From: a bacterium
GTDB lineage: Bacteria > Hydrothermota > Tepidihabitantia > Tepidihabitantales > Tepidihabitantaceae
Assembly (NCBI GenBank): GCA_035505375.1
Contig: DATJQV010000081.1
Span: forward strand, 151,423-215,422
Reading direction: 5' to 3'
DNA length: 64,000 nt
Position numbers and translations under genes: made by a program. The notes beneath the pieces were generated by a model that was not told where the DNA came from, did not search any database, and was given only the letters and a program-made list of their open reading frames with translations. Positions 1 to 64,000 of the stretch are shown piece by piece (within the stretch, counting starts at the first letter, position 1; each line of letters starts with the position of its first letter).

Positions 1-321
1 GTCGATCTGGCGCTCCAGCTTGCCCGGCAACCAGACGTCGTCCGCGTCCAGGAATGCGAGGTAGTCACCACTTGCCCGCGCTATTCCGAGGTTACGTGTT
101 GCGCTGACACCGAGATTGGCGTGCCGTTCATGGTGTAGTGCGCAGATTCTCTTGTCCGAGTTCGCCAGTCGCTCAATTGTATTCCAGCTGCTGTCGCTGG
201 AGCCGTCATCGATCAGCAGCAACTCCCAATTCTGGTACGTCTGGTCAACGACACTTCTCACCGCCTGTTCGACGTACATCTCGCAGTTGTAGACCGGACA
301 TATGACCGATACGAGAGGCAT
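1..321 (-). CDS. Family 2 glycosyltransferase, N-terminal part only; the gene runs off the window start
   Basis: The reverse complement from an ATG at 319-321 translates to MPLVSVICPVYNCEMYVEQAVRSVVDQTYQNWELLLIDDGSSDSSWNTIERLANSDKRICALHH...DADDVWLPGKLERQID. This is the classic GT2 N-terminus (CPVYN, DDGSxD, DxD motifs). It is absent from the ORF track because it has no stop inside the window. Confidence 0.7.
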   Translation of the reverse strand, partial: MPLVSVICPVYNCEMYVEQAVRSVVDQTYQNWELLLIDDGSSDSSWNTIERLANSDKRICALHHERHANLGVSATRNLGIARASGDYLAFLDADDVWLPGKLERQID

Positions 322-333
322 TAGCGGCACCGC

Positions 334-1842
334 TCATCCCTGGCGAGGCTGTGCCCGCCTCCACCGACGTAGCAGCATCTCCCTGCCCCTGAGCATGCGA
401 GCCCTCAAACCCGGGGCTGGCTGCTGGAGGTCCCGGCCCTTGAACGTCCCCTGCCTGATTCCAAGAGCCTGGTAGTACTTGTGGGGTCTGCCGTAGGACC
501 CCATGTAGTATCCATACACCAAAGCGGCTTCCTTTGGTTTCGGGGCCAGGTCGGAAACAAGCATCTCCGCGAGCTCGGATTGAGACTTCGGGACGTAGTT
601 GCCGCCCAGAGAACGGTAGAATGACATCCCGGCGAGCATCGACGGCTTGCCCCAATACACCGCCTCGATGCCGGCAGTGGAGCCAAAGGAAAGAACCTTG
701 GTGCTGCTGTCCATCAAAGCGTATGTGCTGACCGGAGAATCGGGCTGGATTACCGTCAGGTTATGCTGCGACAACCCGCGTAGTGCCCGGGTGTACGGGT
801 TATCCACGTTGCGAAGATTAGGATGTACCCGGAGATAGAGGTGAACTTCGTTATTGCCAGCAATCCTGGGATCGGCCAGTATGCGCTGAATTGCCTCAAG
901 TTGGTCCGAGTACAGAGGATTTCGCCACTCCTGCCCGGCTGCCTCGAACTCATCCTCCGAGGAACAGAATATCGCCACGTTGCGCTTCGCTCCGTTCCAG
1001 CCTTCGGGCAGCAAGCCCGGCTTCTGCTCGCCGACAAACGAAAACCAGGACTGCTCTTCTCCGCGTCTTCGCTGCGAGTAGAAGGCATCGGCAATGCCTG
1101 CCTTCTTTTCAATGTCGGGTTCGGCTGCCCACCGGCTGCGGATTAGCGACGTTACATACTCCAGGTCGTGGGGCAGCGCGTTCTCGTAAATCGCGTAGTG
1201 CTGTATGTCATGGCCGCGGTCATGGACGAAACACTCGGTCTTGTTCGCCTGGCAGGCCCTCAGGACGGCTCTGGTGTACGCGAATCGTCCATTGAACACG
1301 TAGACTCGGTCAGGATGTGCGCGCCTGATGAAGTCTTGCGTGAACGAATACAGGTCGTCGCACGACCTCAGGTACCTCTGGACAAGCTGAGAGTGCTCCC
1401 GCATGTCGGGTTTGGGGTCCCGGCAGAAGCTGATGACGGACGAGAGTGCGGCTTCACCCGCGTCAAAACCGTCGACGACATAATGTCGAAGCTCGTCCTT
1501 GTCGACGAAACCAGACTGCAGACGGGCTTTCGCCACGCCGGAAGGGGCGGCGATCCTCTCGCGCCGCACGCGCCCCTTCAGCAGCCTCGCGCCGTTGTTC
1601 CTCCTCCTGACACAGGCGTCGCAGCGGTCGCGGTCCGGAAGCAGCGGATCCAGGCCCCGGCGGACGTTGTGGGAGACAATCAGATCGCACGTACTCAAGC
1701 CCCGGTCGCAGACAACATGGGTGACGTGGTCCCCGGCGTCCAGGTGCTCCTGCATGATATCCAACTCCGTCTCATAGTGCGGAGTCCAGAGCACGTGCGT
1801 AGAGAAAACAGCCACTCTCATAGTCTTCGCCGTGCCTCGCAA
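334..1842 (-). CDS. Capsule-polysaccharide-biosynthesis (KpsS/KpsC, Capsule_synth PF05159-like) protein; candidate nonulosonic-acid/Kdo-type transferase
   Basis: 502 aa ORF. The C-terminal region (LYLRVHPNLRN...VLSFGSTAGIEAVYWGKP) resembles the KpsS/KpsC/LpsZ family. It sits in the pse locus. Confidence 0.5.
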   Translation of the reverse strand: MRGTAKTMRVAVFSTHVLWTPHYETELDIMQEHLDAGDHVTHVVCDRGLSTCDLIVSHNVRRGLDPLLPDRDRCDACVRRRNNGARLLKGRVRRERIAAPSGVAKARLQSGFVDKDELRHYVVDGFDAGEAALSSVISFCRDPKPDMREHSQLVQRYLRSCDDLYSFTQDFIRRAHPDRVYVFNGRFAYTRAVLRACQANKTECFVHDRGHDIQHYAIYENALPHDLEYVTSLIRSRWAAEPDIEKKAGIADAFYSQRRRGEEQSWFSFVGEQKPGLLPEGWNGAKRNVAIFCSSEDEFEAAGQEWRNPLYSDQLEAIQRILADPRIAGNNEVHLYLRVHPNLRNVDNPYTRALRGLSQHNLTVIQPDSPVSTYALMDSSTKVLSFGSTAGIEAVYWGKPSMLAGMSFYRSLGGNYVPKSQSELAEMLVSDLAPKPKEAALVYGYYMGSYGRPHKYYQALGIRQGTFKGRDLQQPAPGLRARMLRGREMLLRRWRRAQPRQG

Positions 1843-1896
1843 CGCTGGCCTCGCGGCTCAAACGGTGCCTCGCGAGCCGTCATGCGGCGCACGGAG

Positions 1897-2949
1897 TCAG
1901 GTTCCGCGTCCTCCCTCGATGTCATCCCACGACAGCGGCGTGCCGCGCGCGATGTCTCTGGCTGCTCGACGCCCCAGGACTTCGGGCAGATGCCTGGGCG
2001 CCAGTCCGTGGCTGGGCCGGATTGAGCGAACGTTCTTCCCGGTGAAGGCCTCGCCGGCTTTCACGTCCTCAACCGCGAACAGCGAACGCCGGAGTACGCG
2101 GCTTGCGGCCTCACGCTCTGTCGGTTCGTAGCTGACCACGCCCAGTGCCTTCTCAACAACACGGATGGCGTCGACCATCGTCTTGAACTCCGGCGGTTCC
2201 AAGGAGAAAGCGCTGTCCGGCCCGCCATCAGCGCGCGACAGCGTGAAGTGCTTCTCAATGATGCAGGCTCCCAGCGCGACCGCAGCCACCGGGACCGCGA
2301 TGCCAAGGGTATGGTCGGAAAGCCCCACGGGCACACCGAATGCCTCTGACATATGCGGAATCGTTCGCAGATTCATCTCTTCCGGCGGAGCCGGATACCC
2401 GCTGTTGCACTTGAGCAATGCCAGTTCGGCGCATCCAGCCAGCCGGAGCGTCTGGACGGCTTCCTCAATCTCTGCGAGCGTCGCCATACCGGTTGATAGT
2501 ATAACCGGTTTCCCGGTCGAAGCGACTTTCTCCAGGAGGGCAGTATCCACCAGCTCAAATGAAGCAATCTTGTAGGCGGGCACTCCCATCTTCTCGAGAA
2601 AGTCCACCGCGGTATCGTCAAACGGGCTGGAAAAAAGGTCCGGCCCGAGCCCGGCAGCGACCTCCTTGAGTCTGGGTTGCCATTCCCAGGGAGTGTATGC
2701 CTCGCCATACAAGTCATACAGATTCCTGCCCTCCCAGGCGGTCCCTTTGATGCGGAAGTACTCGTTGTCGCAGTCGATGGTCAACGTATCAGGCGTGTAG
2801 GTCTGGAGTTTGACTGCGTCAGCACCAACCTCCTTTGCGGCCTGGACAATCCGCACTGCCTGCTCAAAGCTCTGGTTGTGGTTGGCCGACATCTCGGCAA
2901 CGATGTAGGTGGGTTTGCCGCGGCCGACTTCCCGGCGTCCGACGATCAC
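1897..2949 (-). CDS. pseI: Pseudaminic acid synthase (NeuB family N-acetylneuraminate-type synthase)
   Basis: 350 aa. TIM-barrel NeuB motifs are present (KPTYIVAEMSANHNQS, KLQTY, LSDHT) and there is a C-terminal SAF/antifreeze-like domain. The Pse rather than Neu assignment comes from the neighbouring pseBCFGH genes. Confidence 0.8.
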   Translation of the reverse strand: MIVGRREVGRGKPTYIVAEMSANHNQSFEQAVRIVQAAKEVGADAVKLQTYTPDTLTIDCDNEYFRIKGTAWEGRNLYDLYGEAYTPWEWQPRLKEVAAGLGPDLFSSPFDDTAVDFLEKMGVPAYKIASFELVDTALLEKVASTGKPVILSTGMATLAEIEEAVQTLRLAGCAELALLKCNSGYPAPPEEMNLRTIPHMSEAFGVPVGLSDHTLGIAVPVAAVALGACIIEKHFTLSRADGGPDSAFSLEPPEFKTMVDAIRVVEKALGVVSYEPTEREAASRVLRRSLFAVEDVKAGEAFTGKNVRSIRPSHGLAPRHLPEVLGRRAARDIARGTPLSWDDIEGGRGT

Positions 2950-4490
2950 ACAAAGTCCTCTCGTCTCGCCATCAGCCGCAGAGCTCGCTGTCCCTTCTGA
3001 ACGGTGGTGCCTGCTTCAGCGTACCCTGCTTTCTGAAACGCCCGCAGGGAACGCGTGTTCCCGGGTTTGACGTAGGCCTGTATGGACTCCACCCGGCTGT
3101 CGGCGAAGCACTGCCGAGAGCCGCGCAATATCAAGGGCGCACCGTAGCCTCGGCCGCGCGCCTCCCTGGCAATGCCAACCGAGACGACCGCCTCGTCGCC
3201 TCTTACCGTGAAACGAACCTGGCCGATGGGCTGGTCACCGCTGTTCAACGCGACGTAGAAGAAATCGGTCGGTGAACTCACGTGGTTCCGGAACCACTGC
3301 TCATGGGTGTGAAGGGGGATCACCTCCGACGAGAACGACGCAGCACGGGCCTGAGAATCGTTTCTCCACTCCCAGACCAGCCGGCTGTCATCGAGACGCG
3401 CGCGACGCAGCGTCAACTCCGCGGCGCGCAAGCCAACGACCACGCGCTCGGCTCCGGCACCATCGACCGTCCGCAATCCAAGCTCTCTCATCGCGCGACG
3501 TCGGCCCTCGTCGGCAAGCAGCGCCGAGATATCCGCAGACAGCCGGGAGACCACCGTCTTCCTGGCGACTCCGGCCCGGTCAAGCGCGTCAGCAACCATG
3601 GTCTGGTTGTCCGCAAGCACGAGCACGAGGCTGGGCACACCCGCGTGCGCCAGTTCCCAGCAGGTACTGCCGCCGGCCGCGACCGCAGTGTCCGCCCAGG
3701 CCATCAACTCGGGCATGTTCAGGGTGTTCCGCACCAGGTGTATCCGGTGGCCGCGTGACTGGAGTCTGGCGCTCCTCACCGCGACCTGCAGGGCCGCTCG
3801 GTGAGGATTGCTCGCCCCGAGCACGATGGTCACCTCCAACCCCTCTACGGGAACCCGTTCCAGCGCACGGATAACCTTGAGCGTCACGTTGTCCGGGTCG
3901 CTTCCGCCCATCGTCACGAGGACCTTGCGGGCCTCTCGCGGTGTCTCTCGCTCCCGGCCTCGCCGCTTCAGGAACTCGGTCCGCAATAGCACGTACCGCG
4001 TACCGAGAAGCAGCCTGGTGTCGCGGTCGCAGTGATAGTGCAGCTTCTCGGCGCCCAGGTTCTGGTTGAGCACGATGTCGGCATGGTACTTCGGCCAGTG
4101 CGCCATGTCGTCGATGGCGAGCATCCGCACCCCGGCGGCGCGCGCTGCCTTCTGGTACTCCGGGTCGAAGTGGTAGCCGTCAATCGCGAGCCAGTCCGGC
4201 TTGAGTGTCTCGATGAGCCGCAACGTCGTGTGCAGATCCGCCGGATTCGGGTGCGCGTCCTTCAGCGACACAAATCGCGCACCTTCAGTGCGGACGCGCC
4301 GACGAAGCGCAGGACTGGGGCAGTGACTGAGAAACGTAGTTCGCATGCCCTGTGCCTGCCACGCCTGAGCAAGTGCGAGGCAGCGCATCAGATGTCCCGT
4401 GCCGATCTCGGTATTCGCGTCTGCGCGGATCAGGAGTGTTTCAACTGTCTTTCGTCGCTCGCCGCGCTGAACGTCGCGTCCCCTCGTCAT
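2946..4490 (-). CDS. pseGH: Fused PseG (UDP-2,4-diacetamido-2,4,6-trideoxy-beta-L-altropyranose hydrolase) and PseH (GNAT N-acetyltransferase)
   Basis: The N-terminal two thirds are an MurG-like GT-B hydrolase fold (LLIRADANTEIGTGHLMRC...VLVTMGGSDPDN). The C-terminal roughly 160 aa form a GNAT domain (QVRFTVRGDEAVVSVGIAREARGRGYG). The start is taken at the Met at 4490, although the ORF is open up to 4586. Confidence 0.7.
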   Translation of the reverse strand: MTRGRDVQRGERRKTVETLLIRADANTEIGTGHLMRCLALAQAWQAQGMRTTFLSHCPSPALRRRVRTEGARFVSLKDAHPNPADLHTTLRLIETLKPDWLAIDGYHFDPEYQKAARAAGVRMLAIDDMAHWPKYHADIVLNQNLGAEKLHYHCDRDTRLLLGTRYVLLRTEFLKRRGRERETPREARKVLVTMGGSDPDNVTLKVIRALERVPVEGLEVTIVLGASNPHRAALQVAVRSARLQSRGHRIHLVRNTLNMPELMAWADTAVAAGGSTCWELAHAGVPSLVLVLADNQTMVADALDRAGVARKTVVSRLSADISALLADEGRRRAMRELGLRTVDGAGAERVVVGLRAAELTLRRARLDDSRLVWEWRNDSQARAASFSSEVIPLHTHEQWFRNHVSSPTDFFYVALNSGDQPIGQVRFTVRGDEAVVSVGIAREARGRGYGAPLILRGSRQCFADSRVESIQAYVKPGNTRSLRAFQKAGYAEAGTTVQKGQRALRLMARREDFV

Positions 4491-4498
4491 CGATTCAT

Positions 4499-5632
4499 CT
4501 AGGTGGGGAAGTCCCTGCCTACCCTGAATCTCGGCTTCCATCTTACCGTGGCCCCGTCCCTTTCGAAGATGCTCTTGTTGACCCACCGGTCGGTGATCGT
4601 CCAGAACTCCGCTTCATCCATGCCGATGTACTCGCAGAACTCACGGATGTAACGTTCGTCACACTTGCCGTCATACCGCTCCACAAGCTCGGCCGCCTCC
4701 TGTCTTGACATTCGTCCTTCTCTTATGAAGTAGCAGACTTCGTCGGTGACGAAACCGAAACCGAACTTGTAGAACTTCAGCATCTGGTTGACGATCTGCA
4801 TGTCGGAGTCGATGGAGCAGTGCGGGCTCAACCGTCCGGTCAGGCTCGGCTCGTGGCCCGGCCTTCCCCGGAGGCCGTGATCGACCGCAAACTGAATATT
4901 GGCGCTGTAGGACCACTCCTTCACATAGTGGCCGATCCAGATGGCTCTGATTCCGGCCCGTCCGAGCTCGGCCGCGTCCGGGAATTGGTAGAACTGCAGG
5001 TCCTTCAGCCCGATACCATCCTGCACCCAGTCACCGGCGTTCCCTCCGCCCAGCGTGTTGTGCTGCCTGATCATCAGGGCGTCGTCGCCCGGGGGGATGC
5101 TCTCAACGACGCCAAGCGTGGCGGCCGGGTTCTCCCCCTGGATGACCAGCGGGATCCCGAACCTCAGGGCGGCCTGGTATGACACGGCAAACAACGAGTA
5201 CTCCGATGGCTTGACCGGATTGCCGTGCTCGATGAACGACCGCCGCGCAAGCGCGCGGATTACGCGGGGATTCGGTCGGTAGGAAATCATGTCGAACCCA
5301 TGTTGAACCAGATTCTCGAGGTTGCTGCGTCCCACGTCCGTGATGCCGTCGGGCGCGCAGTTCACCAGCAGCGCCCGCAGTCCGAGCCGGTCCCTTGTAT
5401 AGAAGGCCTGGACGTGGCTATCCTTACCTCCGCTGACCCCGATAATGCAATCGAAGCCTTGCCTTGCTCTTCCCCTGGCCCAATCGGCAATCTCGCGGAG
5501 CCTCTTATCTCTTTCGGCCCAGTCAATCCGAGCCGTCTCCTCCCAGTAGCGGCAGGCCGCGCATACGCCTTCTTTGTCGAATACGAGACCGGGTCTTGTA
5601 TCGGGCTGGACGCACTTCTTGCAGTACTTCAA
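4499..5632 (-). CDS. pseA: N-acetyl sugar amidotransferase (PP-loop ATPase, PseA/WbuX-like; acetamidino-forming)
   Basis: PP-loop motif SGGKDS. An N-terminal Cys-rich segment KYCKKCVQPDTRPGLVFDKEGVCAAC is typical of LPS-type amidotransferases. The proposed TTG start at 5630-5632 is preceded by AAGGAGG at an 8-nt spacing. The ORF track extends further, to 5737. Confidence 0.7.
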   Translation of the reverse strand: MKYCKKCVQPDTRPGLVFDKEGVCAACRYWEETARIDWAERDKRLREIADWARGRARQGFDCIIGVSGGKDSHVQAFYTRDRLGLRALLVNCAPDGITDVGRSNLENLVQHGFDMISYRPNPRVIRALARRSFIEHGNPVKPSEYSLFAVSYQAALRFGIPLVIQGENPAATLGVVESIPPGDDALMIRQHNTLGGGNAGDWVQDGIGLKDLQFYQFPDAAELGRAGIRAIWIGHYVKEWSYSANIQFAVDHGLRGRPGHEPSLTGRLSPHCSIDSDMQIVNQMLKFYKFGFGFVTDEVCYFIREGRMSRQEAAELVERYDGKCDERYIREFCEYIGMDEAEFWTITDRWVNKSIFERDGATVRWKPRFRVGRDFPT

Positions 5633-5687
5633 CCTGCCGGCCTCCTTATGTGGACCGTGGCGGGGACGCGGGCCAAGAGTGCCTTGC

Positions 5688-6407
5688 TCATAGGTCGCGT
5701 GCGTCAGACGAATCAGGCATCTGGCCGGCGACCGCAAACAGCTTCTCGGCGAATTCCCAGTCTTCAGGAGTATCGATATCCTGGACGAGATAACGAGGTA
5801 TCAAGATGGGCAGGGCGTCACTGGAGAGCAAGCGTTTCTCGCGCTGGTACTTCTCCACGTCGCACCAGTAGAACTGACCGGCATCGTGGAATACGTCAGG
5901 CAGGTCCTGCGACCGTTTGGAGAGATTCTCGGGCCAGACCATCTCGACACGCCCCCGGTCGTTCAGTTTCAGCGAACGGAAGATAGGGTACGGGTACGTC
6001 GCAACCGAGAAAACCGAGGTAGCCTCATGCTCACGCATAACCTCCAACCCTCTGCTGATGTACTCCGGCCGGATGAGTGGGGCGGTCGCGTAGATGCAGC
6101 AGGCGTAACGGGCCGGCTGGTCGTGCTCGGCGAGCCAATTGAGAGCATGGATGATGACGGCATCGGTACCGGTGTGGTCGTCTGCCAGCTCGGCCGGACG
6201 CCGGAAAGGCACCTCGGCTCCGAATCGCTTGGCGACCTCCATAATCGCATCCGAGTCCGTTGAAACGATGATCCGGTCGAAGACACCGCTTTTCTGAGCA
6301 GCTCGGATGGAATGGGCAATCATCGGCAGGCCCGCGAAAATCTTGATGTTCTTGTCGGGTATTCGCTTACTCCCTGCCCGGGCAGGGATGATGGCTACGA
6401 CTCTCAC
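5688..6407 (-). CDS. pseF: Pseudaminic acid cytidylyltransferase (CMP-nonulosonate synthetase family)
   Basis: 239 aa. MRVVAIIPARAGSKRIPDKN is the acylneuraminate cytidylyltransferase signature. Confidence 0.8.
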   Translation of the reverse strand: MRVVAIIPARAGSKRIPDKNIKIFAGLPMIAHSIRAAQKSGVFDRIIVSTDSDAIMEVAKRFGAEVPFRRPAELADDHTGTDAVIIHALNWLAEHDQPARYACCIYATAPLIRPEYISRGLEVMREHEATSVFSVATYPYPIFRSLKLNDRGRVEMVWPENLSKRSQDLPDVFHDAGQFYWCDVEKYQREKRLLSSDALPILIPRYLVQDIDTPEDWEFAEKLFAVAGQMPDSSDARDL

Positions 6408-7594
6408 TTCCGGTACACCCCAATCACCTTGGTCAGAGCAAGGACCACGTCGCTGGCATCACTGTCGCTCATCGCGGGGAAGAGCGGCAGCGTCAGCATT
6501 CGGTCATACGCCTCTTCGGCCACCGGGCAGTCGCCCGGTTTCGTGCCGAAACGTCGCCGGTAGAATGGGTGTAGGTGCACCGGAACGTAGTGGACGTTCA
6601 CGCCGATGTTCTCGGCACGAAGCGCCGCAAAGATGCGGGCGCGGTCCACCTTCAGCCGCTCAAGCTGCAACTGCACCACATAGAGATGATAGGCATGACC
6701 CACTCCGGGCCGGACGCGCAGCGGCCTCACTTCCGGCATGTCGGCGAAAGCGCGGTTGTAGGTCGCGGCAATCTCGCGGCGCCGGGAAACCCACGCCGGC
6801 AGCTTCGCCAACTGGCTTAGACCCAGGGCGCACTGGAAATCGGTCATCCGGTAGTTGTAGCCGAGTTCCGTCATCTCATAGAACCAGGAGCCCCTCTCTT
6901 CGCGCTGACGATGGTCGGTGGTGATGCCATGGTTGCGGAAGATACGCATGCGCCCTGCCCGTTCGGGGTCGTCGGTCGTAATCATGCCGCCCTCGCCGGT
7001 CGTGACGTGTTTCACGGGATGAAATGAGAAGGTGCTCAGGTCTGCCAGCGAGCCGACCGGCCGCTCTCGATAGCTGCCGCCGATGGCGTGGCAGGCGTCC
7101 GCGACCAGTGCGAGCCTGTTCCTGCCCGTGACCTCGCGCAGAACGTCATAGTCGCAGGCTTGCCCGGCGTAGTCAACGGCGATGACCGCCCTGGTGCGGC
7201 GAGTGATGCGGGACTCGACCTGGCCCGGATTCAGCAACAGCGTGTCCGGGTCCACGTCGGCGAAGACCGGCGTGCCGCCCTGGTAGACGACGCAGTTGGC
7301 GCTGGCGGCAAAGGTCATGGCCGGCACAATCACCTCGTCACCTGGGCCGATTTCGAGGGCGAACATCGCGGCGTGAAGGGCAGCGGTACCGCTGCTTACA
7401 GCCACAGCCTCATTCGTGCCCACGGATTTGGCGAAGCCGCGCTCGAACTCCGCGACCCTCGGACCGGTGGTCAGCCAATCCCCTCGCAGAACCTCTACGA
7501 CCGCCCGGATGTCTTCTTCGTCAATGGACTGGTGGCCGTAGGCCAGCAGCTTCGGGCGGACCGGGGCACCGCCGTCAATCGCCAGTGACGTCAT
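6404..7594 (-). CDS. pseC: DegT/DnrJ/EryC1/StrS-family PLP aminotransferase (UDP-4-amino-4,6-dideoxy-N-acetyl-beta-L-altrosamine transaminase)
   Basis: 396 aa. It has the aminotransferase fold with a PLP-lysine region (FSFHPVKHVTTGEGG). It shows ATGA overlap coupling with pseF. Confidence 0.8.
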   Translation of the reverse strand: MTSLAIDGGAPVRPKLLAYGHQSIDEEDIRAVVEVLRGDWLTTGPRVAEFERGFAKSVGTNEAVAVSSGTAALHAAMFALEIGPGDEVIVPAMTFAASANCVVYQGGTPVFADVDPDTLLLNPGQVESRITRRTRAVIAVDYAGQACDYDVLREVTGRNRLALVADACHAIGGSYRERPVGSLADLSTFSFHPVKHVTTGEGGMITTDDPERAGRMRIFRNHGITTDHRQREERGSWFYEMTELGYNYRMTDFQCALGLSQLAKLPAWVSRRREIAATYNRAFADMPEVRPLRVRPGVGHAYHLYVVQLQLERLKVDRARIFAALRAENIGVNVHYVPVHLHPFYRRRFGTKPGDCPVAEEAYDRMLTLPLFPAMSDSDASDVVLALTKVIGVYRK

Positions 7595-7684
7595 TCCATT
7601 CCTCGCAGGGAGCCCGTCCCGGCGCGTTGGTGTTTGGATGGTACATCGGAGTATGTTAGCTTGCGTAACACGAGAGTCAACAGC

Positions 7685-8137
7685 TCATGGCTCACGGCCC
7701 GCAACAAGCGGCTTGCCAAACCTGCCGGCGGCTGTCCGGGGAAGGCGCAACTCCTGCGCGTGTAACCGCTTGGCCGGCTCGCCGATGTCGAACACATCCG
7801 TCCGTATCTTGGCCAGGACCCTAGGATCGCAGCCACGGGCCGCCCGCTTGCCCAGAAGTACCTGAACAGCCATCGCGAAGCTCTCGCCCGAGATGTGCCT
7901 CTGCCGGCTCAGTTTGTAGAGCTGCCGGCCGAAACTGAGGCAAGGGACATGCTGCGAGGTCGAAACCCCGCAGGCGTTTATGACCTCCCTGACATTGGTC
8001 TCCATCGCGCAGAGTTCGGTCATCGCCGCCTCGTAGCGCAGGGCCATTCCCTCGCGATGGTCGTTGAGCGTGTCCTTAACCCGCTCGACCTTGTACTTCG
8101 CCTTCCATCGCGCCGCACTTTTCACCGGGTCAGCCAT
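7685..8137 (-). CDS. Hypothetical small protein (150 aa); a degenerate second copy lies at about 24470-24834
   Basis: ORF with a balanced amino-acid composition. Its 5' end and upstream leader (ttcctccattcgt...) and two internal blocks are repeated almost verbatim near 24480-24790. No family was recognised. Confidence 0.45.
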   Translation of the reverse strand: MADPVKSAARWKAKYKVERVKDTLNDHREGMALRYEAAMTELCAMETNVREVINACGVSTSQHVPCLSFGRQLYKLSRQRHISGESFAMAVQVLLGKRAARGCDPRVLAKIRTDVFDIGEPAKRLHAQELRLPRTAAGRFGKPLVAGREP

Positions 8138-8380
8138 TCTGTTCCTCCATTCGTACTGCCTGTCTCACACCATCGCATTCCTGCATCGGGACCATGAACA
8201 ACTCAGCGTCCGGAAGCCAGAGGCTGGTCTCCAACCAAGAACCGTAGTATTTCAGAGTTCTGAGCCGTTCATTCTGGACTGTTTGTAGTGGAACGTGAAA
8301 TGTGGCAGCTAGATGACGTAAGGCACTCAAATGTAAGACGATAGTCGATGTGACTCATGAATCAGGATAGCACCTACCGG

Positions 8381-8685
8381 GTCACTCCCCGAGCCACTCC
8401 CCCAGTCACTCCCTGAGTGACTCCCCGAGTGAACCGGTAGGTGATCACCCCGTTGAACTGGCGGGTGAACCCCTGGGTCAGTCGGGGGATTAGTTACAGA
8501 CTGAGCTGGGAATTCATCTACCGACTTACTTGCCGGATAACTTAGTGGTTGAGTCGGTAGGTGACCCTAGGGGCGAGTCGTGGGGTGTATTGGTGGGTGA
8601 ACCGCTGGTTGACCTGCCGGATGACCTGCAGACTGACCAGCCGAATGACTTGAGCGGTGACTTGCCTAGTGACCTGCCGAGTCCA
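8381..8685. repeat. 12-nt-periodic tandem array (about 25 units, GTGAC/GTCAC-containing), copy 1
   Basis: Units include cccagtcactcc, ccgagtgactcc, ggtgacttgcct and agtgacctgccg, with a strict 12-nt register. It lies upstream of, and divergent from, the small ORF at 7685-8137. On the plus strand it reads as xDLP tetrapeptides. Confidence 0.8.
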
Positions 8686-8890
8686 ATCGGCAGCGGTTTC
8701 TCGATTCGGGTTCGATACTCTGCGCCGTGCGCTGAATCAAGCGCCGACAATCGCGCTGCTGCTCGTGATGGTTCTGAGAACGATGTGTGGGTCTGCGCAA
8801 TCGCTGAAGAGCGACGCGCTGACCGTTACGCCGGCCGGAGCCTTGGCCGGTGGCTTGCTTCGGGCCTGCGACCGGGCTTTCCGAGAAGTT

Positions 8891-11223
<2,333 letters not shown>

Positions 11224-11265
11224 GGCAACTCAAGGTTGAGGTTAAGGCTAAGGCCGAGCCATAGA

Positions 11266-11610
11266 TCACCGGTTCGACCTTCTGAGCGTTGAGATGACTT
11301 TGTTCAGGTCGGCGTGAATGGCGTCTAGCTTGTCGGCTATCTCACGGGCGACGGTCGCAGTCAGATAGCCCACGCGCTTGCCATACTCCACATGACTCTG
11401 GGTCTCCGTGACCGAGCCACGAGCGACGTGGTAGAACCTGACCTTGTCGGGTGTGTGACTTCTGCCGAAAGCCTCCGCGATATTTGCGGAGATGCTGAGG
11501 GCCGCTCGCCGAATCTGCGATGTAAACCCATAGTCCTCTTTGCGCGGCAGCTTGTCGGTCAAGACGAAGACCTGCTCAGCCACCGCCATGGCCGACTGCC
11601 AGACAGGCAT
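11266..11610 (-). CDS. Four-helix-bundle protein (PF05635 / 23S rRNA intervening-sequence protein family)
   Basis: The core MPVWQSAMAVAEQVFVLTDKLPRKEDYGFTSQIRRAALSISANIAEAFGR...ARGSVTETQSHVEYG matches family hallmarks. The ORF is open up to 11697, through flanking heptamer repeats. Confidence 0.7.
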   Translation of the reverse strand: MPVWQSAMAVAEQVFVLTDKLPRKEDYGFTSQIRRAALSISANIAEAFGRSHTPDKVRFYHVARGSVTETQSHVEYGKRVGYLTATVAREIADKLDAIHADLNKVISTLRRSNR

Positions 11611-11779
11611 GTCCTTGAATGAAAGATAGGCCGGTCTAGGTTGAGGTAGAGATGGAGGATTAGGTTGAGATTCTGGTCGAGGTCGAGATTCAGACATAGA
11701 CCTTCCTGGACCTTAGCCCTGACCTTGGCCTAACCCTTGCTCCTAACTTCGACCTCAACCTTAGCCTTGACCTCATCGC

Positions 11780-12676
11780 CTACACCGTATCCACAAATGT
11801 CCGTTCAGCCCGATTGAACATCACCAGCCCGAGGAACAGGACGAGCAGGGTCATCGCGACCGAGATCAAGGTGTATCGGGGGCTTACCGTCCCGACGCCC
11901 AGGAATGCGTGTTTGAACAGCTCCACCACAGCGGTCATCGGATTAAGCGCGGCGACGATGCGCCACTTCAGGTTGGTGACCATCGACAAGGGGTATACTA
12001 CCGGAGTCGCGTACATCCAGAGCTGGATCAGGAACGCCATGGCGTATACCAAGTCCTGGTACTTCACGGTCAGCGCTGTTACCAGCAGGCCGAAACCCAG
12101 GCTGACGGCCGCGGTCTGGACAACCAGCAACGGCATGAGGAGGAGCTCGACGTTGGGCCTGATGAGCGGCCCGGCGGCGGAGAAGAACTTGAAATAGGTA
12201 AAGAAAGCCAGGAAGGTCAGTAGCTGGATTGCGAAGGCGATCAGGTTGGAAACGACTGCCGACAGCGGCACAACCAGCCGGGGAAAGTAGACTTTGCCGA
12301 AGAGACTGATGTTCGCCGTAAACGTGGTCGAGGTGGCGTTGAGGTTCGCCGCGAAGTAGTTCCACGGCACCAGCGCGCAAAGATAGAAAAGCAGCTTCGG
12401 CATGCCATCCGAGGGGAGCTTGGCGACGTTGCCGAAGATGACCGTGAAGACGACGGTCGTAAGGACCGGCTGGATGACGAACCAGGCCGGCCCCAGGATA
12501 GACTGCTTGTACCTCGACAGGAAATCCCGACGGACAAGGAGCACAAGCAGGTCCCGATACTCTGCCAGACCGCGCCAGTCAACATGGAGCAGGCCCCGGC
12601 TGGGCTGGATGACGATTCTGGGCAGCCGCCTGCCTGATGGAATCGAGCCGCCATCGGCCGCGTCAGGTACACTCAT
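11780..12676 (-). CDS. wzm: ABC-2 type polysaccharide export permease (Wzm/KpsM/TagG)
   Basis: 298 aa with six predicted TM segments. It pairs with wzt on the other side of the four-helix-bundle cassette. Confidence 0.75.
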   Translation of the reverse strand: MSVPDAADGGSIPSGRRLPRIVIQPSRGLLHVDWRGLAEYRDLLVLLVRRDFLSRYKQSILGPAWFVIQPVLTTVVFTVIFGNVAKLPSDGMPKLLFYLCALVPWNYFAANLNATSTTFTANISLFGKVYFPRLVVPLSAVVSNLIAFAIQLLTFLAFFTYFKFFSAAGPLIRPNVELLLMPLLVVQTAAVSLGFGLLVTALTVKYQDLVYAMAFLIQLWMYATPVVYPLSMVTNLKWRIVAALNPMTAVVELFKHAFLGVGTVSPRYTLISVAMTLLVLFLGLVMFNRAERTFVDTV

Positions 12677-12727
12677 GGCTATGACTGCTGGCGGAAGTCG
12701 CGGTAGAGTGGCAGGTCACCCAGCTAT

Positions 12728-13765
12728 CTATCCTTCGTTCCCGGTCGTTCGGACCAGATGTTCGAGTCCCTCCGGGAAGGAAACGCGCTCTTTGAGGCCG
12801 AGTCTGTCCCTCAGAACATTGACCGACGCGAGCGAGTGCTTGACATCACCGGGTCGAGCGACAGCATACTCCGGTTCGACGCGTTTGCCGGCAATCCGGC
12901 AGATCTCGCTCACAAGGAAGTTCAGAGTGTAACGCTCACCGGCAGCGACATTGCACAACAAGAACGGCGGGGTCGTCATCTTGTCCTTTGTCGTCTGGTC
13001 CTTGGTCTGGGACGAAGGACCAAGGGCCAAGGACTGCAGCGGGACAGTACACGCTGCCAGGTTCGCCGCGACGACATTCGCGACCGGCGTGAAGTCGCGC
13101 GACTGCTCTCCGTCGCCGTAGATGACCGGGCGCCGGCCATCGCGGATGGCGGCGATGAACTTGGGTATCACAGCAGCGTACTGGCTGCCGGGGTCCTGGC
13201 GCGGACCGAACACGTTAAAGTAGCGGAGTGCCACGGTCTCGAGGCCGTATAGCCGGCTGAAGACCTGGCAGTAGTGTTCGCCGGCGAGCTTGGCGCAGGC
13301 GTAGGGCGACAGAGGATTCGGTGTCATGCTCTCGTGCTTGGGCAGCTCCGCCGAGTCGCCATAGACAGAAGACGATGAGGCATATACGACCCGCCTGACT
13401 CCGCAATCCCGGGCGGCAATCAACACGTTGAGCGTACCGGTAGCATTGACCTCGTGTGTTGTCACGGGGTCCTTGATTGAGCGCGGGACCGACGGCAGGG
13501 CGGCCTGGTGAAGTACGAAGTCGACCGGGCCGGACGAGGACGCGGTCGAAGTCGGGTGAGCGCACATCGCGGAGCGCAGCACGTCGAGCGAGCGGACATC
13601 GCCCTCGATCAGTTCGACATCCTTCAGGAAAGGGGCCAGGTTCTCGCGCCGGCCGGTTGAGAAATTGTCGATGACCCGGACTGAATGGCCACGTTTGAGC
13701 AGCTCTTCAACGATGTTGGAACCAATGAAGCCTGCTCCCCCTGTAACGAGTACTTTAAGCATCAT
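12728..13765 (-). CDS. NAD-dependent epimerase/dehydratase (extended SDR; UDP-sugar 4-epimerase-like)
   Basis: VTGGAGFIGSNIV Rossmann motif and the catalytic YxxxK (SPYACAK). An unusual low-complexity insert QSLALGPSSQTKDQTTKDKMTTPP lies near 12960-13040. Confidence 0.75.
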   Translation of the reverse strand: MMLKVLVTGGAGFIGSNIVEELLKRGHSVRVIDNFSTGRRENLAPFLKDVELIEGDVRSLDVLRSAMCAHPTSTASSSGPVDFVLHQAALPSVPRSIKDPVTTHEVNATGTLNVLIAARDCGVRRVVYASSSSVYGDSAELPKHESMTPNPLSPYACAKLAGEHYCQVFSRLYGLETVALRYFNVFGPRQDPGSQYAAVIPKFIAAIRDGRRPVIYGDGEQSRDFTPVANVVAANLAACTVPLQSLALGPSSQTKDQTTKDKMTTPPFLLCNVAAGERYTLNFLVSEICRIAGKRVEPEYAVARPGDVKHSLASVNVLRDRLGLKERVSFPEGLEHLVRTTGNEG

Positions 13766-14901
13766 CAGTGGATACTATGCAATGTCCGACTGGAGTCAAG
13801 TGGGGCACGGGAGGAATCGGAGCGCGCCGCGGCAAGGGAATCGTCGAACTTCTGCACCTCGCTCTCGAGCCGGCTGATCTTCTGCTCGACGTTGCTGTCG
13901 GTGACCACATACTCGTTCCGGCTCATGGCGTCCACCATGAATCGGCAGATGGCAGGTGAATAGTGACTGTAGTCCATGTAGTTGTCCAGGTCCATGGTAA
14001 TGTCACCGATGTCCTGAAAGTCGAATATCCGGACGTTGGGCAGCCCGCGGGTCCGCTGGAAGATGTAGCGCTTCAGATCCATCAGGGTCTCCAGCCGGTG
14101 GCCGCTCACGCTCCAGAAGAGGACCGAATACGGTGGGTAGAAGAAGTAGTATTCCACCGCCGGGTGGCGTCCGATCAAAGGCATGACATTGACGTCGAAG
14201 CAGCGCTTCATGGTATCCAGGTCACCGGGACGGACCTGCACCGGCCCGGCATTCTGTCGCAGCGCGTCCCGCCACGTAGCCAATGTCGTCTCACGCGAAA
14301 ACGTGAACCGATCCGCTACGTACTGGCAACTGTCCAGGTTCATCTCCCGGTTGTAGCGAGTCAGGTGGAGCAGATTGGCAGCGAGCGCCCGCCTGCAGTC
14401 CGATACCAGCACATCCAGGTTCAGCAGGTAATGGTAGTCGTTGAACGGGTTATCGTCGTAAAGGTAGAACGGCATGCTCCCGGGCCCGAAGTTGAGTACC
14501 TTGGTGCCGCCGCCGAACTCGTTGAGGTCGAGGCCCCAGATGACGGTCCTGACCTTGCCCGTCCTCAGCGCGGTATTCAGCAGGATGTTCTCCTCGTAGG
14601 GTCTCCCGCCGCCGATGGATGTAAGCAGCACCCGCCGGGACAGCTTCTTGCCCACTTCCGAAGGAGTGAAGCTCTGTACCATCGACGAGCCGGTGATGAT
14701 ACAGTTGTAGTCGTAGTGCTTCGCGAATCCCGGGTTGTAGTAGCGCTGGTTCTCCCACAACGGGCGGTAGAACGTCGCGCGCCGGTAGTGCTGGAGCGGG
14801 TCAATCACGAACACGGTGCCGGCGACGAGGGCCAGACACAACGTCACGTACAAGAGCAGCCGGCGCATCCAGACTTTGTAGCGAAGCTTGCCGCGCATCA
14901 T
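13765..14901 (-). CDS. Membrane-anchored DltD/AlgJ-like accessory protein of an MBOAT O-acyltransferase
   Basis: 378 aa with a single N-terminal TM helix followed by a soluble domain. It lies immediately downstream of the MBOAT gene, the gene order seen in dltBD/algIJ-type systems. The assignment rests on context and architecture only. Confidence 0.45.
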   Translation of the reverse strand: MMRGKLRYKVWMRRLLLYVTLCLALVAGTVFVIDPLQHYRRATFYRPLWENQRYYNPGFAKHYDYNCIITGSSMVQSFTPSEVGKKLSRRVLLTSIGGGRPYEENILLNTALRTGKVRTVIWGLDLNEFGGGTKVLNFGPGSMPFYLYDDNPFNDYHYLLNLDVLVSDCRRALAANLLHLTRYNREMNLDSCQYVADRFTFSRETTLATWRDALRQNAGPVQVRPGDLDTMKRCFDVNVMPLIGRHPAVEYYFFYPPYSVLFWSVSGHRLETLMDLKRYIFQRTRGLPNVRIFDFQDIGDITMDLDNYMDYSHYSPAICRFMVDAMSRNEYVVTDSNVEQKISRLESEVQKFDDSLAAARSDSSRAPLDSSRTLHSIH

Positions 14902-14905
14902 GTGC

Positions 14906-16387
14906 CTAGAAGTTGAAGTAGAGGAAGGTGCTCACCTTGTTCATGCTCAGGAACGAGACGACGAACAGAACCGTCGCCAGAATCAGCGTGCGCGCGTTGG
15001 GCGAGAATCGCGCGGTCATCTCATCGGAGTTCTTCAGCAGGATGCAGACCAGGAGGAAAGCACCTATCATCCCGGCTGCCGGGGCGATCATGATCGGCCC
15101 GGTCCCGCGCCCGCACACATTCTCCACGCAACCGTCGGTGAACTCTACACCGACCCGTGTCAGCAATGACAAATGCCCCGCCAGCAGGCGCGGAAGTTGC
15201 ACTCCGTTCAGGCCGGCCATGCCGCGCAGGACCGACACCGCTCCCGGCAACGTCCTGGCCCTGAAGAACACCCAGCAGACGCTGACGAAACCGAAGGTCA
15301 TGACCCAGGCAAGCGCCCTTCCCAGCCTGAGGTTCGCTCCTTCCCAGATGCGGTGGATGACATTACCCAGCCCGTGCAGGAAGCCCCAGAGCATGAACGT
15401 CCATCCTGCCCCGTGCCAGAACCCACCGATGACGAACGTCAGCAGCACGTTCAGGTGGGTCCTGAGCTTGCCCTTGCGGTTGCCCCCCAGTGGAATGTAG
15501 ACGTAGTCCCTGAGGAATCGGCTCAAGGTCATGTGCCAGCGTTTCCAGAAGTCCTGTACGTTGAGGGCCTTGTAGGGCGAGTTGAAGTTCCTGGGCAAGA
15601 TGATATTGAACATCCGCGCCAGGCCGAGCGCCATGTCGGTGTAGCCGCTGAAGTCGAAGTACAACTGCAGTGTAAACGCGAGCGTCACCGTCCAGGCCTC
15701 GATGAAGTTCAGCGGCGCGTGGGCTGCGAAACCCTTGTCGGCCCATACCGCGAACGCGTCGGCCACTATCACCTTCTTGGCCAGCCCGATTGAGAACTGG
15801 TAGGCCCCCTGTGACAGGTTCTTCCAGTTGAGCAGCTTGTTCCTCAACCGGTCGAACTGAGGCATCATCTCTCGATGGTGAATGATGGGGCCGGCAATCA
15901 GGTGCGGAAAGAAAGTGACGAATAGAATGTAGTTCAGGAAGCTGTACTCGTTCGCCTTTCCCTTGGAACTGTCCACCAGGAACGCAATCTGGGTGAACGT
16001 GAAGAAGCTGATGCCCAGCGGAAGAATGAGCCGGAGTGCTCCGACGTGGGCCGACAGGAAGGAGTTGAAGTTGGCAATGAAGAAGTTTGCGTACTTGTAG
16101 TATCCCAGCACCAGCAGGTTGACCACGACCCCGGCGGCCAGAATCGCCTTCCTTCTGCGGGCACCGGGCGGCAGTCGCAGCAGCGTCGCACCGACCGCAT
16201 AGTTGAAGCAGATGCTGGCGGCCAGCAGCGCTACGAACCTCCAGTTCCAATAGGCATAGAAGACGACGGATGAGAGGGCCAGCCAGGCCTTGCCCGCCGT
16301 GACGAGCCTCTTCCAGTTAAGGAAGAAGTACCCGATCAGCGCAATCGGCAGGAAGAGGAATATGAAGGGATACGAATTGAAGAGCAT
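14906..16387 (-). CDS. MBOAT family membrane-bound O-acyltransferase (AlgI/DltB-like)
   Basis: 493 aa polytopic membrane protein. The conserved FWRRWH-type motif (FWKRWHMTLSRFLRDYVYIPLGG) carries the catalytic His. Confidence 0.85.
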   Translation of the reverse strand: MLFNSYPFIFLFLPIALIGYFFLNWKRLVTAGKAWLALSSVVFYAYWNWRFVALLAASICFNYAVGATLLRLPPGARRRKAILAAGVVVNLLVLGYYKYANFFIANFNSFLSAHVGALRLILPLGISFFTFTQIAFLVDSSKGKANEYSFLNYILFVTFFPHLIAGPIIHHREMMPQFDRLRNKLLNWKNLSQGAYQFSIGLAKKVIVADAFAVWADKGFAAHAPLNFIEAWTVTLAFTLQLYFDFSGYTDMALGLARMFNIILPRNFNSPYKALNVQDFWKRWHMTLSRFLRDYVYIPLGGNRKGKLRTHLNVLLTFVIGGFWHGAGWTFMLWGFLHGLGNVIHRIWEGANLRLGRALAWVMTFGFVSVCWVFFRARTLPGAVSVLRGMAGLNGVQLPRLLAGHLSLLTRVGVEFTDGCVENVCGRGTGPIMIAPAAGMIGAFLLVCILLKNSDEMTARFSPNARTLILATVLFVVSFLSMNKVSTFLYFNF

Positions 16388-17139
16388 CTAGCTGCGGAGG
16401 ATAGGAACTGGGAGGCGGGATGTCAAGCACGGACAAGAGCCGGTCCCGACGCACCACAACCTATGGTATCCCTCTGCCGCGGTCACCACTATTGCCCGAG
16501 GGAGTGGATGAACCGCCCACTGCCCAGGGGGCGGCAGCCAAAGACAGAATCGACCAAAGTGATGAACAGGGCCTGGAAGAACATATGGGCGGGACTTTGA
16601 GAAGACGTTGGAAGCGATCTGCAGAAGAGCCGACCCTCCGGCCTTCCAACCGAGCGACAAGTGAAGCAACCGAAGAAACGGTTTCTCAAGTAGTTGTGCG
16701 TACCGTCCATGAGGCGCTTCTTTGAAGCCCTCAGAGAGTCCGTGAAGGACCTTTCGCGGCAGCTTTCAGGGGAGCTTCCGGACGAGTTTCGAGAGTAGCT
16801 TTCCCGGTCGCTTTCGGTGGCGGAACTCAGGATGAGGCCTGCCCCCGGTTCAGACTCACTATCTTCGACTCCATCCTTCGGGCACGTCTATCTCGAGCGG
16901 GCGTCCCGACTGCCAGGCTGCGCGGAGGTATTTCACCGGTCACAACTGAACCCACGCCAATGAGGGTGCAGTTGCATGTCCGCGACCCTTGAGGGCGTAC
17001 TCCTGCGCCGCGTAGGGCGGATAGAGCAGTCGCTGATGGACGGACGGTCCTGGACAATCGCCGCTCTCTTGAAGCCTTCGACCGAAGACTTGCATAGTAG
17101 AGACGGAAGCGTCGCCGGCCCCTGGTGAATCATCACACT

Positions 17140-18849
17140 CTATTGCCTGCGCCCGAGCGTACCGACCGTGTGCGTAGAACCCCGTCCGTTGCCTGCGGAC
17201 GGCTGGCCCGGAACGGTGCCTGGCGGCGTGCTCGGGTCGGCCGTTGTCTTCGGACGCGGCGACACTCGGTAAACCCAGCCGTCACTCAAGTGAGCCACCT
17301 CCTCGAATTCAGCAACCCGCTCCAATTCATCAAGTGAGTAGATCGACTTGCGCCAGGTCATGTTGAACCACACCAGAACCGACCCGTTGCGGTCAGGCCA
17401 GGAACCCCTGAGAGCGTCCAGTCTGACGTCGCTTCTAAACGGCACAGACCTCGCATTCACGCGGCCCAATTCCCAGAGCGCATCGGGGCCGTCGCTGTAC
17501 ACGTGGACATCGGCCGCGGACAGTGTCCGCCTCGCGTATGCTATGGTCTCGCTCTGCCGCCACTTTGTGGTGTTGTATTCTCCGGCACCTTCATGGAACC
17601 GCGTGGCCGTGTCGGCCAGGACGCTCCGCAATGGAAAGAACAGCCAGATGGCAAGAAGCAGTGCCGGCGCGCTACGTACAAGGCCGGCACGTGCATTCTG
17701 GAGCGGACTCAGCAGGCGGGCAAACAGGTCAAGGAGAATCAGGGTAATCGGAATGTAGACGTAGGAGACATATCGTTCCTCAACGAATCCGTCGCCCCCT
17801 CTCGCGGCAAGAGCCGACGCTAGTACGACCGCGTATGCCATGACCAGTATGATTGACGGCAAATAGATCCGGAAGGTGGTCTTCAAGCTGCCGACAATTC
17901 TGCCTCTCGACCTCGGTAAGAACGCTATCGCAGTTGCCGCAACGACGAGTACCAAGAGCAAAAGAAGCCCGGCGGGTCCGGGAAGATACCACGAGAGCGC
18001 CGTGCGAATGCAGTAGGCGATACCACCAACCCAGGCAGACGAAATCTCCGCCATCGTGCGGGTGGAATTGACGTCGATCGCCGTCCCAACGTGCCTGAGT
18101 CGCTGCAGATGTAACATCCAAAGTGCAATTGGTACCAGCGCAACGGCGGCGAAGCCGCACGCACGTACGATTCGCTTGCCGAACTTCATGCCCGGGGCCA
18201 GAATCATCGTCAGGACCCCGGCCAGCACGAGGGCAAGCCCGAGATACTTGTCAACGCACGCGAACGCCGCCGCCAGGGCCATGACGAAGAGCACCCGTCG
18301 GCGTCGGCTCTGCCAGTAACTGTGAGCCGCAAGCAGGTAGACAAGAACCAAGGTAACAAAGAGCCCGTCGGCTATGGCCATTACGTAGACGGGTATCAAT
18401 GCTCTGGAAAGGAGGACGGCGCACATCCCCAGCACACCATAAGCCATCGTGGGCCGCGAACCGGGTCGAAACAGCATGGCAGACATGAGAATAACCAGCG
18501 CGAAGAGCACGGAGTTGACGACATGTGCGAACAGCATCGGGTCGAGCCGCGTTACAGAACTAATGAGCGCCAGCAGCATCGAATAGAGCGGGGGGTATAT
18601 GGCCATCGGCCTGCCGTCGTGGAAGACGAACCCTTTTCCCGCCACGAGGCTGCGTGCTACGTCGAGGTAGTTAACCGAGTCAGGTGCAATTCCGGCCCCA
18701 TACCTGGCGGTAGAAATCAGCACCAGTGCGGCCCCTGCCAGCGCGAATATCCCGGCAAACACCCACCACCTGCGCCCGGAGCCGACGTTGTCCATCTGGC
18801 CTTGGACAGTCGTCGAATCACGCACATCCGGCGAGCGCAGACGAAGCAT
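17140..18849 (-). CDS. GT39/GT83 (ArnT/PMT-like) polyprenyl-phosphate-sugar-dependent membrane glycosyltransferase
   Basis: 569 aa with more than 10 TM helices. The first periplasmic loop (DSVNYLDVARSL) and the YPPLYSMLLAL segment resemble the ArnT/PMT family. Confidence 0.55.
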   Translation of the reverse strand: MLRLRSPDVRDSTTVQGQMDNVGSGRRWWVFAGIFALAGAALVLISTARYGAGIAPDSVNYLDVARSLVAGKGFVFHDGRPMAIYPPLYSMLLALISSVTRLDPMLFAHVVNSVLFALVILMSAMLFRPGSRPTMAYGVLGMCAVLLSRALIPVYVMAIADGLFVTLVLVYLLAAHSYWQSRRRRVLFVMALAAAFACVDKYLGLALVLAGVLTMILAPGMKFGKRIVRACGFAAVALVPIALWMLHLQRLRHVGTAIDVNSTRTMAEISSAWVGGIAYCIRTALSWYLPGPAGLLLLLVLVVAATAIAFLPRSRGRIVGSLKTTFRIYLPSIILVMAYAVVLASALAARGGDGFVEERYVSYVYIPITLILLDLFARLLSPLQNARAGLVRSAPALLLAIWLFFPLRSVLADTATRFHEGAGEYNTTKWRQSETIAYARRTLSAADVHVYSDGPDALWELGRVNARSVPFRSDVRLDALRGSWPDRNGSVLVWFNMTWRKSIYSLDELERVAEFEEVAHLSDGWVYRVSPRPKTTADPSTPPGTVPGQPSAGNGRGSTHTVGTLGRRQ

Positions 18850-18850
18850 G

Positions 18851-19947
18851 CTAATTGCGGCCCGAGTTCTGGTCGGGGCGAGCGGATTCAGGGACAGAAG
18901 ATGCCGCGAGCACAGCGGAAAGTCTCTGCTCCCAGCACCAGGCAGTCGTCATCATCTCGTCGAGTCCGCGCTCCGGCCGCCAACCGAGGAGCTCCCCTGC
19001 CTTGCGGTTGTCGGAGAAGACTGCCGCAGCGTCGCCGGCGCGGCGGGGCCCTACACGGTATTTCAGCCTGCGGCCGGTGGCCCGTTCAAAGGCCTGAATC
19101 GCCTCCAGCACGGTCGTGCCCGTCCCCGACCCGAGATTGATGGCCGCTACCTTCTCTGTCCCTCGTCCTCCGCGTCCCTTCTTGCGCAGGTAGTCGATTG
19201 CCATGACATGGGCGCGGGCGATGTCGGAGACGTGGACGTAGTCGCGGACGCACGTGCCGTCGCGTGTTTCGTAATCGCTGCCGTGTACGACGAGCTCAGT
19301 CAGTCTGCCGGCCGCAACCCGCGTTATTCGCGGGAAGAGGTTATCCGGTTCGCCGTAAGGGGTCTCCCCGATTTCGCCCGAAGCGTGCGCGCCGACCGGA
19401 TTGAAATAGCGCAGCGAAACGAAACCGGTCTCGCTGGTTCTCGCGGTATCCGTGATGATGTGCTCGCCCATCTGCTTGGTCCGGGCATAGGGACACTCCG
19501 GCTCGCCGAACGGCGTGTCTTCCGCGACGGGAAGCGCTGTGGTGTTACCATAGACCGAGCATGAAGACGAGAAGATGAGGTGCGGAATCCCGTATTTGCC
19601 GGTGCAGGCAAGAACGTTGAGCAGGGAGTTGATATTGTTGTCGTAGTAGAGCAGCGGCTTTGCCACCGACTCGGGCACGGTCTTGTAAGCGGCGAAGTGG
19701 ATGACCGCGACCGAATCGCGGTGCTGATTGAATACGCCCTCGGTACTCGCCGCATCGCGCAGGTCAATCCTGTGGTTGATAACTCTCTTTCCTGTGATCC
19801 GCTCGACGCCGTCCAGGACGCTCTCGCCGGAGCGGGAGTTATCGTCGATCGAAACCGCGTCGAACCCGGCCGACAGCAGCTCGACCAGCGTGTGGCTACC
19901 GATGTAGCCGCAGCCGCCGGTGACTATGACCTTTGACGTCTGGCACC
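18851..19947 (-). CDS. galE: UDP-glucose 4-epimerase GalE
   Basis: KVIVTGGCGYIGSH...YFNPVGAH...YxxxK. The homologous frame continues upstream of the Met at 19678 back to about 19947. No canonical ATG, GTG or TTG sits in frame before the Rossmann motif, so the start is unresolved. Confidence 0.75.
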
Positions 19948-20258
19948 CGCCTCACGCAGTTTGTCATCTGACTGGCGTGGACCTTGTGGTCGCAACGGTC
20001 CGTAAGAGCCTATGCCCATGGCGCCTAACTATTAGCGAAAACACGAGAAGAATCAAGAAAAGCACGGACGTTCATGAAGATAGACTGAGGCGCGGGCCGG
20101 CGGTCGGCGGCTCTCAACCACGCCCGCACCCATGGCACCTTCACTCTGGAACAGCCCTGAAGACGTTGTCGCCGTGGTACCATCACTCCAGCACGGGTTT
20201 GACTTATCCCGCGGGCCGAATATGATTAGCCGGTGCGCCGCATTCGGCGCAATCCGCT

Positions 20259-20334
20259 GGGGTCTTAGTGTAGCCTGGTTTAACACGCTGCCCTGTCACG
20301 GCAGAGATCGCCGGTTCAAATCCGGTAGACCCCG
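20259..20334 (+). tRNA. tRNA-Asp (anticodon GTC)
   Basis: 76 nt cloverleaf read by hand. Acceptor GGGGTCT pairs with AGACCCC. D stem GTGT/ACAC. Anticodon stem CTGCC/GGCAG with loop CTGTCAC. T stem GCCGG/CCGGT with a TTCAAAT loop. Discriminator G. CCA is not encoded. Confidence 0.85.
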
Positions 20335-20384
20335 TTGCGCGAGGAAGTCCGAATGACGATACTCGAATTCCGACTGAACCCCGA

Positions 20385-21266
20385 ATGAGAGGAAACGTCC
20401 AATTCGGACTTCGCGCTTTCCGCGTATTCACTTGTCATTCGGGTTGCGGGCTTCGAGCTTGCCTGCTGCTCCTGGTGACACTCACCGGGGCGGCCTCGGG
20501 CATTTCCCCCGCGGCAAGGCTGAAGTCCAGCTACGAACTCGCTCTCAATGCCGAACGCCTGACCGAGGCCATTGTCGACAACCATCCCCGCGACATCTAC
20601 CGGATGTTCACGCCGGCGTTTGCCGCCGAGAACTCGTTCGCGAGTTTCGAATCCGCCTTTGTCCGGTGGACTGCCGGCCGCCGTATCGTCCGCGCCAGCC
20701 ACAAGGTCGTAGACGTCAAGGGCCCGGCCGGGTACGTTTCGAGCTGGTTCGTATTCCAGGGCCAGCGCGACTGCAACTATGTCTACCAGAACTGGTTGTA
20801 CACCGACAACGGCTGGGAACTCGTCTGGCTGTCCCGGGTCATGGACACGAGCTTCGCGTATGGCCAGACCGACTCGCTCGAACTGATACGGGTGGCCGAG
20901 GCCGGCGTGCGCTACGTGCTCTCGAGGCCGGGACTCGATCGGTTCCGGGCAGGGTTCAAGCGGCCGGACACCGTTGTGATGGTGCGCCTCGGTCTACCGG
21001 GTGAGGGCGAGTTCCATCTTGACAGCCTGCCGATCTTCTGGACCACGGTGGCGGAGATAAGACAGGGTAGCCACCTGCCAGGCACCCAGTTCCTGCTCAG
21101 CCTCGCGCTGGTCAGGCTCATGGGTGACATGGCTCTCGTGACCGTAGACCTGACTCCGACCGGGTACGCTGTTCTCGGCCGAAAGCACCACCCGCGGGGA
21201 ATCGAGGTCTATCTCGAGCGGGCCGGCGCTGACTGGCGGTTCTACGGCGTCGGGAAGACCTGGTAG
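20385..21266 (+). CDS. Hypothetical secreted protein
   Basis: 293 aa with a hydrophobic signal-like stretch LRACLLLLVTLTGAASG. No family recognised. Confidence 0.4.
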   Translation: MRGNVQFGLRAFRVFTCHSGCGLRACLLLLVTLTGAASGISPAARLKSSYELALNAERLTEAIVDNHPRDIYRMFTPAFAAENSFASFESAFVRWTAGRRIVRASHKVVDVKGPAGYVSSWFVFQGQRDCNYVYQNWLYTDNGWELVWLSRVMDTSFAYGQTDSLELIRVAEAGVRYVLSRPGLDRFRAGFKRPDTVVMVRLGLPGEGEFHLDSLPIFWTTVAEIRQGSHLPGTQFLLSLALVRLMGDMALVTVDLTPTGYAVLGRKHHPRGIEVYLERAGADWRFYGVGKTW

Positions 21267-21461
21267 ACACCGGAAGCTGGAAGTCAGAAACCCGACCGCA
21301 GCCGACTGCGGGACGCGGACTCCATCGACGAGCCCGATGCCGGCAGCGAGAAGCTCGTCCTTCCTGGCACGTCTCCCTTCACTCTTCTCTCTTCTGCTCC
21401 CAGCCGGCGGCGTGAATGGCTCCACGACGGGCCGCGAGGACCTCTTCTACAACCGTTGGCC

Positions 21462-21497
21462 GATGAAAACAGAACCGGACCGGGGTCGCCGGTCCGG
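21462..21497 (-). terminator. Rho-independent terminator for the PDZ-lipoprotein gene
   Basis: A perfect 9-bp GC stem (ccggaccgg / ccggtccgg) with a 5-nt loop. On the minus-strand transcript it is followed by UUCUGUUUUCAUC. It lies about 25 nt after the stop at 21520. Confidence 0.55.
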
Positions 21498-21519
21498 CTC
21501 TCAAGACTCGCTTTCCGTC

Positions 21520-22785
21520 CTACAATTCGCCGATCAGGTTCTGGTACAGACCCATTTGGTCGACCTCGATCAACTCAATCTCGTTCACCGCACGGGCCAG
21601 CTTCTGCTGGCTCTCACGCGTCCCGACCTGAACGCCGCTCTGGATGATCCCCTCGAGCTTGCCGATGATCGCCTGGTTCTTGCCCATGATTGCGTTGATC
21701 AGGTCGCACTGGTCGGGAAGCGCCTCGAGCATGTCCTGCAGGTACCCGTTGGCGCTTTCCTTGTTGGCGAGCAGGGTCCAGATGAGTCGGTCGAAGTCCG
21801 CCCGGCCGCTGTCCTGACTCGCCGGGCAGAACGGTATGGTATCCAGGCTGCGAATCCAGATGTCGTACGCGGCAATGCCTGACTGCCAGCCCGTATCGGC
21901 CGACGCCTGGCCCAACTCAAGCGCCTGAGTCAGCACCGTGGTCAGCATGTCGCCCGGGTCGGGTTCGCCGGTGGCGTGATGAGCGACCTCATACGCCTCC
22001 CTGATCGGTCCGCTCAGCGCCACCTCGCCGCCTGAGCCCAGGGCATAGCCGTGCAGCAGCGAGTCGTTCGGGCCGCACCGCGTCGCGATGCCCCAGCTCT
22101 CGCCGTTGCCGCCGGACCAGGCGCCGAACACCAGTACCGGCTTACCCCGGCCCAACCGCGCGCGGATTGTGGCCAGCGCCTCCCGCTGAGATGGGCCCGC
22201 CGTTCGGGCCGAATCCTGGCCCGGGGCAAGGACGGGTCGGAACGACAAGCCGTAGTACTTCGTGATGGTCTGCAGATAGTGCCCGGCCTGCCCGTCCGGC
22301 CATGCGGCGCGGCAACCGTCGCGCCGGGCGGTGAACGCGAACGACTCACCGGTCAGGGCCGCCAGCCAGTCGTAGTCCACGGTCACGCCGTAATAGGCCA
22401 GGATGTCCTTCAGCGCGACCGCCAGCCCGGCCGGATACCGCTCGGCGTCGGGCAGCACGCCCAGCACGCCGGGGTCGGCCGTGAACGTCTTCTCAGCGTC
22501 GCCGCGCAGCACGGTCATCGGGATCTTCCCCTGAGAACCAACCGACCGAAACTGGAGCTGCACCAGTTCGTCGACGGTCTTCACCGGCTCACCGTTGTAG
22601 GACAAGATGACGTCGCCGGGCGCGAGCCCGAGCGTTTCCGCCTGGGTCCGGGGCAGAACGCGCCAGACTGCCGGCCGCGCGACCTGCGCGTAGGTAGCGC
22701 CTAACGACGGACCGGCCTCCTGCTTCCGGCACGCGACGACCAGCACCAGGGCGACCAGGGCAAAAGTGACAAAGTGCCTATTCAT
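21520..22785 (-). CDS. PDZ-domain lipoprotein, hypothetical
   Basis: Lipobox signal MNRHFVTFALVALVLVVAC and a PDZ-like segment GLAPGDVILSYNGEPVKTVDEL. The ORF is open upstream to 22887. Confidence 0.55.
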   Translation of the reverse strand: MNRHFVTFALVALVLVVACRKQEAGPSLGATYAQVARPAVWRVLPRTQAETLGLAPGDVILSYNGEPVKTVDELVQLQFRSVGSQGKIPMTVLRGDAEKTFTADPGVLGVLPDAERYPAGLAVALKDILAYYGVTVDYDWLAALTGESFAFTARRDGCRAAWPDGQAGHYLQTITKYYGLSFRPVLAPGQDSARTAGPSQREALATIRARLGRGKPVLVFGAWSGGNGESWGIATRCGPNDSLLHGYALGSGGEVALSGPIREAYEVAHHATGEPDPGDMLTTVLTQALELGQASADTGWQSGIAAYDIWIRSLDTIPFCPASQDSGRADFDRLIWTLLANKESANGYLQDMLEALPDQCDLINAIMGKNQAIIGKLEGIIQSGVQVGTRESQQKLARAVNEIELIEVDQMGLYQNLIGEL

Positions 22786-23002
22786 AGATGCTCCTTTTGT
22801 AAGCGGGCTGAGGGGGCGTCCACGTCTGCCATTATGAACCGCAGCCAGGCAAAAGCAAGGAAAAGCTCGGGGAAAAGGACCAGGCACAAAGTGCTAAGGA
22901 CAAAACAATGAGGAAAATGGGAGAGGGCAAAAGTGTGATTCAGGACTTACGACCTGCTTTGTCCTTACGACTTTGCAGTTGCGCGGCGCAGCCGCGCCGC
23001 GC

Positions 23003-24034
23003 TTACGCCGGCTTCGTGCCGACCACCGGCTCACCCAGGCCGGCCGGCGCTTCGAGCCGTACCGAAAGGTCGGCGAGCCCGGCGCAGACCGCCTGCGCCT
23101 GCACGTCGGTCAACGCGGAGTCCTTCAGACGCGGCCACAGGCTCCGGGCCAGCGTCACGGCCGACCACGTAATCCTGACGTTGACGAACCCGGCGTCCTC
23201 CAGCGTTTCCTTCATCGCCTCGCTGGTGAAGTGCTCGAGCTCGTAGAAACTCGCGCCGGTGATAGCCGCCTGATTGCGCTCGAGGAACTGCAGCCCGACC
23301 TCCGGATTGGCCGAAGGGTTTGTGCCGATCCGCTCGACCAGGTCGCGGAGCTTCTGGAACTCCTCCTTCATCTCCGGCGTGTTCGCGAACTTCACGAGGT
23401 AGTTCCGCTCCCACGGCGGCCGCGTGTGCTTCAGCGAATAGTGGTAACCGAGCGAATCCGTCGTCTCGGTCAGCATCATGTCCTCGCTCAACTCACGCTC
23501 GCGCCCCTCGCTCGCCTCGAAGAAGACGCGGAACCGGCCGCCCGGCTTCAGCACGCGGAACACCTCGGCAATCGCCTTGTACGGATCCGGGCTCTGCTCG
23601 ATGGAAGTCGCGGCCACGACGCCGTCGAACCGGTTGTCGGGGAAATCGAGCCCGGTAACCGGCACCTTCTTCACCGTGACGTTCTTCAACCCGAGCTTCT
23701 CGGCGCCGGCGGTAATGGCATCCACCCGGCGCTGCGACGGCTCGGCGCCGGTCACGGCCCTGAACAATGGCGCGAGGCGGAGCAACGGCCAGCCGTCGCC
23801 GGGCCCGATGTCCAGAATGTCCTGGGCGCCACCCATGTGCGAGGCGAAGTCACGGATTTGCGCCTCGTCGAGGAAATGCTGCTCCAGCCCGTACTCAATC
23901 GGAACGTCGATGACCGGCAGCTTCCCGCCGCCCTGCCGCTCCATACGGTCAAAAGTCTGCTCTGCGCTGTTGGACTCGACCGGCTTGGCAGTATTGACAA
24001 TCCAAGTCTCAAGAACGGTGTATTTCTTCGCCAT
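23003..24034 (-). CDS. Class I SAM-dependent methyltransferase
   Basis: DILDIGPGDGWP (motif I), the acidic motif II and VLKPGGRF. The start is taken at MAKKYTV. Confidence 0.7.
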   Translation of the reverse strand: MAKKYTVLETWIVNTAKPVESNSAEQTFDRMERQGGGKLPVIDVPIEYGLEQHFLDEAQIRDFASHMGGAQDILDIGPGDGWPLLRLAPLFRAVTGAEPSQRRVDAITAGAEKLGLKNVTVKKVPVTGLDFPDNRFDGVVAATSIEQSPDPYKAIAEVFRVLKPGGRFRVFFEASEGRERELSEDMMLTETTDSLGYHYSLKHTRPPWERNYLVKFANTPEMKEEFQKLRDLVERIGTNPSANPEVGLQFLERNQAAITGASFYELEHFTSEAMKETLEDAGFVNVRITWSAVTLARSLWPRLKDSALTDVQAQAVCAGLADLSVRLEAPAGLGEPVVGTKPA

Positions 24035-24469
24035 GTTCGAGGCAATGATAGCCGCACCGGCAGGTAAGTCAACTCGCACCGACCGCCCTGAATCCGAAAT
24101 AGATGACCACGAAAACACAAGGAAACGGAGATGAGGCAGACATCCACAGATTCCGCAGATTCAGCTCCGGATTCCGGAACATCTGAGTAATCTGCGTAAC
24201 TGCGGATGGTCTCCTCTTTCGTTTCGTGTCTTTCGTGGCTTCAATATCGGCTCTGGAGACCGAGGCTTCGCCTCCTCATGGAACGGCGGGCTGCCGTCAT
24301 CCCGGCTGACCCATTCAACTCGCCTGTAATGTCAGACGAGCCCGTTCAGCTCGCCCCTCCATCACTTCGAGCACTCGCTCCTGCGATGGCCCGGCCATGT
24401 TAGACGAGTCAAGTAATCTCTCTTCGCCCGGGACGCGCCAGCGCCAGACAGCAGACGTCCCTACGACTT

Positions 24470-24834
24470 CGGCCAAGCTAGGTCGAAGACGTCCGTATCT
24501 TGGCCAGGACCTGACGCGCCCACGGCGCGAGTTACCAGTTTCCAGTTGGCAGGTTGCAGGATTCAGACGGCGGGATCGGAAGGCATTGCGTCGAGACCCC
24601 GCAGGCGTTGATGACCGCTTCGCCCTTGGTCTACATGGCGCATACCCGGGGAATGGTTGCTTCGTAGCGCACGGCCAAGTCTTCGCACAGGTCGCCAAGC
24701 GTCTCCCCGACTCGTTTCAGGTTGTACCTAGCCTTCGAGCGGACCGCTCTCTTCTTCTGGTCAGTCATATCGTTCCTCCATTCGTGTCTTGCTTGTTGCA
24801 ACGCCATAGTACCAGAGCGTATTCCATCCATCAA
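24470..24834 (-). pseudogene. Degenerate, internally deleted copy of the small ORF at 7685-8137
   Basis: The first roughly 35 codons are conserved (KARYNLKRVGETLGDLCEDLAVRYEA versus KAKYKVERVKDTLNDHREGMALRYEA). The frame is then lost. Downstream DNA retains the blocks cgtccgtatcttggccaggacc and ccccgcaggcgtt(g/t)atgacc found in copy 1. Confidence 0.55.
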
Positions 24835-24910
24835 CTGGCGCTATCAACAAGCATAAGCTATTGATATTTAAGGTGATAATTGGCATGCAGAGTCACCCGC
24901 GCCAGCACTC

Positions 24911-25222
24911 GGTAAGTCACTCCCCCAGTGATTCCCCCAGTCACTCCCCCAGTGACTCCCCCAGTCACTTACCGAGTGACTTACCGAGTCACTTGCCTGG
25001 TGAGTCACCGAGTGACTGGGCGAGTGACTCGCCTGGTGACTTACCGACTGACATGGTAAGTGACATGCCCAGTTACTTGCCCAGTGAGTTGCCGAGTGAC
25101 TTACCCAGTGACTCGTCTAGTGAGTCGGCAAGTGACTTGCCTAGTGACACGCCGAGTGACTCGCCGAGTGAATTACCTAGTGAATTACCGAGTGGTTTGC
25201 TGAGTGGTTTGCTGAGTAGTTT
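24911..25222. repeat. 12-nt-periodic tandem array (about 26 units), copy 2; possibly the coding part of a Ser-x-x-Pro tetrapeptide-repeat ORF (24885-25250, plus strand)
   Basis: Units cccagtcactcc, ccgagtgactta, cctagtgacacg and others in perfect register. In the plus frame they read SHSP SDSP SDLP SELP. The fourth codon varies ccc/ccg/cct, which is synonymous. AAGGTG lies 9 nt before the ATG at 24885. Confidence 0.75.
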
Positions 25223-25415
25223 GAAGACGGGTATGCAGCGTGTCGGCTGATTGGGCGCTGACCATGGCCTTGATCATTCCAAGGACGGCAGCTTGCGGCG
25301 GTATATAGACACCAGGAATGCAGGAAGCCATCCAGCAAGCTCTTGGACGAACAATCTATGGAGCCTTCTGGCGAGCAGCGGAGCCAGTCCCGACCGGTGC
25401 TGTTGAGGCCGCGCT

Positions 25416-26834
25416 CTAGCGCGTCAGGACCACCTTTCGGACAGCTTGCGCTTGAGCTTCTCGCACGAAGTACACGCCGGGGCTGAGGCGGCTCACGTCA
25501 TTCGCGCCCGCCATCAGGCCCATCACCTTCCGCCCGCTCACGTCCAGCAGGCTTGCGGCTTGTGGCTTGCAGCTTGCGGCTTCCGGAAGGAACAGCGCTC
25601 CGCGAACGACCGTCGTGGCCGGCTTGCGGCTTGAGGCTTGTGGCTTGAGGCTCTCTTCTACCCCTGAGGCGCACAGATAGCTGCCCCAGATCTGCTGGTC
25701 ACTGCTCTGCCATATGCACCAGTGTTCGGTAACACCGACTGTGGTCATGGTCGGGTTGGTCTTCCGCGCGGAGTCGATGCACACCGGAACGTCCTGGCTC
25801 GAGAACATTGTCCGCGAGTAGATATCAGAACCTCCGTTCCGGTTCGACACCCACGCCACCGCAGCCTGATTCCAGGACTCGGTCGTGTACTCGGCCGGAG
25901 TTCCGCAGGGCGTGAAGTTGCTGCCGGCTCCGCTTGAGTCGCACCACCGTCGTCCGACCGAGAACGTGTCCATCGCTGTGCCGTAGACAGCCGTGTCGCC
26001 GTCGCGCGTCGATTCCCATGTAATCCATGGTCCCAAAGCGACCGGCGTCGGGCCGTAGCTTATCACATCGGGATTGCGGTCCAGCGCCGCCGAGTGCGCG
26101 ACCTCCTGCGGCGTCAGCCAGGACCCACTTACGTACTCGCTGTAGAAGATGTCGCCGTGTGTCTCCCAGACGAGCAGCGGGCAACCATAGTAGAGCCCGT
26201 GGTAGCCGCGGCCGAGCCGCGCGTGGCGAATCGTGTCGACCTGGACCACCGCAGCCCGCTGCGTCGTCCACGAATCACCGCCGTTGAACGAATAGTCGAT
26301 GTGCCAGCCGTCCGTATCCTGACAGGTCCAAGTCACCCAGGCCGTGTCGTACGGGCTGCCGTGTCTGATGGCCATCACCTGCGGCCACGTCGAATCGACG
26401 CCGGCAGTTTTGCCGGAACCGACCAGAACCCGTGAACTCCACGCCTGTCCGGCCGTGTCGAATTGCGCGTAGATATCAGCCGTACCGGCGGGGTGCTCCC
26501 AGACGCAGCAGAAAACAGGCCTGCCCGAAGACGCGTCATTAACGCAGGCGACGGCAGGGTTGACTGCAGCCAGGTTTCCGGAGATTAGTGTAGCAGGCCC
26601 CCACCCGTTGCCGTCAGTGAATGAACAGAGCTGACCGAACACTTCCCAGCGGACGCCACTGGCGAAGGACTGCCAGACCATGCACGTCGTGTCACCGAAC
26701 ACCCATTCCTTGCAGGCCGACGGCTTGATGCCGCCGATGCTGTCGCCCAAGAGGAACGGCCCGGTCCAGCCCTGCGCTGCCGCGTGGGGTGGGACTAAAG
26801 CGCAGAGAATCAAAACTATGATGCAGAACCTCAA
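25416..26834 (-). CDS. BNR/Asp-box repeat secreted protein with a C-terminal T9SS/FlgD-Ig-like sorting domain
   Basis: Signal peptide, Trp-rich repeats with S-x-D-x-G-x-T-W boxes (SFNGGDSWT) and a CTD ending ANDVSRLSPGVYFVREAQ...VVLTR. Confidence 0.65.
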   Translation of the reverse strand: MRFCIIVLILCALVPPHAAAQGWTGPFLLGDSIGGIKPSACKEWVFGDTTCMVWQSFASGVRWEVFGQLCSFTDGNGWGPATLISGNLAAVNPAVACVNDASSGRPVFCCVWEHPAGTADIYAQFDTAGQAWSSRVLVGSGKTAGVDSTWPQVMAIRHGSPYDTAWVTWTCQDTDGWHIDYSFNGGDSWTTQRAAVVQVDTIRHARLGRGYHGLYYGCPLLVWETHGDIFYSEYVSGSWLTPQEVAHSAALDRNPDVISYGPTPVALGPWITWESTRDGDTAVYGTAMDTFSVGRRWCDSSGAGSNFTPCGTPAEYTTESWNQAAVAWVSNRNGGSDIYSRTMFSSQDVPVCIDSARKTNPTMTTVGVTEHWCIWQSSDQQIWGSYLCASGVEESLKPQASSRKPATTVVRGALFLPEAASCKPQAASLLDVSGRKVMGLMAGANDVSRLSPGVYFVREAQAQAVRKVVLTR

Positions 26835-26843
26835 GACTCCTCC

Positions 26844-28148
26844 TTACTTTACGACGACAATCCTCCTAACGTCTTCTTGCTCACTACTCATCTCTCCCCG
26901 CTCCCTCACGAAATACACGCCGGGCGCAAGTCGCGACACATCATTCGCGCCGGAGTGCAACTCCGCGACCTTGCGCCCCGCCGCATCCAGGAGGACAGCG
27001 CGGAAAATGGGGACTGTACCGCGCCGAGTCGGACGCAGCCGCTCCGAGGGACTGTCCCCGTTTTCAGCTCGCGGCACAAACAGCACGTTCCTGACGACTG
27101 AGGGCGTTCGCGGCAAGCTGCGGACTCCCAGTTCCCGCGGCGCATCGCTCAATCCCAAAATGCCCATACCGTGAGCTATCCAAATGGCTCCGTGGTCGGA
27201 GTAAGCAATCACGGGTTCATTAAACGTGTCAGTTGTGATATCGCACCTGCCCGGACTTACCGAATCTCGGACGACCGACGTCTCTCCCCCCAGCATTGCG
27301 AACTTGATGCGGCCTGCCCGAGCCCACACGCACTGGACGCCGGCGGGGTTGTTCATGCAGGCCGCGCCGATGGAAGTGACACTGTCCAGCCGCACCCCAT
27401 CGCAGACAAGTTTATCATTCACAGGGTCCATCGCCGACCAGAATGTGTGAATGTAGTCGGAGCCGTCGGCCGCCAACGCGGCAAGGACGCCGCCACCGCC
27501 ATGGATCCCGCCTGCCTCTGTATCTGACGTCCAAACCCCACTGTCTCGCGTGTAGAGACTGACATTGTAAAAGTCAAAGAAACCACCCATGACCCCGTCG
27601 TCACTCTCCATGAACGCGCAATTGCCGTTCCAGCACCAGGTCGGACGGGTGAACGTAATCCACCAGTCCGAGTAGTTGGAGTCGGGAGGGATGACCAAGC
27701 TGGTGTCCCAACCCGAGTCAGTTCTCTGACCGAGGCACACGTTGCCAAGGCTATCCTTGAACATAAGCGATGGCCGACCGGCAAGGTCATAGCTGAAAGC
27801 CACGCCACTCATGGGCATGGGTAGTTGCTCAGATGACCAGACGGAGTCTCTGCGTTCGGCGAGTCGTCCCGATCCCACTACGCCAATCACGTCTCCAGGG
27901 CCGATGTCGAATGAGAACGGGGGTCGAACAAACGCAGTGTCTAAGTCTTCGTACTCCCACACTGTATCCTTGTGGGCAAGCCTGATGGCGGAGTCACGGG
28001 TGAGGTACGCGAGCCAGATCGTCCCGTCACTCGTCTTGTCAATGGCCACGTACGACCCAATGCTCCCGCTATCGACCTGCTCGAATTCCCAGTAGCCGGC
28101 GAGACAGACAGATGCGGTCACGGCAACGACGACGACCAGCGCTCTCAT
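26844..28148 (-). CDS. Secreted T9SS-CTD protein, paralog 1 of 3 in tandem
   Basis: N-terminal signal MRALVVVVAVTASVCLAGYWEFEQVDSGSIGSYVAIDKTSDGTIWLAY. The C-terminal tail is GANDVSRLAPGVYFVRE. Confidence 0.6.
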   Translation of the reverse strand: MRALVVVVAVTASVCLAGYWEFEQVDSGSIGSYVAIDKTSDGTIWLAYLTRDSAIRLAHKDTVWEYEDLDTAFVRPPFSFDIGPGDVIGVVGSGRLAERRDSVWSSEQLPMPMSGVAFSYDLAGRPSLMFKDSLGNVCLGQRTDSGWDTSLVIPPDSNYSDWWITFTRPTWCWNGNCAFMESDDGVMGGFFDFYNVSLYTRDSGVWTSDTEAGGIHGGGGVLAALAADGSDYIHTFWSAMDPVNDKLVCDGVRLDSVTSIGAACMNNPAGVQCVWARAGRIKFAMLGGETSVVRDSVSPGRCDITTDTFNEPVIAYSDHGAIWIAHGMGILGLSDAPRELGVRSLPRTPSVVRNVLFVPRAENGDSPSERLRPTRRGTVPIFRAVLLDAAGRKVAELHSGANDVSRLAPGVYFVRERGEMSSEQEDVRRIVVVK

Positions 28149-28157
28149 TGCATCTCC

Positions 28158-29441
28158 TTACCTGACCACCACGACCCTCCTGACTCCCGCGCGCTCGTGG
28201 CCTACTCCTTCATCTCCCACAAAGTACACGCCCGGCGCAAGTCGCGACACATCGTTTGCGCCTATATGCAGCTCCGCCACTCTGCGCCCCGCCACATCCA
28301 GCAGGGCTGCGGCTTGGAGCTTGTGGTCTGAGGCCTGCGGCAGGAACAGCACGTTCCTGACAATTGAAGGAGCTCGTGCCATACTGCGGACTATCGACTC
28401 CCGCGGCTCATCGGTCAATCCAACGATGCCCACGCCGTGTGCGACCCAGATGGAGCCGTCGCTTCGGCAGAAGGCTATGACCGGCTCAGCCAACTTGTCA
28501 GTCGTGATGTCGCACCAGACGACCCGATCCGCGCCTCCGACGACTTGTGTCGGCTCCCCGAGCAGGACGAACTTGAGGAGGCTGTCACGGGCCCACCATG
28601 CACACTGCACGCGACCGGAGTCGTCCAGGCAGGCCGCGCCGATGCTGGTGCAGGCGTCCAAGACAACGCCGTCGCAGACCAATTCGTCCGCCACGTAGTT
28701 GTCGGCAGCCGACCAGAACGTGTGAATGCTGTCGGAACTGTCAACCAACGCGGCAAGCCCGATTCCTTCGCCGTCGAGCCCGCCCGTTCCGCCGAAGTCT
28801 GTCCAGACGCCGCTATCTCTTCGCTTGAAAGAGACTTCGTAACCGTCTTGCAGGCCCATGCTCCACCAGTCGGCCACAATGAGTGCGCAGTTGCCATTCC
28901 GGCGCCAAGCCGGAGCGGTAATAGTAGCCCACGTCGAGTTTTGTGGGACATAAAAGACATTCGTGTCCCAGGATGGGCCTGTCTTCAGGCCGACGCAGCC
29001 GCGCCCCAAGCTGTCCTTGAAAGTGAGCGACGGCCGGCCTGCCGGGTCATAGCTCATGGACAGACCGTACATGACCATTGGCAGTCGCTCGGACGCCCAG
29101 ACGGAATCTCTGCGTTGGGCGAGCCGACCCAGTCCGACCACGCCGATGGCGCCGTCCGTGCTCACGTCGAAGGAGAACGGGAGGTTGTCACGAAGGAAAT
29201 TCGAAGGGAATATGGGACGAACCAAGGCGGTATCCAGGTCTTGGTACTCCCACACTGAATCCCGGTGGGCGAGCCTGATCGCGGAGTCACGGGTAATGTA
29301 CGCGAGCCAGATGGTCCCGTCGCTCGTCTTGTCAATCGCGACGTACGACCCAATGCTACCGCTGTCTACCTGTTCGAATTCCCAGTAGCCGGCGAGACAG
29401 ACAGATGCGGTCATGGCAACGACGACAACCAACGCTTTCAT
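28158..29441 (-). CDS. Secreted T9SS-CTD protein, paralog 2 of 3
   Basis: Over 60% identical to paralog 1 in the N-terminal 120 aa (MKALVVVVAMTASVCLAGYWEFEQVDSGSIGSYVAIDKTSDGTIWLAYITRDSAIRLAH). Confidence 0.6.
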   Translation of the reverse strand: MKALVVVVAMTASVCLAGYWEFEQVDSGSIGSYVAIDKTSDGTIWLAYITRDSAIRLAHRDSVWEYQDLDTALVRPIFPSNFLRDNLPFSFDVSTDGAIGVVGLGRLAQRRDSVWASERLPMVMYGLSMSYDPAGRPSLTFKDSLGRGCVGLKTGPSWDTNVFYVPQNSTWATITAPAWRRNGNCALIVADWWSMGLQDGYEVSFKRRDSGVWTDFGGTGGLDGEGIGLAALVDSSDSIHTFWSAADNYVADELVCDGVVLDACTSIGAACLDDSGRVQCAWWARDSLLKFVLLGEPTQVVGGADRVVWCDITTDKLAEPVIAFCRSDGSIWVAHGVGIVGLTDEPRESIVRSMARAPSIVRNVLFLPQASDHKLQAAALLDVAGRRVAELHIGANDVSRLAPGVYFVGDEGVGHERAGVRRVVVVR

Positions 29442-29450
29442 TGCATCTCC

Positions 29451-30725
29451 TTACCTGACCACCACGACCCTCCTGACTCCCGCGCGCTCGTGGCCTACTC
29501 CTCCATCTCCCACAAAGTACACGCCCGGCGCAAATCGCGACACATCGTTTGCGCCTATATGCAGCTCCGCCACTCTGCGCCCCGCCGCATCCAGCAGGCT
29601 TGCGGCTTGTGGCTTGCGGCCTGAGGACTGCCGCAGCAACAGGACGTTCCTGACGACTGAGGGAATTCTCGACAGGCTGCTGACTGCCGACTGCTGCGGC
29701 GCATCGCTCAGTGCGGCAACGCCCACCCCGTGGGCGACGTGAATGGAACCGTCGCTCAAGCGGTATGCGATCACGGGCTGTGAAAGTGAATCGGTCGTTA
29801 TGTCACAGCAGGTGATACTGACGCCGCTCAAGACCACCTGTATCGGCTCATGGAGCAAGTCGAACTCCAGCGCATTGTTGCCTACCCATACGCACTGCAC
29901 GCGGCCGGAGCCGTCCAGGCAGGCCGCGCCGATGGAAGTGTAACCGTCCAGTCGCACCCCATCGCAGACAAGTTCATCAGTCCCGTAAGGGTCGCCTGCC
30001 GACCAGAGTGTGTGAATGCTGTCGGAGCTGTCAGCCAACGCCGCAAACCCGCAACCGCCGCCGTCGAGTCCGCCCGCTCCGCCGAAGTCTGTCCAGACAC
30101 CGTTGTCTCGTCGTTTGAGAGAGACGTCGTAACCGTCAATCAAGCCACCCTCGGTCCACACGTCGGCCTCAATGAGTGCGCAGTTGCCGTTCCGGCGCCA
30201 ACCCGGGCGGGTAAGGGAATACGTGTTGCTATCCGTCATGTAGACAACATTCGTATCCCAGGAGGAATCAGTCTTCAGGCCAAGACACCCGCGCCAGAGG
30301 CTGTCCTTGAACGTAAGCGATGGCCGACCGGCCGGGTCATAGCTTAAGGCCGCATCTCTCATGGGCATCGGTAGTTGCTCAGATGACCAGACGGAGTCTC
30401 TGCGTTCGGCGAGTCGTCCCGATCCCACTACGCCCATCACATCTCCAGGCCCGATGTCAAACGAGAAAGGCGGCCGGACGAGCGACGTATCCAAGTCTTC
30501 GTACCACCACCCCGCGTCCGCGTGCGCAAGCCGGATGACGGAATCGCGGTTCTCGTAGGCGAGCCAGATGGTCCCGTCACTCGTCTTGTCAATGGTCACG
30601 TACGACCCAATGCTCCCATTGTCCACCAGTGCGAAGGTCCAATAGCCTGCACGGCAGATGGTCGCGACCGTGGCAATGGCGACCACGGATATTTGAAGAC
30701 GCCGGCAGAAGTCAAACGTTGCCAT
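29451..30725 (-). CDS. Secreted T9SS-CTD protein, paralog 3 of 3
   Basis: The start is taken at MATFDFCRRLQISVVAIATVATICRAGYWTFALVDNGSIGSYVTIDKTSDGTIWLAY. The ORF is open upstream to 30989, probably without meaning. Confidence 0.55.
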   Translation of the reverse strand: MATFDFCRRLQISVVAIATVATICRAGYWTFALVDNGSIGSYVTIDKTSDGTIWLAYENRDSVIRLAHADAGWWYEDLDTSLVRPPFSFDIGPGDVMGVVGSGRLAERRDSVWSSEQLPMPMRDAALSYDPAGRPSLTFKDSLWRGCLGLKTDSSWDTNVVYMTDSNTYSLTRPGWRRNGNCALIEADVWTEGGLIDGYDVSLKRRDNGVWTDFGGAGGLDGGGCGFAALADSSDSIHTLWSAGDPYGTDELVCDGVRLDGYTSIGAACLDGSGRVQCVWVGNNALEFDLLHEPIQVVLSGVSITCCDITTDSLSQPVIAYRLSDGSIHVAHGVGVAALSDAPQQSAVSSLSRIPSVVRNVLLLRQSSGRKPQAASLLDAAGRRVAELHIGANDVSRFAPGVYFVGDGGVGHERAGVRRVVVVR

Positions 30726-30726
30726 C

Positions 30727-31275
30727 CTATTCAAGGTCTTCCTCCTTTGCGGAACGGCGGAGCATCTCAAGCTCTGCGATTTCGGCCTTGAGGAGTTCGT
30801 AGACGTTGTAGACAATCGGGCAGTACGGCAGGTTCCAGAGCGCCATGACGGAATGGGTGGCGAAATCCGGCCTGTACAGGAAGGGAAAGTCGACGCAGGA
30901 CTCGGGCCGGCTGTGGTAGTAGCGGCAGAGTTTGTCCTGAAGAAACGGGCAGGGCTTCTGAGTGGGCACGAACTTCCCCTTCTCCTCAACCTCCTTCAGG
31001 TACGTGTGCGCGAGTACGTCCGGCGTGACACCCACGGCCTGCGCCAGCCGCGCAATATCTCTCCGGCTTAGCGCCGGATACAACTCTCGGCAGCAGTTGG
31101 CACACGTGCGGCAGTCGATTTTCGAGGAGACTATGCCCGACAGACGGTGGACGATGCCGTCGATCTCTTCCGGAGTGATAGAGCAACGTCTGATGTGGAC
31201 ACGAAACGCCTGGTTCTCGGCTTCCTTCTCTTTGGCCAGTTCCAGTATGCGGGCAAGGTCGGTCTCGAGTTTCAT
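30727..31275 (-). CDS. YkgJ-family (UPF0153) Cys-cluster protein
   Basis: CxxCxxCC motif (CRTCANCC) plus additional conserved Cys residues. 182 aa. Confidence 0.65.
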   Translation of the reverse strand: MKLETDLARILELAKEKEAENQAFRVHIRRCSITPEEIDGIVHRLSGIVSSKIDCRTCANCCRELYPALSRRDIARLAQAVGVTPDVLAHTYLKEVEEKGKFVPTQKPCPFLQDKLCRYYHSRPESCVDFPFLYRPDFATHSVMALWNLPYCPIVYNVYELLKAEIAELEMLRRSAKEEDLE

Positions 31276-31504
31276 GGTTCAGCTAGCCGGCGAGTCTTGC
31301 CGACTCGGCCACATTCTCCCCTGCGGCTTGACGAAGCCGACATCCGCTACGTACAGCGCTTTCATTGCCGCCACCATCTCCATCATACGCCACACAGCCA
31401 ATAGGTCAAGGCAGAGGGAAGTGCACCTGTGGTCAAGTGGACCAGTGGTCGAGTCCCGGCGCGCGGTTCTTGACTCGGCTGGCGTGTGCTGGCACGATTG
31501 AGGC

Positions 31505-32431
31505 ATGGCGCGCGTCGTTACCATCGTGAATCCGGTCGCGGGCAAGGCCCGAGGGGCGAAGCTGCGCGCCGGGGCAGTCGAGGAGCTGAGGCGGCTCTTT
31601 CCGGATATGGCCATCATGGAGACGAACGCGCCCGGCCACGCGACCGCGCTCGCGCAGGCGGCGAGTGACTCGGAGCTGGTAATCGCGGTCGGCGGGGACG
31701 GAACCGCGCGCGAAGTCGCCTCCGGCCTCCTGCCCTCCACTAGAATGCTCGAATCCTCGACCCCTCGACCCCTTCTCGCTGTCATCCCCGTCGGTTCGTG
31801 CAACGACCTCCCGAAGAACGTCGGCATTCCTGCAGACGTGACTGAAGCCTGCCGGGTTGCCAAGGAGGGCAGGGAGCGTCCAATCGACGTCATCCGAGTT
31901 GAGATGTCGAACGATGCCTCTTCGGCAGTAACGTACTTCGTCAACGCGGCCGGTTTCGGATTCGACGCCACCGTCACGGCCGAGGCGCAGAAGTCAAGGC
32001 ACTTGAGCGGATTGCCGCTGTACCTGGTTGCGGTCATCAGAGCGCTGAGTAACCTGCAATGCCCACTCGTGCGGATTCGTGCGGGCGAGTTTGAGACCGA
32101 GCAGCGCGTCCTGATGATTGCCGCGGCCAACGGTCGGTACTACGGAGGCGGGATGAAAGTAGCGCCCGAGGCAAGACCCGACGACGGGCTTATCGAGGTC
32201 TGCATCGGCTTCAGCATGGGCCGAATCTCGGCTCTGACGAAGCTGCCGCGCTTCGTCGCCGGCACCCACGTGACTCTCAAGGAAGTCAGGATGCTCCGCG
32301 CACCTGAGCTGGACCTCGATTTCCTCGAGCCGGTGAAGATCGAGCTCGACGGCGACGTGCTCTCGCCTCAACCCTACAGGCGTTTCCGCCTGACCGCCCT
32401 GCCCAAGGCCATCAGCATCCGTGTTGCCTGA
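31505..32431 (+). CDS. Diacylglycerol-kinase-family lipid kinase (YegS/DgkA-catalytic domain)
   Basis: IVNPVAGKARG...VIAVGGDGT, the DAGK_cat signature. Confidence 0.75.
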   Translation: MARVVTIVNPVAGKARGAKLRAGAVEELRRLFPDMAIMETNAPGHATALAQAASDSELVIAVGGDGTAREVASGLLPSTRMLESSTPRPLLAVIPVGSCNDLPKNVGIPADVTEACRVAKEGRERPIDVIRVEMSNDASSAVTYFVNAAGFGFDATVTAEAQKSRHLSGLPLYLVAVIRALSNLQCPLVRIRAGEFETEQRVLMIAAANGRYYGGGMKVAPEARPDDGLIEVCIGFSMGRISALTKLPRFVAGTHVTLKEVRMLRAPELDLDFLEPVKIELDGDVLSPQPYRRFRLTALPKAISIRVA

Positions 32432-32472
32432 CGCTTGCGGCCCGGCGTCGGGCGCCGAGAGATAAGGCCATC

Positions 32473-32504
32473 GTGTTTGACAGCGGAGGCGGGTCGACTA
32501 TGAT
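32473..32504 (+). promoter_or_regulatory. Putative sigma70-type promoter for the lipoprotein pair
   Basis: TTGACA, a 16-nt spacer, then TATGAT, directly upstream of the GTG start at 32511. Confidence 0.4.
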
Positions 32505-32510
32505 AGCACC

Positions 32511-32867
32511 GTGAGACTATTCGTGGTCGCTGCAGCCATGGCGGCGCTGCTTGCTGCGTCCGGTTGCCACAACACCGGACCGAACACCCATTCGATGGTT
32601 TTCAATGTCTCAATGTCCTCGTTCAGCGTGAATGGCCGCAAGATCGAGGTCGGGTATAGCTGGGGAGTCCAGACGCCGAACGGCGCGACCGATACCTTCG
32701 ACATCACGCGGGGCGCCGTGGTCGGCCGGCTGGTCGTCACTTCACTGGTCCCGGCGAGCGACCCAAATGACTACGACGCGGCGATCAACGTCCACGAGGA
32801 TACGTCAGGAGTGCTTTACTGCCGCGAGTACAGCCCTTACATTGATGCGGCAATAATCGCGCCATGA
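32511..32867 (+). CDS. Small lipoprotein, hypothetical
   Basis: Lipobox LLAASGC. 118 aa. Confidence 0.45.
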   Translation: MRLFVVAAAMAALLAASGCHNTGPNTHSMVFNVSMSSFSVNGRKIEVGYSWGVQTPNGATDTFDITRGAVVGRLVVTSLVPASDPNDYDAAINVHEDTSGVLYCREYSPYIDAAIIAP

Positions 32868-33232
32868 GGTACGCTCTGTTGGCCGCAGTCACGCTGGCTG
32901 CAATCCTACCGTCGGGCTGCGACCGCAAATCCCAGCAACCGGACACGACACCGCCGGTCCTCAGTTGGGTCTACCCGCACGACGGCGACACCGTCGCCGC
33001 CGGCGTCTACGAACTGACGGTGCTGGCGACGGACGACCAGCAAATGAAGGATGTCGCGTTCTTCAACGGGCCCGACTTGCTCGGCCTGATTGACACTCCG
33101 CAGGGCGACACGTACCGCGTCGCGGTTGACTGCCGGGCCGACACGGGACATGTTTACCAGCTCCGCGCCTACGCCCGAGATATGGCGTTGCATCAGGTCG
33201 AATCCGACGTGACGGTGTACATCCGGCGCTGA
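32864..33232 (+). CDS. Small lipoprotein, hypothetical (Ig-like)
   Basis: Lipobox ILPSGC. ATGA overlap with the upstream gene. Confidence 0.45.
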   Translation: MRYALLAAVTLAAILPSGCDRKSQQPDTTPPVLSWVYPHDGDTVAAGVYELTVLATDDQQMKDVAFFNGPDLLGLIDTPQGDTYRVAVDCRADTGHVYQLRAYARDMALHQVESDVTVYIRR

Positions 33233-33275
33233 GCCCTGAGCCCGGGGAAACTGCACTTGTCGGGGCTGGCGGCGC

Positions 33276-33827
33276 TCAGGCCGTGAATCGGTCGTAGTAG
33301 TCGACCCGACCGATGCCGAAGGGGAAGGTAGCAACGAGTTTGTGTTCCTCGTCCGGCTCGATTCTGAGCAAGGTGACAGCATCAATTACGCCGAGTGAAC
33401 GGCCGATACGATTGGCCTCGGCCAAGGCGTAGGCGCGCTGGCGGGGATCGGTCACGCGGCCGAGCCAGACTTGGGGCTCGTAGACCGGCGCACCGCCGAG
33501 TAGAGACAGCGGTTCGGCGCCGGTCATGGCAACATGAAGCTGAATGAGTTCGTCACGGCCATCCTGGATTTCGAAGAAAAGCGACTCGCCGTGTTCGGTG
33601 CAGTGGGTGAAGGAAACGGCGAGCGGATGGAGGTCGCGACGGACTCGACCGACGTGCTCGGAAACGTTCTGGATTTCGTCGAGGGTGGCAGGCGTGAACG
33701 GCAGCACCATCGGGATATACGGCCTGACCCGGTAGTACCAGGTCGGAAACTGCTCTCTGAGGTCCTGGATCTGCGCCTCGCTGTCCAGTTTCGGGAAAGC
33801 GACGACGCAATGCTGGGCCGCCTTCAC
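33276..33827 (-). CDS. Hypothetical protein (possibly a 2H-phosphoesterase-like fold)
   Basis: 183 aa ORF. It has one H-x-T-x motif (HCTE); a second such motif is not convincing. Confidence 0.35.
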   Translation of the reverse strand: MKAAQHCVVAFPKLDSEAQIQDLREQFPTWYYRVRPYIPMVLPFTPATLDEIQNVSEHVGRVRRDLHPLAVSFTHCTEHGESLFFEIQDGRDELIQLHVAMTGAEPLSLLGGAPVYEPQVWLGRVTDPRQRAYALAEANRIGRSLGVIDAVTLLRIEPDEEHKLVATFPFGIGRVDYYDRFTA

Positions 33828-34049
33828 GCTGTAATTGTAGCAATATCATATGGTTCTGGCAATAGGTGAATCAACGGAAGCCCGGGCCGGCAGCTACAAA
33901 CGGGCTCGAAACCGGCGACTGCACCGTGCCCGGGTGAAAGCATGCTGTCAGCCGCGGAATGGTACCGGTTCCGGCCGTCCTTGGCGAATCCGCGCCGCCG
34001 GACCTTCACTGATTGACAGACAAGAACGTTACCGCATAATCATTCTCGG

Positions 34050-34838
34050 ATGAAGAGCCTTAGCTTTCCTATCGCCTTGGCACTGTCGCTCGTCGCCTGC
34101 GCGGTCCATACCGAACCCACGCCGCCGGTTTCCATCGCGCCGGTTGGACGTCTGGTAGTCGCTCAGGACAGCAGCACCAGGTTCCTCACAATCACGGCCG
34201 CGCTCGACTCGGCCCGGGATGGCGACACCGTTTTCGTGATGCCGGGTGAATACCACGAACCCGTGAAGGTCGAAAAGACGCGACACATCACGTTGCTTGG
34301 AGCCGATCCGGCCACAACCATCGTTGATGCCAGCGACCAGTATGCGGCGATCGAGTTGCGCACCGACAGCAACCGGGTTTCCGGTTTCACATTGCGTGGC
34401 GCTGACTCGCACGGAATATGGGTGAGAGAAGGGCAGCAGTTCATCGACCACTGCCTGATTATCGACAATGGCGACCGGGGAATCTACCTGAGCTCATTTG
34501 CAGGACGTTCCTACGCGAAGATCACTCACTGTACGATTGCCGACAATGGCGAGGTCGGAATTCACGCTGCCCGGGACGATTCCAACACGGTAATAACCGA
34601 CTGTATCATCGCGCTCAACCCGCGCGGAGTAGTGACAGACCAACCTGAAGGCAAGCTCGTGGTACGACGGAATTGTCTGTTTGGCAATGGGCTCGACTTC
34701 GACCGCGTTGCTCCGGGCGACAGCAACATCGTTCGAGACCCGATGTTCTTCGACAACGCAGAGGGTGATTTTCGACTCAAGAATGACTCACCCTGCATCG
34801 GCGCAGGGATTGGTGGAACCAACCTCGGAGCATTCTAA
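34050..34838 (+). CDS. Right-handed parallel beta-helix repeat lipoprotein (NosD/pectate-lyase-like)
   Basis: Lipobox LVAC. Repeated blocks with the pattern (hydrophobic)xxNxI(R/T)G are typical of PbH1 repeats. Confidence 0.6.
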   Translation: MKSLSFPIALALSLVACAVHTEPTPPVSIAPVGRLVVAQDSSTRFLTITAALDSARDGDTVFVMPGEYHEPVKVEKTRHITLLGADPATTIVDASDQYAAIELRTDSNRVSGFTLRGADSHGIWVREGQQFIDHCLIIDNGDRGIYLSSFAGRSYAKITHCTIADNGEVGIHAARDDSNTVITDCIIALNPRGVVTDQPEGKLVVRRNCLFGNGLDFDRVAPGDSNIVRDPMFFDNAEGDFRLKNDSPCIGAGIGGTNLGAF

Positions 34839-35034
34839 GCCACTGTTCATCAAGGTCTTAGGCTGATTCGCCGCACTTCCGGACTGCCGCCTCATAGGAG
34901 CAGTGGCGTGGAGGGGGTTACCGTTTCTAACCATCGGCATTTCAACAGCCTATCTGCATCGCCCAATTCCGGCCGGATGCTCCCATCATTGTAGTAGTTG
35001 TGTAAGTCACTGATTATCAATGGTTAGTGATTGC

Positions 35035-35063
35035 GGTCAGGTTCGCTTGACAAGACCCGCTGG
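35035..35063 (+). promoter_or_regulatory. Putative sigma70-type promoter
   Basis: TTGACA, a 17-nt spacer, then TATCCT. Confidence 0.4.
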
Positions 35064-35262
35064 GGGGCTTATCCTGATTCGGCAGCATCGGTGGTCTGAC
35101 ACCGACACTGCGCTGCCGACAGCAAGTCAGAATCGAAACCGGCCGACTGATGGATCCCGACCGGTTGAGATGCACGACATTCACGCGGCATACGCGAGGA
35201 ACCATCGCCCTCCTTTGGAAGCGCCCCGGCATCCGAGCCGGGGCGCTGGTTTCCAGACAGAG
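35064..35262 (+). ncRNA. Candidate structured RNA or 5' leader (unclassified)
   Basis: Nested hairpins (cggcagc...gctgccg and aaccgg...ccggtt) end in a 10-bp GC stem agcgccccgg / ccggggcgct followed by GGUUUCC. The region is 530 bp and gene-free. Confidence 0.3.
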
Positions 35263-35396
35263 TATGGCGCGAGGGAAACGGTGGTGTCGACGGGACGCGG
35301 ACGTGCGATGACCTGCGCGAAGTGGTTCCCGCGCGGGCCCGTCCTGCGCGACCGTGCGCGGCTTGACCGGTGCGCCCCACCTCGTATACTGACTCC

Positions 35397-36041
35397 ATGA
35401 AGGGCATCAGGCTCGAACCGGCCCGCAGCCTCCTCGACAACTTCACCCACGCAGAGCTGGCGCGTCTCGTCAGACGGAGCCGGCTCAAGGTTTCCGTCCC
35501 CCGCAGCCGTGCCGCCCTGGCCGACCTGATTACGAAGCATCTGGATCTCGACGGCGTAGTAGAAGAGACCCGCCAGCTTTTCCACACCCGGCGTTCAGCG
35601 CCACGCCGTGCAGCGCACGCGACCCGGCTCGACCAGCTTCCCCCGCTTCACGGAAGCGCCACGGTTCAGGCATACTCGCGTTCCCGGCCACAGCTCGGCC
35701 GGGCACTGCTCGGACGCAGCGACGACTGCATGGCGCTCGGCTTCAATAGTGTGCCGCTTTTCCTTGAGAACCGCTGGCCGGTCGTCGTGCGCGATGTCGG
35801 CCTTGTGCCGCGCTCGCGGCTCTATGCAGCTTTCGTCCGGCCCGGCCGCGTTCACCCTTCGGCTGAGGCCGCGCCGCCCCGGACCAAACCCTATTTGCTG
35901 GACGAAGGCGAGTACCAGCTCCGAAACGGCCGACTCCGGTTCGAGCTGGCACACGCCGGCCCGATTTCCTTCCAAGTGACATTCCTGCGCAAGCGACCGC
36001 CCGCCGGCCGGGCAGAGTATCTTTTCGAACCCATCGTCTAG
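35397..36041 (+). CDS. Hypothetical protein
   Basis: ORF only. The start is taken at MKGIRLEPARS. Confidence 0.35.
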   Translation: MKGIRLEPARSLLDNFTHAELARLVRRSRLKVSVPRSRAALADLITKHLDLDGVVEETRQLFHTRRSAPRRAAHATRLDQLPPLHGSATVQAYSRSRPQLGRALLGRSDDCMALGFNSVPLFLENRWPVVVRDVGLVPRSRLYAAFVRPGRVHPSAEAAPPRTKPYLLDEGEYQLRNGRLRFELAHAGPISFQVTFLRKRPPAGRAEYLFEPIV

Positions 36042-36129
36042 TCATTTTCGATTTCCGCTTGTCGATTTCCGATTGTCCGCCCAGACTTCTGAATTCTGCC
36101 TTCTGGTTTCTGAATTCTGAATCGTCCTG

Positions 36130-36915
36130 ATGGTCGGACTACTCGTCCTCGCCATCGCCCCGGCCGTCGCCCTGTTCCTCTTCTTCTACCTCCGCGACAA
36201 GTACCGAAGAGAACCCATCGGTGTCCTGCTGGTAACGTTCGCGCTGGGCGCCGCCTCACTGGTTCCCGCGGCAATCACGTCGCTCTCGCTTCAGAAGCTC
36301 ACCGGCTGGCGCTCAAGCACCCCCAGCCTGCTCCATGCCTTCCTCGGCGCGATGATTATCGTCGGCCTGGTCGAAGAGGGCGCGAAGTTCATTGTCGTCC
36401 GGTTCTACGCCTACCACCGGCCCGAGTTCGACGAACCCTATGACGGGATAATGTACTCGGTCATGGCCGCGCTCGGCTTTGCCACCCTAGAAAACATCAT
36501 CTACATCTTCTCAAACGGCGCCGGAACCGGCGTGATGCGCGCGCTGCTGGCGATGCCGAGCCACGCCTTCGACGGCGTGCTGATGGGCTACTTCCTCGGC
36601 GAGGCCAAGTTCGCGCGCAACGACCGTGTCGGCAACTGGCTTTCCGCTCTTGGTTTCGGATTGGCAGTCATCGCCCACGGGCTATACGACTTCATTGTTT
36701 TCTCGCTCGACAAGAGGCCGCTGATGGTGCTAAGCCTGCTCACGATGGCGGTTCTATTCTGGGTTATTTTCTTCAAGGCCACTCGGAAACTGTCGGAACA
36801 GTCGCCCTACAAACACCCGCAGCTAGTCGCACTTCGCCGCGACTCGGCCGAAGAGGCGAAGACCGAAGAACATACGGACAACCTACAAGACACAAAGCCA
36901 CCGCAGAAGGGATGA
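36130..36915 (+). CDS. prsW: PrsW-family intramembrane metalloprotease
   Basis: EEGAKF, FATLEN and HGLYD motifs in a multi-pass membrane protein. Confidence 0.75.
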   Translation: MVGLLVLAIAPAVALFLFFYLRDKYRREPIGVLLVTFALGAASLVPAAITSLSLQKLTGWRSSTPSLLHAFLGAMIIVGLVEEGAKFIVVRFYAYHRPEFDEPYDGIMYSVMAALGFATLENIIYIFSNGAGTGVMRALLAMPSHAFDGVLMGYFLGEAKFARNDRVGNWLSALGFGLAVIAHGLYDFIVFSLDKRPLMVLSLLTMAVLFWVIFFKATRKLSEQSPYKHPQLVALRRDSAEEAKTEEHTDNLQDTKPPQKG

Positions 36916-37021
36916 AGGCGGAGGGATGAAGGATGAATTCCGGTTCCGGCCTCCCGGTTCAGCCTTTCCGGTTTCATCGCTTCCTCTTTGTGTCTTGGTG
37001 TCTTTGTGGTGAATCCCGAAA

Positions 37022-37654
37022 CTACTGACCCGCCCGCGAAAACTCCTCGATAGCCGCATCCGACAGTGGGTGATTGCCGAGACTGAGCAGTATGTCCAGC
37101 GGTAGCGTCAGATGATTCGCCCCGGCCACTACGGCCTGCGTGGCCTCATCGGCCGACTTGATACTCGCGGCCAGTATCTCAACACATCTGTCGGACGTCC
37201 TGAGCACCGCCGCCATCTCGGCCACCAGCTTGTTCCCGTCACCAAGTAACCGCGTAGCCCGGTTCACATAGGGAATCACGTAGCGAGCGCCCGCTTCGCA
37301 GGCGACGAGAGTCTGAGCTCCGCTGTAGACAGCGGTAGCGGCACACGGAGTGTCCCGTGAGAGCTTCGCCATCAAAGCCAGGTTCTCGGTTGTGGCAGGT
37401 ATCTTCAGCACGACCTTCTCGCGGCAGATGTCGAAGAACTCCCTGCCCTCGCGCTCCCGCTCTTCCGGCGTCTTTGCCGTCACCTGATAGAACACCGGCC
37501 CAGGCGCAAGTGCGCAGATCTGCCGAATGATGTCTTTCGGCTGCCCCTTCACCTTCGCCATGATGGTCGGGTTCGTGGTCACGCCCGAAAGAAACCCGAG
37601 CTCGACCGCCCGCCTTACTTCCTCAATCTTCGCGCTATCCAGGAATAGTCCCAC
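37022..37654 (-). CDS. fsa: Transaldolase / fructose-6-phosphate aldolase family (short TalC/Fsa type)
   Basis: 210 aa. GVTTNP and a VLKIPAT Schiff-base lysine region. Confidence 0.8.
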   Translation of the reverse strand: MGLFLDSAKIEEVRRAVELGFLSGVTTNPTIMAKVKGQPKDIIRQICALAPGPVFYQVTAKTPEEREREGREFFDICREKVVLKIPATTENLALMAKLSRDTPCAATAVYSGAQTLVACEAGARYVIPYVNRATRLLGDGNKLVAEMAAVLRTSDRCVEILAASIKSADEATQAVVAGANHLTLPLDILLSLGNHPLSDAAIEEFSRAGQ

Positions 37655-37657
37655 TGC

Positions 37658-38815
37658 TCACTCCTTTTCGGTTCGGGTCAAGAAACGTTCGACATGATCC
37701 CGCCTTGGCATGGATGGTTCAGCGCCCATGATGGTGCAGGCGAGAGCGCCGCAGGCGTTGGCGAATCGCACAGCTTCATCAAGGCTGGCACCCTCGGCAA
37801 TTCTCACCGCCAATCCGGCGCGGAACGCATCCCCAGCGCCGGTCGTGTCCACGACGTTCACCTTGTGCGCCGGGAACCGGGTCAGCGCGGCGCGGTCAAC
37901 TGCCAGCGCGCCTTCTTCGCCGAGTGAGATAACCACGCCCTGCCGCGTCTCGGGCAGAAGCACAGCCGCCGCTTCCTCCGGCGTCATCCTGCCGGTCAGC
38001 ATGTGGGCTTCGATTTCGTTGGGCACAAGGTAGTCAAAGTAGAAGTCGTCCAGTGGTCTCGTGGTCGAGTGTTCCGGCATCTCCGTTCTGGAACTCTGGC
38101 TTCTGCCCCCTTCTGTCTGACTTGGTGCCTTTGCGTCTTGGTGGTGAAATCCGTCTCCGCAATTCTGGTTTCTAGTTTCTGGTTTCTGGTCTCTGGTTTC
38201 TCCGTCCGCCTTTGTGTCTTCGTGTCTTTGTGGTGAATCCCCGCAATTCTGGACCCTGGACTCTGGATTCTGGATTCTGGATTCTTCCTGTCCTCCATGC
38301 CTCACCGGCGCAGGGTCGAGCAGCACCAGTGTTCCGTGCTTCCGGGCAATCTCGGCGGCACGCCGCGACGCTGCCAACGGTATCTCGAACTGGAGCATCA
38401 GGATGTCGGCGAGGGCAATCTGCTCCTCTACCGCGAGCACATCCTCGGGCGTCACGCGCATGTTGGCCCGCGGCGCGGCGATGATGCTGTTCTGCCCGTT
38501 CTCGTCCACGACCGGCGTGGCAATCGCGGTTCCCGCCTCAGGGTCGCGGGTCACGCCACTCAGGCAGATTCCTTCCTGCTCCAGCTTGGCGACGAACATG
38601 TCACCGAACGGGTCGCGGCCGACCCGACCGACGATGCACACGTCAGCGCCCAGTCGCCTCGCTCCGACCGCCTGGTTGAACCCCTTGCCGCCGAGGAACA
38701 TACCGAAGTCTTCGGCCAGCATCGTCTCGCCCGGTCCGGGCCGGTGCTTCACTCTAAACATGAGGTCGGTCACGAAGCTCCCGACAACCAGAACGCGAGG
38801 CCGGTCGCCTTTCAT
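37658..38815 (-). CDS. PfkB/ribokinase-family sugar kinase carrying an in-frame insertion of about 75 aa
   Basis: N-terminal GGKGFNQA and C-terminal DTTGAGDAF motifs. Between LDPAPV and DDFYFDYLVPNE, where E. coli RbsK has about 8 residues, lies about 75 aa of low-complexity sequence. It is encoded by heptamer and 35-nt repeats at 38090-38300. Confidence 0.7.
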   Translation of the reverse strand: MKGDRPRVLVVGSFVTDLMFRVKHRPGPGETMLAEDFGMFLGGKGFNQAVGARRLGADVCIVGRVGRDPFGDMFVAKLEQEGICLSGVTRDPEAGTAIATPVVDENGQNSIIAAPRANMRVTPEDVLAVEEQIALADILMLQFEIPLAASRRAAEIARKHGTLVLLDPAPVRHGGQEESRIQNPESRVQNCGDSPQRHEDTKADGETRDQKPETRNQNCGDGFHHQDAKAPSQTEGGRSQSSRTEMPEHSTTRPLDDFYFDYLVPNEIEAHMLTGRMTPEEAAAVLLPETRQGVVISLGEEGALAVDRAALTRFPAHKVNVVDTTGAGDAFRAGLAVRIAEGASLDEAVRFANACGALACTIMGAEPSMPRRDHVERFLTRTEKE

Positions 38816-38830
38816 CTCGTCGCCAGCAGG
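38785..38830. repeat. Direct repeat A (ribokinase start region), partner of 40699-40745
   Basis: caaccagaacgcgaggccggtcgcctttcatctcgtcgcc versus caagcagaacgcgcggccggtcgcctttcatgctgtcgag. Confidence 0.7.
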
Positions 38831-38831
38831 A

Positions 38832-40604
38832 CTATAGCGGCAGCTTCTCCCACTGGAATCTCCGTCGAGCAACGTTCATGCACCTGTCAAACATGGCATT
38901 AGTCCGCAAGAAACTATAGCTCTCTTGGGCGAGCCTCGTCTGATCGTCATTGTTGTTCACAGCTTCAGCGACGATGAATCTCACGCGGGTTGAAGCGACT
39001 TGCTTGAGCCGATCGAGGTAGTTCCCCCGAACGACTAGGTCGTTGCCGTAGCTGTTAGTTAGGTCGTCAAGGTCGTCCGCGTTGAGCACGCCCTGCACCA
39101 CGAGCGCCCAAATGAGATTGCGTGCTCGACCCATGTAGTCGTACTTGTTCTCGCCTCGTTTCACGATTTCCTGCACGACGCTATTCAGTTTCAACTGCAC
39201 CTTGTATAGCAGAATGATCTTCCTGCTGTCCGCCTCTAGGTAGCACTTGCGGAAACAGTCCGAATACTGTTTCTCCTCGCCAAAGACATCCCTGAGCCGA
39301 GACATCCGGTCGGTCTGCCCCTGTATGGCAAGAAACGTCTGCGCCAGCTTCTTGATATCAACGGCCCTGCCAACAGTGACGTCGTACCCCTGGTCCTCGA
39401 GCTCGGAATCCGACAGACTCTCGAATGACTCCTCCTGTCTTTCGTAGAAGAGACGGAGGTCGTCCCTGAGCTTCTCTTGTATGGCGAGCTGAATGTCGTC
39501 GTTTGCCCTGAGATGCCACGGCTCAACCGGGTTCTGCTGGTTGTTTCTGACAGTCACGTTCACCACAAAGTCACGCGAGGCAGCCGATATGAACTTCGCG
39601 ATGACGTGTACGTCCTCAAGGCGGCTGCGGTTACTAACAAGCGCCGCATTGTCTTTGTTGTCATCAACGAACTTCGCCAAGCTCGTGATAGTCTGCGCAC
39701 CATTCAGAAGGCGGGGCTCCACAATGGTCGCCCGACGATCGGCGACCTCGAGAGCCTCGACCGCCAGGGCGACACCGTTGTGGTTGAACGCAAAGACGCT
39801 GGGCTCGTCCCTCTCGGCAAGGACAATGTCCCGAAACGCTGCTCTAAGGGCACGATTTGGGCGCGATTCCGGTGACAGACCCGCTCGAATGTTCCTCTCG
39901 AAGAACCTAAACCCCATCTCACGATACATGCGATAGAGATCCATCAGTCTGACTGTGCCCACATGAAGGCGCTCTCCCGCGGGGCCGACGCATTCTCCAT
40001 GCCAGGGCATGTCGACATCGTACCTGTGGAGTTTTTGGACAGGCGGGGTCCACTTCTTCTTGGTCTGGTTCGAAGCGAACTGGGTGAAGAATTCCACCTC
40101 TCTCCCAAAGAATCCGTTCACGACGTGCCGTTTGTCTTCAAGTTCCTCACGTAAGGCGGTAAGCGTAGGGCTGTTCTCAGCAGCCCTCGCGTCCCCGTTG
40201 AAGACGAACTGAACGATGACGCGATCCACAATAGCCTTGTTCTCGATAATGGCCGACTTGAGTTGTCCGACAAGAGGATTCTGTCTCTCGTCCTGAAGCG
40301 GGTCACCGAATATGCGTTGAATGCCTGCTGAGATCAGACGCCTGAACGATTCTCTGAACAGAGTGTGATTCTCCGACCACTTGAATTGGAACAGATAGAG
40401 ATTCCGTCTTGTCATGTCGAGATGAAACGCGTCGAAGCCGTAGTCATCGCCACCGAATGCCACCTGACAGGCTACCTCCTCGACCGATTGGTAACCATAC
40501 TCCCTCATCAGGTAGAGAACTGCGAAGTAGTCCTCTTTCACGCCACCATAGTGAACTGAGTGTTCTTTGAAGGTTTGGTCGAGTTCTCTCTGCGTGACAA
40601 TCAT
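38832..40604 (-). CDS. Putative abortive-infection / phage-defence protein (AIPR-like), on a lower-GC island
   Basis: 590 aa. The N-terminal GGDDYGFDAF block resembles the G-DDGGIDA motif of AIPR (PF10592) proteins. Hand-counted GC in 60-nt stretches is about 47-55% inside the gene versus 62-68% in its neighbours. The family call rests on memory of that motif and is not verified. Confidence 0.4.
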   Translation of the reverse strand: MIVTQRELDQTFKEHSVHYGGVKEDYFAVLYLMREYGYQSVEEVACQVAFGGDDYGFDAFHLDMTRRNLYLFQFKWSENHTLFRESFRRLISAGIQRIFGDPLQDERQNPLVGQLKSAIIENKAIVDRVIVQFVFNGDARAAENSPTLTALREELEDKRHVVNGFFGREVEFFTQFASNQTKKKWTPPVQKLHRYDVDMPWHGECVGPAGERLHVGTVRLMDLYRMYREMGFRFFERNIRAGLSPESRPNRALRAAFRDIVLAERDEPSVFAFNHNGVALAVEALEVADRRATIVEPRLLNGAQTITSLAKFVDDNKDNAALVSNRSRLEDVHVIAKFISAASRDFVVNVTVRNNQQNPVEPWHLRANDDIQLAIQEKLRDDLRLFYERQEESFESLSDSELEDQGYDVTVGRAVDIKKLAQTFLAIQGQTDRMSRLRDVFGEEKQYSDCFRKCYLEADSRKIILLYKVQLKLNSVVQEIVKRGENKYDYMGRARNLIWALVVQGVLNADDLDDLTNSYGNDLVVRGNYLDRLKQVASTRVRFIVAEAVNNNDDQTRLAQESYSFLRTNAMFDRCMNVARRRFQWEKLPL

Positions 40605-40659
40605 GCGTCCTCCACCTGCGGCCAGTTTCTAGTCTTGTGGATCCATCGTTGCGGCGACC

Positions 40660-40738
40660 TAGGCCGGCGCGGGATCCGCGACAGGACGTCTGTTGTAAAT
40701 CGCCTGACAAGCAGAACGCGCGGCCGGTCGCCTTTCAT
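40660..40738 (-). pseudogene. Duplicated remnant of the ribokinase 5' end
   Basis: The reverse complement reads ATGAAAGGCGACCGGCCGCGCGTTCTGCTTGTC..., giving MKGDRPRVLLVRRFTTDVLSRIPRRP*. The intact gene reads MKGDRPRVLVVGSFVTDLMFRV. The remnant stops after 26 codons. Confidence 0.6.
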
Positions 40739-40784
40739 GCTGTCGAGAGAATACCCGGAATCAGACGACTATCAACCGGCTGAG

Positions 40785-41153
40785 CTACTTGTCCTTATCT
40801 CTGAACAACGCCGACATGATCATGGTGGCGATGCTGACGATGAGCGCGCCAAAGAACGCGGCCCAGAACCCGCGCACGTAGAAGCCGACGTGAAACCAGT
40901 GGACGGCGATGGACGACGACAACCACAGCGTCAGGGCATTGATGACGAGCGTGAACAAACCAAGCGTCAGAATGATGAGCCCGCAGGATAGCAACTTGAG
41001 GACCGGCCTGACGAGCGCGTTGACCAGACCCAGAATGACGGCCATCACCGCATAGATCCACCACGCGTTGGCCGCGACCTTGATGCCCGGCACGATCCAG
41101 GCGGCAAGGAACAAGGCAAGCGCCGCAATCAGCCATCGGATGAGAAGCTTCAC
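40785..41153 (-). CDS. DUF360 / phage-holin-family-4-like small membrane protein
   Basis: 122 aa with 3-4 TM helices and a YvlD/DUF360-like pattern. Confidence 0.55.
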   Translation of the reverse strand: MKLLIRWLIAALALFLAAWIVPGIKVAANAWWIYAVMAVILGLVNALVRPVLKLLSCGLIILTLGLFTLVINALTLWLSSSIAVHWFHVGFYVRGFWAAFFGALIVSIATMIMSALFRDKDK

Positions 41154-41616
41154 GGTTCCTCCCTTGGTAAGCGCCGGCCAGCGCGGTGGCTCAAGTCAGG
41201 CTGCCAGCCGCGCACGCTCGGCGCAAGTCATCTTGGATTGCCACAAGAATACCGACAATCCGCCGGCCATCAAGACGCAGCCACCAGCCTGAATCCGACA
41301 TAGAGACTCACCACAAAGGCACAAAGACACAAAGAGGGTGAGGACGGAAATCGGCTCTGTCTGCTTGGTGTTCTTGGTGTCTTGGTGGTTCAATATCGGG
41401 TTTGGGGCACAAGCTTATGAGAGGCTCGTCTTCGGGCGCAGGGCTAGGCCCCTGATTCCCTCGGACGCACGGAGCATTTGGAAGCCGGTTTTGAGGCAGC
41501 CCGAACCATCCCAGTTTCTTATAAGTCCCCAAGGATTCCGACCCGGAAATCTCCTAACTTATCTCTTTTCAATTCACTATTCACTCTTTCCGTTTCTCCC
41601 CTATCCCATCCCCCCG

Positions 41617-41908
41617 GCTATTCTGTAGGTTATTCTCCAGCTTACCCGGAGAGCAATTCCGAGGATTGCTCCGCAGGCAATCCGGTGAGGAATCCGGAGA
41701 GCTACCTGGTCTGCTCTTCGGTCAGTTGCTCGGCGGGCTATTCGGAGAGGAACTCGGCGAGCTATCCGGAAAGCTGCCGGGAGGGTAATTGGAAGAGCTC
41801 CTCCTCAGATTGCCCGGAGAATAGCCGGGCAAGTAACTCGGAAAGCAACCTCCCGAGCAACTGTGCGGACAATCCGGAGAACTACCGGGCGGGCTATTCG
41901 GAAAGTAG
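41617..41908. repeat. 12-nt (24-nt super-period) tandem array, a different motif family (xGCTATYCGGAR); possibly part of a tetra/octapeptide-repeat ORF (41478-41993, plus strand)
   Basis: About 24 units, for example ggctattcggag aggaactcggcg agctatccggaa agctgccgggag. Differences between units at positions 3, 6 and 12 are almost all transitions (c/t, a/g), as expected for synonymous third-codon sites in the plus frame. Confidence 0.7.
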
Positions 41909-42023
41909 CATGCCCAAACCTCAGCCCAGCAGCCTGGTCAGTTCCAGCCGACTACCTCGGTCAGAACGACCTTGCGGATGGCTTGCGGCTTGAGGCTTGG
42001 AGCTTGGGGCAGAGTGGCCTCGG

Positions 42024-42776
42024 CTACTTCTGTTGTTTGGGTGCGTTTGGCGTCGGGTTCACCTGTCCTGGACCATGGCGAGGTCTTGCCTCGGCAGGAT
42101 TGTACTCATCGATGTATCCCTTCGGGCCTCTTCTTTCAACAGTCCCGAACTGGCCCAGCCCGACGGGGAGGGAAAAGAACCACTCCTCCGTCTGTTGGCC
42201 GATCTGGACTCTCACACAGGCGTCGTAATCGTCGCCACTAATCACGTACTTGGCCCTCGTGGCTCCGAGAAAGGTGACCTCGGTGGAAGGACCTTGCTCG
42301 CCGTAGATTGCCGCGATGATGAAGGCCTCTGCCAGCTCGATGATGTTCTTGTTGGTTACGTTCATGCCGTTGTCTATGAGCAGCCGGTTGAAGCCATATG
42401 GCATCGAGTAGCCCTTCCCCTCATCAATTGCCATGAGATAGGGGTGCCGGGGGGGCGAAGTGAAGTCGTGGCCCAGGTAGAAGTGGGCCGCTGGAAAGAC
42501 GCGTGCCAGCGTCGGCTCGGAAACTTCGACGAATCCGAACGTGCCGGCCATGTACTCCGCATCATTCCTCCTGGCGGCCAAGAAGCTTGGCACCAGCTCC
42601 GGGAACTTCTGAAGGATGTCCATAGCCTCGCTCGTCGAGATGTGCCGCAGGGAAACTGCGGACTGCACCTCCTTCGCCGGCTTCCTTCCCGACCCTGCTG
42701 CCACAGAAATGGCAGCGACCACGAGCAGCCCGACAAGGGCCATTCTGACGCTTCTACTATGATGGGGCAGGCTCAT
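42024..42776 (-). CDS. Hypothetical secreted protein
   Basis: Signal peptide MSLPHHSRSVRMALVGLLVVAAISVAAG. Amino-acid composition is balanced. The overlapping plus-strand ORF 41997-42953 is Arg/His-rich, as antisense ORFs in this GC range usually are. Confidence 0.5.
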   Translation of the reverse strand: MSLPHHSRSVRMALVGLLVVAAISVAAGSGRKPAKEVQSAVSLRHISTSEAMDILQKFPELVPSFLAARRNDAEYMAGTFGFVEVSEPTLARVFPAAHFYLGHDFTSPPRHPYLMAIDEGKGYSMPYGFNRLLIDNGMNVTNKNIIELAEAFIIAAIYGEQGPSTEVTFLGATRAKYVISGDDYDACVRVQIGQQTEEWFFSLPVGLGQFGTVERRGPKGYIDEYNPAEARPRHGPGQVNPTPNAPKQQK

Positions 42777-42886
42777 CGGCTCTCCTGTCATCAGTCTATG
42801 ACAGTCACAGTCGCAGTCAAGCGAGCCACGCCGCGCGGCCGCCCAAGGCGGCCTTTGGGTGATGGCGGCGTGTGGTGTCGTGCCGA

Positions 42887-43729
42887 CTACTCGCGGCGAC
42901 CGAGCAGTCGTTTGAGCCAGGCAACGACACCGTCTGCGAATGGTTCAAAGTAGGCTGCGCCGGGATAGCGGTCGGCAGACGCGAGGTTCACGCTGACTGC
43001 TGCCGCTTGCGGTTCAAGCTCGGGACTGGCGTCGCGAGCCAGTGATGCCAGTATGTAGCGATCATCAGTTGCCGCTTTTGCCATGGACTCGTGCAGTCGG
43101 TTCAGCGCCAGGTACGTCGTTGTCCAGTTGATCCATTCTGTCCGGTCTCGGGCCTCGGCCACGGCAGCCGGTATCGCGTCCGGCACAAGCGAATATCCGC
43201 CGGGCGTACGTCGGACAATACCGGCGGTGCTCCATCGTTCAAGCACGTTGTAGACTCGCTTCTGGTCCACGTACAGCGCCCGCGCGATTGAGGACGAGTT
43301 GCCGCTCTTGTTGAACAGCAGATAGCCGAAGACGTCGGCACGAGCGTCCATGCCGAGCAGAGCCCGAAGTTGGAGCTGCAGCAGCACGGGCTGAGTGACG
43401 ACCGGCCTCACGACCCTGGTCCGGCTGCGAGCTAACGCGTCCGGCACCAGCGCCTCCGAGTCCATCTCGGTGTCGAACGCAGAACTGATGCGTCTCAGCC
43501 GTGGTGTGCTCACCCATTCTTGGTTCACCGCCAGCCACTCACCTGCCAGTCTCAGCAACCTTGCATCCGCCCGTCCAAGCCGTGAGACCGAAACAGCCAA
43601 GGCCTCAAGGTCCACCACCCAATGGCTCTCGGGCTCAACCTGTCCGGCGACGCCCAGCGCGCACCACTGCCGCCAGTGCAGTTCCAGCATCAGCTCGCGG
43701 AGTTCGGCTCTAAATCTCTTCGGCGACAT
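42887..43729 (-). CDS. Hypothetical protein with a possible winged-helix segment
   Basis: 280 aa. IARALYVDQKRVYNVLERWSTAGIV resembles a MarR/wHTH recognition helix. No secure family. Confidence 0.35.
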   Translation of the reverse strand: MSPKRFRAELRELMLELHWRQWCALGVAGQVEPESHWVVDLEALAVSVSRLGRADARLLRLAGEWLAVNQEWVSTPRLRRISSAFDTEMDSEALVPDALARSRTRVVRPVVTQPVLLQLQLRALLGMDARADVFGYLLFNKSGNSSSIARALYVDQKRVYNVLERWSTAGIVRRTPGGYSLVPDAIPAAVAEARDRTEWINWTTTYLALNRLHESMAKAATDDRYILASLARDASPELEPQAAAVSVNLASADRYPGAAYFEPFADGVVAWLKRLLGRRE

Positions 43730-43937
43730 AAGGGGCGGTCTTCAGTGTCGAATCTCATCTGCTAGTAGTTTAACTACTAATAGCTAGTCTGTAAAAGACT
43801 GCGTTCGGTTCCCAGTCTCACTGTGAATTGCAGAGCACACGGAGATGACTCGGTCAGGGATGACACCGGCTTTCACTCGACTCTGTGTCCGCGTCCTCCG
43901 TGGTGAATTCCGCCCGCTTCCCGAGTCCCTTCGTCTG

Positions 43938-43966
43938 TTTGACTTCGCCTCTGACACGGATATAGT
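43938..43966 (+). promoter_or_regulatory. Putative lysS promoter
   Basis: TTGACT, a 17-nt spacer, then TATAGT, ending about 9 nt before the lysS ATG. Confidence 0.4.
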
Positions 43967-43974
43967 CTTGCCCG

Positions 43975-45546
43975 ATGAGCGACAACCCTAGTCAAGCCGA
44001 CAGCCGACAGCCGACGACTGACGGCCCAATCCAGACCAGCGGTCATGACCGCGAAATCAGGCTGGCCAAACTCGCCAAGCTGCGCGAGGCCGGAGTCAAT
44101 CCGTATGCCTACAAGTGGGACCGGACCCACACGAACGCGAAGGCGATTGCAGAATTCGAGAGAGTCCAGAGTTCAGAGCCTTCGGGTGCCGGCTTGGGAC
44201 ACGATCCCAATTCCCCGAGCGGAATTGGGTCATGTCCCGCGCTTGAGGTTCGCGTCGCCGGACGGTTGATGTCGCGGCGGGAGCACGGCAAGACCCAGTT
44301 CGCCCACATTCAGGACGAGACCGGTAAGCTCCAGCTATACCTGCGCAAGGATACGCTGGGCGAGCAGGCGTTCGCGAACCTGAGCCTGCTCGACCTCGGG
44401 GACTTCGTGGGAGCACGGGGCGAGATGTTCCGCACCAAGACCGGCGAGGTCACGGTCAACGTGAAGGAACTTGTGCTGCTCACTAAGTCCCTCCACCCGT
44501 TGCCGGAGAAGTTCCACGGCCTGACCGACGTGGAGATGCGCTATCGGCAACGCTACGTTGACCTGATTGTCAATCAGGAGTCGCGACAGGTTCTGCTGAA
44601 TCGGATTAGGGTGACCGGTCTAGTGCGTCGGTTCCTTTCCGAGCGCGGGTTTGACGAGGTAGAGACGCCGATTCTGCAGCCGATATATGGCGGGGCCGCG
44701 GCTCAGCCGTTCGAGACGTTCTACAACGTACTCGAACAGAAGATGTTCATGCGGATTTCCGACGAGCTGTACCTGAAGCGGCTGATTGTCGGCGGGCTGG
44801 AAAAGGTCTTCGAAATCGGCAAGGACTTCCGCAATGAGGGTCTGGACCGGACGCACAATCCCGAGTTCACGCAGATGGAGCTCTACTGGGCCTATGCCGA
44901 CTACAATGACGTGCTGGCCCTGGTCGAGGAGCTGTTCAAGTTCCTCGCCACCGAGGCCTGCGGCAAGACTGAGATTCCGTTCGGCGACCATATTGTGGAC
45001 TTGGGGCGGCCATGGCAGCGGATGAAGTTCGTGGATACGCTGGCAGCGCGGATTGAGGCGGACCCGATGAAGCTCTCGATGCCGATGCTCAAGAAGGTCG
45101 CGGCGCGGTTCAACGTCCAGACCACCGAGGACATTTCGCGCGCCAAGCTGCTGGACAAGCTCTTCAGCGAGTTGATCCAGGACCACATCATTGACCCGAC
45201 GTTCGTGATGGACCATCCGAAGGTGACGACGCCGCTGGCCAAGAGCCACCGCGATAACCCGGAGTTGGTTGAGCGGTTCGAGCCGGTGGTGTGCGGCATG
45301 GAACTGGGCAATGCGTTCTCCGAGCTGAATGACCCGGCCGAGCAGCGGCAGCGGTTTGAGGAAGGCGTGGCTCTGAACGAGGAGTTCGCGACGGTTGACG
45401 AGGACTATTGCACAGCGCTCGAGTTCGGCATGCCGCCGACCGGCGGGCTCGGGCTGGGCATCGACCGTATCGCCATGCTGCTCACGAACTCGCAGACCAT
45501 ACGGGACGTCATACTATTCCCTCAACTTCGCCCGCAGAAAGAGTGA
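43975..45546 (+). CDS. lysS: Lysine--tRNA ligase (class II)
   Basis: 523 aa. An OB anticodon-binding domain and the class II motifs (FRNEG, GGLGLGIDR). The N-terminal Asp-rich extension is typical. Confidence 0.9.
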   Translation: MSDNPSQADSRQPTTDGPIQTSGHDREIRLAKLAKLREAGVNPYAYKWDRTHTNAKAIAEFERVQSSEPSGAGLGHDPNSPSGIGSCPALEVRVAGRLMSRREHGKTQFAHIQDETGKLQLYLRKDTLGEQAFANLSLLDLGDFVGARGEMFRTKTGEVTVNVKELVLLTKSLHPLPEKFHGLTDVEMRYRQRYVDLIVNQESRQVLLNRIRVTGLVRRFLSERGFDEVETPILQPIYGGAAAQPFETFYNVLEQKMFMRISDELYLKRLIVGGLEKVFEIGKDFRNEGLDRTHNPEFTQMELYWAYADYNDVLALVEELFKFLATEACGKTEIPFGDHIVDLGRPWQRMKFVDTLAARIEADPMKLSMPMLKKVAARFNVQTTEDISRAKLLDKLFSELIQDHIIDPTFVMDHPKVTTPLAKSHRDNPELVERFEPVVCGMELGNAFSELNDPAEQRQRFEEGVALNEEFATVDEDYCTALEFGMPPTGGLGLGIDRIAMLLTNSQTIRDVILFPQLRPQKE

Positions 45547-45615
45547 CAGGGGATTCGGATAATCCAGAATCCAGAGTCCAGAGCTCAGAATCCAGAATCG
45601 ACGGACGGGACGAGG

Positions 45616-45975
45616 ATGAGGGACTTCCGATCGGACCTGAGCGAACGGCTGCTAGACTTCGCGGTCAGCGTCGTTGCGCTCGCCCCGCGTCTGCAGCGCT
45701 CGGCAACCGGTCGTTTCATGGTGGGGCAACTGGTGCGTTCTGCTTCCTCAGCAGGTGCGAACTTCCATGAAGCTTGTGGTGCCGAAAGCAGAGCCGACTT
45801 CGCACATAAGATGCAGGTGGTCCTCAAGGAATTGCGCGAGACCGAGTACTGGTTGAAGCTGGTCACGCGGGCAAAACTGCTTCCGACCGATCTGCTGTCG
45901 GAACCATTGGCTGAGGCGGACGAGTTGATCAGAATCGTGGTGAAGTCCGTTGTCACTGCCAAGTCGAGACCCTGA
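45616..45975 (+). CDS. Four-helix-bundle protein (PF05635 family), copy 2
   Basis: FAVSVVALAPRL...VRSASSAGANFHEACGAESRADFAHKMQVVLKELRETEYWL. Confidence 0.7.
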   Translation: MRDFRSDLSERLLDFAVSVVALAPRLQRSATGRFMVGQLVRSASSAGANFHEACGAESRADFAHKMQVVLKELRETEYWLKLVTRAKLLPTDLLSEPLAEADELIRIVVKSVVTAKSRP

Positions 45976-46041
45976 TGTCGGGTTTGTCAATTCTGGGTTC
46001 TAGTCTCTGGATTCTGAATTCTGGACTATCCGGAGTCCGCC

Positions 46042-47259
46042 ATGCGCTTTGAATTGTTCATGGCAAGACGCTACCTGCGCGGACGGGGTCGGCGCCTCAT
46101 CTCCGGAATAACCGCGATTGCCATCGGCGGAGTGTTCGTCGGCGTTGCGGCTATCATCATCGTGCTCTCAGTCGAGAATGGATTCCACCAGGAACTTACC
46201 AACCGGATTCTCGGTGCTACGCCGCACGTAACCGTAGCCAAGTATTCGTATGAGCCGATTCCCACCTGGATCGGCGATTCGTTGCAGCGTGAGATTGCCC
46301 GGGTGCCGGACGTTGTTTCGGTCGCACCGTTCATCTACGCGAAGACACTGGTCCGCTCAGAAAACGGAGTCGAGGGAGTTGTGATTCGCGGCGTCGATCC
46401 GAAGCACGAGAAGGAGATTACCGGCATATCGGGGAATATCGTGCAGGGACACTTCGCCTTCGACTCCAGCGGCGTGGTCATCGGCGTCGAACTGGCGCGT
46501 GAGCTCGGACTCTCGATCGGCGACAGCCTGAATCTCGCCTCACCGTTCGGCGGAACAATGACTGCCTTCGGTTTCATCCCTCGCACGCGGTACTTCCGGG
46601 TGAACGGTATCTTCGACTCCGGGATGTACGAGTATAACTCGAGCTTCGTATTCCTGTCGCTTGGGGCAATCCAGCGATTCCTGGACATGGAGAACATGGT
46701 CACTGGTTTCGAGGTCCAGGTGAAGGACGTCTACGCCGCCGACCGCACGGCGCACATCATCACGCGGCAGCTCGGCTATCCGTACCGCGCCTCGGACTGG
46801 ATCCTCCAGAACCGCAATCTCTTTTCCGCCTTGCGGCTGGAGAAGGTCGTGACCTTCATCGTGCTGGTGCTGATTGTGCTGGTTGCCGCCTTCAACATCA
46901 TCGGCATGCTGATGATGATGGTTATCCGCAAGACCCGCGAGATCGGCATCCTGAAGGCGATGGGCGCCAGGCCCGCCACGGTGACACGCATCTTCGTTTG
47001 GGCCGGCGGGTTAATCGGAGTCATCGGCACCGTGACCGGCGCGGGCTTCGGCCTGCTCGCCTGCTGGCTGCTGAACAAGTACCGGTTCGTATCGCTGCCC
47101 GGCGACGTCTATTTCATCAAGAATCTGCCGGTGCAGGTGCTGGCGCAGGACTTCGTCGTTGTCTGCATCGCGGCCATCGTCATCACGTTCGCGGCCACGG
47201 TCTACCCGGCTTTGAAGGCGGCGAGGCTCGTGCCGCTGGAAGCAATCAGATATGAGTGA
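46042..47259 (+). CDS. lolE: Lipoprotein-release ABC transporter permease (LolC/LolE, FtsX/MacB-like)
   Basis: 405 aa. N-terminal TM, a large periplasmic domain and a C-terminal three-TM FtsX domain. Confidence 0.8.
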   Translation: MRFELFMARRYLRGRGRRLISGITAIAIGGVFVGVAAIIIVLSVENGFHQELTNRILGATPHVTVAKYSYEPIPTWIGDSLQREIARVPDVVSVAPFIYAKTLVRSENGVEGVVIRGVDPKHEKEITGISGNIVQGHFAFDSSGVVIGVELARELGLSIGDSLNLASPFGGTMTAFGFIPRTRYFRVNGIFDSGMYEYNSSFVFLSLGAIQRFLDMENMVTGFEVQVKDVYAADRTAHIITRQLGYPYRASDWILQNRNLFSALRLEKVVTFIVLVLIVLVAAFNIIGMLMMMVIRKTREIGILKAMGARPATVTRIFVWAGGLIGVIGTVTGAGFGLLACWLLNKYRFVSLPGDVYFIKNLPVQVLAQDFVVVCIAAIVITFAATVYPALKAARLVPLEAIRYE

Positions 47260-48013
47260 AGCGACCAGGGATGAGGGACTAGGGGCTAGGGGTCAGGTTT
47301 CGGACCCTGACCCCCAACCCCTGACCCCTGACCCCTCGGTCGTGCTCCGCGCGACCGACGTATGGCGCGTGTTCGAGACCGGGGCTGAGCGTCTGGAAAT
47401 CCTCCGCGGCGTGAACCTGGAGGTCAGCCGAGGCGAGCTGGTGGCGATTCTCGGCCCTTCGGGAACCGGCAAATCTACCCTCCTGCACGTGCTCGGAGCG
47501 CTGGATCGCCCCACAAGAGGCCGAGTGTTCCTTGATTCAGCTGACGTTTTCAGCTACCCTGAGTCCAAGCTCCACGAACTGAGAAATCGGAAGCTCGGGT
47601 TCGTGTTCCAGTTTCACCACTTGCTGTCCGAGTTCACGGTTCTGGAGAACGTGGCAATGCCGCTGCTTGTTGCGGGCGTGGCTCGGCCCGAGGCGATGGA
47701 CCGTGCGCACCGCGTGCTCGAGGACGTCGGATTCCTGACCCGGCTCACCCACCGGCCGTCCGAGCTATCGGGCGGAGAAAAGGCGCGGGCGGCAGTGGGA
47801 CGCGCGCTGGTGAATAACCCGGCGGTGATTCTCGCCGACGAGCCGACCGGCAACCTCGACACGACCTCGGCGGCGGCGCTGGTTGACCTGATGGTGCGAC
47901 TGAGCAGCGAAAGGAAAATGACGATTCTGGTAGTGACTCACAATCAGTCCGTCGCCGACCGAGCGACACGCCGGCTCCATCTAGCCGAAGGAAGACTCAC
48001 GGAGGAGAGGTGA
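47252..48013 (+). CDS. lolD: Lipoprotein-release ABC transporter ATP-binding protein LolD
   Basis: Walker A GPSGTGKST, LSGGE signature and ILADEPTGNLD. ATGA overlap with lolE. The first 30 codons run through a GGGGYTA/GGGGTCA heptamer element. An alternative GTG start lies at 47342. Confidence 0.8.
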   Translation: MSEATRDEGLGARGQVSDPDPQPLTPDPSVVLRATDVWRVFETGAERLEILRGVNLEVSRGELVAILGPSGTGKSTLLHVLGALDRPTRGRVFLDSADVFSYPESKLHELRNRKLGFVFQFHHLLSEFTVLENVAMPLLVAGVARPEAMDRAHRVLEDVGFLTRLTHRPSELSGGEKARAAVGRALVNNPAVILADEPTGNLDTTSAAALVDLMVRLSSERKMTILVVTHNQSVADRATRRLHLAEGRLTEER

Positions 48014-48116
48014 CAAAGCAGAAATCAGGATTCAGATACCAGAATGCAGAACTGCCGGACTTTCTGACTTCTGGTCTCTGTTCTCTGAATTCTGAATTAT
48101 CCGGAGTGTCCGGGCT

Positions 48117-48605
48117 ATGAAACTCTGTGACCTTTGCGGCAAGGGCGAGGCGACGATGAAGGTGAGCCAGCTCGACAAGAACGGCAAGGTCACCGAGGTC
48201 TCGGTTTGCGCCGAGTGCGCGCGCCAGCGGGGGTTCGCCGAGGTCGAGCAGCTCAAGGCGGGCGCGGCGGAGATAATCGCCGAGTTGAAGACGCGCGTCG
48301 ACGAGGCCGATGCGAAACTGGTCTGCCCGAGCTGCGGCCTGACGTATGCGGAATTCAAGCGACAGGGCCGGCTGGGCTGTGCCGATTGCTACGTTTCCTT
48401 CCACGACCAACTATTGCCGGTGATACGCCGAATCCACGACGCGGTTCAACACGTGGGCCGGACCGCGAGCGGCGGCCGCAAACATGCGCAGGTCCAGATG
48501 AACATCCAGAAGCTGCGCCAGGCCCTGTCCGGTGCAATCCAGGACGAGGACTACGAGAAAGCCGCCGCCCTGCGCGACCAGCTCAAGCACGCGGAAGCAG
48601 AATGA
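48117..48605 (+). CDS. mcsA: McsA-like activator (Zn-finger plus UVR domain)
   Basis: CDLC...CAEC and CPSC...CADC zinc-ribbon pairs. A C-terminal UvrB/UvrC motif (YEKAAALRDQLK). Confidence 0.7.
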   Translation: MKLCDLCGKGEATMKVSQLDKNGKVTEVSVCAECARQRGFAEVEQLKAGAAEIIAELKTRVDEADAKLVCPSCGLTYAEFKRQGRLGCADCYVSFHDQLLPVIRRIHDAVQHVGRTASGGRKHAQVQMNIQKLRQALSGAIQDEDYEKAAALRDQLKHAEAE

Positions 48606-48699
48606 GTGCCAGAGGAATCAGAGATTCAAGGATTCAAGGGGGCCAATGCGGTGTCACTCGAATCCTGGAATCCTCGACCCCTGGATTCCTTCAGTTCCC

Positions 48700-49743
48700 A
48701 TGAACTCCACCGGCACTGTTGGCAAGTGGCTTGCGGCCGCCGGGCCGGAGAGCGATGTCGTGCTCTCGACCCGCGTTCGGCTGGCCCGAAACCTTGCCGA
48801 GGTGCCGTTCACTCACCGGTCAAAAGCGGACGCCCAGGAGCGAACCGTTGAGGCCGTTCGCCTGGCGCTCACCGATTCCGGCTACATAGCCGCCGGCGAG
48901 TTCATCGACAACGAGCGGCTTTCCGAACAGTACGGCCAATACCTGGTCGAGCGGCACCTGGCGTCGCCCGACTTCACTGCATCCAAAGCCAAGCGCGGGC
49001 TGTACTTCAGCGAAGATGAAGCTACGAGCCTCATGGTCAACGAAGAGGACCATCTCCGATTCCAGGTTCTGGCCTCGGGCCTTGATTTCCCGGAGGCGTT
49101 CACTGCGGCAGCAACGCTCGACGAGAAGCTGGAAGGACAACTTCAGTACGCGTTCTCGCCCGAGTTCGGATTCCTGACCGCGTGTCCGACCAATCTCGGA
49201 ACCGGTATGCGGGCCTCGGTTCTCGTGCACCTGCCCGCGCTCGTCATCACCCGCGAAATTGAGAAGGTGCTGCGCGGGGCGTTGCAGATCGGCCTCGCGG
49301 TGCGCGGCCTGTACGGCGAGGGCACCGAAACCAAAGGGAACTTCTTCCAGATTTCCAACCAGAAGACGGTCGGCCAGACCGAGTGGGAAATCATCGAGAC
49401 GATTGCCGACATCAGCCGGCAGATAATCCAGTACGAACGGAAGGCCCGTGGGTACCTTATGAACAAGCTCCGGGTCGAGATCGAGGACAAGGTCTTCCGT
49501 TCGCTCGGGCTGCTACGGGGGGCGCGCATCCTCACATCGGACGAGGCTATCAACCTGATTGCGAACCTCAGACTCGGGATCGCGCTCGGCATCGTAAACG
49601 AACTTAACCTGGAGCAGGTCACGCGGCTCATGGTGCTCGTCCGGCCCGCGAACCTGCAGGCAATGCTGGGCGAGAACCTGACCGCGTCGGAGCGCGACGA
49701 ACGGCGCGCCACCTTCGTCAGAGAGACGCTGGTGCATCAGTGA
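48700..49743 (+). CDS. mcsB: Protein-arginine kinase McsB (ATP:guanido phosphotransferase)
   Basis: Phosphagen-kinase C-terminal domain motifs (CPTNLGTGMRASV). The start is taken at MNSTG. Confidence 0.85.
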   Translation: MNSTGTVGKWLAAAGPESDVVLSTRVRLARNLAEVPFTHRSKADAQERTVEAVRLALTDSGYIAAGEFIDNERLSEQYGQYLVERHLASPDFTASKAKRGLYFSEDEATSLMVNEEDHLRFQVLASGLDFPEAFTAAATLDEKLEGQLQYAFSPEFGFLTACPTNLGTGMRASVLVHLPALVITREIEKVLRGALQIGLAVRGLYGEGTETKGNFFQISNQKTVGQTEWEIIETIADISRQIIQYERKARGYLMNKLRVEIEDKVFRSLGLLRGARILTSDEAINLIANLRLGIALGIVNELNLEQVTRLMVLVRPANLQAMLGENLTASERDERRATFVRETLVHQ

Positions 49744-51260
49744 GGCAGAAGGGGTCAGGGGTCAGGGGTCAGGGGTCAGAAGCTGGAAGTCAGAATAAGC
49801 AGACCGGACTGCGCGGACTTCCGTCGGTGGACAAACTTCTCAGTGACGAGACGCTCGCGCCCGTGCTCGCGCAAGTCCACCGCCGCATGGCGGTGCGGGC
49901 AATCCGAGCCTATCTCGACGAGCTACGGGAGAACCTGAAAGAGCCGCAACACGCAGACGGCAAGCCCCAAGCGTTCTCAATGGCGGAGTTGCTGCGCCGA
50001 CTCGAACGAGAGCGCAAGCCGACGCTGGCGCGCGCCATCAATGGCCTTGGCGTCATTCTGCACACTGGGCTGGGGCGCGCGCCGCTGTCCAAGGCTGCAC
50101 AGGAAGCGCTTACTGACGTGAGCGAGCACTTCTCCAGCCTTGAAATCGACATCGAGACCGGACGGCGCGGCAGCCGCTACCGGCACATCGAACCGCTGCT
50201 GTGCGAACTGACGGGCGCTGAGGCGGCGATGGTCGTCAACAACAACTGCGCGGCTACCTTGCTAATCCTGTCCGGGCTGGCCAAAGGCAAAGAGGCGATT
50301 GTCTCGCGCGGCCAGCTTGTCGAAATCGGCGGCGCGTTCCGAATCCCCGACGTGATGATGCAAAGCGGATGCAAGATGGTCGAGGTCGGCACGACCAATC
50401 GCACTCACCTGCGCGACTACAATAATGCCATCACTCCGGAGACGGCGCTCCTGCTCCGGGTTCACACCTCCAACTACAAGATTACCGGGTTCACCAAGGA
50501 AGTAAGCCTCGAAGAGATGGTAGCTCTCGCCCAAGAGGTCAATCGCTCGCCCCTCGCCCCTCGCCCCTCGCCCCTCCTCGTCGTGGACGACCTCGGTTCA
50601 GGGGCGCTCGTCGACCTTTCGAAGTACGGCCTGCCCAAGGAACCGCTGGTACAGGAATCGGTCAAGGCCGGAGCGGACGTCATCTGCTTCTCCGGGGACA
50701 AACTCATTTCCGCGTCGCAAGCCGGCATCATCGTCGGCAAGAAGAAGCACATCGACCTGCTGAAGAAGCATCCGCTCACCCGGGCCATGCGCTGCGGCAA
50801 GCTCACCTACGCCGTGCTCGAACGGACACTGGAGCTGTTCCTTGACGAGGAACGCGCAGTCAAGGAACATGCGCTCTTCCAGTTACTGCTGAAGACCACG
50901 GACCAGATGCAGGGCGAAGCCGATGAACTCGTGCGCCGGGTTCAGTCTCTTCTCCCTCTCCCTCTCCCTCCGGGAGAGGGTTGGGGTGAGGGCGACAACG
51001 TCGTGGCCAAGTTCACCGTCAGACCTGCTCTTTCCGAAATCGGCGGCGGCTCACTCGCGACCGAGAGCCTCGAATCGCGGGTAGTTGCCATCACGCCGAA
51101 GACGATGCATGTCGACGAGCTGGCCCGTCGCATGCGTCTCAATCGGCCCCCGGTGTTCGGCCGGGTCGAAAAGGGCGAATACCTGCTCGACTTCCGTACC
51201 CTCCGCCGCGACGAAATCCCCATTATCTCTTCCGCGCTCCTCTCCGCTTTCCAGCAGTAG
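49740..51260 (+). CDS. selA: L-seryl-tRNA(Sec) selenium transferase SelA
   Basis: PLP fold with the lysine in FSGDKL. A GTGA overlap with the mcsB stop. The N-terminus and two internal sites contain heptamer or palindromic insertions. Confidence 0.75.
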   Translation: MRQKGSGVRGQGSEAGSQNKQTGLRGLPSVDKLLSDETLAPVLAQVHRRMAVRAIRAYLDELRENLKEPQHADGKPQAFSMAELLRRLERERKPTLARAINGLGVILHTGLGRAPLSKAAQEALTDVSEHFSSLEIDIETGRRGSRYRHIEPLLCELTGAEAAMVVNNNCAATLLILSGLAKGKEAIVSRGQLVEIGGAFRIPDVMMQSGCKMVEVGTTNRTHLRDYNNAITPETALLLRVHTSNYKITGFTKEVSLEEMVALAQEVNRSPLAPRPSPLLVVDDLGSGALVDLSKYGLPKEPLVQESVKAGADVICFSGDKLISASQAGIIVGKKKHIDLLKKHPLTRAMRCGKLTYAVLERTLELFLDEERAVKEHALFQLLLKTTDQMQGEADELVRRVQSLLPLPLPPGEGWGEGDNVVAKFTVRPALSEIGGGSLATESLESRVVAITPKTMHVDELARRMRLNRPPVFGRVEKGEYLLDFRTLRRDEIPIISSALLSAFQQ

Positions 51261-51329
51261 CGCAGGTTTGGGCGCCACGTTGACTGAGGAGAGTGGCGCG
51301 GTACCGTATCCTACCATGAAAGGACAACG

Positions 51330-52499
51330 ATGAAATTCATTGTGATAGGCGCCGGAATGCAGGCGCGGGCAGTGGCCTACGACCTTGTGCGACAGGAAGA
51401 CGTCGACGAGGTGAGAATCTGCGACGTGGATGCGGAGCGGCTGCAGGACCTGAAACGCCGCCTGCGTAGCGCGAAGGTCAAGACGTTCGAAGCCGATGCC
51501 GGTGACAGGCGGCGCATGACGGAATTGATGAGGCCCTGCGATGTGGCGGTGAGTTGCGTCCCGTATTTCTCTAATCTTAACCTGGCGCACGCTGCCATTG
51601 CATCGCGCACGCACTTCTGCGACCTCGGCGGGAACAACGACGTGGTGCATGCGGAGCTTGCGCTGAGCGGGCAGGCGAAGAAGGCCGGCTTGACCGTGGT
51701 GCCCGACTGCGGACTGGCACCGGGTATGGTGAGCATCCTCGCTGCGGACGGGTTCTCGCGCCTGGAACGCACGGATGCCATCCACATCCGAGTGGGCGGG
51801 CTGCCGCGCCATCCCAGGCCTCCGCTCAACTACGCGTTGGTCTTCTCAGCCAATGGGCTAATTAACGAGTACGTCGAGCCGTGCCTGGTTCTGCGGGAAG
51901 GCAGGCTGACGTGGCGCGAGCCGCTGGCTGAAGTCGAGGAACTGGAATTCCCGAAGCCGTTCGGCAAGCTGGAGGCGTTCAATACCTCGGGCGGGACGTC
52001 GACGCTGCCCTACACCTACCGCGGTCGAGTGAAGACGCTCAATTACAAGACGATCAGGTATCCGGGCCACTGCGCCAAGTTCCGGTTGCTCTTCGACCTT
52101 GGTCTCACCGACATGAAGCCGACTAGCGTGGACGGCAAACTCATCGTCCCGCGTCACCTGCTGATTCACCGCCTCGAGGCAGTGCTGCCGTGGGAGAAGG
52201 ATGATGTGGTGCTGCTGAGGGTGGAAGTGAACGGGAAGGGATCAAGGGATCGAGGGATCAAGAGACCGAGTGGCGGAAGGACGATAAGTTACGAACTGAT
52301 TGACTACGCGGATCGGAAGAGCGGACTGACCGCGATGGAGCGAACGACCGGTTTCTCGGCGGCGATTGTCGCGCTGATGCTGGGCCGCGGCCAAGTCGGA
52401 TGCGCCGGGGCGTTCACCGGCGAGAATTGCGTGCCGTCTGCCGCGTACATCAAGGAACTGCGCCGGCGCGGTCTGCGTCTGCGCGTTAGCTTGGACTGA
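51330..52499 (+). CDS. Saccharopine-dehydrogenase-family NAD(P)-binding protein
   Basis: MKFIVIGAGMQARAVAYDL Rossmann N-terminus and a Sacchrp_dh C-terminal domain. An in-frame GGGATCA x3 insert encodes KGSRDRGIK. Confidence 0.7.
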   Translation: MKFIVIGAGMQARAVAYDLVRQEDVDEVRICDVDAERLQDLKRRLRSAKVKTFEADAGDRRRMTELMRPCDVAVSCVPYFSNLNLAHAAIASRTHFCDLGGNNDVVHAELALSGQAKKAGLTVVPDCGLAPGMVSILAADGFSRLERTDAIHIRVGGLPRHPRPPLNYALVFSANGLINEYVEPCLVLREGRLTWREPLAEVEELEFPKPFGKLEAFNTSGGTSTLPYTYRGRVKTLNYKTIRYPGHCAKFRLLFDLGLTDMKPTSVDGKLIVPRHLLIHRLEAVLPWEKDDVVLLRVEVNGKGSRDRGIKRPSGGRTISYELIDYADRKSGLTAMERTTGFSAAIVALMLGRGQVGCAGAFTGENCVPSAAYIKELRRRGLRLRVSLD

Positions 52500-52626
52500 C
52501 CGGGCGGCTCCTCACCCCATCCCTCTCCTCCGAGAGGAGAGGGAGAGCGAAGCGAGGGTGAGGAGGTCACAGAATCGGTTCGGCGGGTTTGACTGCCGTC
52601 GGAATCGGGTGTATACTGCTGACTCC

Positions 52627-52875
52627 GTGGCACTCAAAGCAATCTACAAGCCCGAAAACGAGTTGATGGCGAACTCGGTCCGCGACCTGTTCGAAGAGAA
52701 CGGGATTCCGGCGATGATTCGTTCGTTCCAGATGCCGGCCTACGACGGCCTCGCGCGGGTGATGCGTCCGGTCTGGGGCGAGGTGCTGGTAGAGGAGGAG
52801 GACATGGCGCGCGCCAGGGAAATCCTCGACGCTTTTCTTTCCACGGATGCCGGCGATGCCGGCAAGCAGGAGTAG
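52627..52875 (+). CDS. DUF2007-domain small protein
   Basis: About 83 aa. The pattern EANMIRSLLEENGIPA-like motif (ANSVRDLFEENGIP) matches. The start is inferred at GTG 52627. Confidence 0.45.
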   Translation: MALKAIYKPENELMANSVRDLFEENGIPAMIRSFQMPAYDGLARVMRPVWGEVLVEEEDMARAREILDAFLSTDAGDAGKQE

Positions 52876-52958
52876 CCCACCGTTGCGGCACCGGCGCCGC
52901 ACTGACGGATTTACGACTAGCTATTGATGTTTGATTAGTTGAACCGTAGAACGGAGCT

Positions 52959-55694
52959 TTGCACATGAAGTCGGTTTATCGCTTCGGCGGCGGCCGGGCT
53001 GAGGGCTCGGCGCAGATGAAGGACGCGCTCGGCGGCAAGGGCGCAAACCTGGCAGAGATGGTCAATCTCGGACTACCGGTTCCGGCCGGGTTCACGATTT
53101 CCACCGCGGTCTGCGTCCATTACATGAAGAACGGCGACTACCCGACCGACTTCGCCGGCGAGGTCAAGTCAAGCCTTGAGTACATCGAGCAGCAGGCGGG
53201 GCGGAAGTTCGGCGACCCCAAGGCCCCGCTGTTGCTGTCGTGCCGTTCGGGCGCGCGGGCGTCGATGCCCGGGATGATGGAAACCGTGCTGAACATCGGG
53301 TTGTGCGAGCGCACCCTGCCCGGTCTGGCGGCGATGACCGGCGACGAGCGGTTCGCCTATGATGCCTATCGCCGGTTGCTGACGATGTACGCCGACGTCG
53401 TGATGGAGAAGGCCGAGGGCATCGAGCCTAAAGACGGCAAGGGCATCCGGGCCCAGCTTGAGGGGTTGATGCACGCGCTCAAAGAGCGAACCGGGCGGAA
53501 GGGCGACGCTGACTTGACCGCCGAGGACCTGAAGGAGTTGTGCGCCTCATACAAGACGCGCATTGCCGAAACGTTCGGCAGGCCCTTTCCGGAGGATCCT
53601 GCGGAACAACTGTGGGGCAGCATCCAGGCCGTGTTCCGGAGCTGGAACGGCAAGCGCGCCGTGGCCTACCGCCGCATCGAGAACCTGCCCGACGACTGGG
53701 GCACGGCGGTGAACGTGCAGGCGATGGTGTTCGGCAATCTGGGAAATCTGTCCGCGACCGGCGTGGCGTTCACGCGCAACCCGGCGACCGGCGACGCCCG
53801 GTTCTACGGCGAGTGGCTGCGCAACGCACAGGGCGAGGACGTGGTGGCCGGCATCCGCACGCCGAACCCGCTGAATGCAGCCAGTCGCAACGTCCAGAAT
53901 GAGACAATGGAGAGCCTCGAGGAAGCGATGCCCGGGCTCTACACGGAGCTGAAAGAGTACCGCGACCGGATGGAGAAGCACTTCCGCGACATGCAGGACA
54001 TTGAGTTCACCATCGAGAACGGCAAGCTCTACATGTTGCAGACCCGCACCGGCAAGCGCACCGGCGTCGCCGCCATCAACATCGCGATGGAAATGCTGGA
54101 CGAAGGGCTGATCGAAGAGCGAACCGCGCTGTTGCGCGTCCAGCCCGTTCAGTTGGAAGAACTGCTGCATCCGATACTCGACCCGGCCGCCGAGAAGGAC
54201 GCAACGCTGCTAGGCGAAGGCCTGCCGGCGGGTCCGGGCGGCGCAACCGGTCGCATAGTATTCACTGCGGCCGATGCGATAGCCAGGTCACGGGGCGAGG
54301 GTGCGGCCCCGGTCATACTCGTGCGTGAGGAGACCTCGCCCGAGGACATCGACGGCATGCGGTCCGCGGCCGGCATCCTGACCGCGCGCGGGGGGATGAC
54401 TTCGCACGCGGCGCTGGTGGCGCGCGGGTGGGGCAAGTGCTGCATCGTCGGCGCAAAGGATACCACGGTCGATGCGGTGGCAAAGGAGCTTACGATCCGT
54501 GGCCGCGTATTCTCCGAAGGCGATTGGCTGACATTGAACGGGACCAGGGGACGCGTGTACGCGGGCAAGGTGGCGACGATGGACGCGACCGAGCAGCCGC
54601 GGTTCCAGCAGTTCATGGAGCTGGCCGACAAGTACCGCAAGATGGTCGTCCGCACGAACGCCGAGACGCCGGCCGACGCGGCGCTGGCGCGACGGTTGGG
54701 GGCCGGCGGCATCGGGCTGTTCCGTACCGAGCACATGTTCTACGGCAAGGGCAGCGACGTGCCGCTGTTCCTGCTGCGCAAGATGATTCTGTCGAAGACG
54801 ACCGAGGAGCGGCGGGCCGCACTCAACGAGCTGTTCGTCCACGTCAAGGCCGCGGTGAAGGGAACGCTCGAAGCGATGGACGGCTTGCCCGTGACCATTC
54901 GGCTGCTCGACCCACCCCTGCACGAGTTCGTGCCCAAGGCGGAAGACAAACAGGCGGCACTGGCCAAGTCGCTGGGCGTGACCGTTGATGACGTGCGCAA
55001 GCGCGGCGAGGACCTGCACGAGTCGAACCCGATGATGGGACACCGCGGCGTGCGCCTCGGGATTACCTACCCCGAGGTTACCGAGATGCAGGCGCGGGCG
55101 ATATTCGAGGCGACCGCCGAACTGCTGGCCGAGAAGAAACAGCCCGAGCCTGAGATAATGGTGCCGGTGACCTGTGAGGCAAAGGAGCTCGAGGACCAGA
55201 ACGCAATCATCGCGCGCGTGCACGACGGAGTCTGCCGTAAGCTGGGCAGAGAACGGATACCGCACATGGTCGGCACGATGATCGAGATACCCCGCGCGGC
55301 CCTGCTGGCCGACGAGATGGCGCACGCGGCCGAGTTCTTCTCGTTCGGAACCAACGACCTGACCCAGATGACCTTCGGTTTCAGCCGCGACGACGTCGCC
55401 TCGTTTCTGCCGCTGTACCTCGAGAGACGGCTGCTCAAGGAAGACCCGTTCCAGACCATCGACCAGGCGTCGGTCGGCGCGCTCATCCAAATCGGCGTCA
55501 AGAAAGGCCGCGCGGCCCGGCCCGGCCTGAAGGTCGGCATCTGCGGCGAGCACGGCGGCGACCCCGAGTCAGTGAAGTTCTGCTATCGCGTCGGGATGGA
55601 CTACGTGAGTTGCTCGCCGTTCCGCGTGCCGATCGCGCGGCTGGCAGCGGCCCAGGCCGCGATTGAAGGGGAGGCTGCGACGGGCAGCAAGTAA
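52959..55694 (+). CDS. ppdK: Pyruvate, phosphate dikinase
   Basis: 911 aa. ATP-grasp N-terminus, the phospho-His domain (GGMTSHAALVARGWG) and the PEP-utilising TIM barrel. Confidence 0.9.
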   Translation: MHMKSVYRFGGGRAEGSAQMKDALGGKGANLAEMVNLGLPVPAGFTISTAVCVHYMKNGDYPTDFAGEVKSSLEYIEQQAGRKFGDPKAPLLLSCRSGARASMPGMMETVLNIGLCERTLPGLAAMTGDERFAYDAYRRLLTMYADVVMEKAEGIEPKDGKGIRAQLEGLMHALKERTGRKGDADLTAEDLKELCASYKTRIAETFGRPFPEDPAEQLWGSIQAVFRSWNGKRAVAYRRIENLPDDWGTAVNVQAMVFGNLGNLSATGVAFTRNPATGDARFYGEWLRNAQGEDVVAGIRTPNPLNAASRNVQNETMESLEEAMPGLYTELKEYRDRMEKHFRDMQDIEFTIENGKLYMLQTRTGKRTGVAAINIAMEMLDEGLIEERTALLRVQPVQLEELLHPILDPAAEKDATLLGEGLPAGPGGATGRIVFTAADAIARSRGEGAAPVILVREETSPEDIDGMRSAAGILTARGGMTSHAALVARGWGKCCIVGAKDTTVDAVAKELTIRGRVFSEGDWLTLNGTRGRVYAGKVATMDATEQPRFQQFMELADKYRKMVVRTNAETPADAALARRLGAGGIGLFRTEHMFYGKGSDVPLFLLRKMILSKTTEERRAALNELFVHVKAAVKGTLEAMDGLPVTIRLLDPPLHEFVPKAEDKQAALAKSLGVTVDDVRKRGEDLHESNPMMGHRGVRLGITYPEVTEMQARAIFEATAELLAEKKQPEPEIMVPVTCEAKELEDQNAIIARVHDGVCRKLGRERIPHMVGTMIEIPRAALLADEMAHAAEFFSFGTNDLTQMTFGFSRDDVASFLPLYLERRLLKEDPFQTIDQASVGALIQIGVKKGRAARPGLKVGICGEHGGDPESVKFCYRVGMDYVSCSPFRVPIARLAAAQAAIEGEAATGSK

Positions 55695-55706
55695 CGGAGG
55701 CGAGAC

Positions 55707-57362
55707 ATGGACGGCGAACTGCAGAAGCAGCTTGATGGGGTTCTAGACCGGCATCCTGAAGTCAAGGTCAACCCGGACCGCCGGACGATGATCGCGGAGG
55801 TGGTGGCGCGGCGCGAGGCGATGGTCGCGGCGTGCGGCTGTCTTGCGACCTGGACCCCGCCCGAATCGACCGGGCGCAGCCCGCAGGACACCGTCATCGT
55901 GCGCCGGTCTGAGTCTGAGAGGAACATCGACTGGGACGCGCCGAACAACCTGCCTATTGCCCCGGACACGTTCGACATGGTCATAGCGGACGCGCTGGCC
56001 GTGCTCGCGAAGAAGCCGCGGCTGTACGTTGCGGACAGGTCGCTCGGGGCCGACCCGAGCCACGCGCTGCCGGTCAGGGTCGTTTCCGACCGGGCGCTGA
56101 CGGTCCTCTTCGCTGACAACATGTTCCGGCCGGTGCCGGCCGACATCGGCAAGTCGTGCTTTGCCTCACGCCCCTACACGCTCATCGTGCTCCCATACGA
56201 AAAGCTCGACCCGGCCCGCTACAGCGGTCGGCTGCGGAAGATGCCGAAGACCGCTAAGACGTCAGACATGGTCATCGCGATGGACATGGACCGGCGCATC
56301 GGAGTTGTCTACGGTTCGGCCTACTGCGGCAGCGTCAAGAAGCACATGTTCACCGTGATGAACTACCTGCTGCCGCTCGACGGTATCCTGTCGCTCCACT
56401 GCTCGGCCAATGAAGGGAAGAACGGTGACGTGGCCCTGCTGCTCGGGCTGTCCGGCACGGGGAAGACCACGCTCTCGGCCGACCCGCGCCGTGCCCTGCT
56501 CGGCGACGATGAGCACTCATGGGGCGATTCGGGTGTTGCCAACTTCGAGAACGGCTGCTATGCCAAGCTCATTAACCTGAGCCCGGTCAAGGAGCCGGAT
56601 ATCTACAAGGCCTGCTTCCACGAAGCGCCTTACCTTGAGCACGGGGCGATTGTCGAGAACGCGATGACCTACCCGGACGGAAGGTTCGACCTCGACGATG
56701 AGCGTCTTACGCCAAACTCACGCGGCTCGTATCCGCTGACATTCCTCTCCAACATCAAGACACCGCCGGTCGCAGGGCACCCAAAGACGATTCTCTTCCT
56801 GACCGCGGACGCGAACGGCGTGCTGCCGCCGGTTGCGCGCCTGAGTCGCAACCAGGCCATGCTCTGGTTCCTGATGGGCTACACCTCCAAGCTTGCCGGC
56901 ACTGAGACCGGCATCGTTGACCCGAAGAGCACGTTCTCGCGCTTCTTCGGCGCACCGTTCATGCCCTTGAACCCGGGTGTGTACGCCCGGATGCTCGGTG
57001 AGAAGCTGGACAAGCACGGCACCAAGGTGTACCTCGTCAACACCGGCTGGAGCGGCGGAGCGTACGGCGTGGGAAAACGGATGGATATCAGCCTGACTCG
57101 GGAAATCGTCGAGTCGGCGCTCAACGGTTCACTTGCCAGTGTCGAGTGCTTCACCGACCCCATTTTTCACCTCGACATTCCGAAGAGCTGCCCGGGCGTG
57201 CCCGACCCGGCCGTGCTCAACCCGCGCAACACCTGGCAGGACAAAGCCGCCTACGACGTGCGAGCGAAGAAGCTCGCGGCAGAGTTCTGTTCCCAGTTCG
57301 ATAAAGCGTATGGTGGAAAGGGAATCGAGGCCGAAGTCGTGCGGCAGTGCCCGGGGAAGTAG
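55707..57362 (+). CDS. pckA: Phosphoenolpyruvate carboxykinase (ATP)
   Basis: 551 aa. GLSGTGKTTLS kinase-1a motif and the PEPCK-ATP signature region. Confidence 0.9.
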   Translation: MDGELQKQLDGVLDRHPEVKVNPDRRTMIAEVVARREAMVAACGCLATWTPPESTGRSPQDTVIVRRSESERNIDWDAPNNLPIAPDTFDMVIADALAVLAKKPRLYVADRSLGADPSHALPVRVVSDRALTVLFADNMFRPVPADIGKSCFASRPYTLIVLPYEKLDPARYSGRLRKMPKTAKTSDMVIAMDMDRRIGVVYGSAYCGSVKKHMFTVMNYLLPLDGILSLHCSANEGKNGDVALLLGLSGTGKTTLSADPRRALLGDDEHSWGDSGVANFENGCYAKLINLSPVKEPDIYKACFHEAPYLEHGAIVENAMTYPDGRFDLDDERLTPNSRGSYPLTFLSNIKTPPVAGHPKTILFLTADANGVLPPVARLSRNQAMLWFLMGYTSKLAGTETGIVDPKSTFSRFFGAPFMPLNPGVYARMLGEKLDKHGTKVYLVNTGWSGGAYGVGKRMDISLTREIVESALNGSLASVECFTDPIFHLDIPKSCPGVPDPAVLNPRNTWQDKAAYDVRAKKLAAEFCSQFDKAYGGKGIEAEVVRQCPGK

Positions 57363-57410
57363 GATTGGGGCTAGGGGTTAGGGAATAGGGGTTAGAGAGG
57401 ACACGGGAGG

Positions 57411-57791
57411 ATGAAGGGTCCCATTCGGAGCTACAAGGACCTCGTGGTCTGGCAAGAGGCTATCACCTTGGTCGAGCTGACATATGGACTCGCGCGGGAA
57501 TTGCCTGCAAGTGAGAGGTTCGGACTAATATCCCAGATGACGAGAGCCGCCGTATCGGTGCAGGCTAACATTGCCGAAGGCCATGGTTCCCGACACCGGG
57601 CCGTCTATCTGAATCACCTGTCCATCAGCAAGGGTTCGTTGGTCGAACTAGAGACGTACATTATCCTGGTCGTGAAGCTGGGTTTCGTGAAGCCGGACCG
57701 CACCGCAAAGATCCAGGGCAAGATTGATGATGTCGGGAGGCTGTTGAGCGCTCTTGTGCGAGCGCTCCGCGTCTCCGTCGACCGTTCCTGA
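57411..57791 (+). CDS. Four-helix-bundle protein (PF05635 family), copy 3
   Basis: YKDLVVWQEAITLVELTYGLAR...QMTRAAVSVQANIAEGHGS...LSISKGSLVELETY. Confidence 0.7.
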   Translation: MKGPIRSYKDLVVWQEAITLVELTYGLARELPASERFGLISQMTRAAVSVQANIAEGHGSRHRAVYLNHLSISKGSLVELETYIILVVKLGFVKPDRTAKIQGKIDDVGRLLSALVRALRVSVDRS

Positions 57792-57800
57792 CCCTAGTCC

Positions 57801-58625
57801 CTAACCCCTAATCCCTAGTCCCTTACCCGCTCGCCTCTTGGGCGAGAAGAGCAGGCACAGCCCGAACAACGCGCTCGACGTTACTATGATGACCGCGCCC
57901 GCCGGGGCGTCAGTCAACCACGAGACGAGTAGTCCAATCAGGCACGACAGAATCCCAAACAACGCCGAAAGCAAGTACATGGTCCTCAGCCGATAGGTCA
58001 ACTGGTACGCTGCTGACGGTGGGTTGACGATGAGGCTGAAGATGAGGAGCCCGCCGATGGTGCTCAAGTTGGCGGTTACCGACAGGCCGCACAAGACCAG
58101 CATTGCGAAGAAGAGCGCTCGCTCGGGTATCCCGACCGCGCGGGCGATTTCCCGGTTGTAGAGCACGGCCTGGATTTCCTTGTAGAACAGCCAGAGAAAC
58201 AGCAGCACCACTACTGCCGCGCCGGCCATCACCGCGAGGTCGCGCCCGGCCACGAGCAGGATGCTGCCCCATATCAGGCCGAGAGCGTTGGCGCGTGAGC
58301 CGCGCATCAGGCCGATGGCAAGAAAGGCGAGGCCGAGCACGAGCGAGAAGATGATGCCAAGCGAGACATTGGGTTCGATGTCAGCGCGCTCGGCAACCGG
58401 GCCGACGAGGAACGACGCGGCGATGCAGAAGACCGCGGCGGTAATGAGCGGGTTTACTCCGAGCAGCAGTCCGGTTACCGCACCGGCAAAGGCCGCGTGC
58501 GACATCGCCACCCCGACAAATGGTATGTTCATCATCACGACCCAGACCCCGACGATGCCGCAGACCAGCCCTCCGAGAACTGCGGCAGCAAGCGGCCGCC
58601 AGAGTATGGCGAGTTCAGGCGGCAT
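57801..58625 (-). CDS. znuB: ABC-3 family metal (Zn/Mn/Ni) transporter permease
   Basis: 274 aa with 8-9 TM helices. Confidence 0.75.
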   Translation of the reverse strand: MPPELAILWRPLAAAVLGGLVCGIVGVWVVMMNIPFVGVAMSHAAFAGAVTGLLLGVNPLITAAVFCIAASFLVGPVAERADIEPNVSLGIIFSLVLGLAFLAIGLMRGSRANALGLIWGSILLVAGRDLAVMAGAAVVVLLFLWLFYKEIQAVLYNREIARAVGIPERALFFAMLVLCGLSVTANLSTIGGLLIFSLIVNPPSAAYQLTYRLRTMYLLSALFGILSCLIGLLVSWLTDAPAGAVIIVTSSALFGLCLLFSPKRRAGKGLGIRG

Positions 58626-59349
58626 CGGCGAAGAGTTCGGCTATCAGGAGCTTGTCGTCGAGCGCGGCGCGGCCCCCAGAGCAGGTGACGCGGCCGTTCT
58701 TGACCATGACGATTCGGTTCGCGACTGGCGGCAGATGGTCAAGTTGGTGCGTCACCATCACCACGGTCAGGTGGAAGCGTTGAAAGGCGTCGACCACCAG
58801 CTCGCCGAATTCACTTACTGCCCGCGGGTCGAGGTTCGACGTCGGCTCATCGAGCAGCAGCAGTTCCGGCTCCTGCACCAGGGCGCGGGCGAGTGATATC
58901 TTGCGCGCCTCTCCACCCGAGACCCGACCAACCGGGCGCTCGGCCAAGTGTGCCGTCCGCGTTAGTTCCATCATCGCCAATGCGCGCTCTCGGTCGGCCG
59001 GCGTCAACCGGTGTAAGAGGCCGGCGCGACCACAACGGCCAACCAACACGGCATCAAGGCAGGAGATTGGCGCACGCGGGTCCACCCGTTCCTGCTGCGC
59101 CACGTAACCGATGCGACGGCGCAGCCGGCCGAAGTTCGCGCGGGTGGCGAGTTCGCCAAGGATGCTGACCGAGCCCGAGTGAATTCGAGCAAGGCCGTTG
59201 ATGACGGTGAGAAGAGTCGTCTTGCCGGCACCGTTTGGGCCGATGATGCCGCAGAAGTCGCCGCGCCCGATGTCGAGCGAAACGTCACGCAGAGCGACGT
59301 GCTCGCGATAGCCGACCGTGACCGAGCGGAGCGAAACCGCCTCAGTCAC
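58615..59349 (-). CDS. znuC: Metal ABC transporter ATP-binding protein
   Basis: GPNGAGKTT, LSGGE and LLLDEPTSNLD. Confidence 0.8.
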   Translation of the reverse strand: MTEAVSLRSVTVGYREHVALRDVSLDIGRGDFCGIIGPNGAGKTTLLTVINGLARIHSGSVSILGELATRANFGRLRRRIGYVAQQERVDPRAPISCLDAVLVGRCGRAGLLHRLTPADRERALAMMELTRTAHLAERPVGRVSGGEARKISLARALVQEPELLLLDEPTSNLDPRAVSEFGELVVDAFQRFHLTVVMVTHQLDHLPPVANRIVMVKNGRVTCSGGRAALDDKLLIAELFADAA

Positions 59350-59375
59350 TCGTTCCTCGCCCTGACCCCTGGCCC

Positions 59376-60188
59376 CTAGTCCCCGGCCCCTGTCCCAACT
59401 GCCTGCGCCAGCGCCGATGCGTTGTCGAGCAGCGCCTGGCGGTAGGACCCGTGCAGCGGGAAGTTGGTCAGGGTGACGTGCTTTGCCTTGAGCGCCTCGG
59501 CGAGCGGCCTGCCCGCGTCCGGGCCGGATTGCAGATTATCGACGACGAGGCTTGCGCCGGAGTCGAGCGCGACGCGAGCCAGGCGGGTGAGTCCCTGAGC
59601 GGTGAAGTCCTCGGCCCGACCAAAGGTCGCCACCACCCGGAATCCGAGTGACGCGACGAACGGCGCCTGCTGGTCAGCCGCGATTACCGCCGGCAGTTGC
59701 TTTCCTGCGAGCAGCGTCCGTGCGGCAACCGCGGCCGAGTCGACATCGGCCCCGTAGCGCAACCCTGCCAGCCGATATGTGTCGGCGTGCCCCGGGTCGA
59801 GTCCCTGCAACAAGGTGGTAATTTCAGCGGCTGCCTGCTTCTGTAGTTCGGGAATCATCCAGTTTCCCTGTGTCGCAAGCGTCACTCTCCTCGGGCCGGG
59901 CGGGATGATCGCCTTCTCCAGCGCCGGGTACCAGGCTTCCCAGCCGTGGTTCAGGATGAGCCGGGCGTTGTTCGCCGCAGTCACATCCGACGGCTTCAGG
60001 TCGAACTGCCCCGGACACAGCCCGGCCGGGGCAATGGTAGTGACTGCGAATCGGTCACCGCCAATCGTTTGTACAATCGTGCTGATGAGCGTGGTAGAGG
60101 CGACCACACGGATTCGGCCTGACGGCCGGGCGCAACCGAAGATCGTAACCCCGACGAGGAACAATCGCATCAAGAGCTTCTTTGCCAT
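59376..60188 (-). CDS. znuA: TroA/ZnuA-family metal-binding periplasmic lipoprotein
   Basis: Lipobox IFGC and the ZnuA/TroA fold pattern. The start is taken at MAKKLL. Confidence 0.7.
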   Translation of the reverse strand: MAKKLLMRLFLVGVTIFGCARPSGRIRVVASTTLISTIVQTIGGDRFAVTTIAPAGLCPGQFDLKPSDVTAANNARLILNHGWEAWYPALEKAIIPPGPRRVTLATQGNWMIPELQKQAAAEITTLLQGLDPGHADTYRLAGLRYGADVDSAAVAARTLLAGKQLPAVIAADQQAPFVASLGFRVVATFGRAEDFTAQGLTRLARVALDSGASLVVDNLQSGPDAGRPLAEALKAKHVTLTNFPLHGSYRQALLDNASALAQAVGTGAGD

Positions 60189-60189
60189 G

Positions 60190-60666
60190 TCAGGAACTCC
60201 TCGCATGGTGTGCCTCGTGTTGGTGTGCTCGGGCGAGCGGACAGCGCGCCGGGGTCAGGGTCAGGCTGCCTTGTCGTACGCCCTTGAGCGCGAGCAGGCG
60301 GTTGGCGAGTTCCCGCAGGTCGGCCGCCGGGCCGCGGAGAATCAGCACTTCGAGGCACTCGTGCCGGTCGAGATGGACATGAGTCGAGGAAACGACCTCG
60401 GCAAAGGCATCGTGCTGCACCTGCATCAGGCGCCGCGCCAACTCCGGCTGGTCGTGCCCGTAGACGTATGACAGCACGCCCACTGCTGAGCCGGACTCAA
60501 GTTCTGATTCGGCCAGCCGGCTTCGCACCAGGTCGCGGATTGCCTTGGAACGGGACCAGCCTGTCTTCCGGAGAAGGGCCTCAAACCCGGTCAGCAGCTC
60601 CGGCTCCATCGAGACGCTGAACCGCACCGCCCCGGCTTCTTCGTCATGGTTCTCGGTGTTACGCAT
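60190..60666 (-). CDS. nikR: Nickel-responsive regulator NikR-like (ribbon-helix-helix plus C-terminal metal-binding domain)
   Basis: VRFSVSMEPELLTGFEALLRKTGWSRSKAIRDLVRSRL is the RHH domain. The C-terminal domain carries His/Cys metal ligands (HVHLDRHEC...). It is embedded in a longer, meaningless ORF (60190-61593). Confidence 0.65.
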   Translation of the reverse strand: MRNTENHDEEAGAVRFSVSMEPELLTGFEALLRKTGWSRSKAIRDLVRSRLAESELESGSAVGVLSYVYGHDQPELARRLMQVQHDAFAEVVSSTHVHLDRHECLEVLILRGPAADLRELANRLLALKGVRQGSLTLTPARCPLARAHQHEAHHARSS

Positions 60667-60756
60667 CCCCAAATCGTAATACCGACGGGGTCTCCGGTCA
60701 AGCCGGGTGAGGCGAAGATTGACACGCGTGCCGACGGGAATATGCTCAGGGCGACC

Positions 60757-62232
60757 ATGAGACCTATAGGACGGATTGGACCTATATGTCTTACCTTGTT
60801 CTGCGCGTTCGCAACGGCGCACGCCGCTACCGTCACCTGGGACACAATCACCAGGCTCACCGCCAACTCCGCGAACCAGGTAACGGGCCGCTCCGGTCAA
60901 CACGGCCTCGCGGTCGATGCATCGGGCGATGTCCACGTCGTCTGGCTGGACCAGCGTACCGTCCCGTATCAGGTCTGGTATCGGCGATACGACGCGGGCA
61001 CGAGCACGTGGCTGGCCGAGACTACGCTGACCACGCAGCAGGCCAATTGTTCTCAACCGGGAATGGCCTGTGACAGCGCGGGCAACATACATGTCGCCTG
61101 GCAGGTCATGAACTGGAACCCCCTTGGGGTCGGCACCTGGGCCAAACGTTACAACGTTTCGACGCATCACTGGCGGGTCGACACCTTGATTGACAGCACC
61201 GGCACGAGCCAGCCACAGCAGTATCCCTCGGTTGCCTGTGTGCCCGGCACCGGCGATTTGGAAGTAGCCCTGTACAAACTGCCTGACACCGGTATGTACA
61301 CCCAGGTTTTCCTCAAAGAGTGGCATCCGGCAACCGGATGGGACTCCGTGGTGCAAGTCTCGTCTGCGGCAGTCAACCATGACCAGGTGTCGGTCGCGGC
61401 GGGTCTGAACGGCGATGTCGCGGTTATCTGGGTCGGCAAGGACCTCGGCGATGCTTACAGCCAGGTCTACTGCCGCCGCCGCGTCGGCGGAACATGGCAG
61501 GGAGTCGAACTTGTCTCCGCCCCTGCCGGGCTGAGCCAGTATTCGCCCTGCGCCGCGTTCGACCGGGAAGGCGCCGTCCACGTCGTCTGGCACGGCTTGG
61601 CGGGCTCATACCAGCAGGTCTTTCACCGAGAATGCGATGCCGGAACCTGGTCCGGCGTCGACGACGTAAGCGGACAGCAGTCATACCAGCAGGAGTTTCC
61701 CTCAATAGCGTGCGATGCGGCCGGACGATGCCACGTGGTCTGGTGCAGCCAGGCCGGCGGCACCAACTATCAACTTGCCTATGCCCAGCGCGATACCGAC
61801 GGGGTCTGGAGTTCGCCAACCACACTCACCGCGCTCGACTCCGGAAGCGTCAACTACCCTTCAATTGCCTGCGACGCCGTCTCAGGCATCCACATCGTCT
61901 GGTACGACAATCACACCGGCAACCAGGACGTCTACTACCTCCACGGCGTCCCTGCGGGCACGGGCGTCCTCGAAACCCGTCCCTCGTCCGTCGTCCCTCG
62001 TCCCTACACTGCCGCGACACTAGTCCGTGGCGTGCTCTTCTTGAGAGGAAGCCGAAGAGCAAGCTCAAGCCCAGGCCCAGGCTGCGTGCTCGACATCAGC
62101 GGCAGGAAGGTCCTCGATCTACTGCCGGGCGCAAATGACGTGCGGGGGTTGGCTCCAGGGGTGTACTTCGTGAGGGAGGCTCAGACGCAGGTTCAAGCAC
62201 AAGCTGTCTCGAAGATCGCGATTACGAGGTAA
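60757..62232 (+). CDS. BNR-like Trp-rich repeat secreted protein with a T9SS/FlgD-Ig CTD
   Basis: Signal MRPIGRIGPICLTLFCAFATAHA. Repeats resemble those of 25416-26834. The CTD is ANDVRGLAPGVYFVREAQ. Confidence 0.6.
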   Translation: MRPIGRIGPICLTLFCAFATAHAATVTWDTITRLTANSANQVTGRSGQHGLAVDASGDVHVVWLDQRTVPYQVWYRRYDAGTSTWLAETTLTTQQANCSQPGMACDSAGNIHVAWQVMNWNPLGVGTWAKRYNVSTHHWRVDTLIDSTGTSQPQQYPSVACVPGTGDLEVALYKLPDTGMYTQVFLKEWHPATGWDSVVQVSSAAVNHDQVSVAAGLNGDVAVIWVGKDLGDAYSQVYCRRRVGGTWQGVELVSAPAGLSQYSPCAAFDREGAVHVVWHGLAGSYQQVFHRECDAGTWSGVDDVSGQQSYQQEFPSIACDAAGRCHVVWCSQAGGTNYQLAYAQRDTDGVWSSPTTLTALDSGSVNYPSIACDAVSGIHIVWYDNHTGNQDVYYLHGVPAGTGVLETRPSSVVPRPYTAATLVRGVLFLRGSRRASSSPGPGCVLDISGRKVLDLLPGANDVRGLAPGVYFVREAQTQVQAQAVSKIAITR

Positions 62233-62241
62233 GGAGACGCT

Positions 62242-64000
62242 ATGAGGACATCGAGCGTACTGCTGGCCGTCTGCTGCTGCCTGTCGGCGGCCAGCGGACA
62301 GACCTTGGAGACCACCATCTATCTGCCCGACTCGCTCGGCGGGCTGTCTCAACCGCAGTGTCTGGCGTATGACTCGGCCAGCAACACTGTCTACGTCGCC
62401 GGCACGTACGGCAACTACGTGCTGGCCATTGATGGCGCGGCCAACCAGAAGCTGGCCAGAATCCCGATCGGGTCGCTCGGAAGCGCCCTCTGCTACAACC
62501 CGACCAAAAACAAGGTCTACTGCGCAAATCTCTACAGCGACAAGGTAACCGTCGTGGATGGCGTAACCAACGGAGTTATCGCCACCGTGACTGTAGGTAG
62601 CAATCCTTTGGCTCTCTGTTACAACCCGACGAACAGCAAGGTCTATTGCGCGAACGAACACAGTGGTAGTGTGACCGTGATTGATGGCGCGACTGACAGC
62701 GCCATCGCTACCGTGGCTACAGGTAGCTATCCTCGTGCCTTCTGTTACAACCCGACCAATAACAGGGTCTACTGTGCGAACTACAGCAGCGCCAACGTGA
62801 CCGTGATTGACGGTGCCGCCGACAGCGTCATCGCCACCGTGACAGCAGGTAGCCACCCTTATGCCCTCTGCTACAACGCGACCAGCAACAAAGTCTACTG
62901 TGCGAATGAGGGCAGCGACAACGTTACGGTGATAGACGGCGCGACTGACAGCGTCATCGCCACCGTGACTGCGGGTGTCCACCCGTGGGCCCTGAGCTAC
63001 AACCCGACGAACAATAGGGTCTACTGCGCGAACGAGGCAGACACGACCGTGACCGTGATTGACGGCGCGAATGACCGTGTCATCGCCACCGTGGCTGCAG
63101 TCCTCCACCCCGATGCGCTTTGCTACAATCGCGCTAATGACAAGGTCTTCTGCGCGGACGCGGGCGGCGATGTGACGGTAATTGACGGCGCCACCGACAG
63201 CGTCATCGCCACAGTGGCCGCAGGAAGCTACCCCTGTGCCATTTGCTACAACTTGGCCAACAACAAGGTCTGCTGTGCCAATCAAAACAGCGGCAACGTG
63301 ACCGTGATAGACGGCGAGAGCAACGAGGTCATCGCCACCGTGGGCACAGGCACGTGGCCGTACGCTCTCTGCTACAACCTGACCAAAAACAAGGTCTACT
63401 GTGCGAACAATAGCAGTTGCAGCGTGACCGTGATAGACGGCGGGAGTAACGAGGTCATCGCCACGGTCGCCACAGGTGAAATGCCCGAGGCCCTCTGCTA
63501 CAGCATGACCAACGACAAGGTCTACTGCGCGAATTGGATGGTCGGAGACGTGACCGTGATAGATGGTGTGACCGACGGCGTCATCGCTACAGTAGCTACC
63601 GGTGGGAGTCCTAGCGCTCTCTGCCACGACTCGGCCAATGATAAAGTCTACTGCGCGAGCTTTGACGGCGGCGTGACCGTGATTGACGGCGCAACTGACA
63701 GTGTCATCGCCACCGTTGCCACTGGCAGCGGCCCGAGTGCCCTCTGCTACAACACGGCCCGCAACAAGGTCTACTGTGCGAACTCCTACAGCGACAACGT
63801 GACCGTGATAGACGGTGTCGCCGACAGCGTCATCGCCACCGTGACTACGGGCAGTGAACCCTATGCCCTCTGCTACAACCCGACGAACGATAGGGTGTAC
63901 TGCGCGAATCGGGGTAGCGACAGCGTGACCGTCATGGACGGCGCAACTGACAGTGTCATCGCCACCGTTGCCACTGGCAGCGGCCCGAGTGCCCTCTGCT
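62242..64000 (+). CDS. YVTN-family beta-propeller repeat protein, N-terminal part; the gene runs off the window end
   Basis: AAGGAG lies 5 nt upstream of the ATG. Signal peptide MRTSSVLLAVCCCLSAASGQT. At least 13 tandem repeats of about 42 aa (126 nt) with the consensus KVYCAN..S..VTVIDGATDSVIATV.TGS.P.ALCYNPTNN. It is absent from the ORF track because it has no stop inside the window. Confidence 0.7.
   Translation, partial: MRTSSVLLAVCCCLSAASGQTLETTIYLPDSLGGLSQPQCLAYDSASNTVYVAGTYGNYVLAIDGAANQKLARIPIGSLGSALCYNPTKNKVYCANLYSDKVTVVDGVTNGVIATVTVGSNPLALCYNPTNSKVYCANEHSGSVTVIDGATDSAIATVATGSYPRAFCYNPTNNRVYCANYSSANVTVIDGAADSVIATVTAGSHPYALCYNATSNKVYCANEGSDNVTVIDGATDSVIATVTAGVHPWALSYNPTNNRVYCANEADTTVTVIDGANDRVIATVAAVLHPDALCYNRANDKVFCADAGGDVTVIDGATDSVIATVAAGSYPCAICYNLANNKVCCANQNSGNVTVIDGESNEVIATVGTGTWPYALCYNLTKNKVYCANNSSCSVTVIDGGSNEVIATVATGEMPEALCYSMTNDKVYCANWMVGDVTVIDGVTDGVIATVATGGSPSALCHDSANDKVYCASFDGGVTVIDGATDSVIATVATGSGPSALCYNTARNKVYCANSYSDNVTVIDGVADSVIATVTTGSEPYALCYNPTNDRVYCANRGSDSVTVMDGATDSVIATVATGSGPSALC

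Follow-up and report, generated by a model that had tools for sequence, protein, structure and literature searches.

The DNA analysed here, a 64,000-nt stretch referred to as the window, belongs to a metagenome-assembled genome of an uncultivated bacterium, and the best protein hits relate its host to candidate division WOR-3. Within it, selA (49740–51260, + strand) encodes an L-seryl-tRNA(Sec) selenium transferase of 506 aa (Pfam SelA, E = 6e-137, and Se-cys_synth_N), which is the same protein as NCBI HTW92792.1 and is matched by E. coli SelA (8uzw) at E = 5e-104. The GTG start of selA overlaps the TGA stop of an upstream mcsB-like arginine kinase (GTGA). Alignment with other SelA sequences shows that the core of the enzyme is intact, including about 150 invariant columns in addition to the FSGDKL motif, which we take to hold the PLP-binding lysine. 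The window SelA is clustered in the metagenomic database under a representative that is an 85-aa fragment. The original prediction placed three repeat-encoded segments in selA, and all three were confirmed there, with shifts of no more than a few bases. Comparison with orthologues identifies sites 2 and 3 as lineage-specific in-frame insertions, but the N-terminal element is an extension. Canonical G-quadruplex (G4) motifs are present in all three elements, although their orientation differs, with the sense strand being G-rich at site 1 and C-rich at site 2.

The N-terminal element is composed of two parts. Element 1a (49750–49779, +) is a tandem array, (GGGGTCA)x4.3, detected by TRF as 100% perfect (AGGGGTC)x4.3, and encodes GSGVRGQGS. 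It forms a canonical G4 motif on the sense strand (G4 regex match 49751–49775), and the RNA minimum free energy predicted by ViennaRNA with G4 energies is −36.1 kcal/mol with the G4, compared with −6.7 without it. Element 1b (AGAAGCTGGAAGTCAGAA, 49778–49795, +) is a degenerate heptamer array (AGAAGYY x2.6), the position of which is occupied by a longer (GAAGTCA/GAAGCTA)n in locus L084. Both sequences had been assigned to codons 2–12; the sequences stand but the numbering does not, as the array occupies codons ~5–13 and the 18-mer codons ~14–19. The 18-mer AGAAGCTGGAAGTCAGAA recurs, as predicted for 21271–21290, at 21272–21289 (+), 6 nt past the stop of an ORF at 20385–21266, with 17/18 identity and a chance expectation of 0.03 matches.

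The N-terminal tails of SelA are hypervariable among relatives. Because the window contains no in-frame ATG, GTG or TTG between the GTG at 49740 and the invariant residues L27/P28, we infer that the N-terminal array is translated. It is unlikely that the heptamers instead form an untranslated spacer, the long ORF being an annotation artefact and SelA starting at a non-canonical codon nearer L24. GC-rich, stop-free heptamers do hold frames open unaided (most units are stop-free on both strands), distant SelA homologues begin 5–12 residues ahead of LPSVD, the ABC ATPase ORF described below has a canonical alternative start (GTG at codon 32), and L082 has its GTGA start in a different frame. However, the GTG on the mcsB stop is the sole in-frame ATG, GTG or TTG upstream of L27/P28 in the window, L081, L084, L085 and L166, and of the 10 closest loci examined, among which L002 and L087 apparently represent one species, 9 have it in frame. 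Furthermore, the mcsB–selA spacers of the closest loci have four lengths (78, 102, 108 and 111 nt), each a multiple of three, and the NCBI annotation gives the same 506-aa product.

The second element, predicted as tcgcccc x4 (50544–50580) encoding SPLAPRPSPLL, was confirmed as (CTCGCCC)x4.4 at 50546–50576 (+; TRF 100% perfect), a net gain of 30 nt that encodes SPLAPRPSPL and carries its G4 motif on the antisense strand. It is located between a helix and the strand bearing the DDLGSG motif, where residues 270–279 are modelled as coil, and E. coli SelA 8uzw shows a 10-aa gap at this site. In the 71-sequence set, SPLAPRPSPL is common to the window and P0001 only; two other sequences carry different inserts, making three different inserts at this site, and the remaining 67 carry none. 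At the DNA level, the site is filled with an identical 29-nt array in loci L081 and L091 and is empty in L082, L084, L001–L005, L085–L090, L165 and L166. Three genomes share all 29 nt of the array, compared with flanks that are 85.6% three-way identical (p about 0.01), which hints at constraint or homogenisation more than at plain neutrality. The empty allele already has CCTCG at the junction, and pure tandem arrays such as this one could have grown in place.

The third element (50946–50996, +) is palindromic, with (TCTCCC)x3.3 as its left arm and GGGAGAGGGTTGGGGTGAGGG, which is a G4 motif as well, as its right arm. It reads CCCTCTCCC-TCC-GGGAGAGGG followed by TTGGGGTGAGGG (about 50951–50992), adds a net 42 nt and encodes LLPLPLPPGEGWGEGDNV. 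The palindrome proposed for 50948–50995 is real, with inverted-repeat arms and a hairpin fold; together with the TCTCCC x3.3 run it forms one long predicted hairpin (−35.5 kcal/mol, z = −4.3). The encoded residues, 405–422, are modelled as coil, preceded by a helix (387–404) and followed by a strand (423–434). Site 3 is filled in 34 of the 71 SelA sequences by six insert types belonging to about four sequence families, some of them apparently nested, and no insert was found in homologues in this set at or below about 76% identity. The element itself is found in at least ten relatives, and the site is empty in L084, L001 and L087. A double palindrome lies in intergenic DNA at 52508–52565, 9 nt past the stop of the neighbouring saccharopine dehydrogenase gene, with arms at 52508–52517/52556–52565 and 52520–52530/52534–52544 and a predicted fold of −40.7 kcal/mol (z = −4.2). 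Its minus strand (52509–52529) is identical to selA element 3 at 18 of 21 positions, with 0 expected; the two had been proposed to be variants of each other, and the intergenic palindrome is an extragenic relative of element 3.

In the AlphaFold model of SelA, the inserts fall in coil between secondary-structure elements. Because the model is poor (mean pLDDT 64.8), it does not establish that the inserts are exposed on the protein surface.

Repeat-encoded segments are not confined to selA and occur in at least 8 of about 52 ORFs in the window. The saccharopine dehydrogenase gene (51330–52499) contains (AAGGGATC)x3.4 at 52236–52262 (+; TRF), a G4 motif that encodes KGSRDRGIK in a beta-turn; a repeat is present as predicted, but its period is 8 (AAGGGATC) rather than the 7 of the proposed GGGATCA x3. 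An 8-aa insert is found here in all relatives at or above 76% identity and in none at or below 74%, with further expansions in some; the copy number of the array differs among relatives, and PDB 3abi shows a 10-aa gap. In the WbpP-like epimerase (12728–13765), the palindromic insert predicted at about 12960–13040 proved to be a pair of inverted heptamer arrays, TCCTTGG.../CCAAGGA..., at 12975–13034 (−; TRF and sequence). The array site has 12–16 aa more than PDB structures and holds inserts of 0–70 aa among relatives, and residues 68–80 form a second hypervariable hot spot. The epimerase and saccharopine dehydrogenase loops act as hot spots in the same manner as SelA site 3.

Longer segments are found in ribokinase and lysyl-tRNA synthetase (LysRS). 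The ribokinase gene (37658–38872) carries an in-frame insert of about 78 aa (38036–38299, −) made of two tandem composite units, each comprising a (CCAGAAN)x5 array followed by TGCGGGGATTCACCACAAAGACACGAAGACACAAAGG, and residues 192–279 have no counterpart in ribokinase 6znx. A 32-nt piece of this insert is 97% identical to intergenic DNA at 36986–37017 and 93% identical to 41308–41334. LysRS (43975–45546) contains an in-frame palindrome, GGGACACGATC...GGTCATGTCCC (44196–44238, +), at the junction of the N-terminal helix and the OB fold, and the 105-nt stretch around it (44170–44274) folds at a predicted −50.8 kcal/mol. The same GGGACAYGAYC...GRTCRTGTCCC family occurs in the window LysRS, in SelA site 3 of L166 and in intergenic DNA of L096, and the LysRS palindrome site of L165 holds about 50 more repeat-derived residues. 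The N-terminal tail of LysRS, which is variable with respect to L165, includes (AGCCGAC)x3 (43995–44015, +; TRF 100%).

Three further genes carry arrays at an end or in a linker. An ABC ATPase ORF (47252–48013) begins with (GGGRNTA)x4 followed by (CCCTGAC)x4.6 in inverted orientation (47263–47336, +; TRF), which together take up the first ~30 codons; two units with a would-be in-frame TGA read CAA and TCG instead. The N-terminal ~35 aa of this protein are hypervariable in six orthologues, and the rest is nearly without length variation. Two secreted proteins contain arrays in linkers: (GGCTTGN) arrays before the C-terminal domain of one (25416–26834; arrays 25550–25652, −) and (CGTCCCT)x4 in the other (60646–62232; array 61978–62005, +), both identified by TRF and translation. 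The view that short repeats have systematically colonised conserved genes gains support from saccharopine dehydrogenase, the epimerase, ribokinase, LysRS and the ABC ATPase, and the mobility that the word implies is supported by the near-identical dispersed copies.

The window contains 18 period-7 arrays, compared with 0.4 expected (maximum of 2 in shuffles), with a sharp peak at period 7, and 10 G4 motifs, compared with 2.8 ± 1.7 expected. Nine of the 10 G4 motifs lie in 7–8-nt arrays or the site-3 palindrome, and the other lies in a 12-nt array (24922–24962). Chance is excluded as the source of the repeats. Arrays are denser in intergenic DNA (7.0 per 10 kb) than in coding DNA (1.9), are found at co-directional gene junctions, and include inverted pairs at 47263–47336, 45559/45990 and 57362/57790. 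They are restricted to a clade: their density is 2.2–2.8 per 10 kb in close relatives but falls to 0.16 in WOR-3-like loci that are further removed, and high-GC loci from other phyla have 0.09. Across the FtsX–ABC–McsA–McsB–SelA syntenic block, orthologues vary in length almost wholly at repeat-encoded segments; the exceptions amount to 1–2 residues in FtsX and at protein ends. The frame is kept in every filled allele. Of 10 coding arrays, 9 have a consensus unit without stop codons; in the remaining one, the units that are altered are exactly those whose TGA would fall in frame. A search of about 50 ORFs in the 64-kb window yielded no transposase, RAYT or Y1_Tnp family member, and no clear target-site duplication, which together with terminal inverted repeats would mark a MITE, was seen by eye between filled and empty alleles at sites 2 and 3, where divergence blurs the junctions. 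Each palindrome family has 1–3 copies in the sampled DNA.

The closest known systems each share part of this pattern. PMC10969869 and PMC3184786 describe Rickettsia palindromic elements (RPEs; Ogata et al. 2000) as elements of ~100–150 bp in about ten sequence families, found in Rickettsia only. According to the same reviews, RPEs are hairpin-forming repeats that occur both in intergenic DNA and in frame in many unrelated conserved housekeeping genes, adding a peptide where the fold allows and leaving the host protein intact. The elements described here resemble them in both respects: site 3 and the LysRS palindrome form hairpins, and in-frame copies occur in selA, LysRS, ribokinase, the epimerase and saccharopine dehydrogenase. 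By description they are nevertheless set apart from RPEs, as the inserts are mostly 24–70 nt (30–45 nt in selA; up to 264 nt for the composite), the host is WOR-3-like, sites 1 and 2 are tandem arrays rather than palindromes, and pure heptamer arrays, G4 motifs and different families piling up at the same loops occur here.

The GGGNATC-type G-rich heptamers known from Xanthomonas and Nostoc are described as under-represented in coding DNA, and coding copies were set aside in their survey (Rehm et al. 2015, PMC4692102). The window arrays resemble these and the cyanobacterial STRRs in being G-tract tandem heptamers with a preference for about four G4-competent units (4.3 and 4.4 in selA), in their frequent tandemly inverted pairs, and in their spread, non-coding excess and placement between co-directional ORFs. 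They do not match the published consensus: the G-tract units are GGGGTCA, GGGCGAG, GGGRCTA and the 8-mer AAGGGATC, similar in style only, GGGATCAA also occurs, and the families CCAGAAT and GGCTTGC lack a G3 tract. In addition, G4 formation is here a prediction, several arrays are read in frame within essential enzymes, and the host phylum differs.

REP/BIME elements are extragenic by definition and usually high-copy, many carry GTAG or CGTC tags, and some are mobilised by RAYTs (PMC3733652). The window shares with them imperfect GC-rich palindromes of 20–60 nt, sometimes clustered or nested and located just past stop codons (52508–52565), but in selA and LysRS the copies lie within the genes and keep the frame, which places them outside this class, and no consistent tags were seen by eye. 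In the sampled DNA each family was seen in only 1–3 copies, and the window yielded no RAYT. In yeast mitochondria, GC-cluster elements and translational-bypass ('byp') elements are small mobile palindromes, rich in GC, that enter coding genes and persist there; ribosomes skip byps, which therefore need not be in frame. The elements described here likewise settle and persist in protein-coding genes, but all inserts have lengths divisible by three and contain no stop codons, and we therefore argue for ordinary translation rather than bypass.

Taken together, the explanation that we consider probable is that a clade-specific load of hairpin- and G4-prone micro-repeats spreads through these genomes, and that the only copies to survive within genes are those that keep the frame, contain no stop codon and sit in tolerant loops or termini. 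The load is heavy and of three kinds, namely 7–8-nt tandem arrays (many with G-tracts and G4 motifs), inverted array pairs, and GC-rich palindromes of 40–60 nt. The repeats fill the intergenic spacers; slippage within arrays, together with a putative process of the copy-and-paste or template-switch kind by which whole units are dispersed, would generate them at a high rate. Purifying selection would purge coding copies unless they are a multiple of three, stop-free in frame, and placed in a tolerant surface loop or terminus. What is left is a set of hot-spot loops occupied by different elements in different relatives, some of them apparently nested; selA has three such places, namely its N-terminal tail, a loop ahead of the DDLGSG strand and a helix–strand loop of the C-terminal domain. 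The encoded peptides GSGVRGQGS, SPLAPRPSPL and LPLPPGEGWGEG are most probably passengers, either neutral or slightly deleterious, rather than functional modules; we infer both this neutrality and the means of spread. Counting against this explanation are the lack of a mobilising enzyme in the window and of evident target-site duplications at sites 2 and 3, the low copy numbers of the families in the sampled DNA, the poor AlphaFold model, the conservation of the site-2 array, and possible growth in place.

A purely local origin is improbable. Under this reading, arrays arise by slippage in place from chance seeds, nothing is mobile, and the likeness between loci reflects mutational bias on GC-rich DNA. 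The perfect tandem arrays at sites 1 and 2, the CCTCG at the empty site-2 junction, the copy-number differences in saccharopine dehydrogenase, and the lack of a transposase in the window and of target-site duplications at sites 2 and 3 are in line with it. However, non-tandem composites recur at unlinked loci, as in the 32-nt match between the ribokinase insert and 36986–37017, the selA and intergenic palindromes agree at 18 of 21 positions, and one 40-nt palindrome family is shared by LysRS, the SelA of a relative and intergenic DNA. Slippage alone also does not yield unrelated, partly nested-looking palindromes in one loop of close relatives. We regard as equally doubtful the stronger proposal that the repeats are a new class of mobile micro-elements of the WOR-3-like clade, integrating site-specifically at structured DNA with machinery other than a classical transposase. 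Site-specific integration would explain why, in selA, LysRS and the epimerase alike, unrelated palindrome families and heptamer arrays repeatedly settle at identical codons and seem to nest there. The 23S-rRNA-IVS-protein (bAvd-like) genes in the window are bracketed by inverted heptamer arrays, and the mobilising machinery might be linked to these multi-copy genes.

It is very unlikely that the G4s and hairpins are kept for an adaptive nucleic-acid function in expression control, such as ribosome pausing at domain boundaries, mRNA stability or processing, or mcsB–selA uncoupling. The G4 motifs of all three selA elements, the strong hairpin at site 3, the conservation of the site-2 array above its flanks (p about 0.01), the location of arrays at co-directional junctions, and the fit of four-unit arrays to the four-unit preference of G4-forming GGGNATC repeats (PMC4692102) would favour such a function. 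In contrast, close relatives with fully conserved SelA cores have no inserts or unrelated ones, strand orientation is inconsistent between sites 1 and 2, and unrelated genes and spacers carry these elements as well.

Phase variation, in which the gain or loss of one heptamer would switch selA and other genes on or off, is harder still to credit. It is true that selA, the ABC ATPase and LysRS have arrays close to their 5′ ends whose unit length is not a multiple of three, and Lin and Kussell, as cited in PMC4692102, linked enrichment of simple repeats near the N-terminus to such switching. However, the arrays have only about four units, the site-2 copy number is the same in three diverged genomes, the genes are housekeeping or essential (LysRS, ABC ATPase), and the recovered relatives are all in frame. 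Known contingency repeats are of a different type: their arrays are long and perfect, variants in copy number shift the frame, and the genes concerned are non-essential and usually surface genes. The reading of the inserts as assembly or annotation artefacts is already effectively refuted: assemblers do struggle at selA, because the public short contigs P0363 and P0364 begin directly past site 3 and the JGI contig L167 begins within the gene, but all three inserts are present in separately deposited assemblies, the identical 506-aa SelA being encoded both on the NCBI MAG contig, which is 353,500 nt long, and on a JGI contig deposited separately (108,792 nt), L167, a third JGI contig in this comparison, being 100% identical over 50851–55499 (4,649 nt, site 3 included), and relatives sharing the site-2 array (L081 and L091) and the site-3 element.

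If the pattern is genome-wide, this clade would join Rickettsia as a second natural example of essential proteins that routinely take up small repeats, and it would include G4-forming heptamer arrays, which published surveys have held to be non-coding. The extra loops that the repeats add differ between close relatives. The clade provides a natural mutagenesis map of loops that tolerate insertions in conserved enzymes, among them SelA, LysRS, ribokinase and SDR epimerases. The same genes offer a test bed for how ribosomes and polymerases handle G4s and hairpins within reading frames. There is also a practical warning: such elements break assemblies, lengthen the 5′ ends of ORFs and skew the clustering of metagenomic proteins.

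The selA ORF (49740–51260, + strand) encodes a 506-aa protein, annotated at NCBI as HTW92792.1, that matches Pfam SelA (E = 6e-137) and E. coli SelA (8uzw, E = 5e-104) and contains a Se-cys_synth_N domain (Pfam) at residues 24–63. In an alignment with 39 homologues, the SelA core is invariant, including the FSGDKL motif, which presumably holds the PLP-binding lysine. The best protein matches with a name are to 'candidate division WOR-3 bacterium' MAGs, and a metagenome scan for SelA relatives yielded at least seven close loci, the others among the matches listed being distant homologues. The GTG with which selA starts and the TGA that ends an mcsB-like arginine kinase gene overlap (GTGA), and the order LysRS, FtsX-like permease, ABC ATPase, McsA, McsB, SelA is kept in relatives. 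The translational coupling of the mcsA/mcsB-like arginine kinase pair to selA through this overlap (48117–51260) is a clade-wide arrangement, and such a pair is an unexpected operon partner for a selenocysteine synthase.

The repeat elements described in selA by the original prediction are present. TRF detects three arrays, each 100% perfect: (AGGGGTC)x4.3 at 49750–49779, (CTCGCCC)x4.4 at 50546–50576 (site 2), and (TCTCCC)x3.3 at 50951–50970, within the third element (site 3). The first array spans codons ~5–13 and the 18-mer that follows it codons ~14–19, instead of the predicted codons 2–12. A second copy of the 18-mer, matching at 17 of 18 positions (0.03 expected), sits directly past the stop of another gene at 21272–21289, as had been proposed. 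At site 3, the TCTCCC repeats pair with GGGAGAGGGTTGGGGTGAGGG to give a single extended hairpin (−35.5 kcal/mol, z = −4.3). The right arm, GGGAGAGGGTTGGGGTGAGGG, agrees at 18 of 21 positions (0 expected) with the minus strand of the double palindrome in the spacer downstream of the saccharopine dehydrogenase gene (52509–52529), in line with the claim that the third element is a variant of that palindrome. Examples of predicted peptides spanning the SelA inserts are GSGVRGQGSEAGSQNK, SPLAPRPSPLLVVDDLGSGALVDLSK, and VQSLLPLPLPPGEGWGEGDNVVAK.

The selA inserts are not an assembly artefact. The identical 506-aa SelA is encoded on a separate JGI contig (P0370, 108,792 nt), and JGI contig L167 is 100% identical to the window over 50851–55499, a match that covers site 3 as well as the repeat in saccharopine dehydrogenase and the intergenic palindrome; these assemblies were deposited separately. 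Site 2 and the site-3 element are also found in other genomes from other samples. Public assemblies often end in or beside selA: two 85-aa fragments (P0363 and P0364) begin directly past site 3, and position 1 of L167, which begins inside selA, corresponds to window position 50851. Because assemblies break at selA, the full-length SelA belongs to a 90%-identity cluster represented by an 85-aa fragment, and its exact match was missed by the homology search.

The status of sites 2 and 3 was assessed with the alignment with 39 homologues, a table of 71 sequences, and DNA from 15 related loci. Both sites are in-frame insertions; E. coli SelA lacks the one at site 2, and no homologue of about 76% identity or less has one at site 3. 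Site 2 has a net length of exactly +30 nt and is filled in the window and in loci L081 and L091. Within the 71-sequence set, the insert of the window is common only to P0001, the different peptides NQNPGTPEPRNP and SSIANRQSP occupy this point in one sequence each, and 67 sequences are empty. Between the window, L081, and L091, the 29-nt site-2 array does not differ at all, although three-way identity in the flanks is only 85.6% (p about 0.01).

Site 3 is filled in 34 of the 71 sequences, in the close clade, with six peptide types, and is empty in several close homologues as well (for example L084, RRVQ-ADLQDRAG-FTVK). At the DNA level, the insert is a CCCTCTCCC/GGGAGAGGG plus GGGGTGAGGG element in the window, L082, and L085, a GGCGAAAAC...GGGACTGTCCCC...GTTTTCGCC hairpin in L086, inverted heptamer arrays in L081 and L091, a GGGACATGACCGAAACC/GGTTTCGGATCGTGTCCC hairpin in L166, and a composite in L165, in which a GGGGACTGTCCC core apparently lies inside a GGGACATGACCGAAACC/GGTTTCGGATCGTGTCCC-like hairpin; several insert types are known from protein sequence alone. 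Because some types resemble, as judged by eye, frame-shifted or nested forms of each other, we claim only about four putatively independent site-3 families. A Fitch count on a rough NJ tree gives 22 state changes at this site. An AlphaFold2 model of SelA, built from a 40-sequence alignment, places the inserts in coil between helix and strand; the model is poor (mean pLDDT 64.8, pTM 0.56), and only secondary-structure placement was taken from it.

The N-terminal selA array is likely translated, as judged from the available start codons. Specifically, in the window, L081, L084, L085, and L166, the mcsB-overlapping GTG is the sole in-frame ATG, GTG, or TTG ahead of the invariant L27/P28. This GTG is in frame in nine of the 10 closest loci examined (two of which, L002 and L087, appear to be one species), despite spacers of 78, 102, 108, and 111 nt. 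The exception is L082, where the GTG is not in frame and an ATG within the repeats serves instead. The array combinations differ among close relatives (KGSRDRGIKGS, SQKPKAKSQ, ALESSNPGPLESS, and HSTTGPLDH), and distant SelA homologues begin 5–12 residues ahead of the conserved LPSVD.

The repeat load extends well past selA. The window contains 18 period-7 arrays where 0.4 would be expected, and array counts peak sharply at this period; it also contains 10 G4 motifs (2.8 expected), three of which are inside selA. Array density is 7.0 per 10 kb in intergenic versus 1.9 in coding DNA, about 3.7-fold. The load is clade-specific: per 10 kb, the window and its close relatives have 2.2–2.8 arrays, more distant WOR-3-like loci 0.16, and high-GC loci from other phyla 0.09. 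In an Rfam scan of the window, the sole match is tRNA-Asp (20258–20335, the single tRNA), and no repeat corresponds to a described RNA family.

Of about 52 ORFs, at least eight carry repeat-encoded segments, supporting the proposed systematic in-frame colonisation of conserved genes. Saccharopine dehydrogenase carries an 8-aa insert in a beta-turn; the predicted repeat is there, but its period is 8 (AAGGGATC) and not 7 (GGGATCA). All relatives of at least 76% identity have this insert, some expanded further, and none of at most 74% do. Two hot spots in the WbpP-like epimerase hold 0–70 extra residues among relatives, and the ribokinase insert (about 78 aa relative to 6znx) is made of two composite units, a 32-nt piece being 97% identical to intergenic 36986–37017. 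LysRS contains an array at its N-terminus and, internally, the palindrome GGGACACGATC...GGTCATGTCCC, which belongs to a family also found at site 3 of the L166 SelA and in intergenic DNA of locus L096. Repeats further encode the N-terminus of the ABC ATPase and the linkers of two secreted proteins. Outside repeat-encoded segments, orthologues in the syntenic block show nearly no length variation.

Of the 10 coding arrays, nine have a consensus unit without stop codons. The exception is (CCCTGAC)n at the beginning of the ORF for the ABC ATPase (47305–47336), in which the two units that would contain an in-frame TGA are exactly the deviants (CCC CAA C and CCC TCG G), possibly a footprint of selection for an open frame; in this ORF, the codon-32 GTG is an alternative start. 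A stop-codon orientation test gave no information, because neither strand of most GC-rich heptamer units contains a stop.

Several neighbouring features were also recorded. The epimerase gene is a member of a nonulosonic-acid/polysaccharide biosynthesis cluster (1–16400; NeuB, CMP-sugar cytidylyltransferase, DegT aminotransferase, Polysacc_synt_2, Wzt/Wzm ABC exporter, and MBOAT). The ribokinase gene adjoins an AIPR-family (abortive-infection-type) gene (38832–40604) and a holin-like 4-TMS gene (40785–41153); since the AIPR ORF and the longest ORF for ribokinase share about 40 nt, the true ribokinase start is probably further downstream. Intergenic inverted octamer arrays, (CACAAAGR)x3 ... (CTTGGTGT)x3, lie at 41308–41387; the left half of this element is found twice within the ribokinase insert, and the family fills the LysRS–FtsX spacer of L081 (190–285). 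Two small 23S_rRNA_IVP genes (PF05635, bAvd-like; 45616–45975 and 57411–57791) are flanked by inverted heptamer arrays, (AATCCAG)x5 ... (ATTCTGG)x5 at 45559–46025 and (GGGGNTA)x4 ... (CCCTANN)x5 at 57362–57828, and resemble cassettes with a long stem on either side; in L082–L084, ATTCTGA-type arrays also lie 3′ of the orthologous IVP gene. Large arrays of period 12 (AGTGACTCCCCC/AGTGACTTGCCG, reaching about 22 copies) at 24915–25223 and 8377–8680 each lie upstream (minus strand) of a small ORF; the two ORFs are paralogues, of which that at 7685–8137 is intact and the one around 24500–24800 has stop codons; these arrays have no spanning ORF and no Pfam or Rfam match. The tandem 126-nt (42-aa) repeats at 62485–64000 (12 copies, about 71% identity, motif ...YCANxxSDNVTVIDG...), inside a large ORF running off the window, look like an ordinary beta-propeller-style repeat protein, not a micro-repeat element.

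The selA observation is confirmed, and its interpretation as insertion by repeat elements is supported. The simplest account would combine a large supply of structure-prone repeats with a selective filter. Slippage could lengthen tandem arrays, and whole units would also be copied elsewhere, because composite non-tandem pieces are common to unlinked loci; Pfam scans of about 50 window ORFs revealed no transposase or RAYT, and no clear target-site duplication was seen at sites 2 and 3. The filter would leave intragenic copies that are all multiples of three and stop-free; those of SelA lie, in the low-confidence model, in coil between helix and strand, and the SelA core is invariant. Ribosomal bypass or RNA-level excision was rejected, since all inserts are a multiple of three and stop-free, and an intein or intron was rejected on size and sequence.

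Among known systems, palindromic repeats that invade conserved genes in frame are the hallmark of Rickettsia palindromic elements (RPEs; PMC10969869, PMC3184786). By comparison with published descriptions, the window elements would act like RPEs but are not RPE members, because they differ from RPEs in size, sequence, and lineage. The heptamer arrays bear a close likeness to the GGGNATC repeats known from Xanthomonas and Nostoc: both have about four units, are prone to form G4, include inverted pairs, and lie between co-directional ORFs. The published repeats are reportedly under-represented in coding regions, and coding copies were left out of that analysis (PMC4692102). The palindromes are similar to REPs, but are intragenic, with no RAYT in the window. 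A full-text literature search for WOR-3 and repeats returned no paper containing the term WOR-3. The host clade appears to be new, as do, on the sequences compared here, the in-frame reading of arrays of heptamers of predicted G4 type within essential enzymes and the way in which different families recurrently occupy, with apparent nesting, the very same loops.
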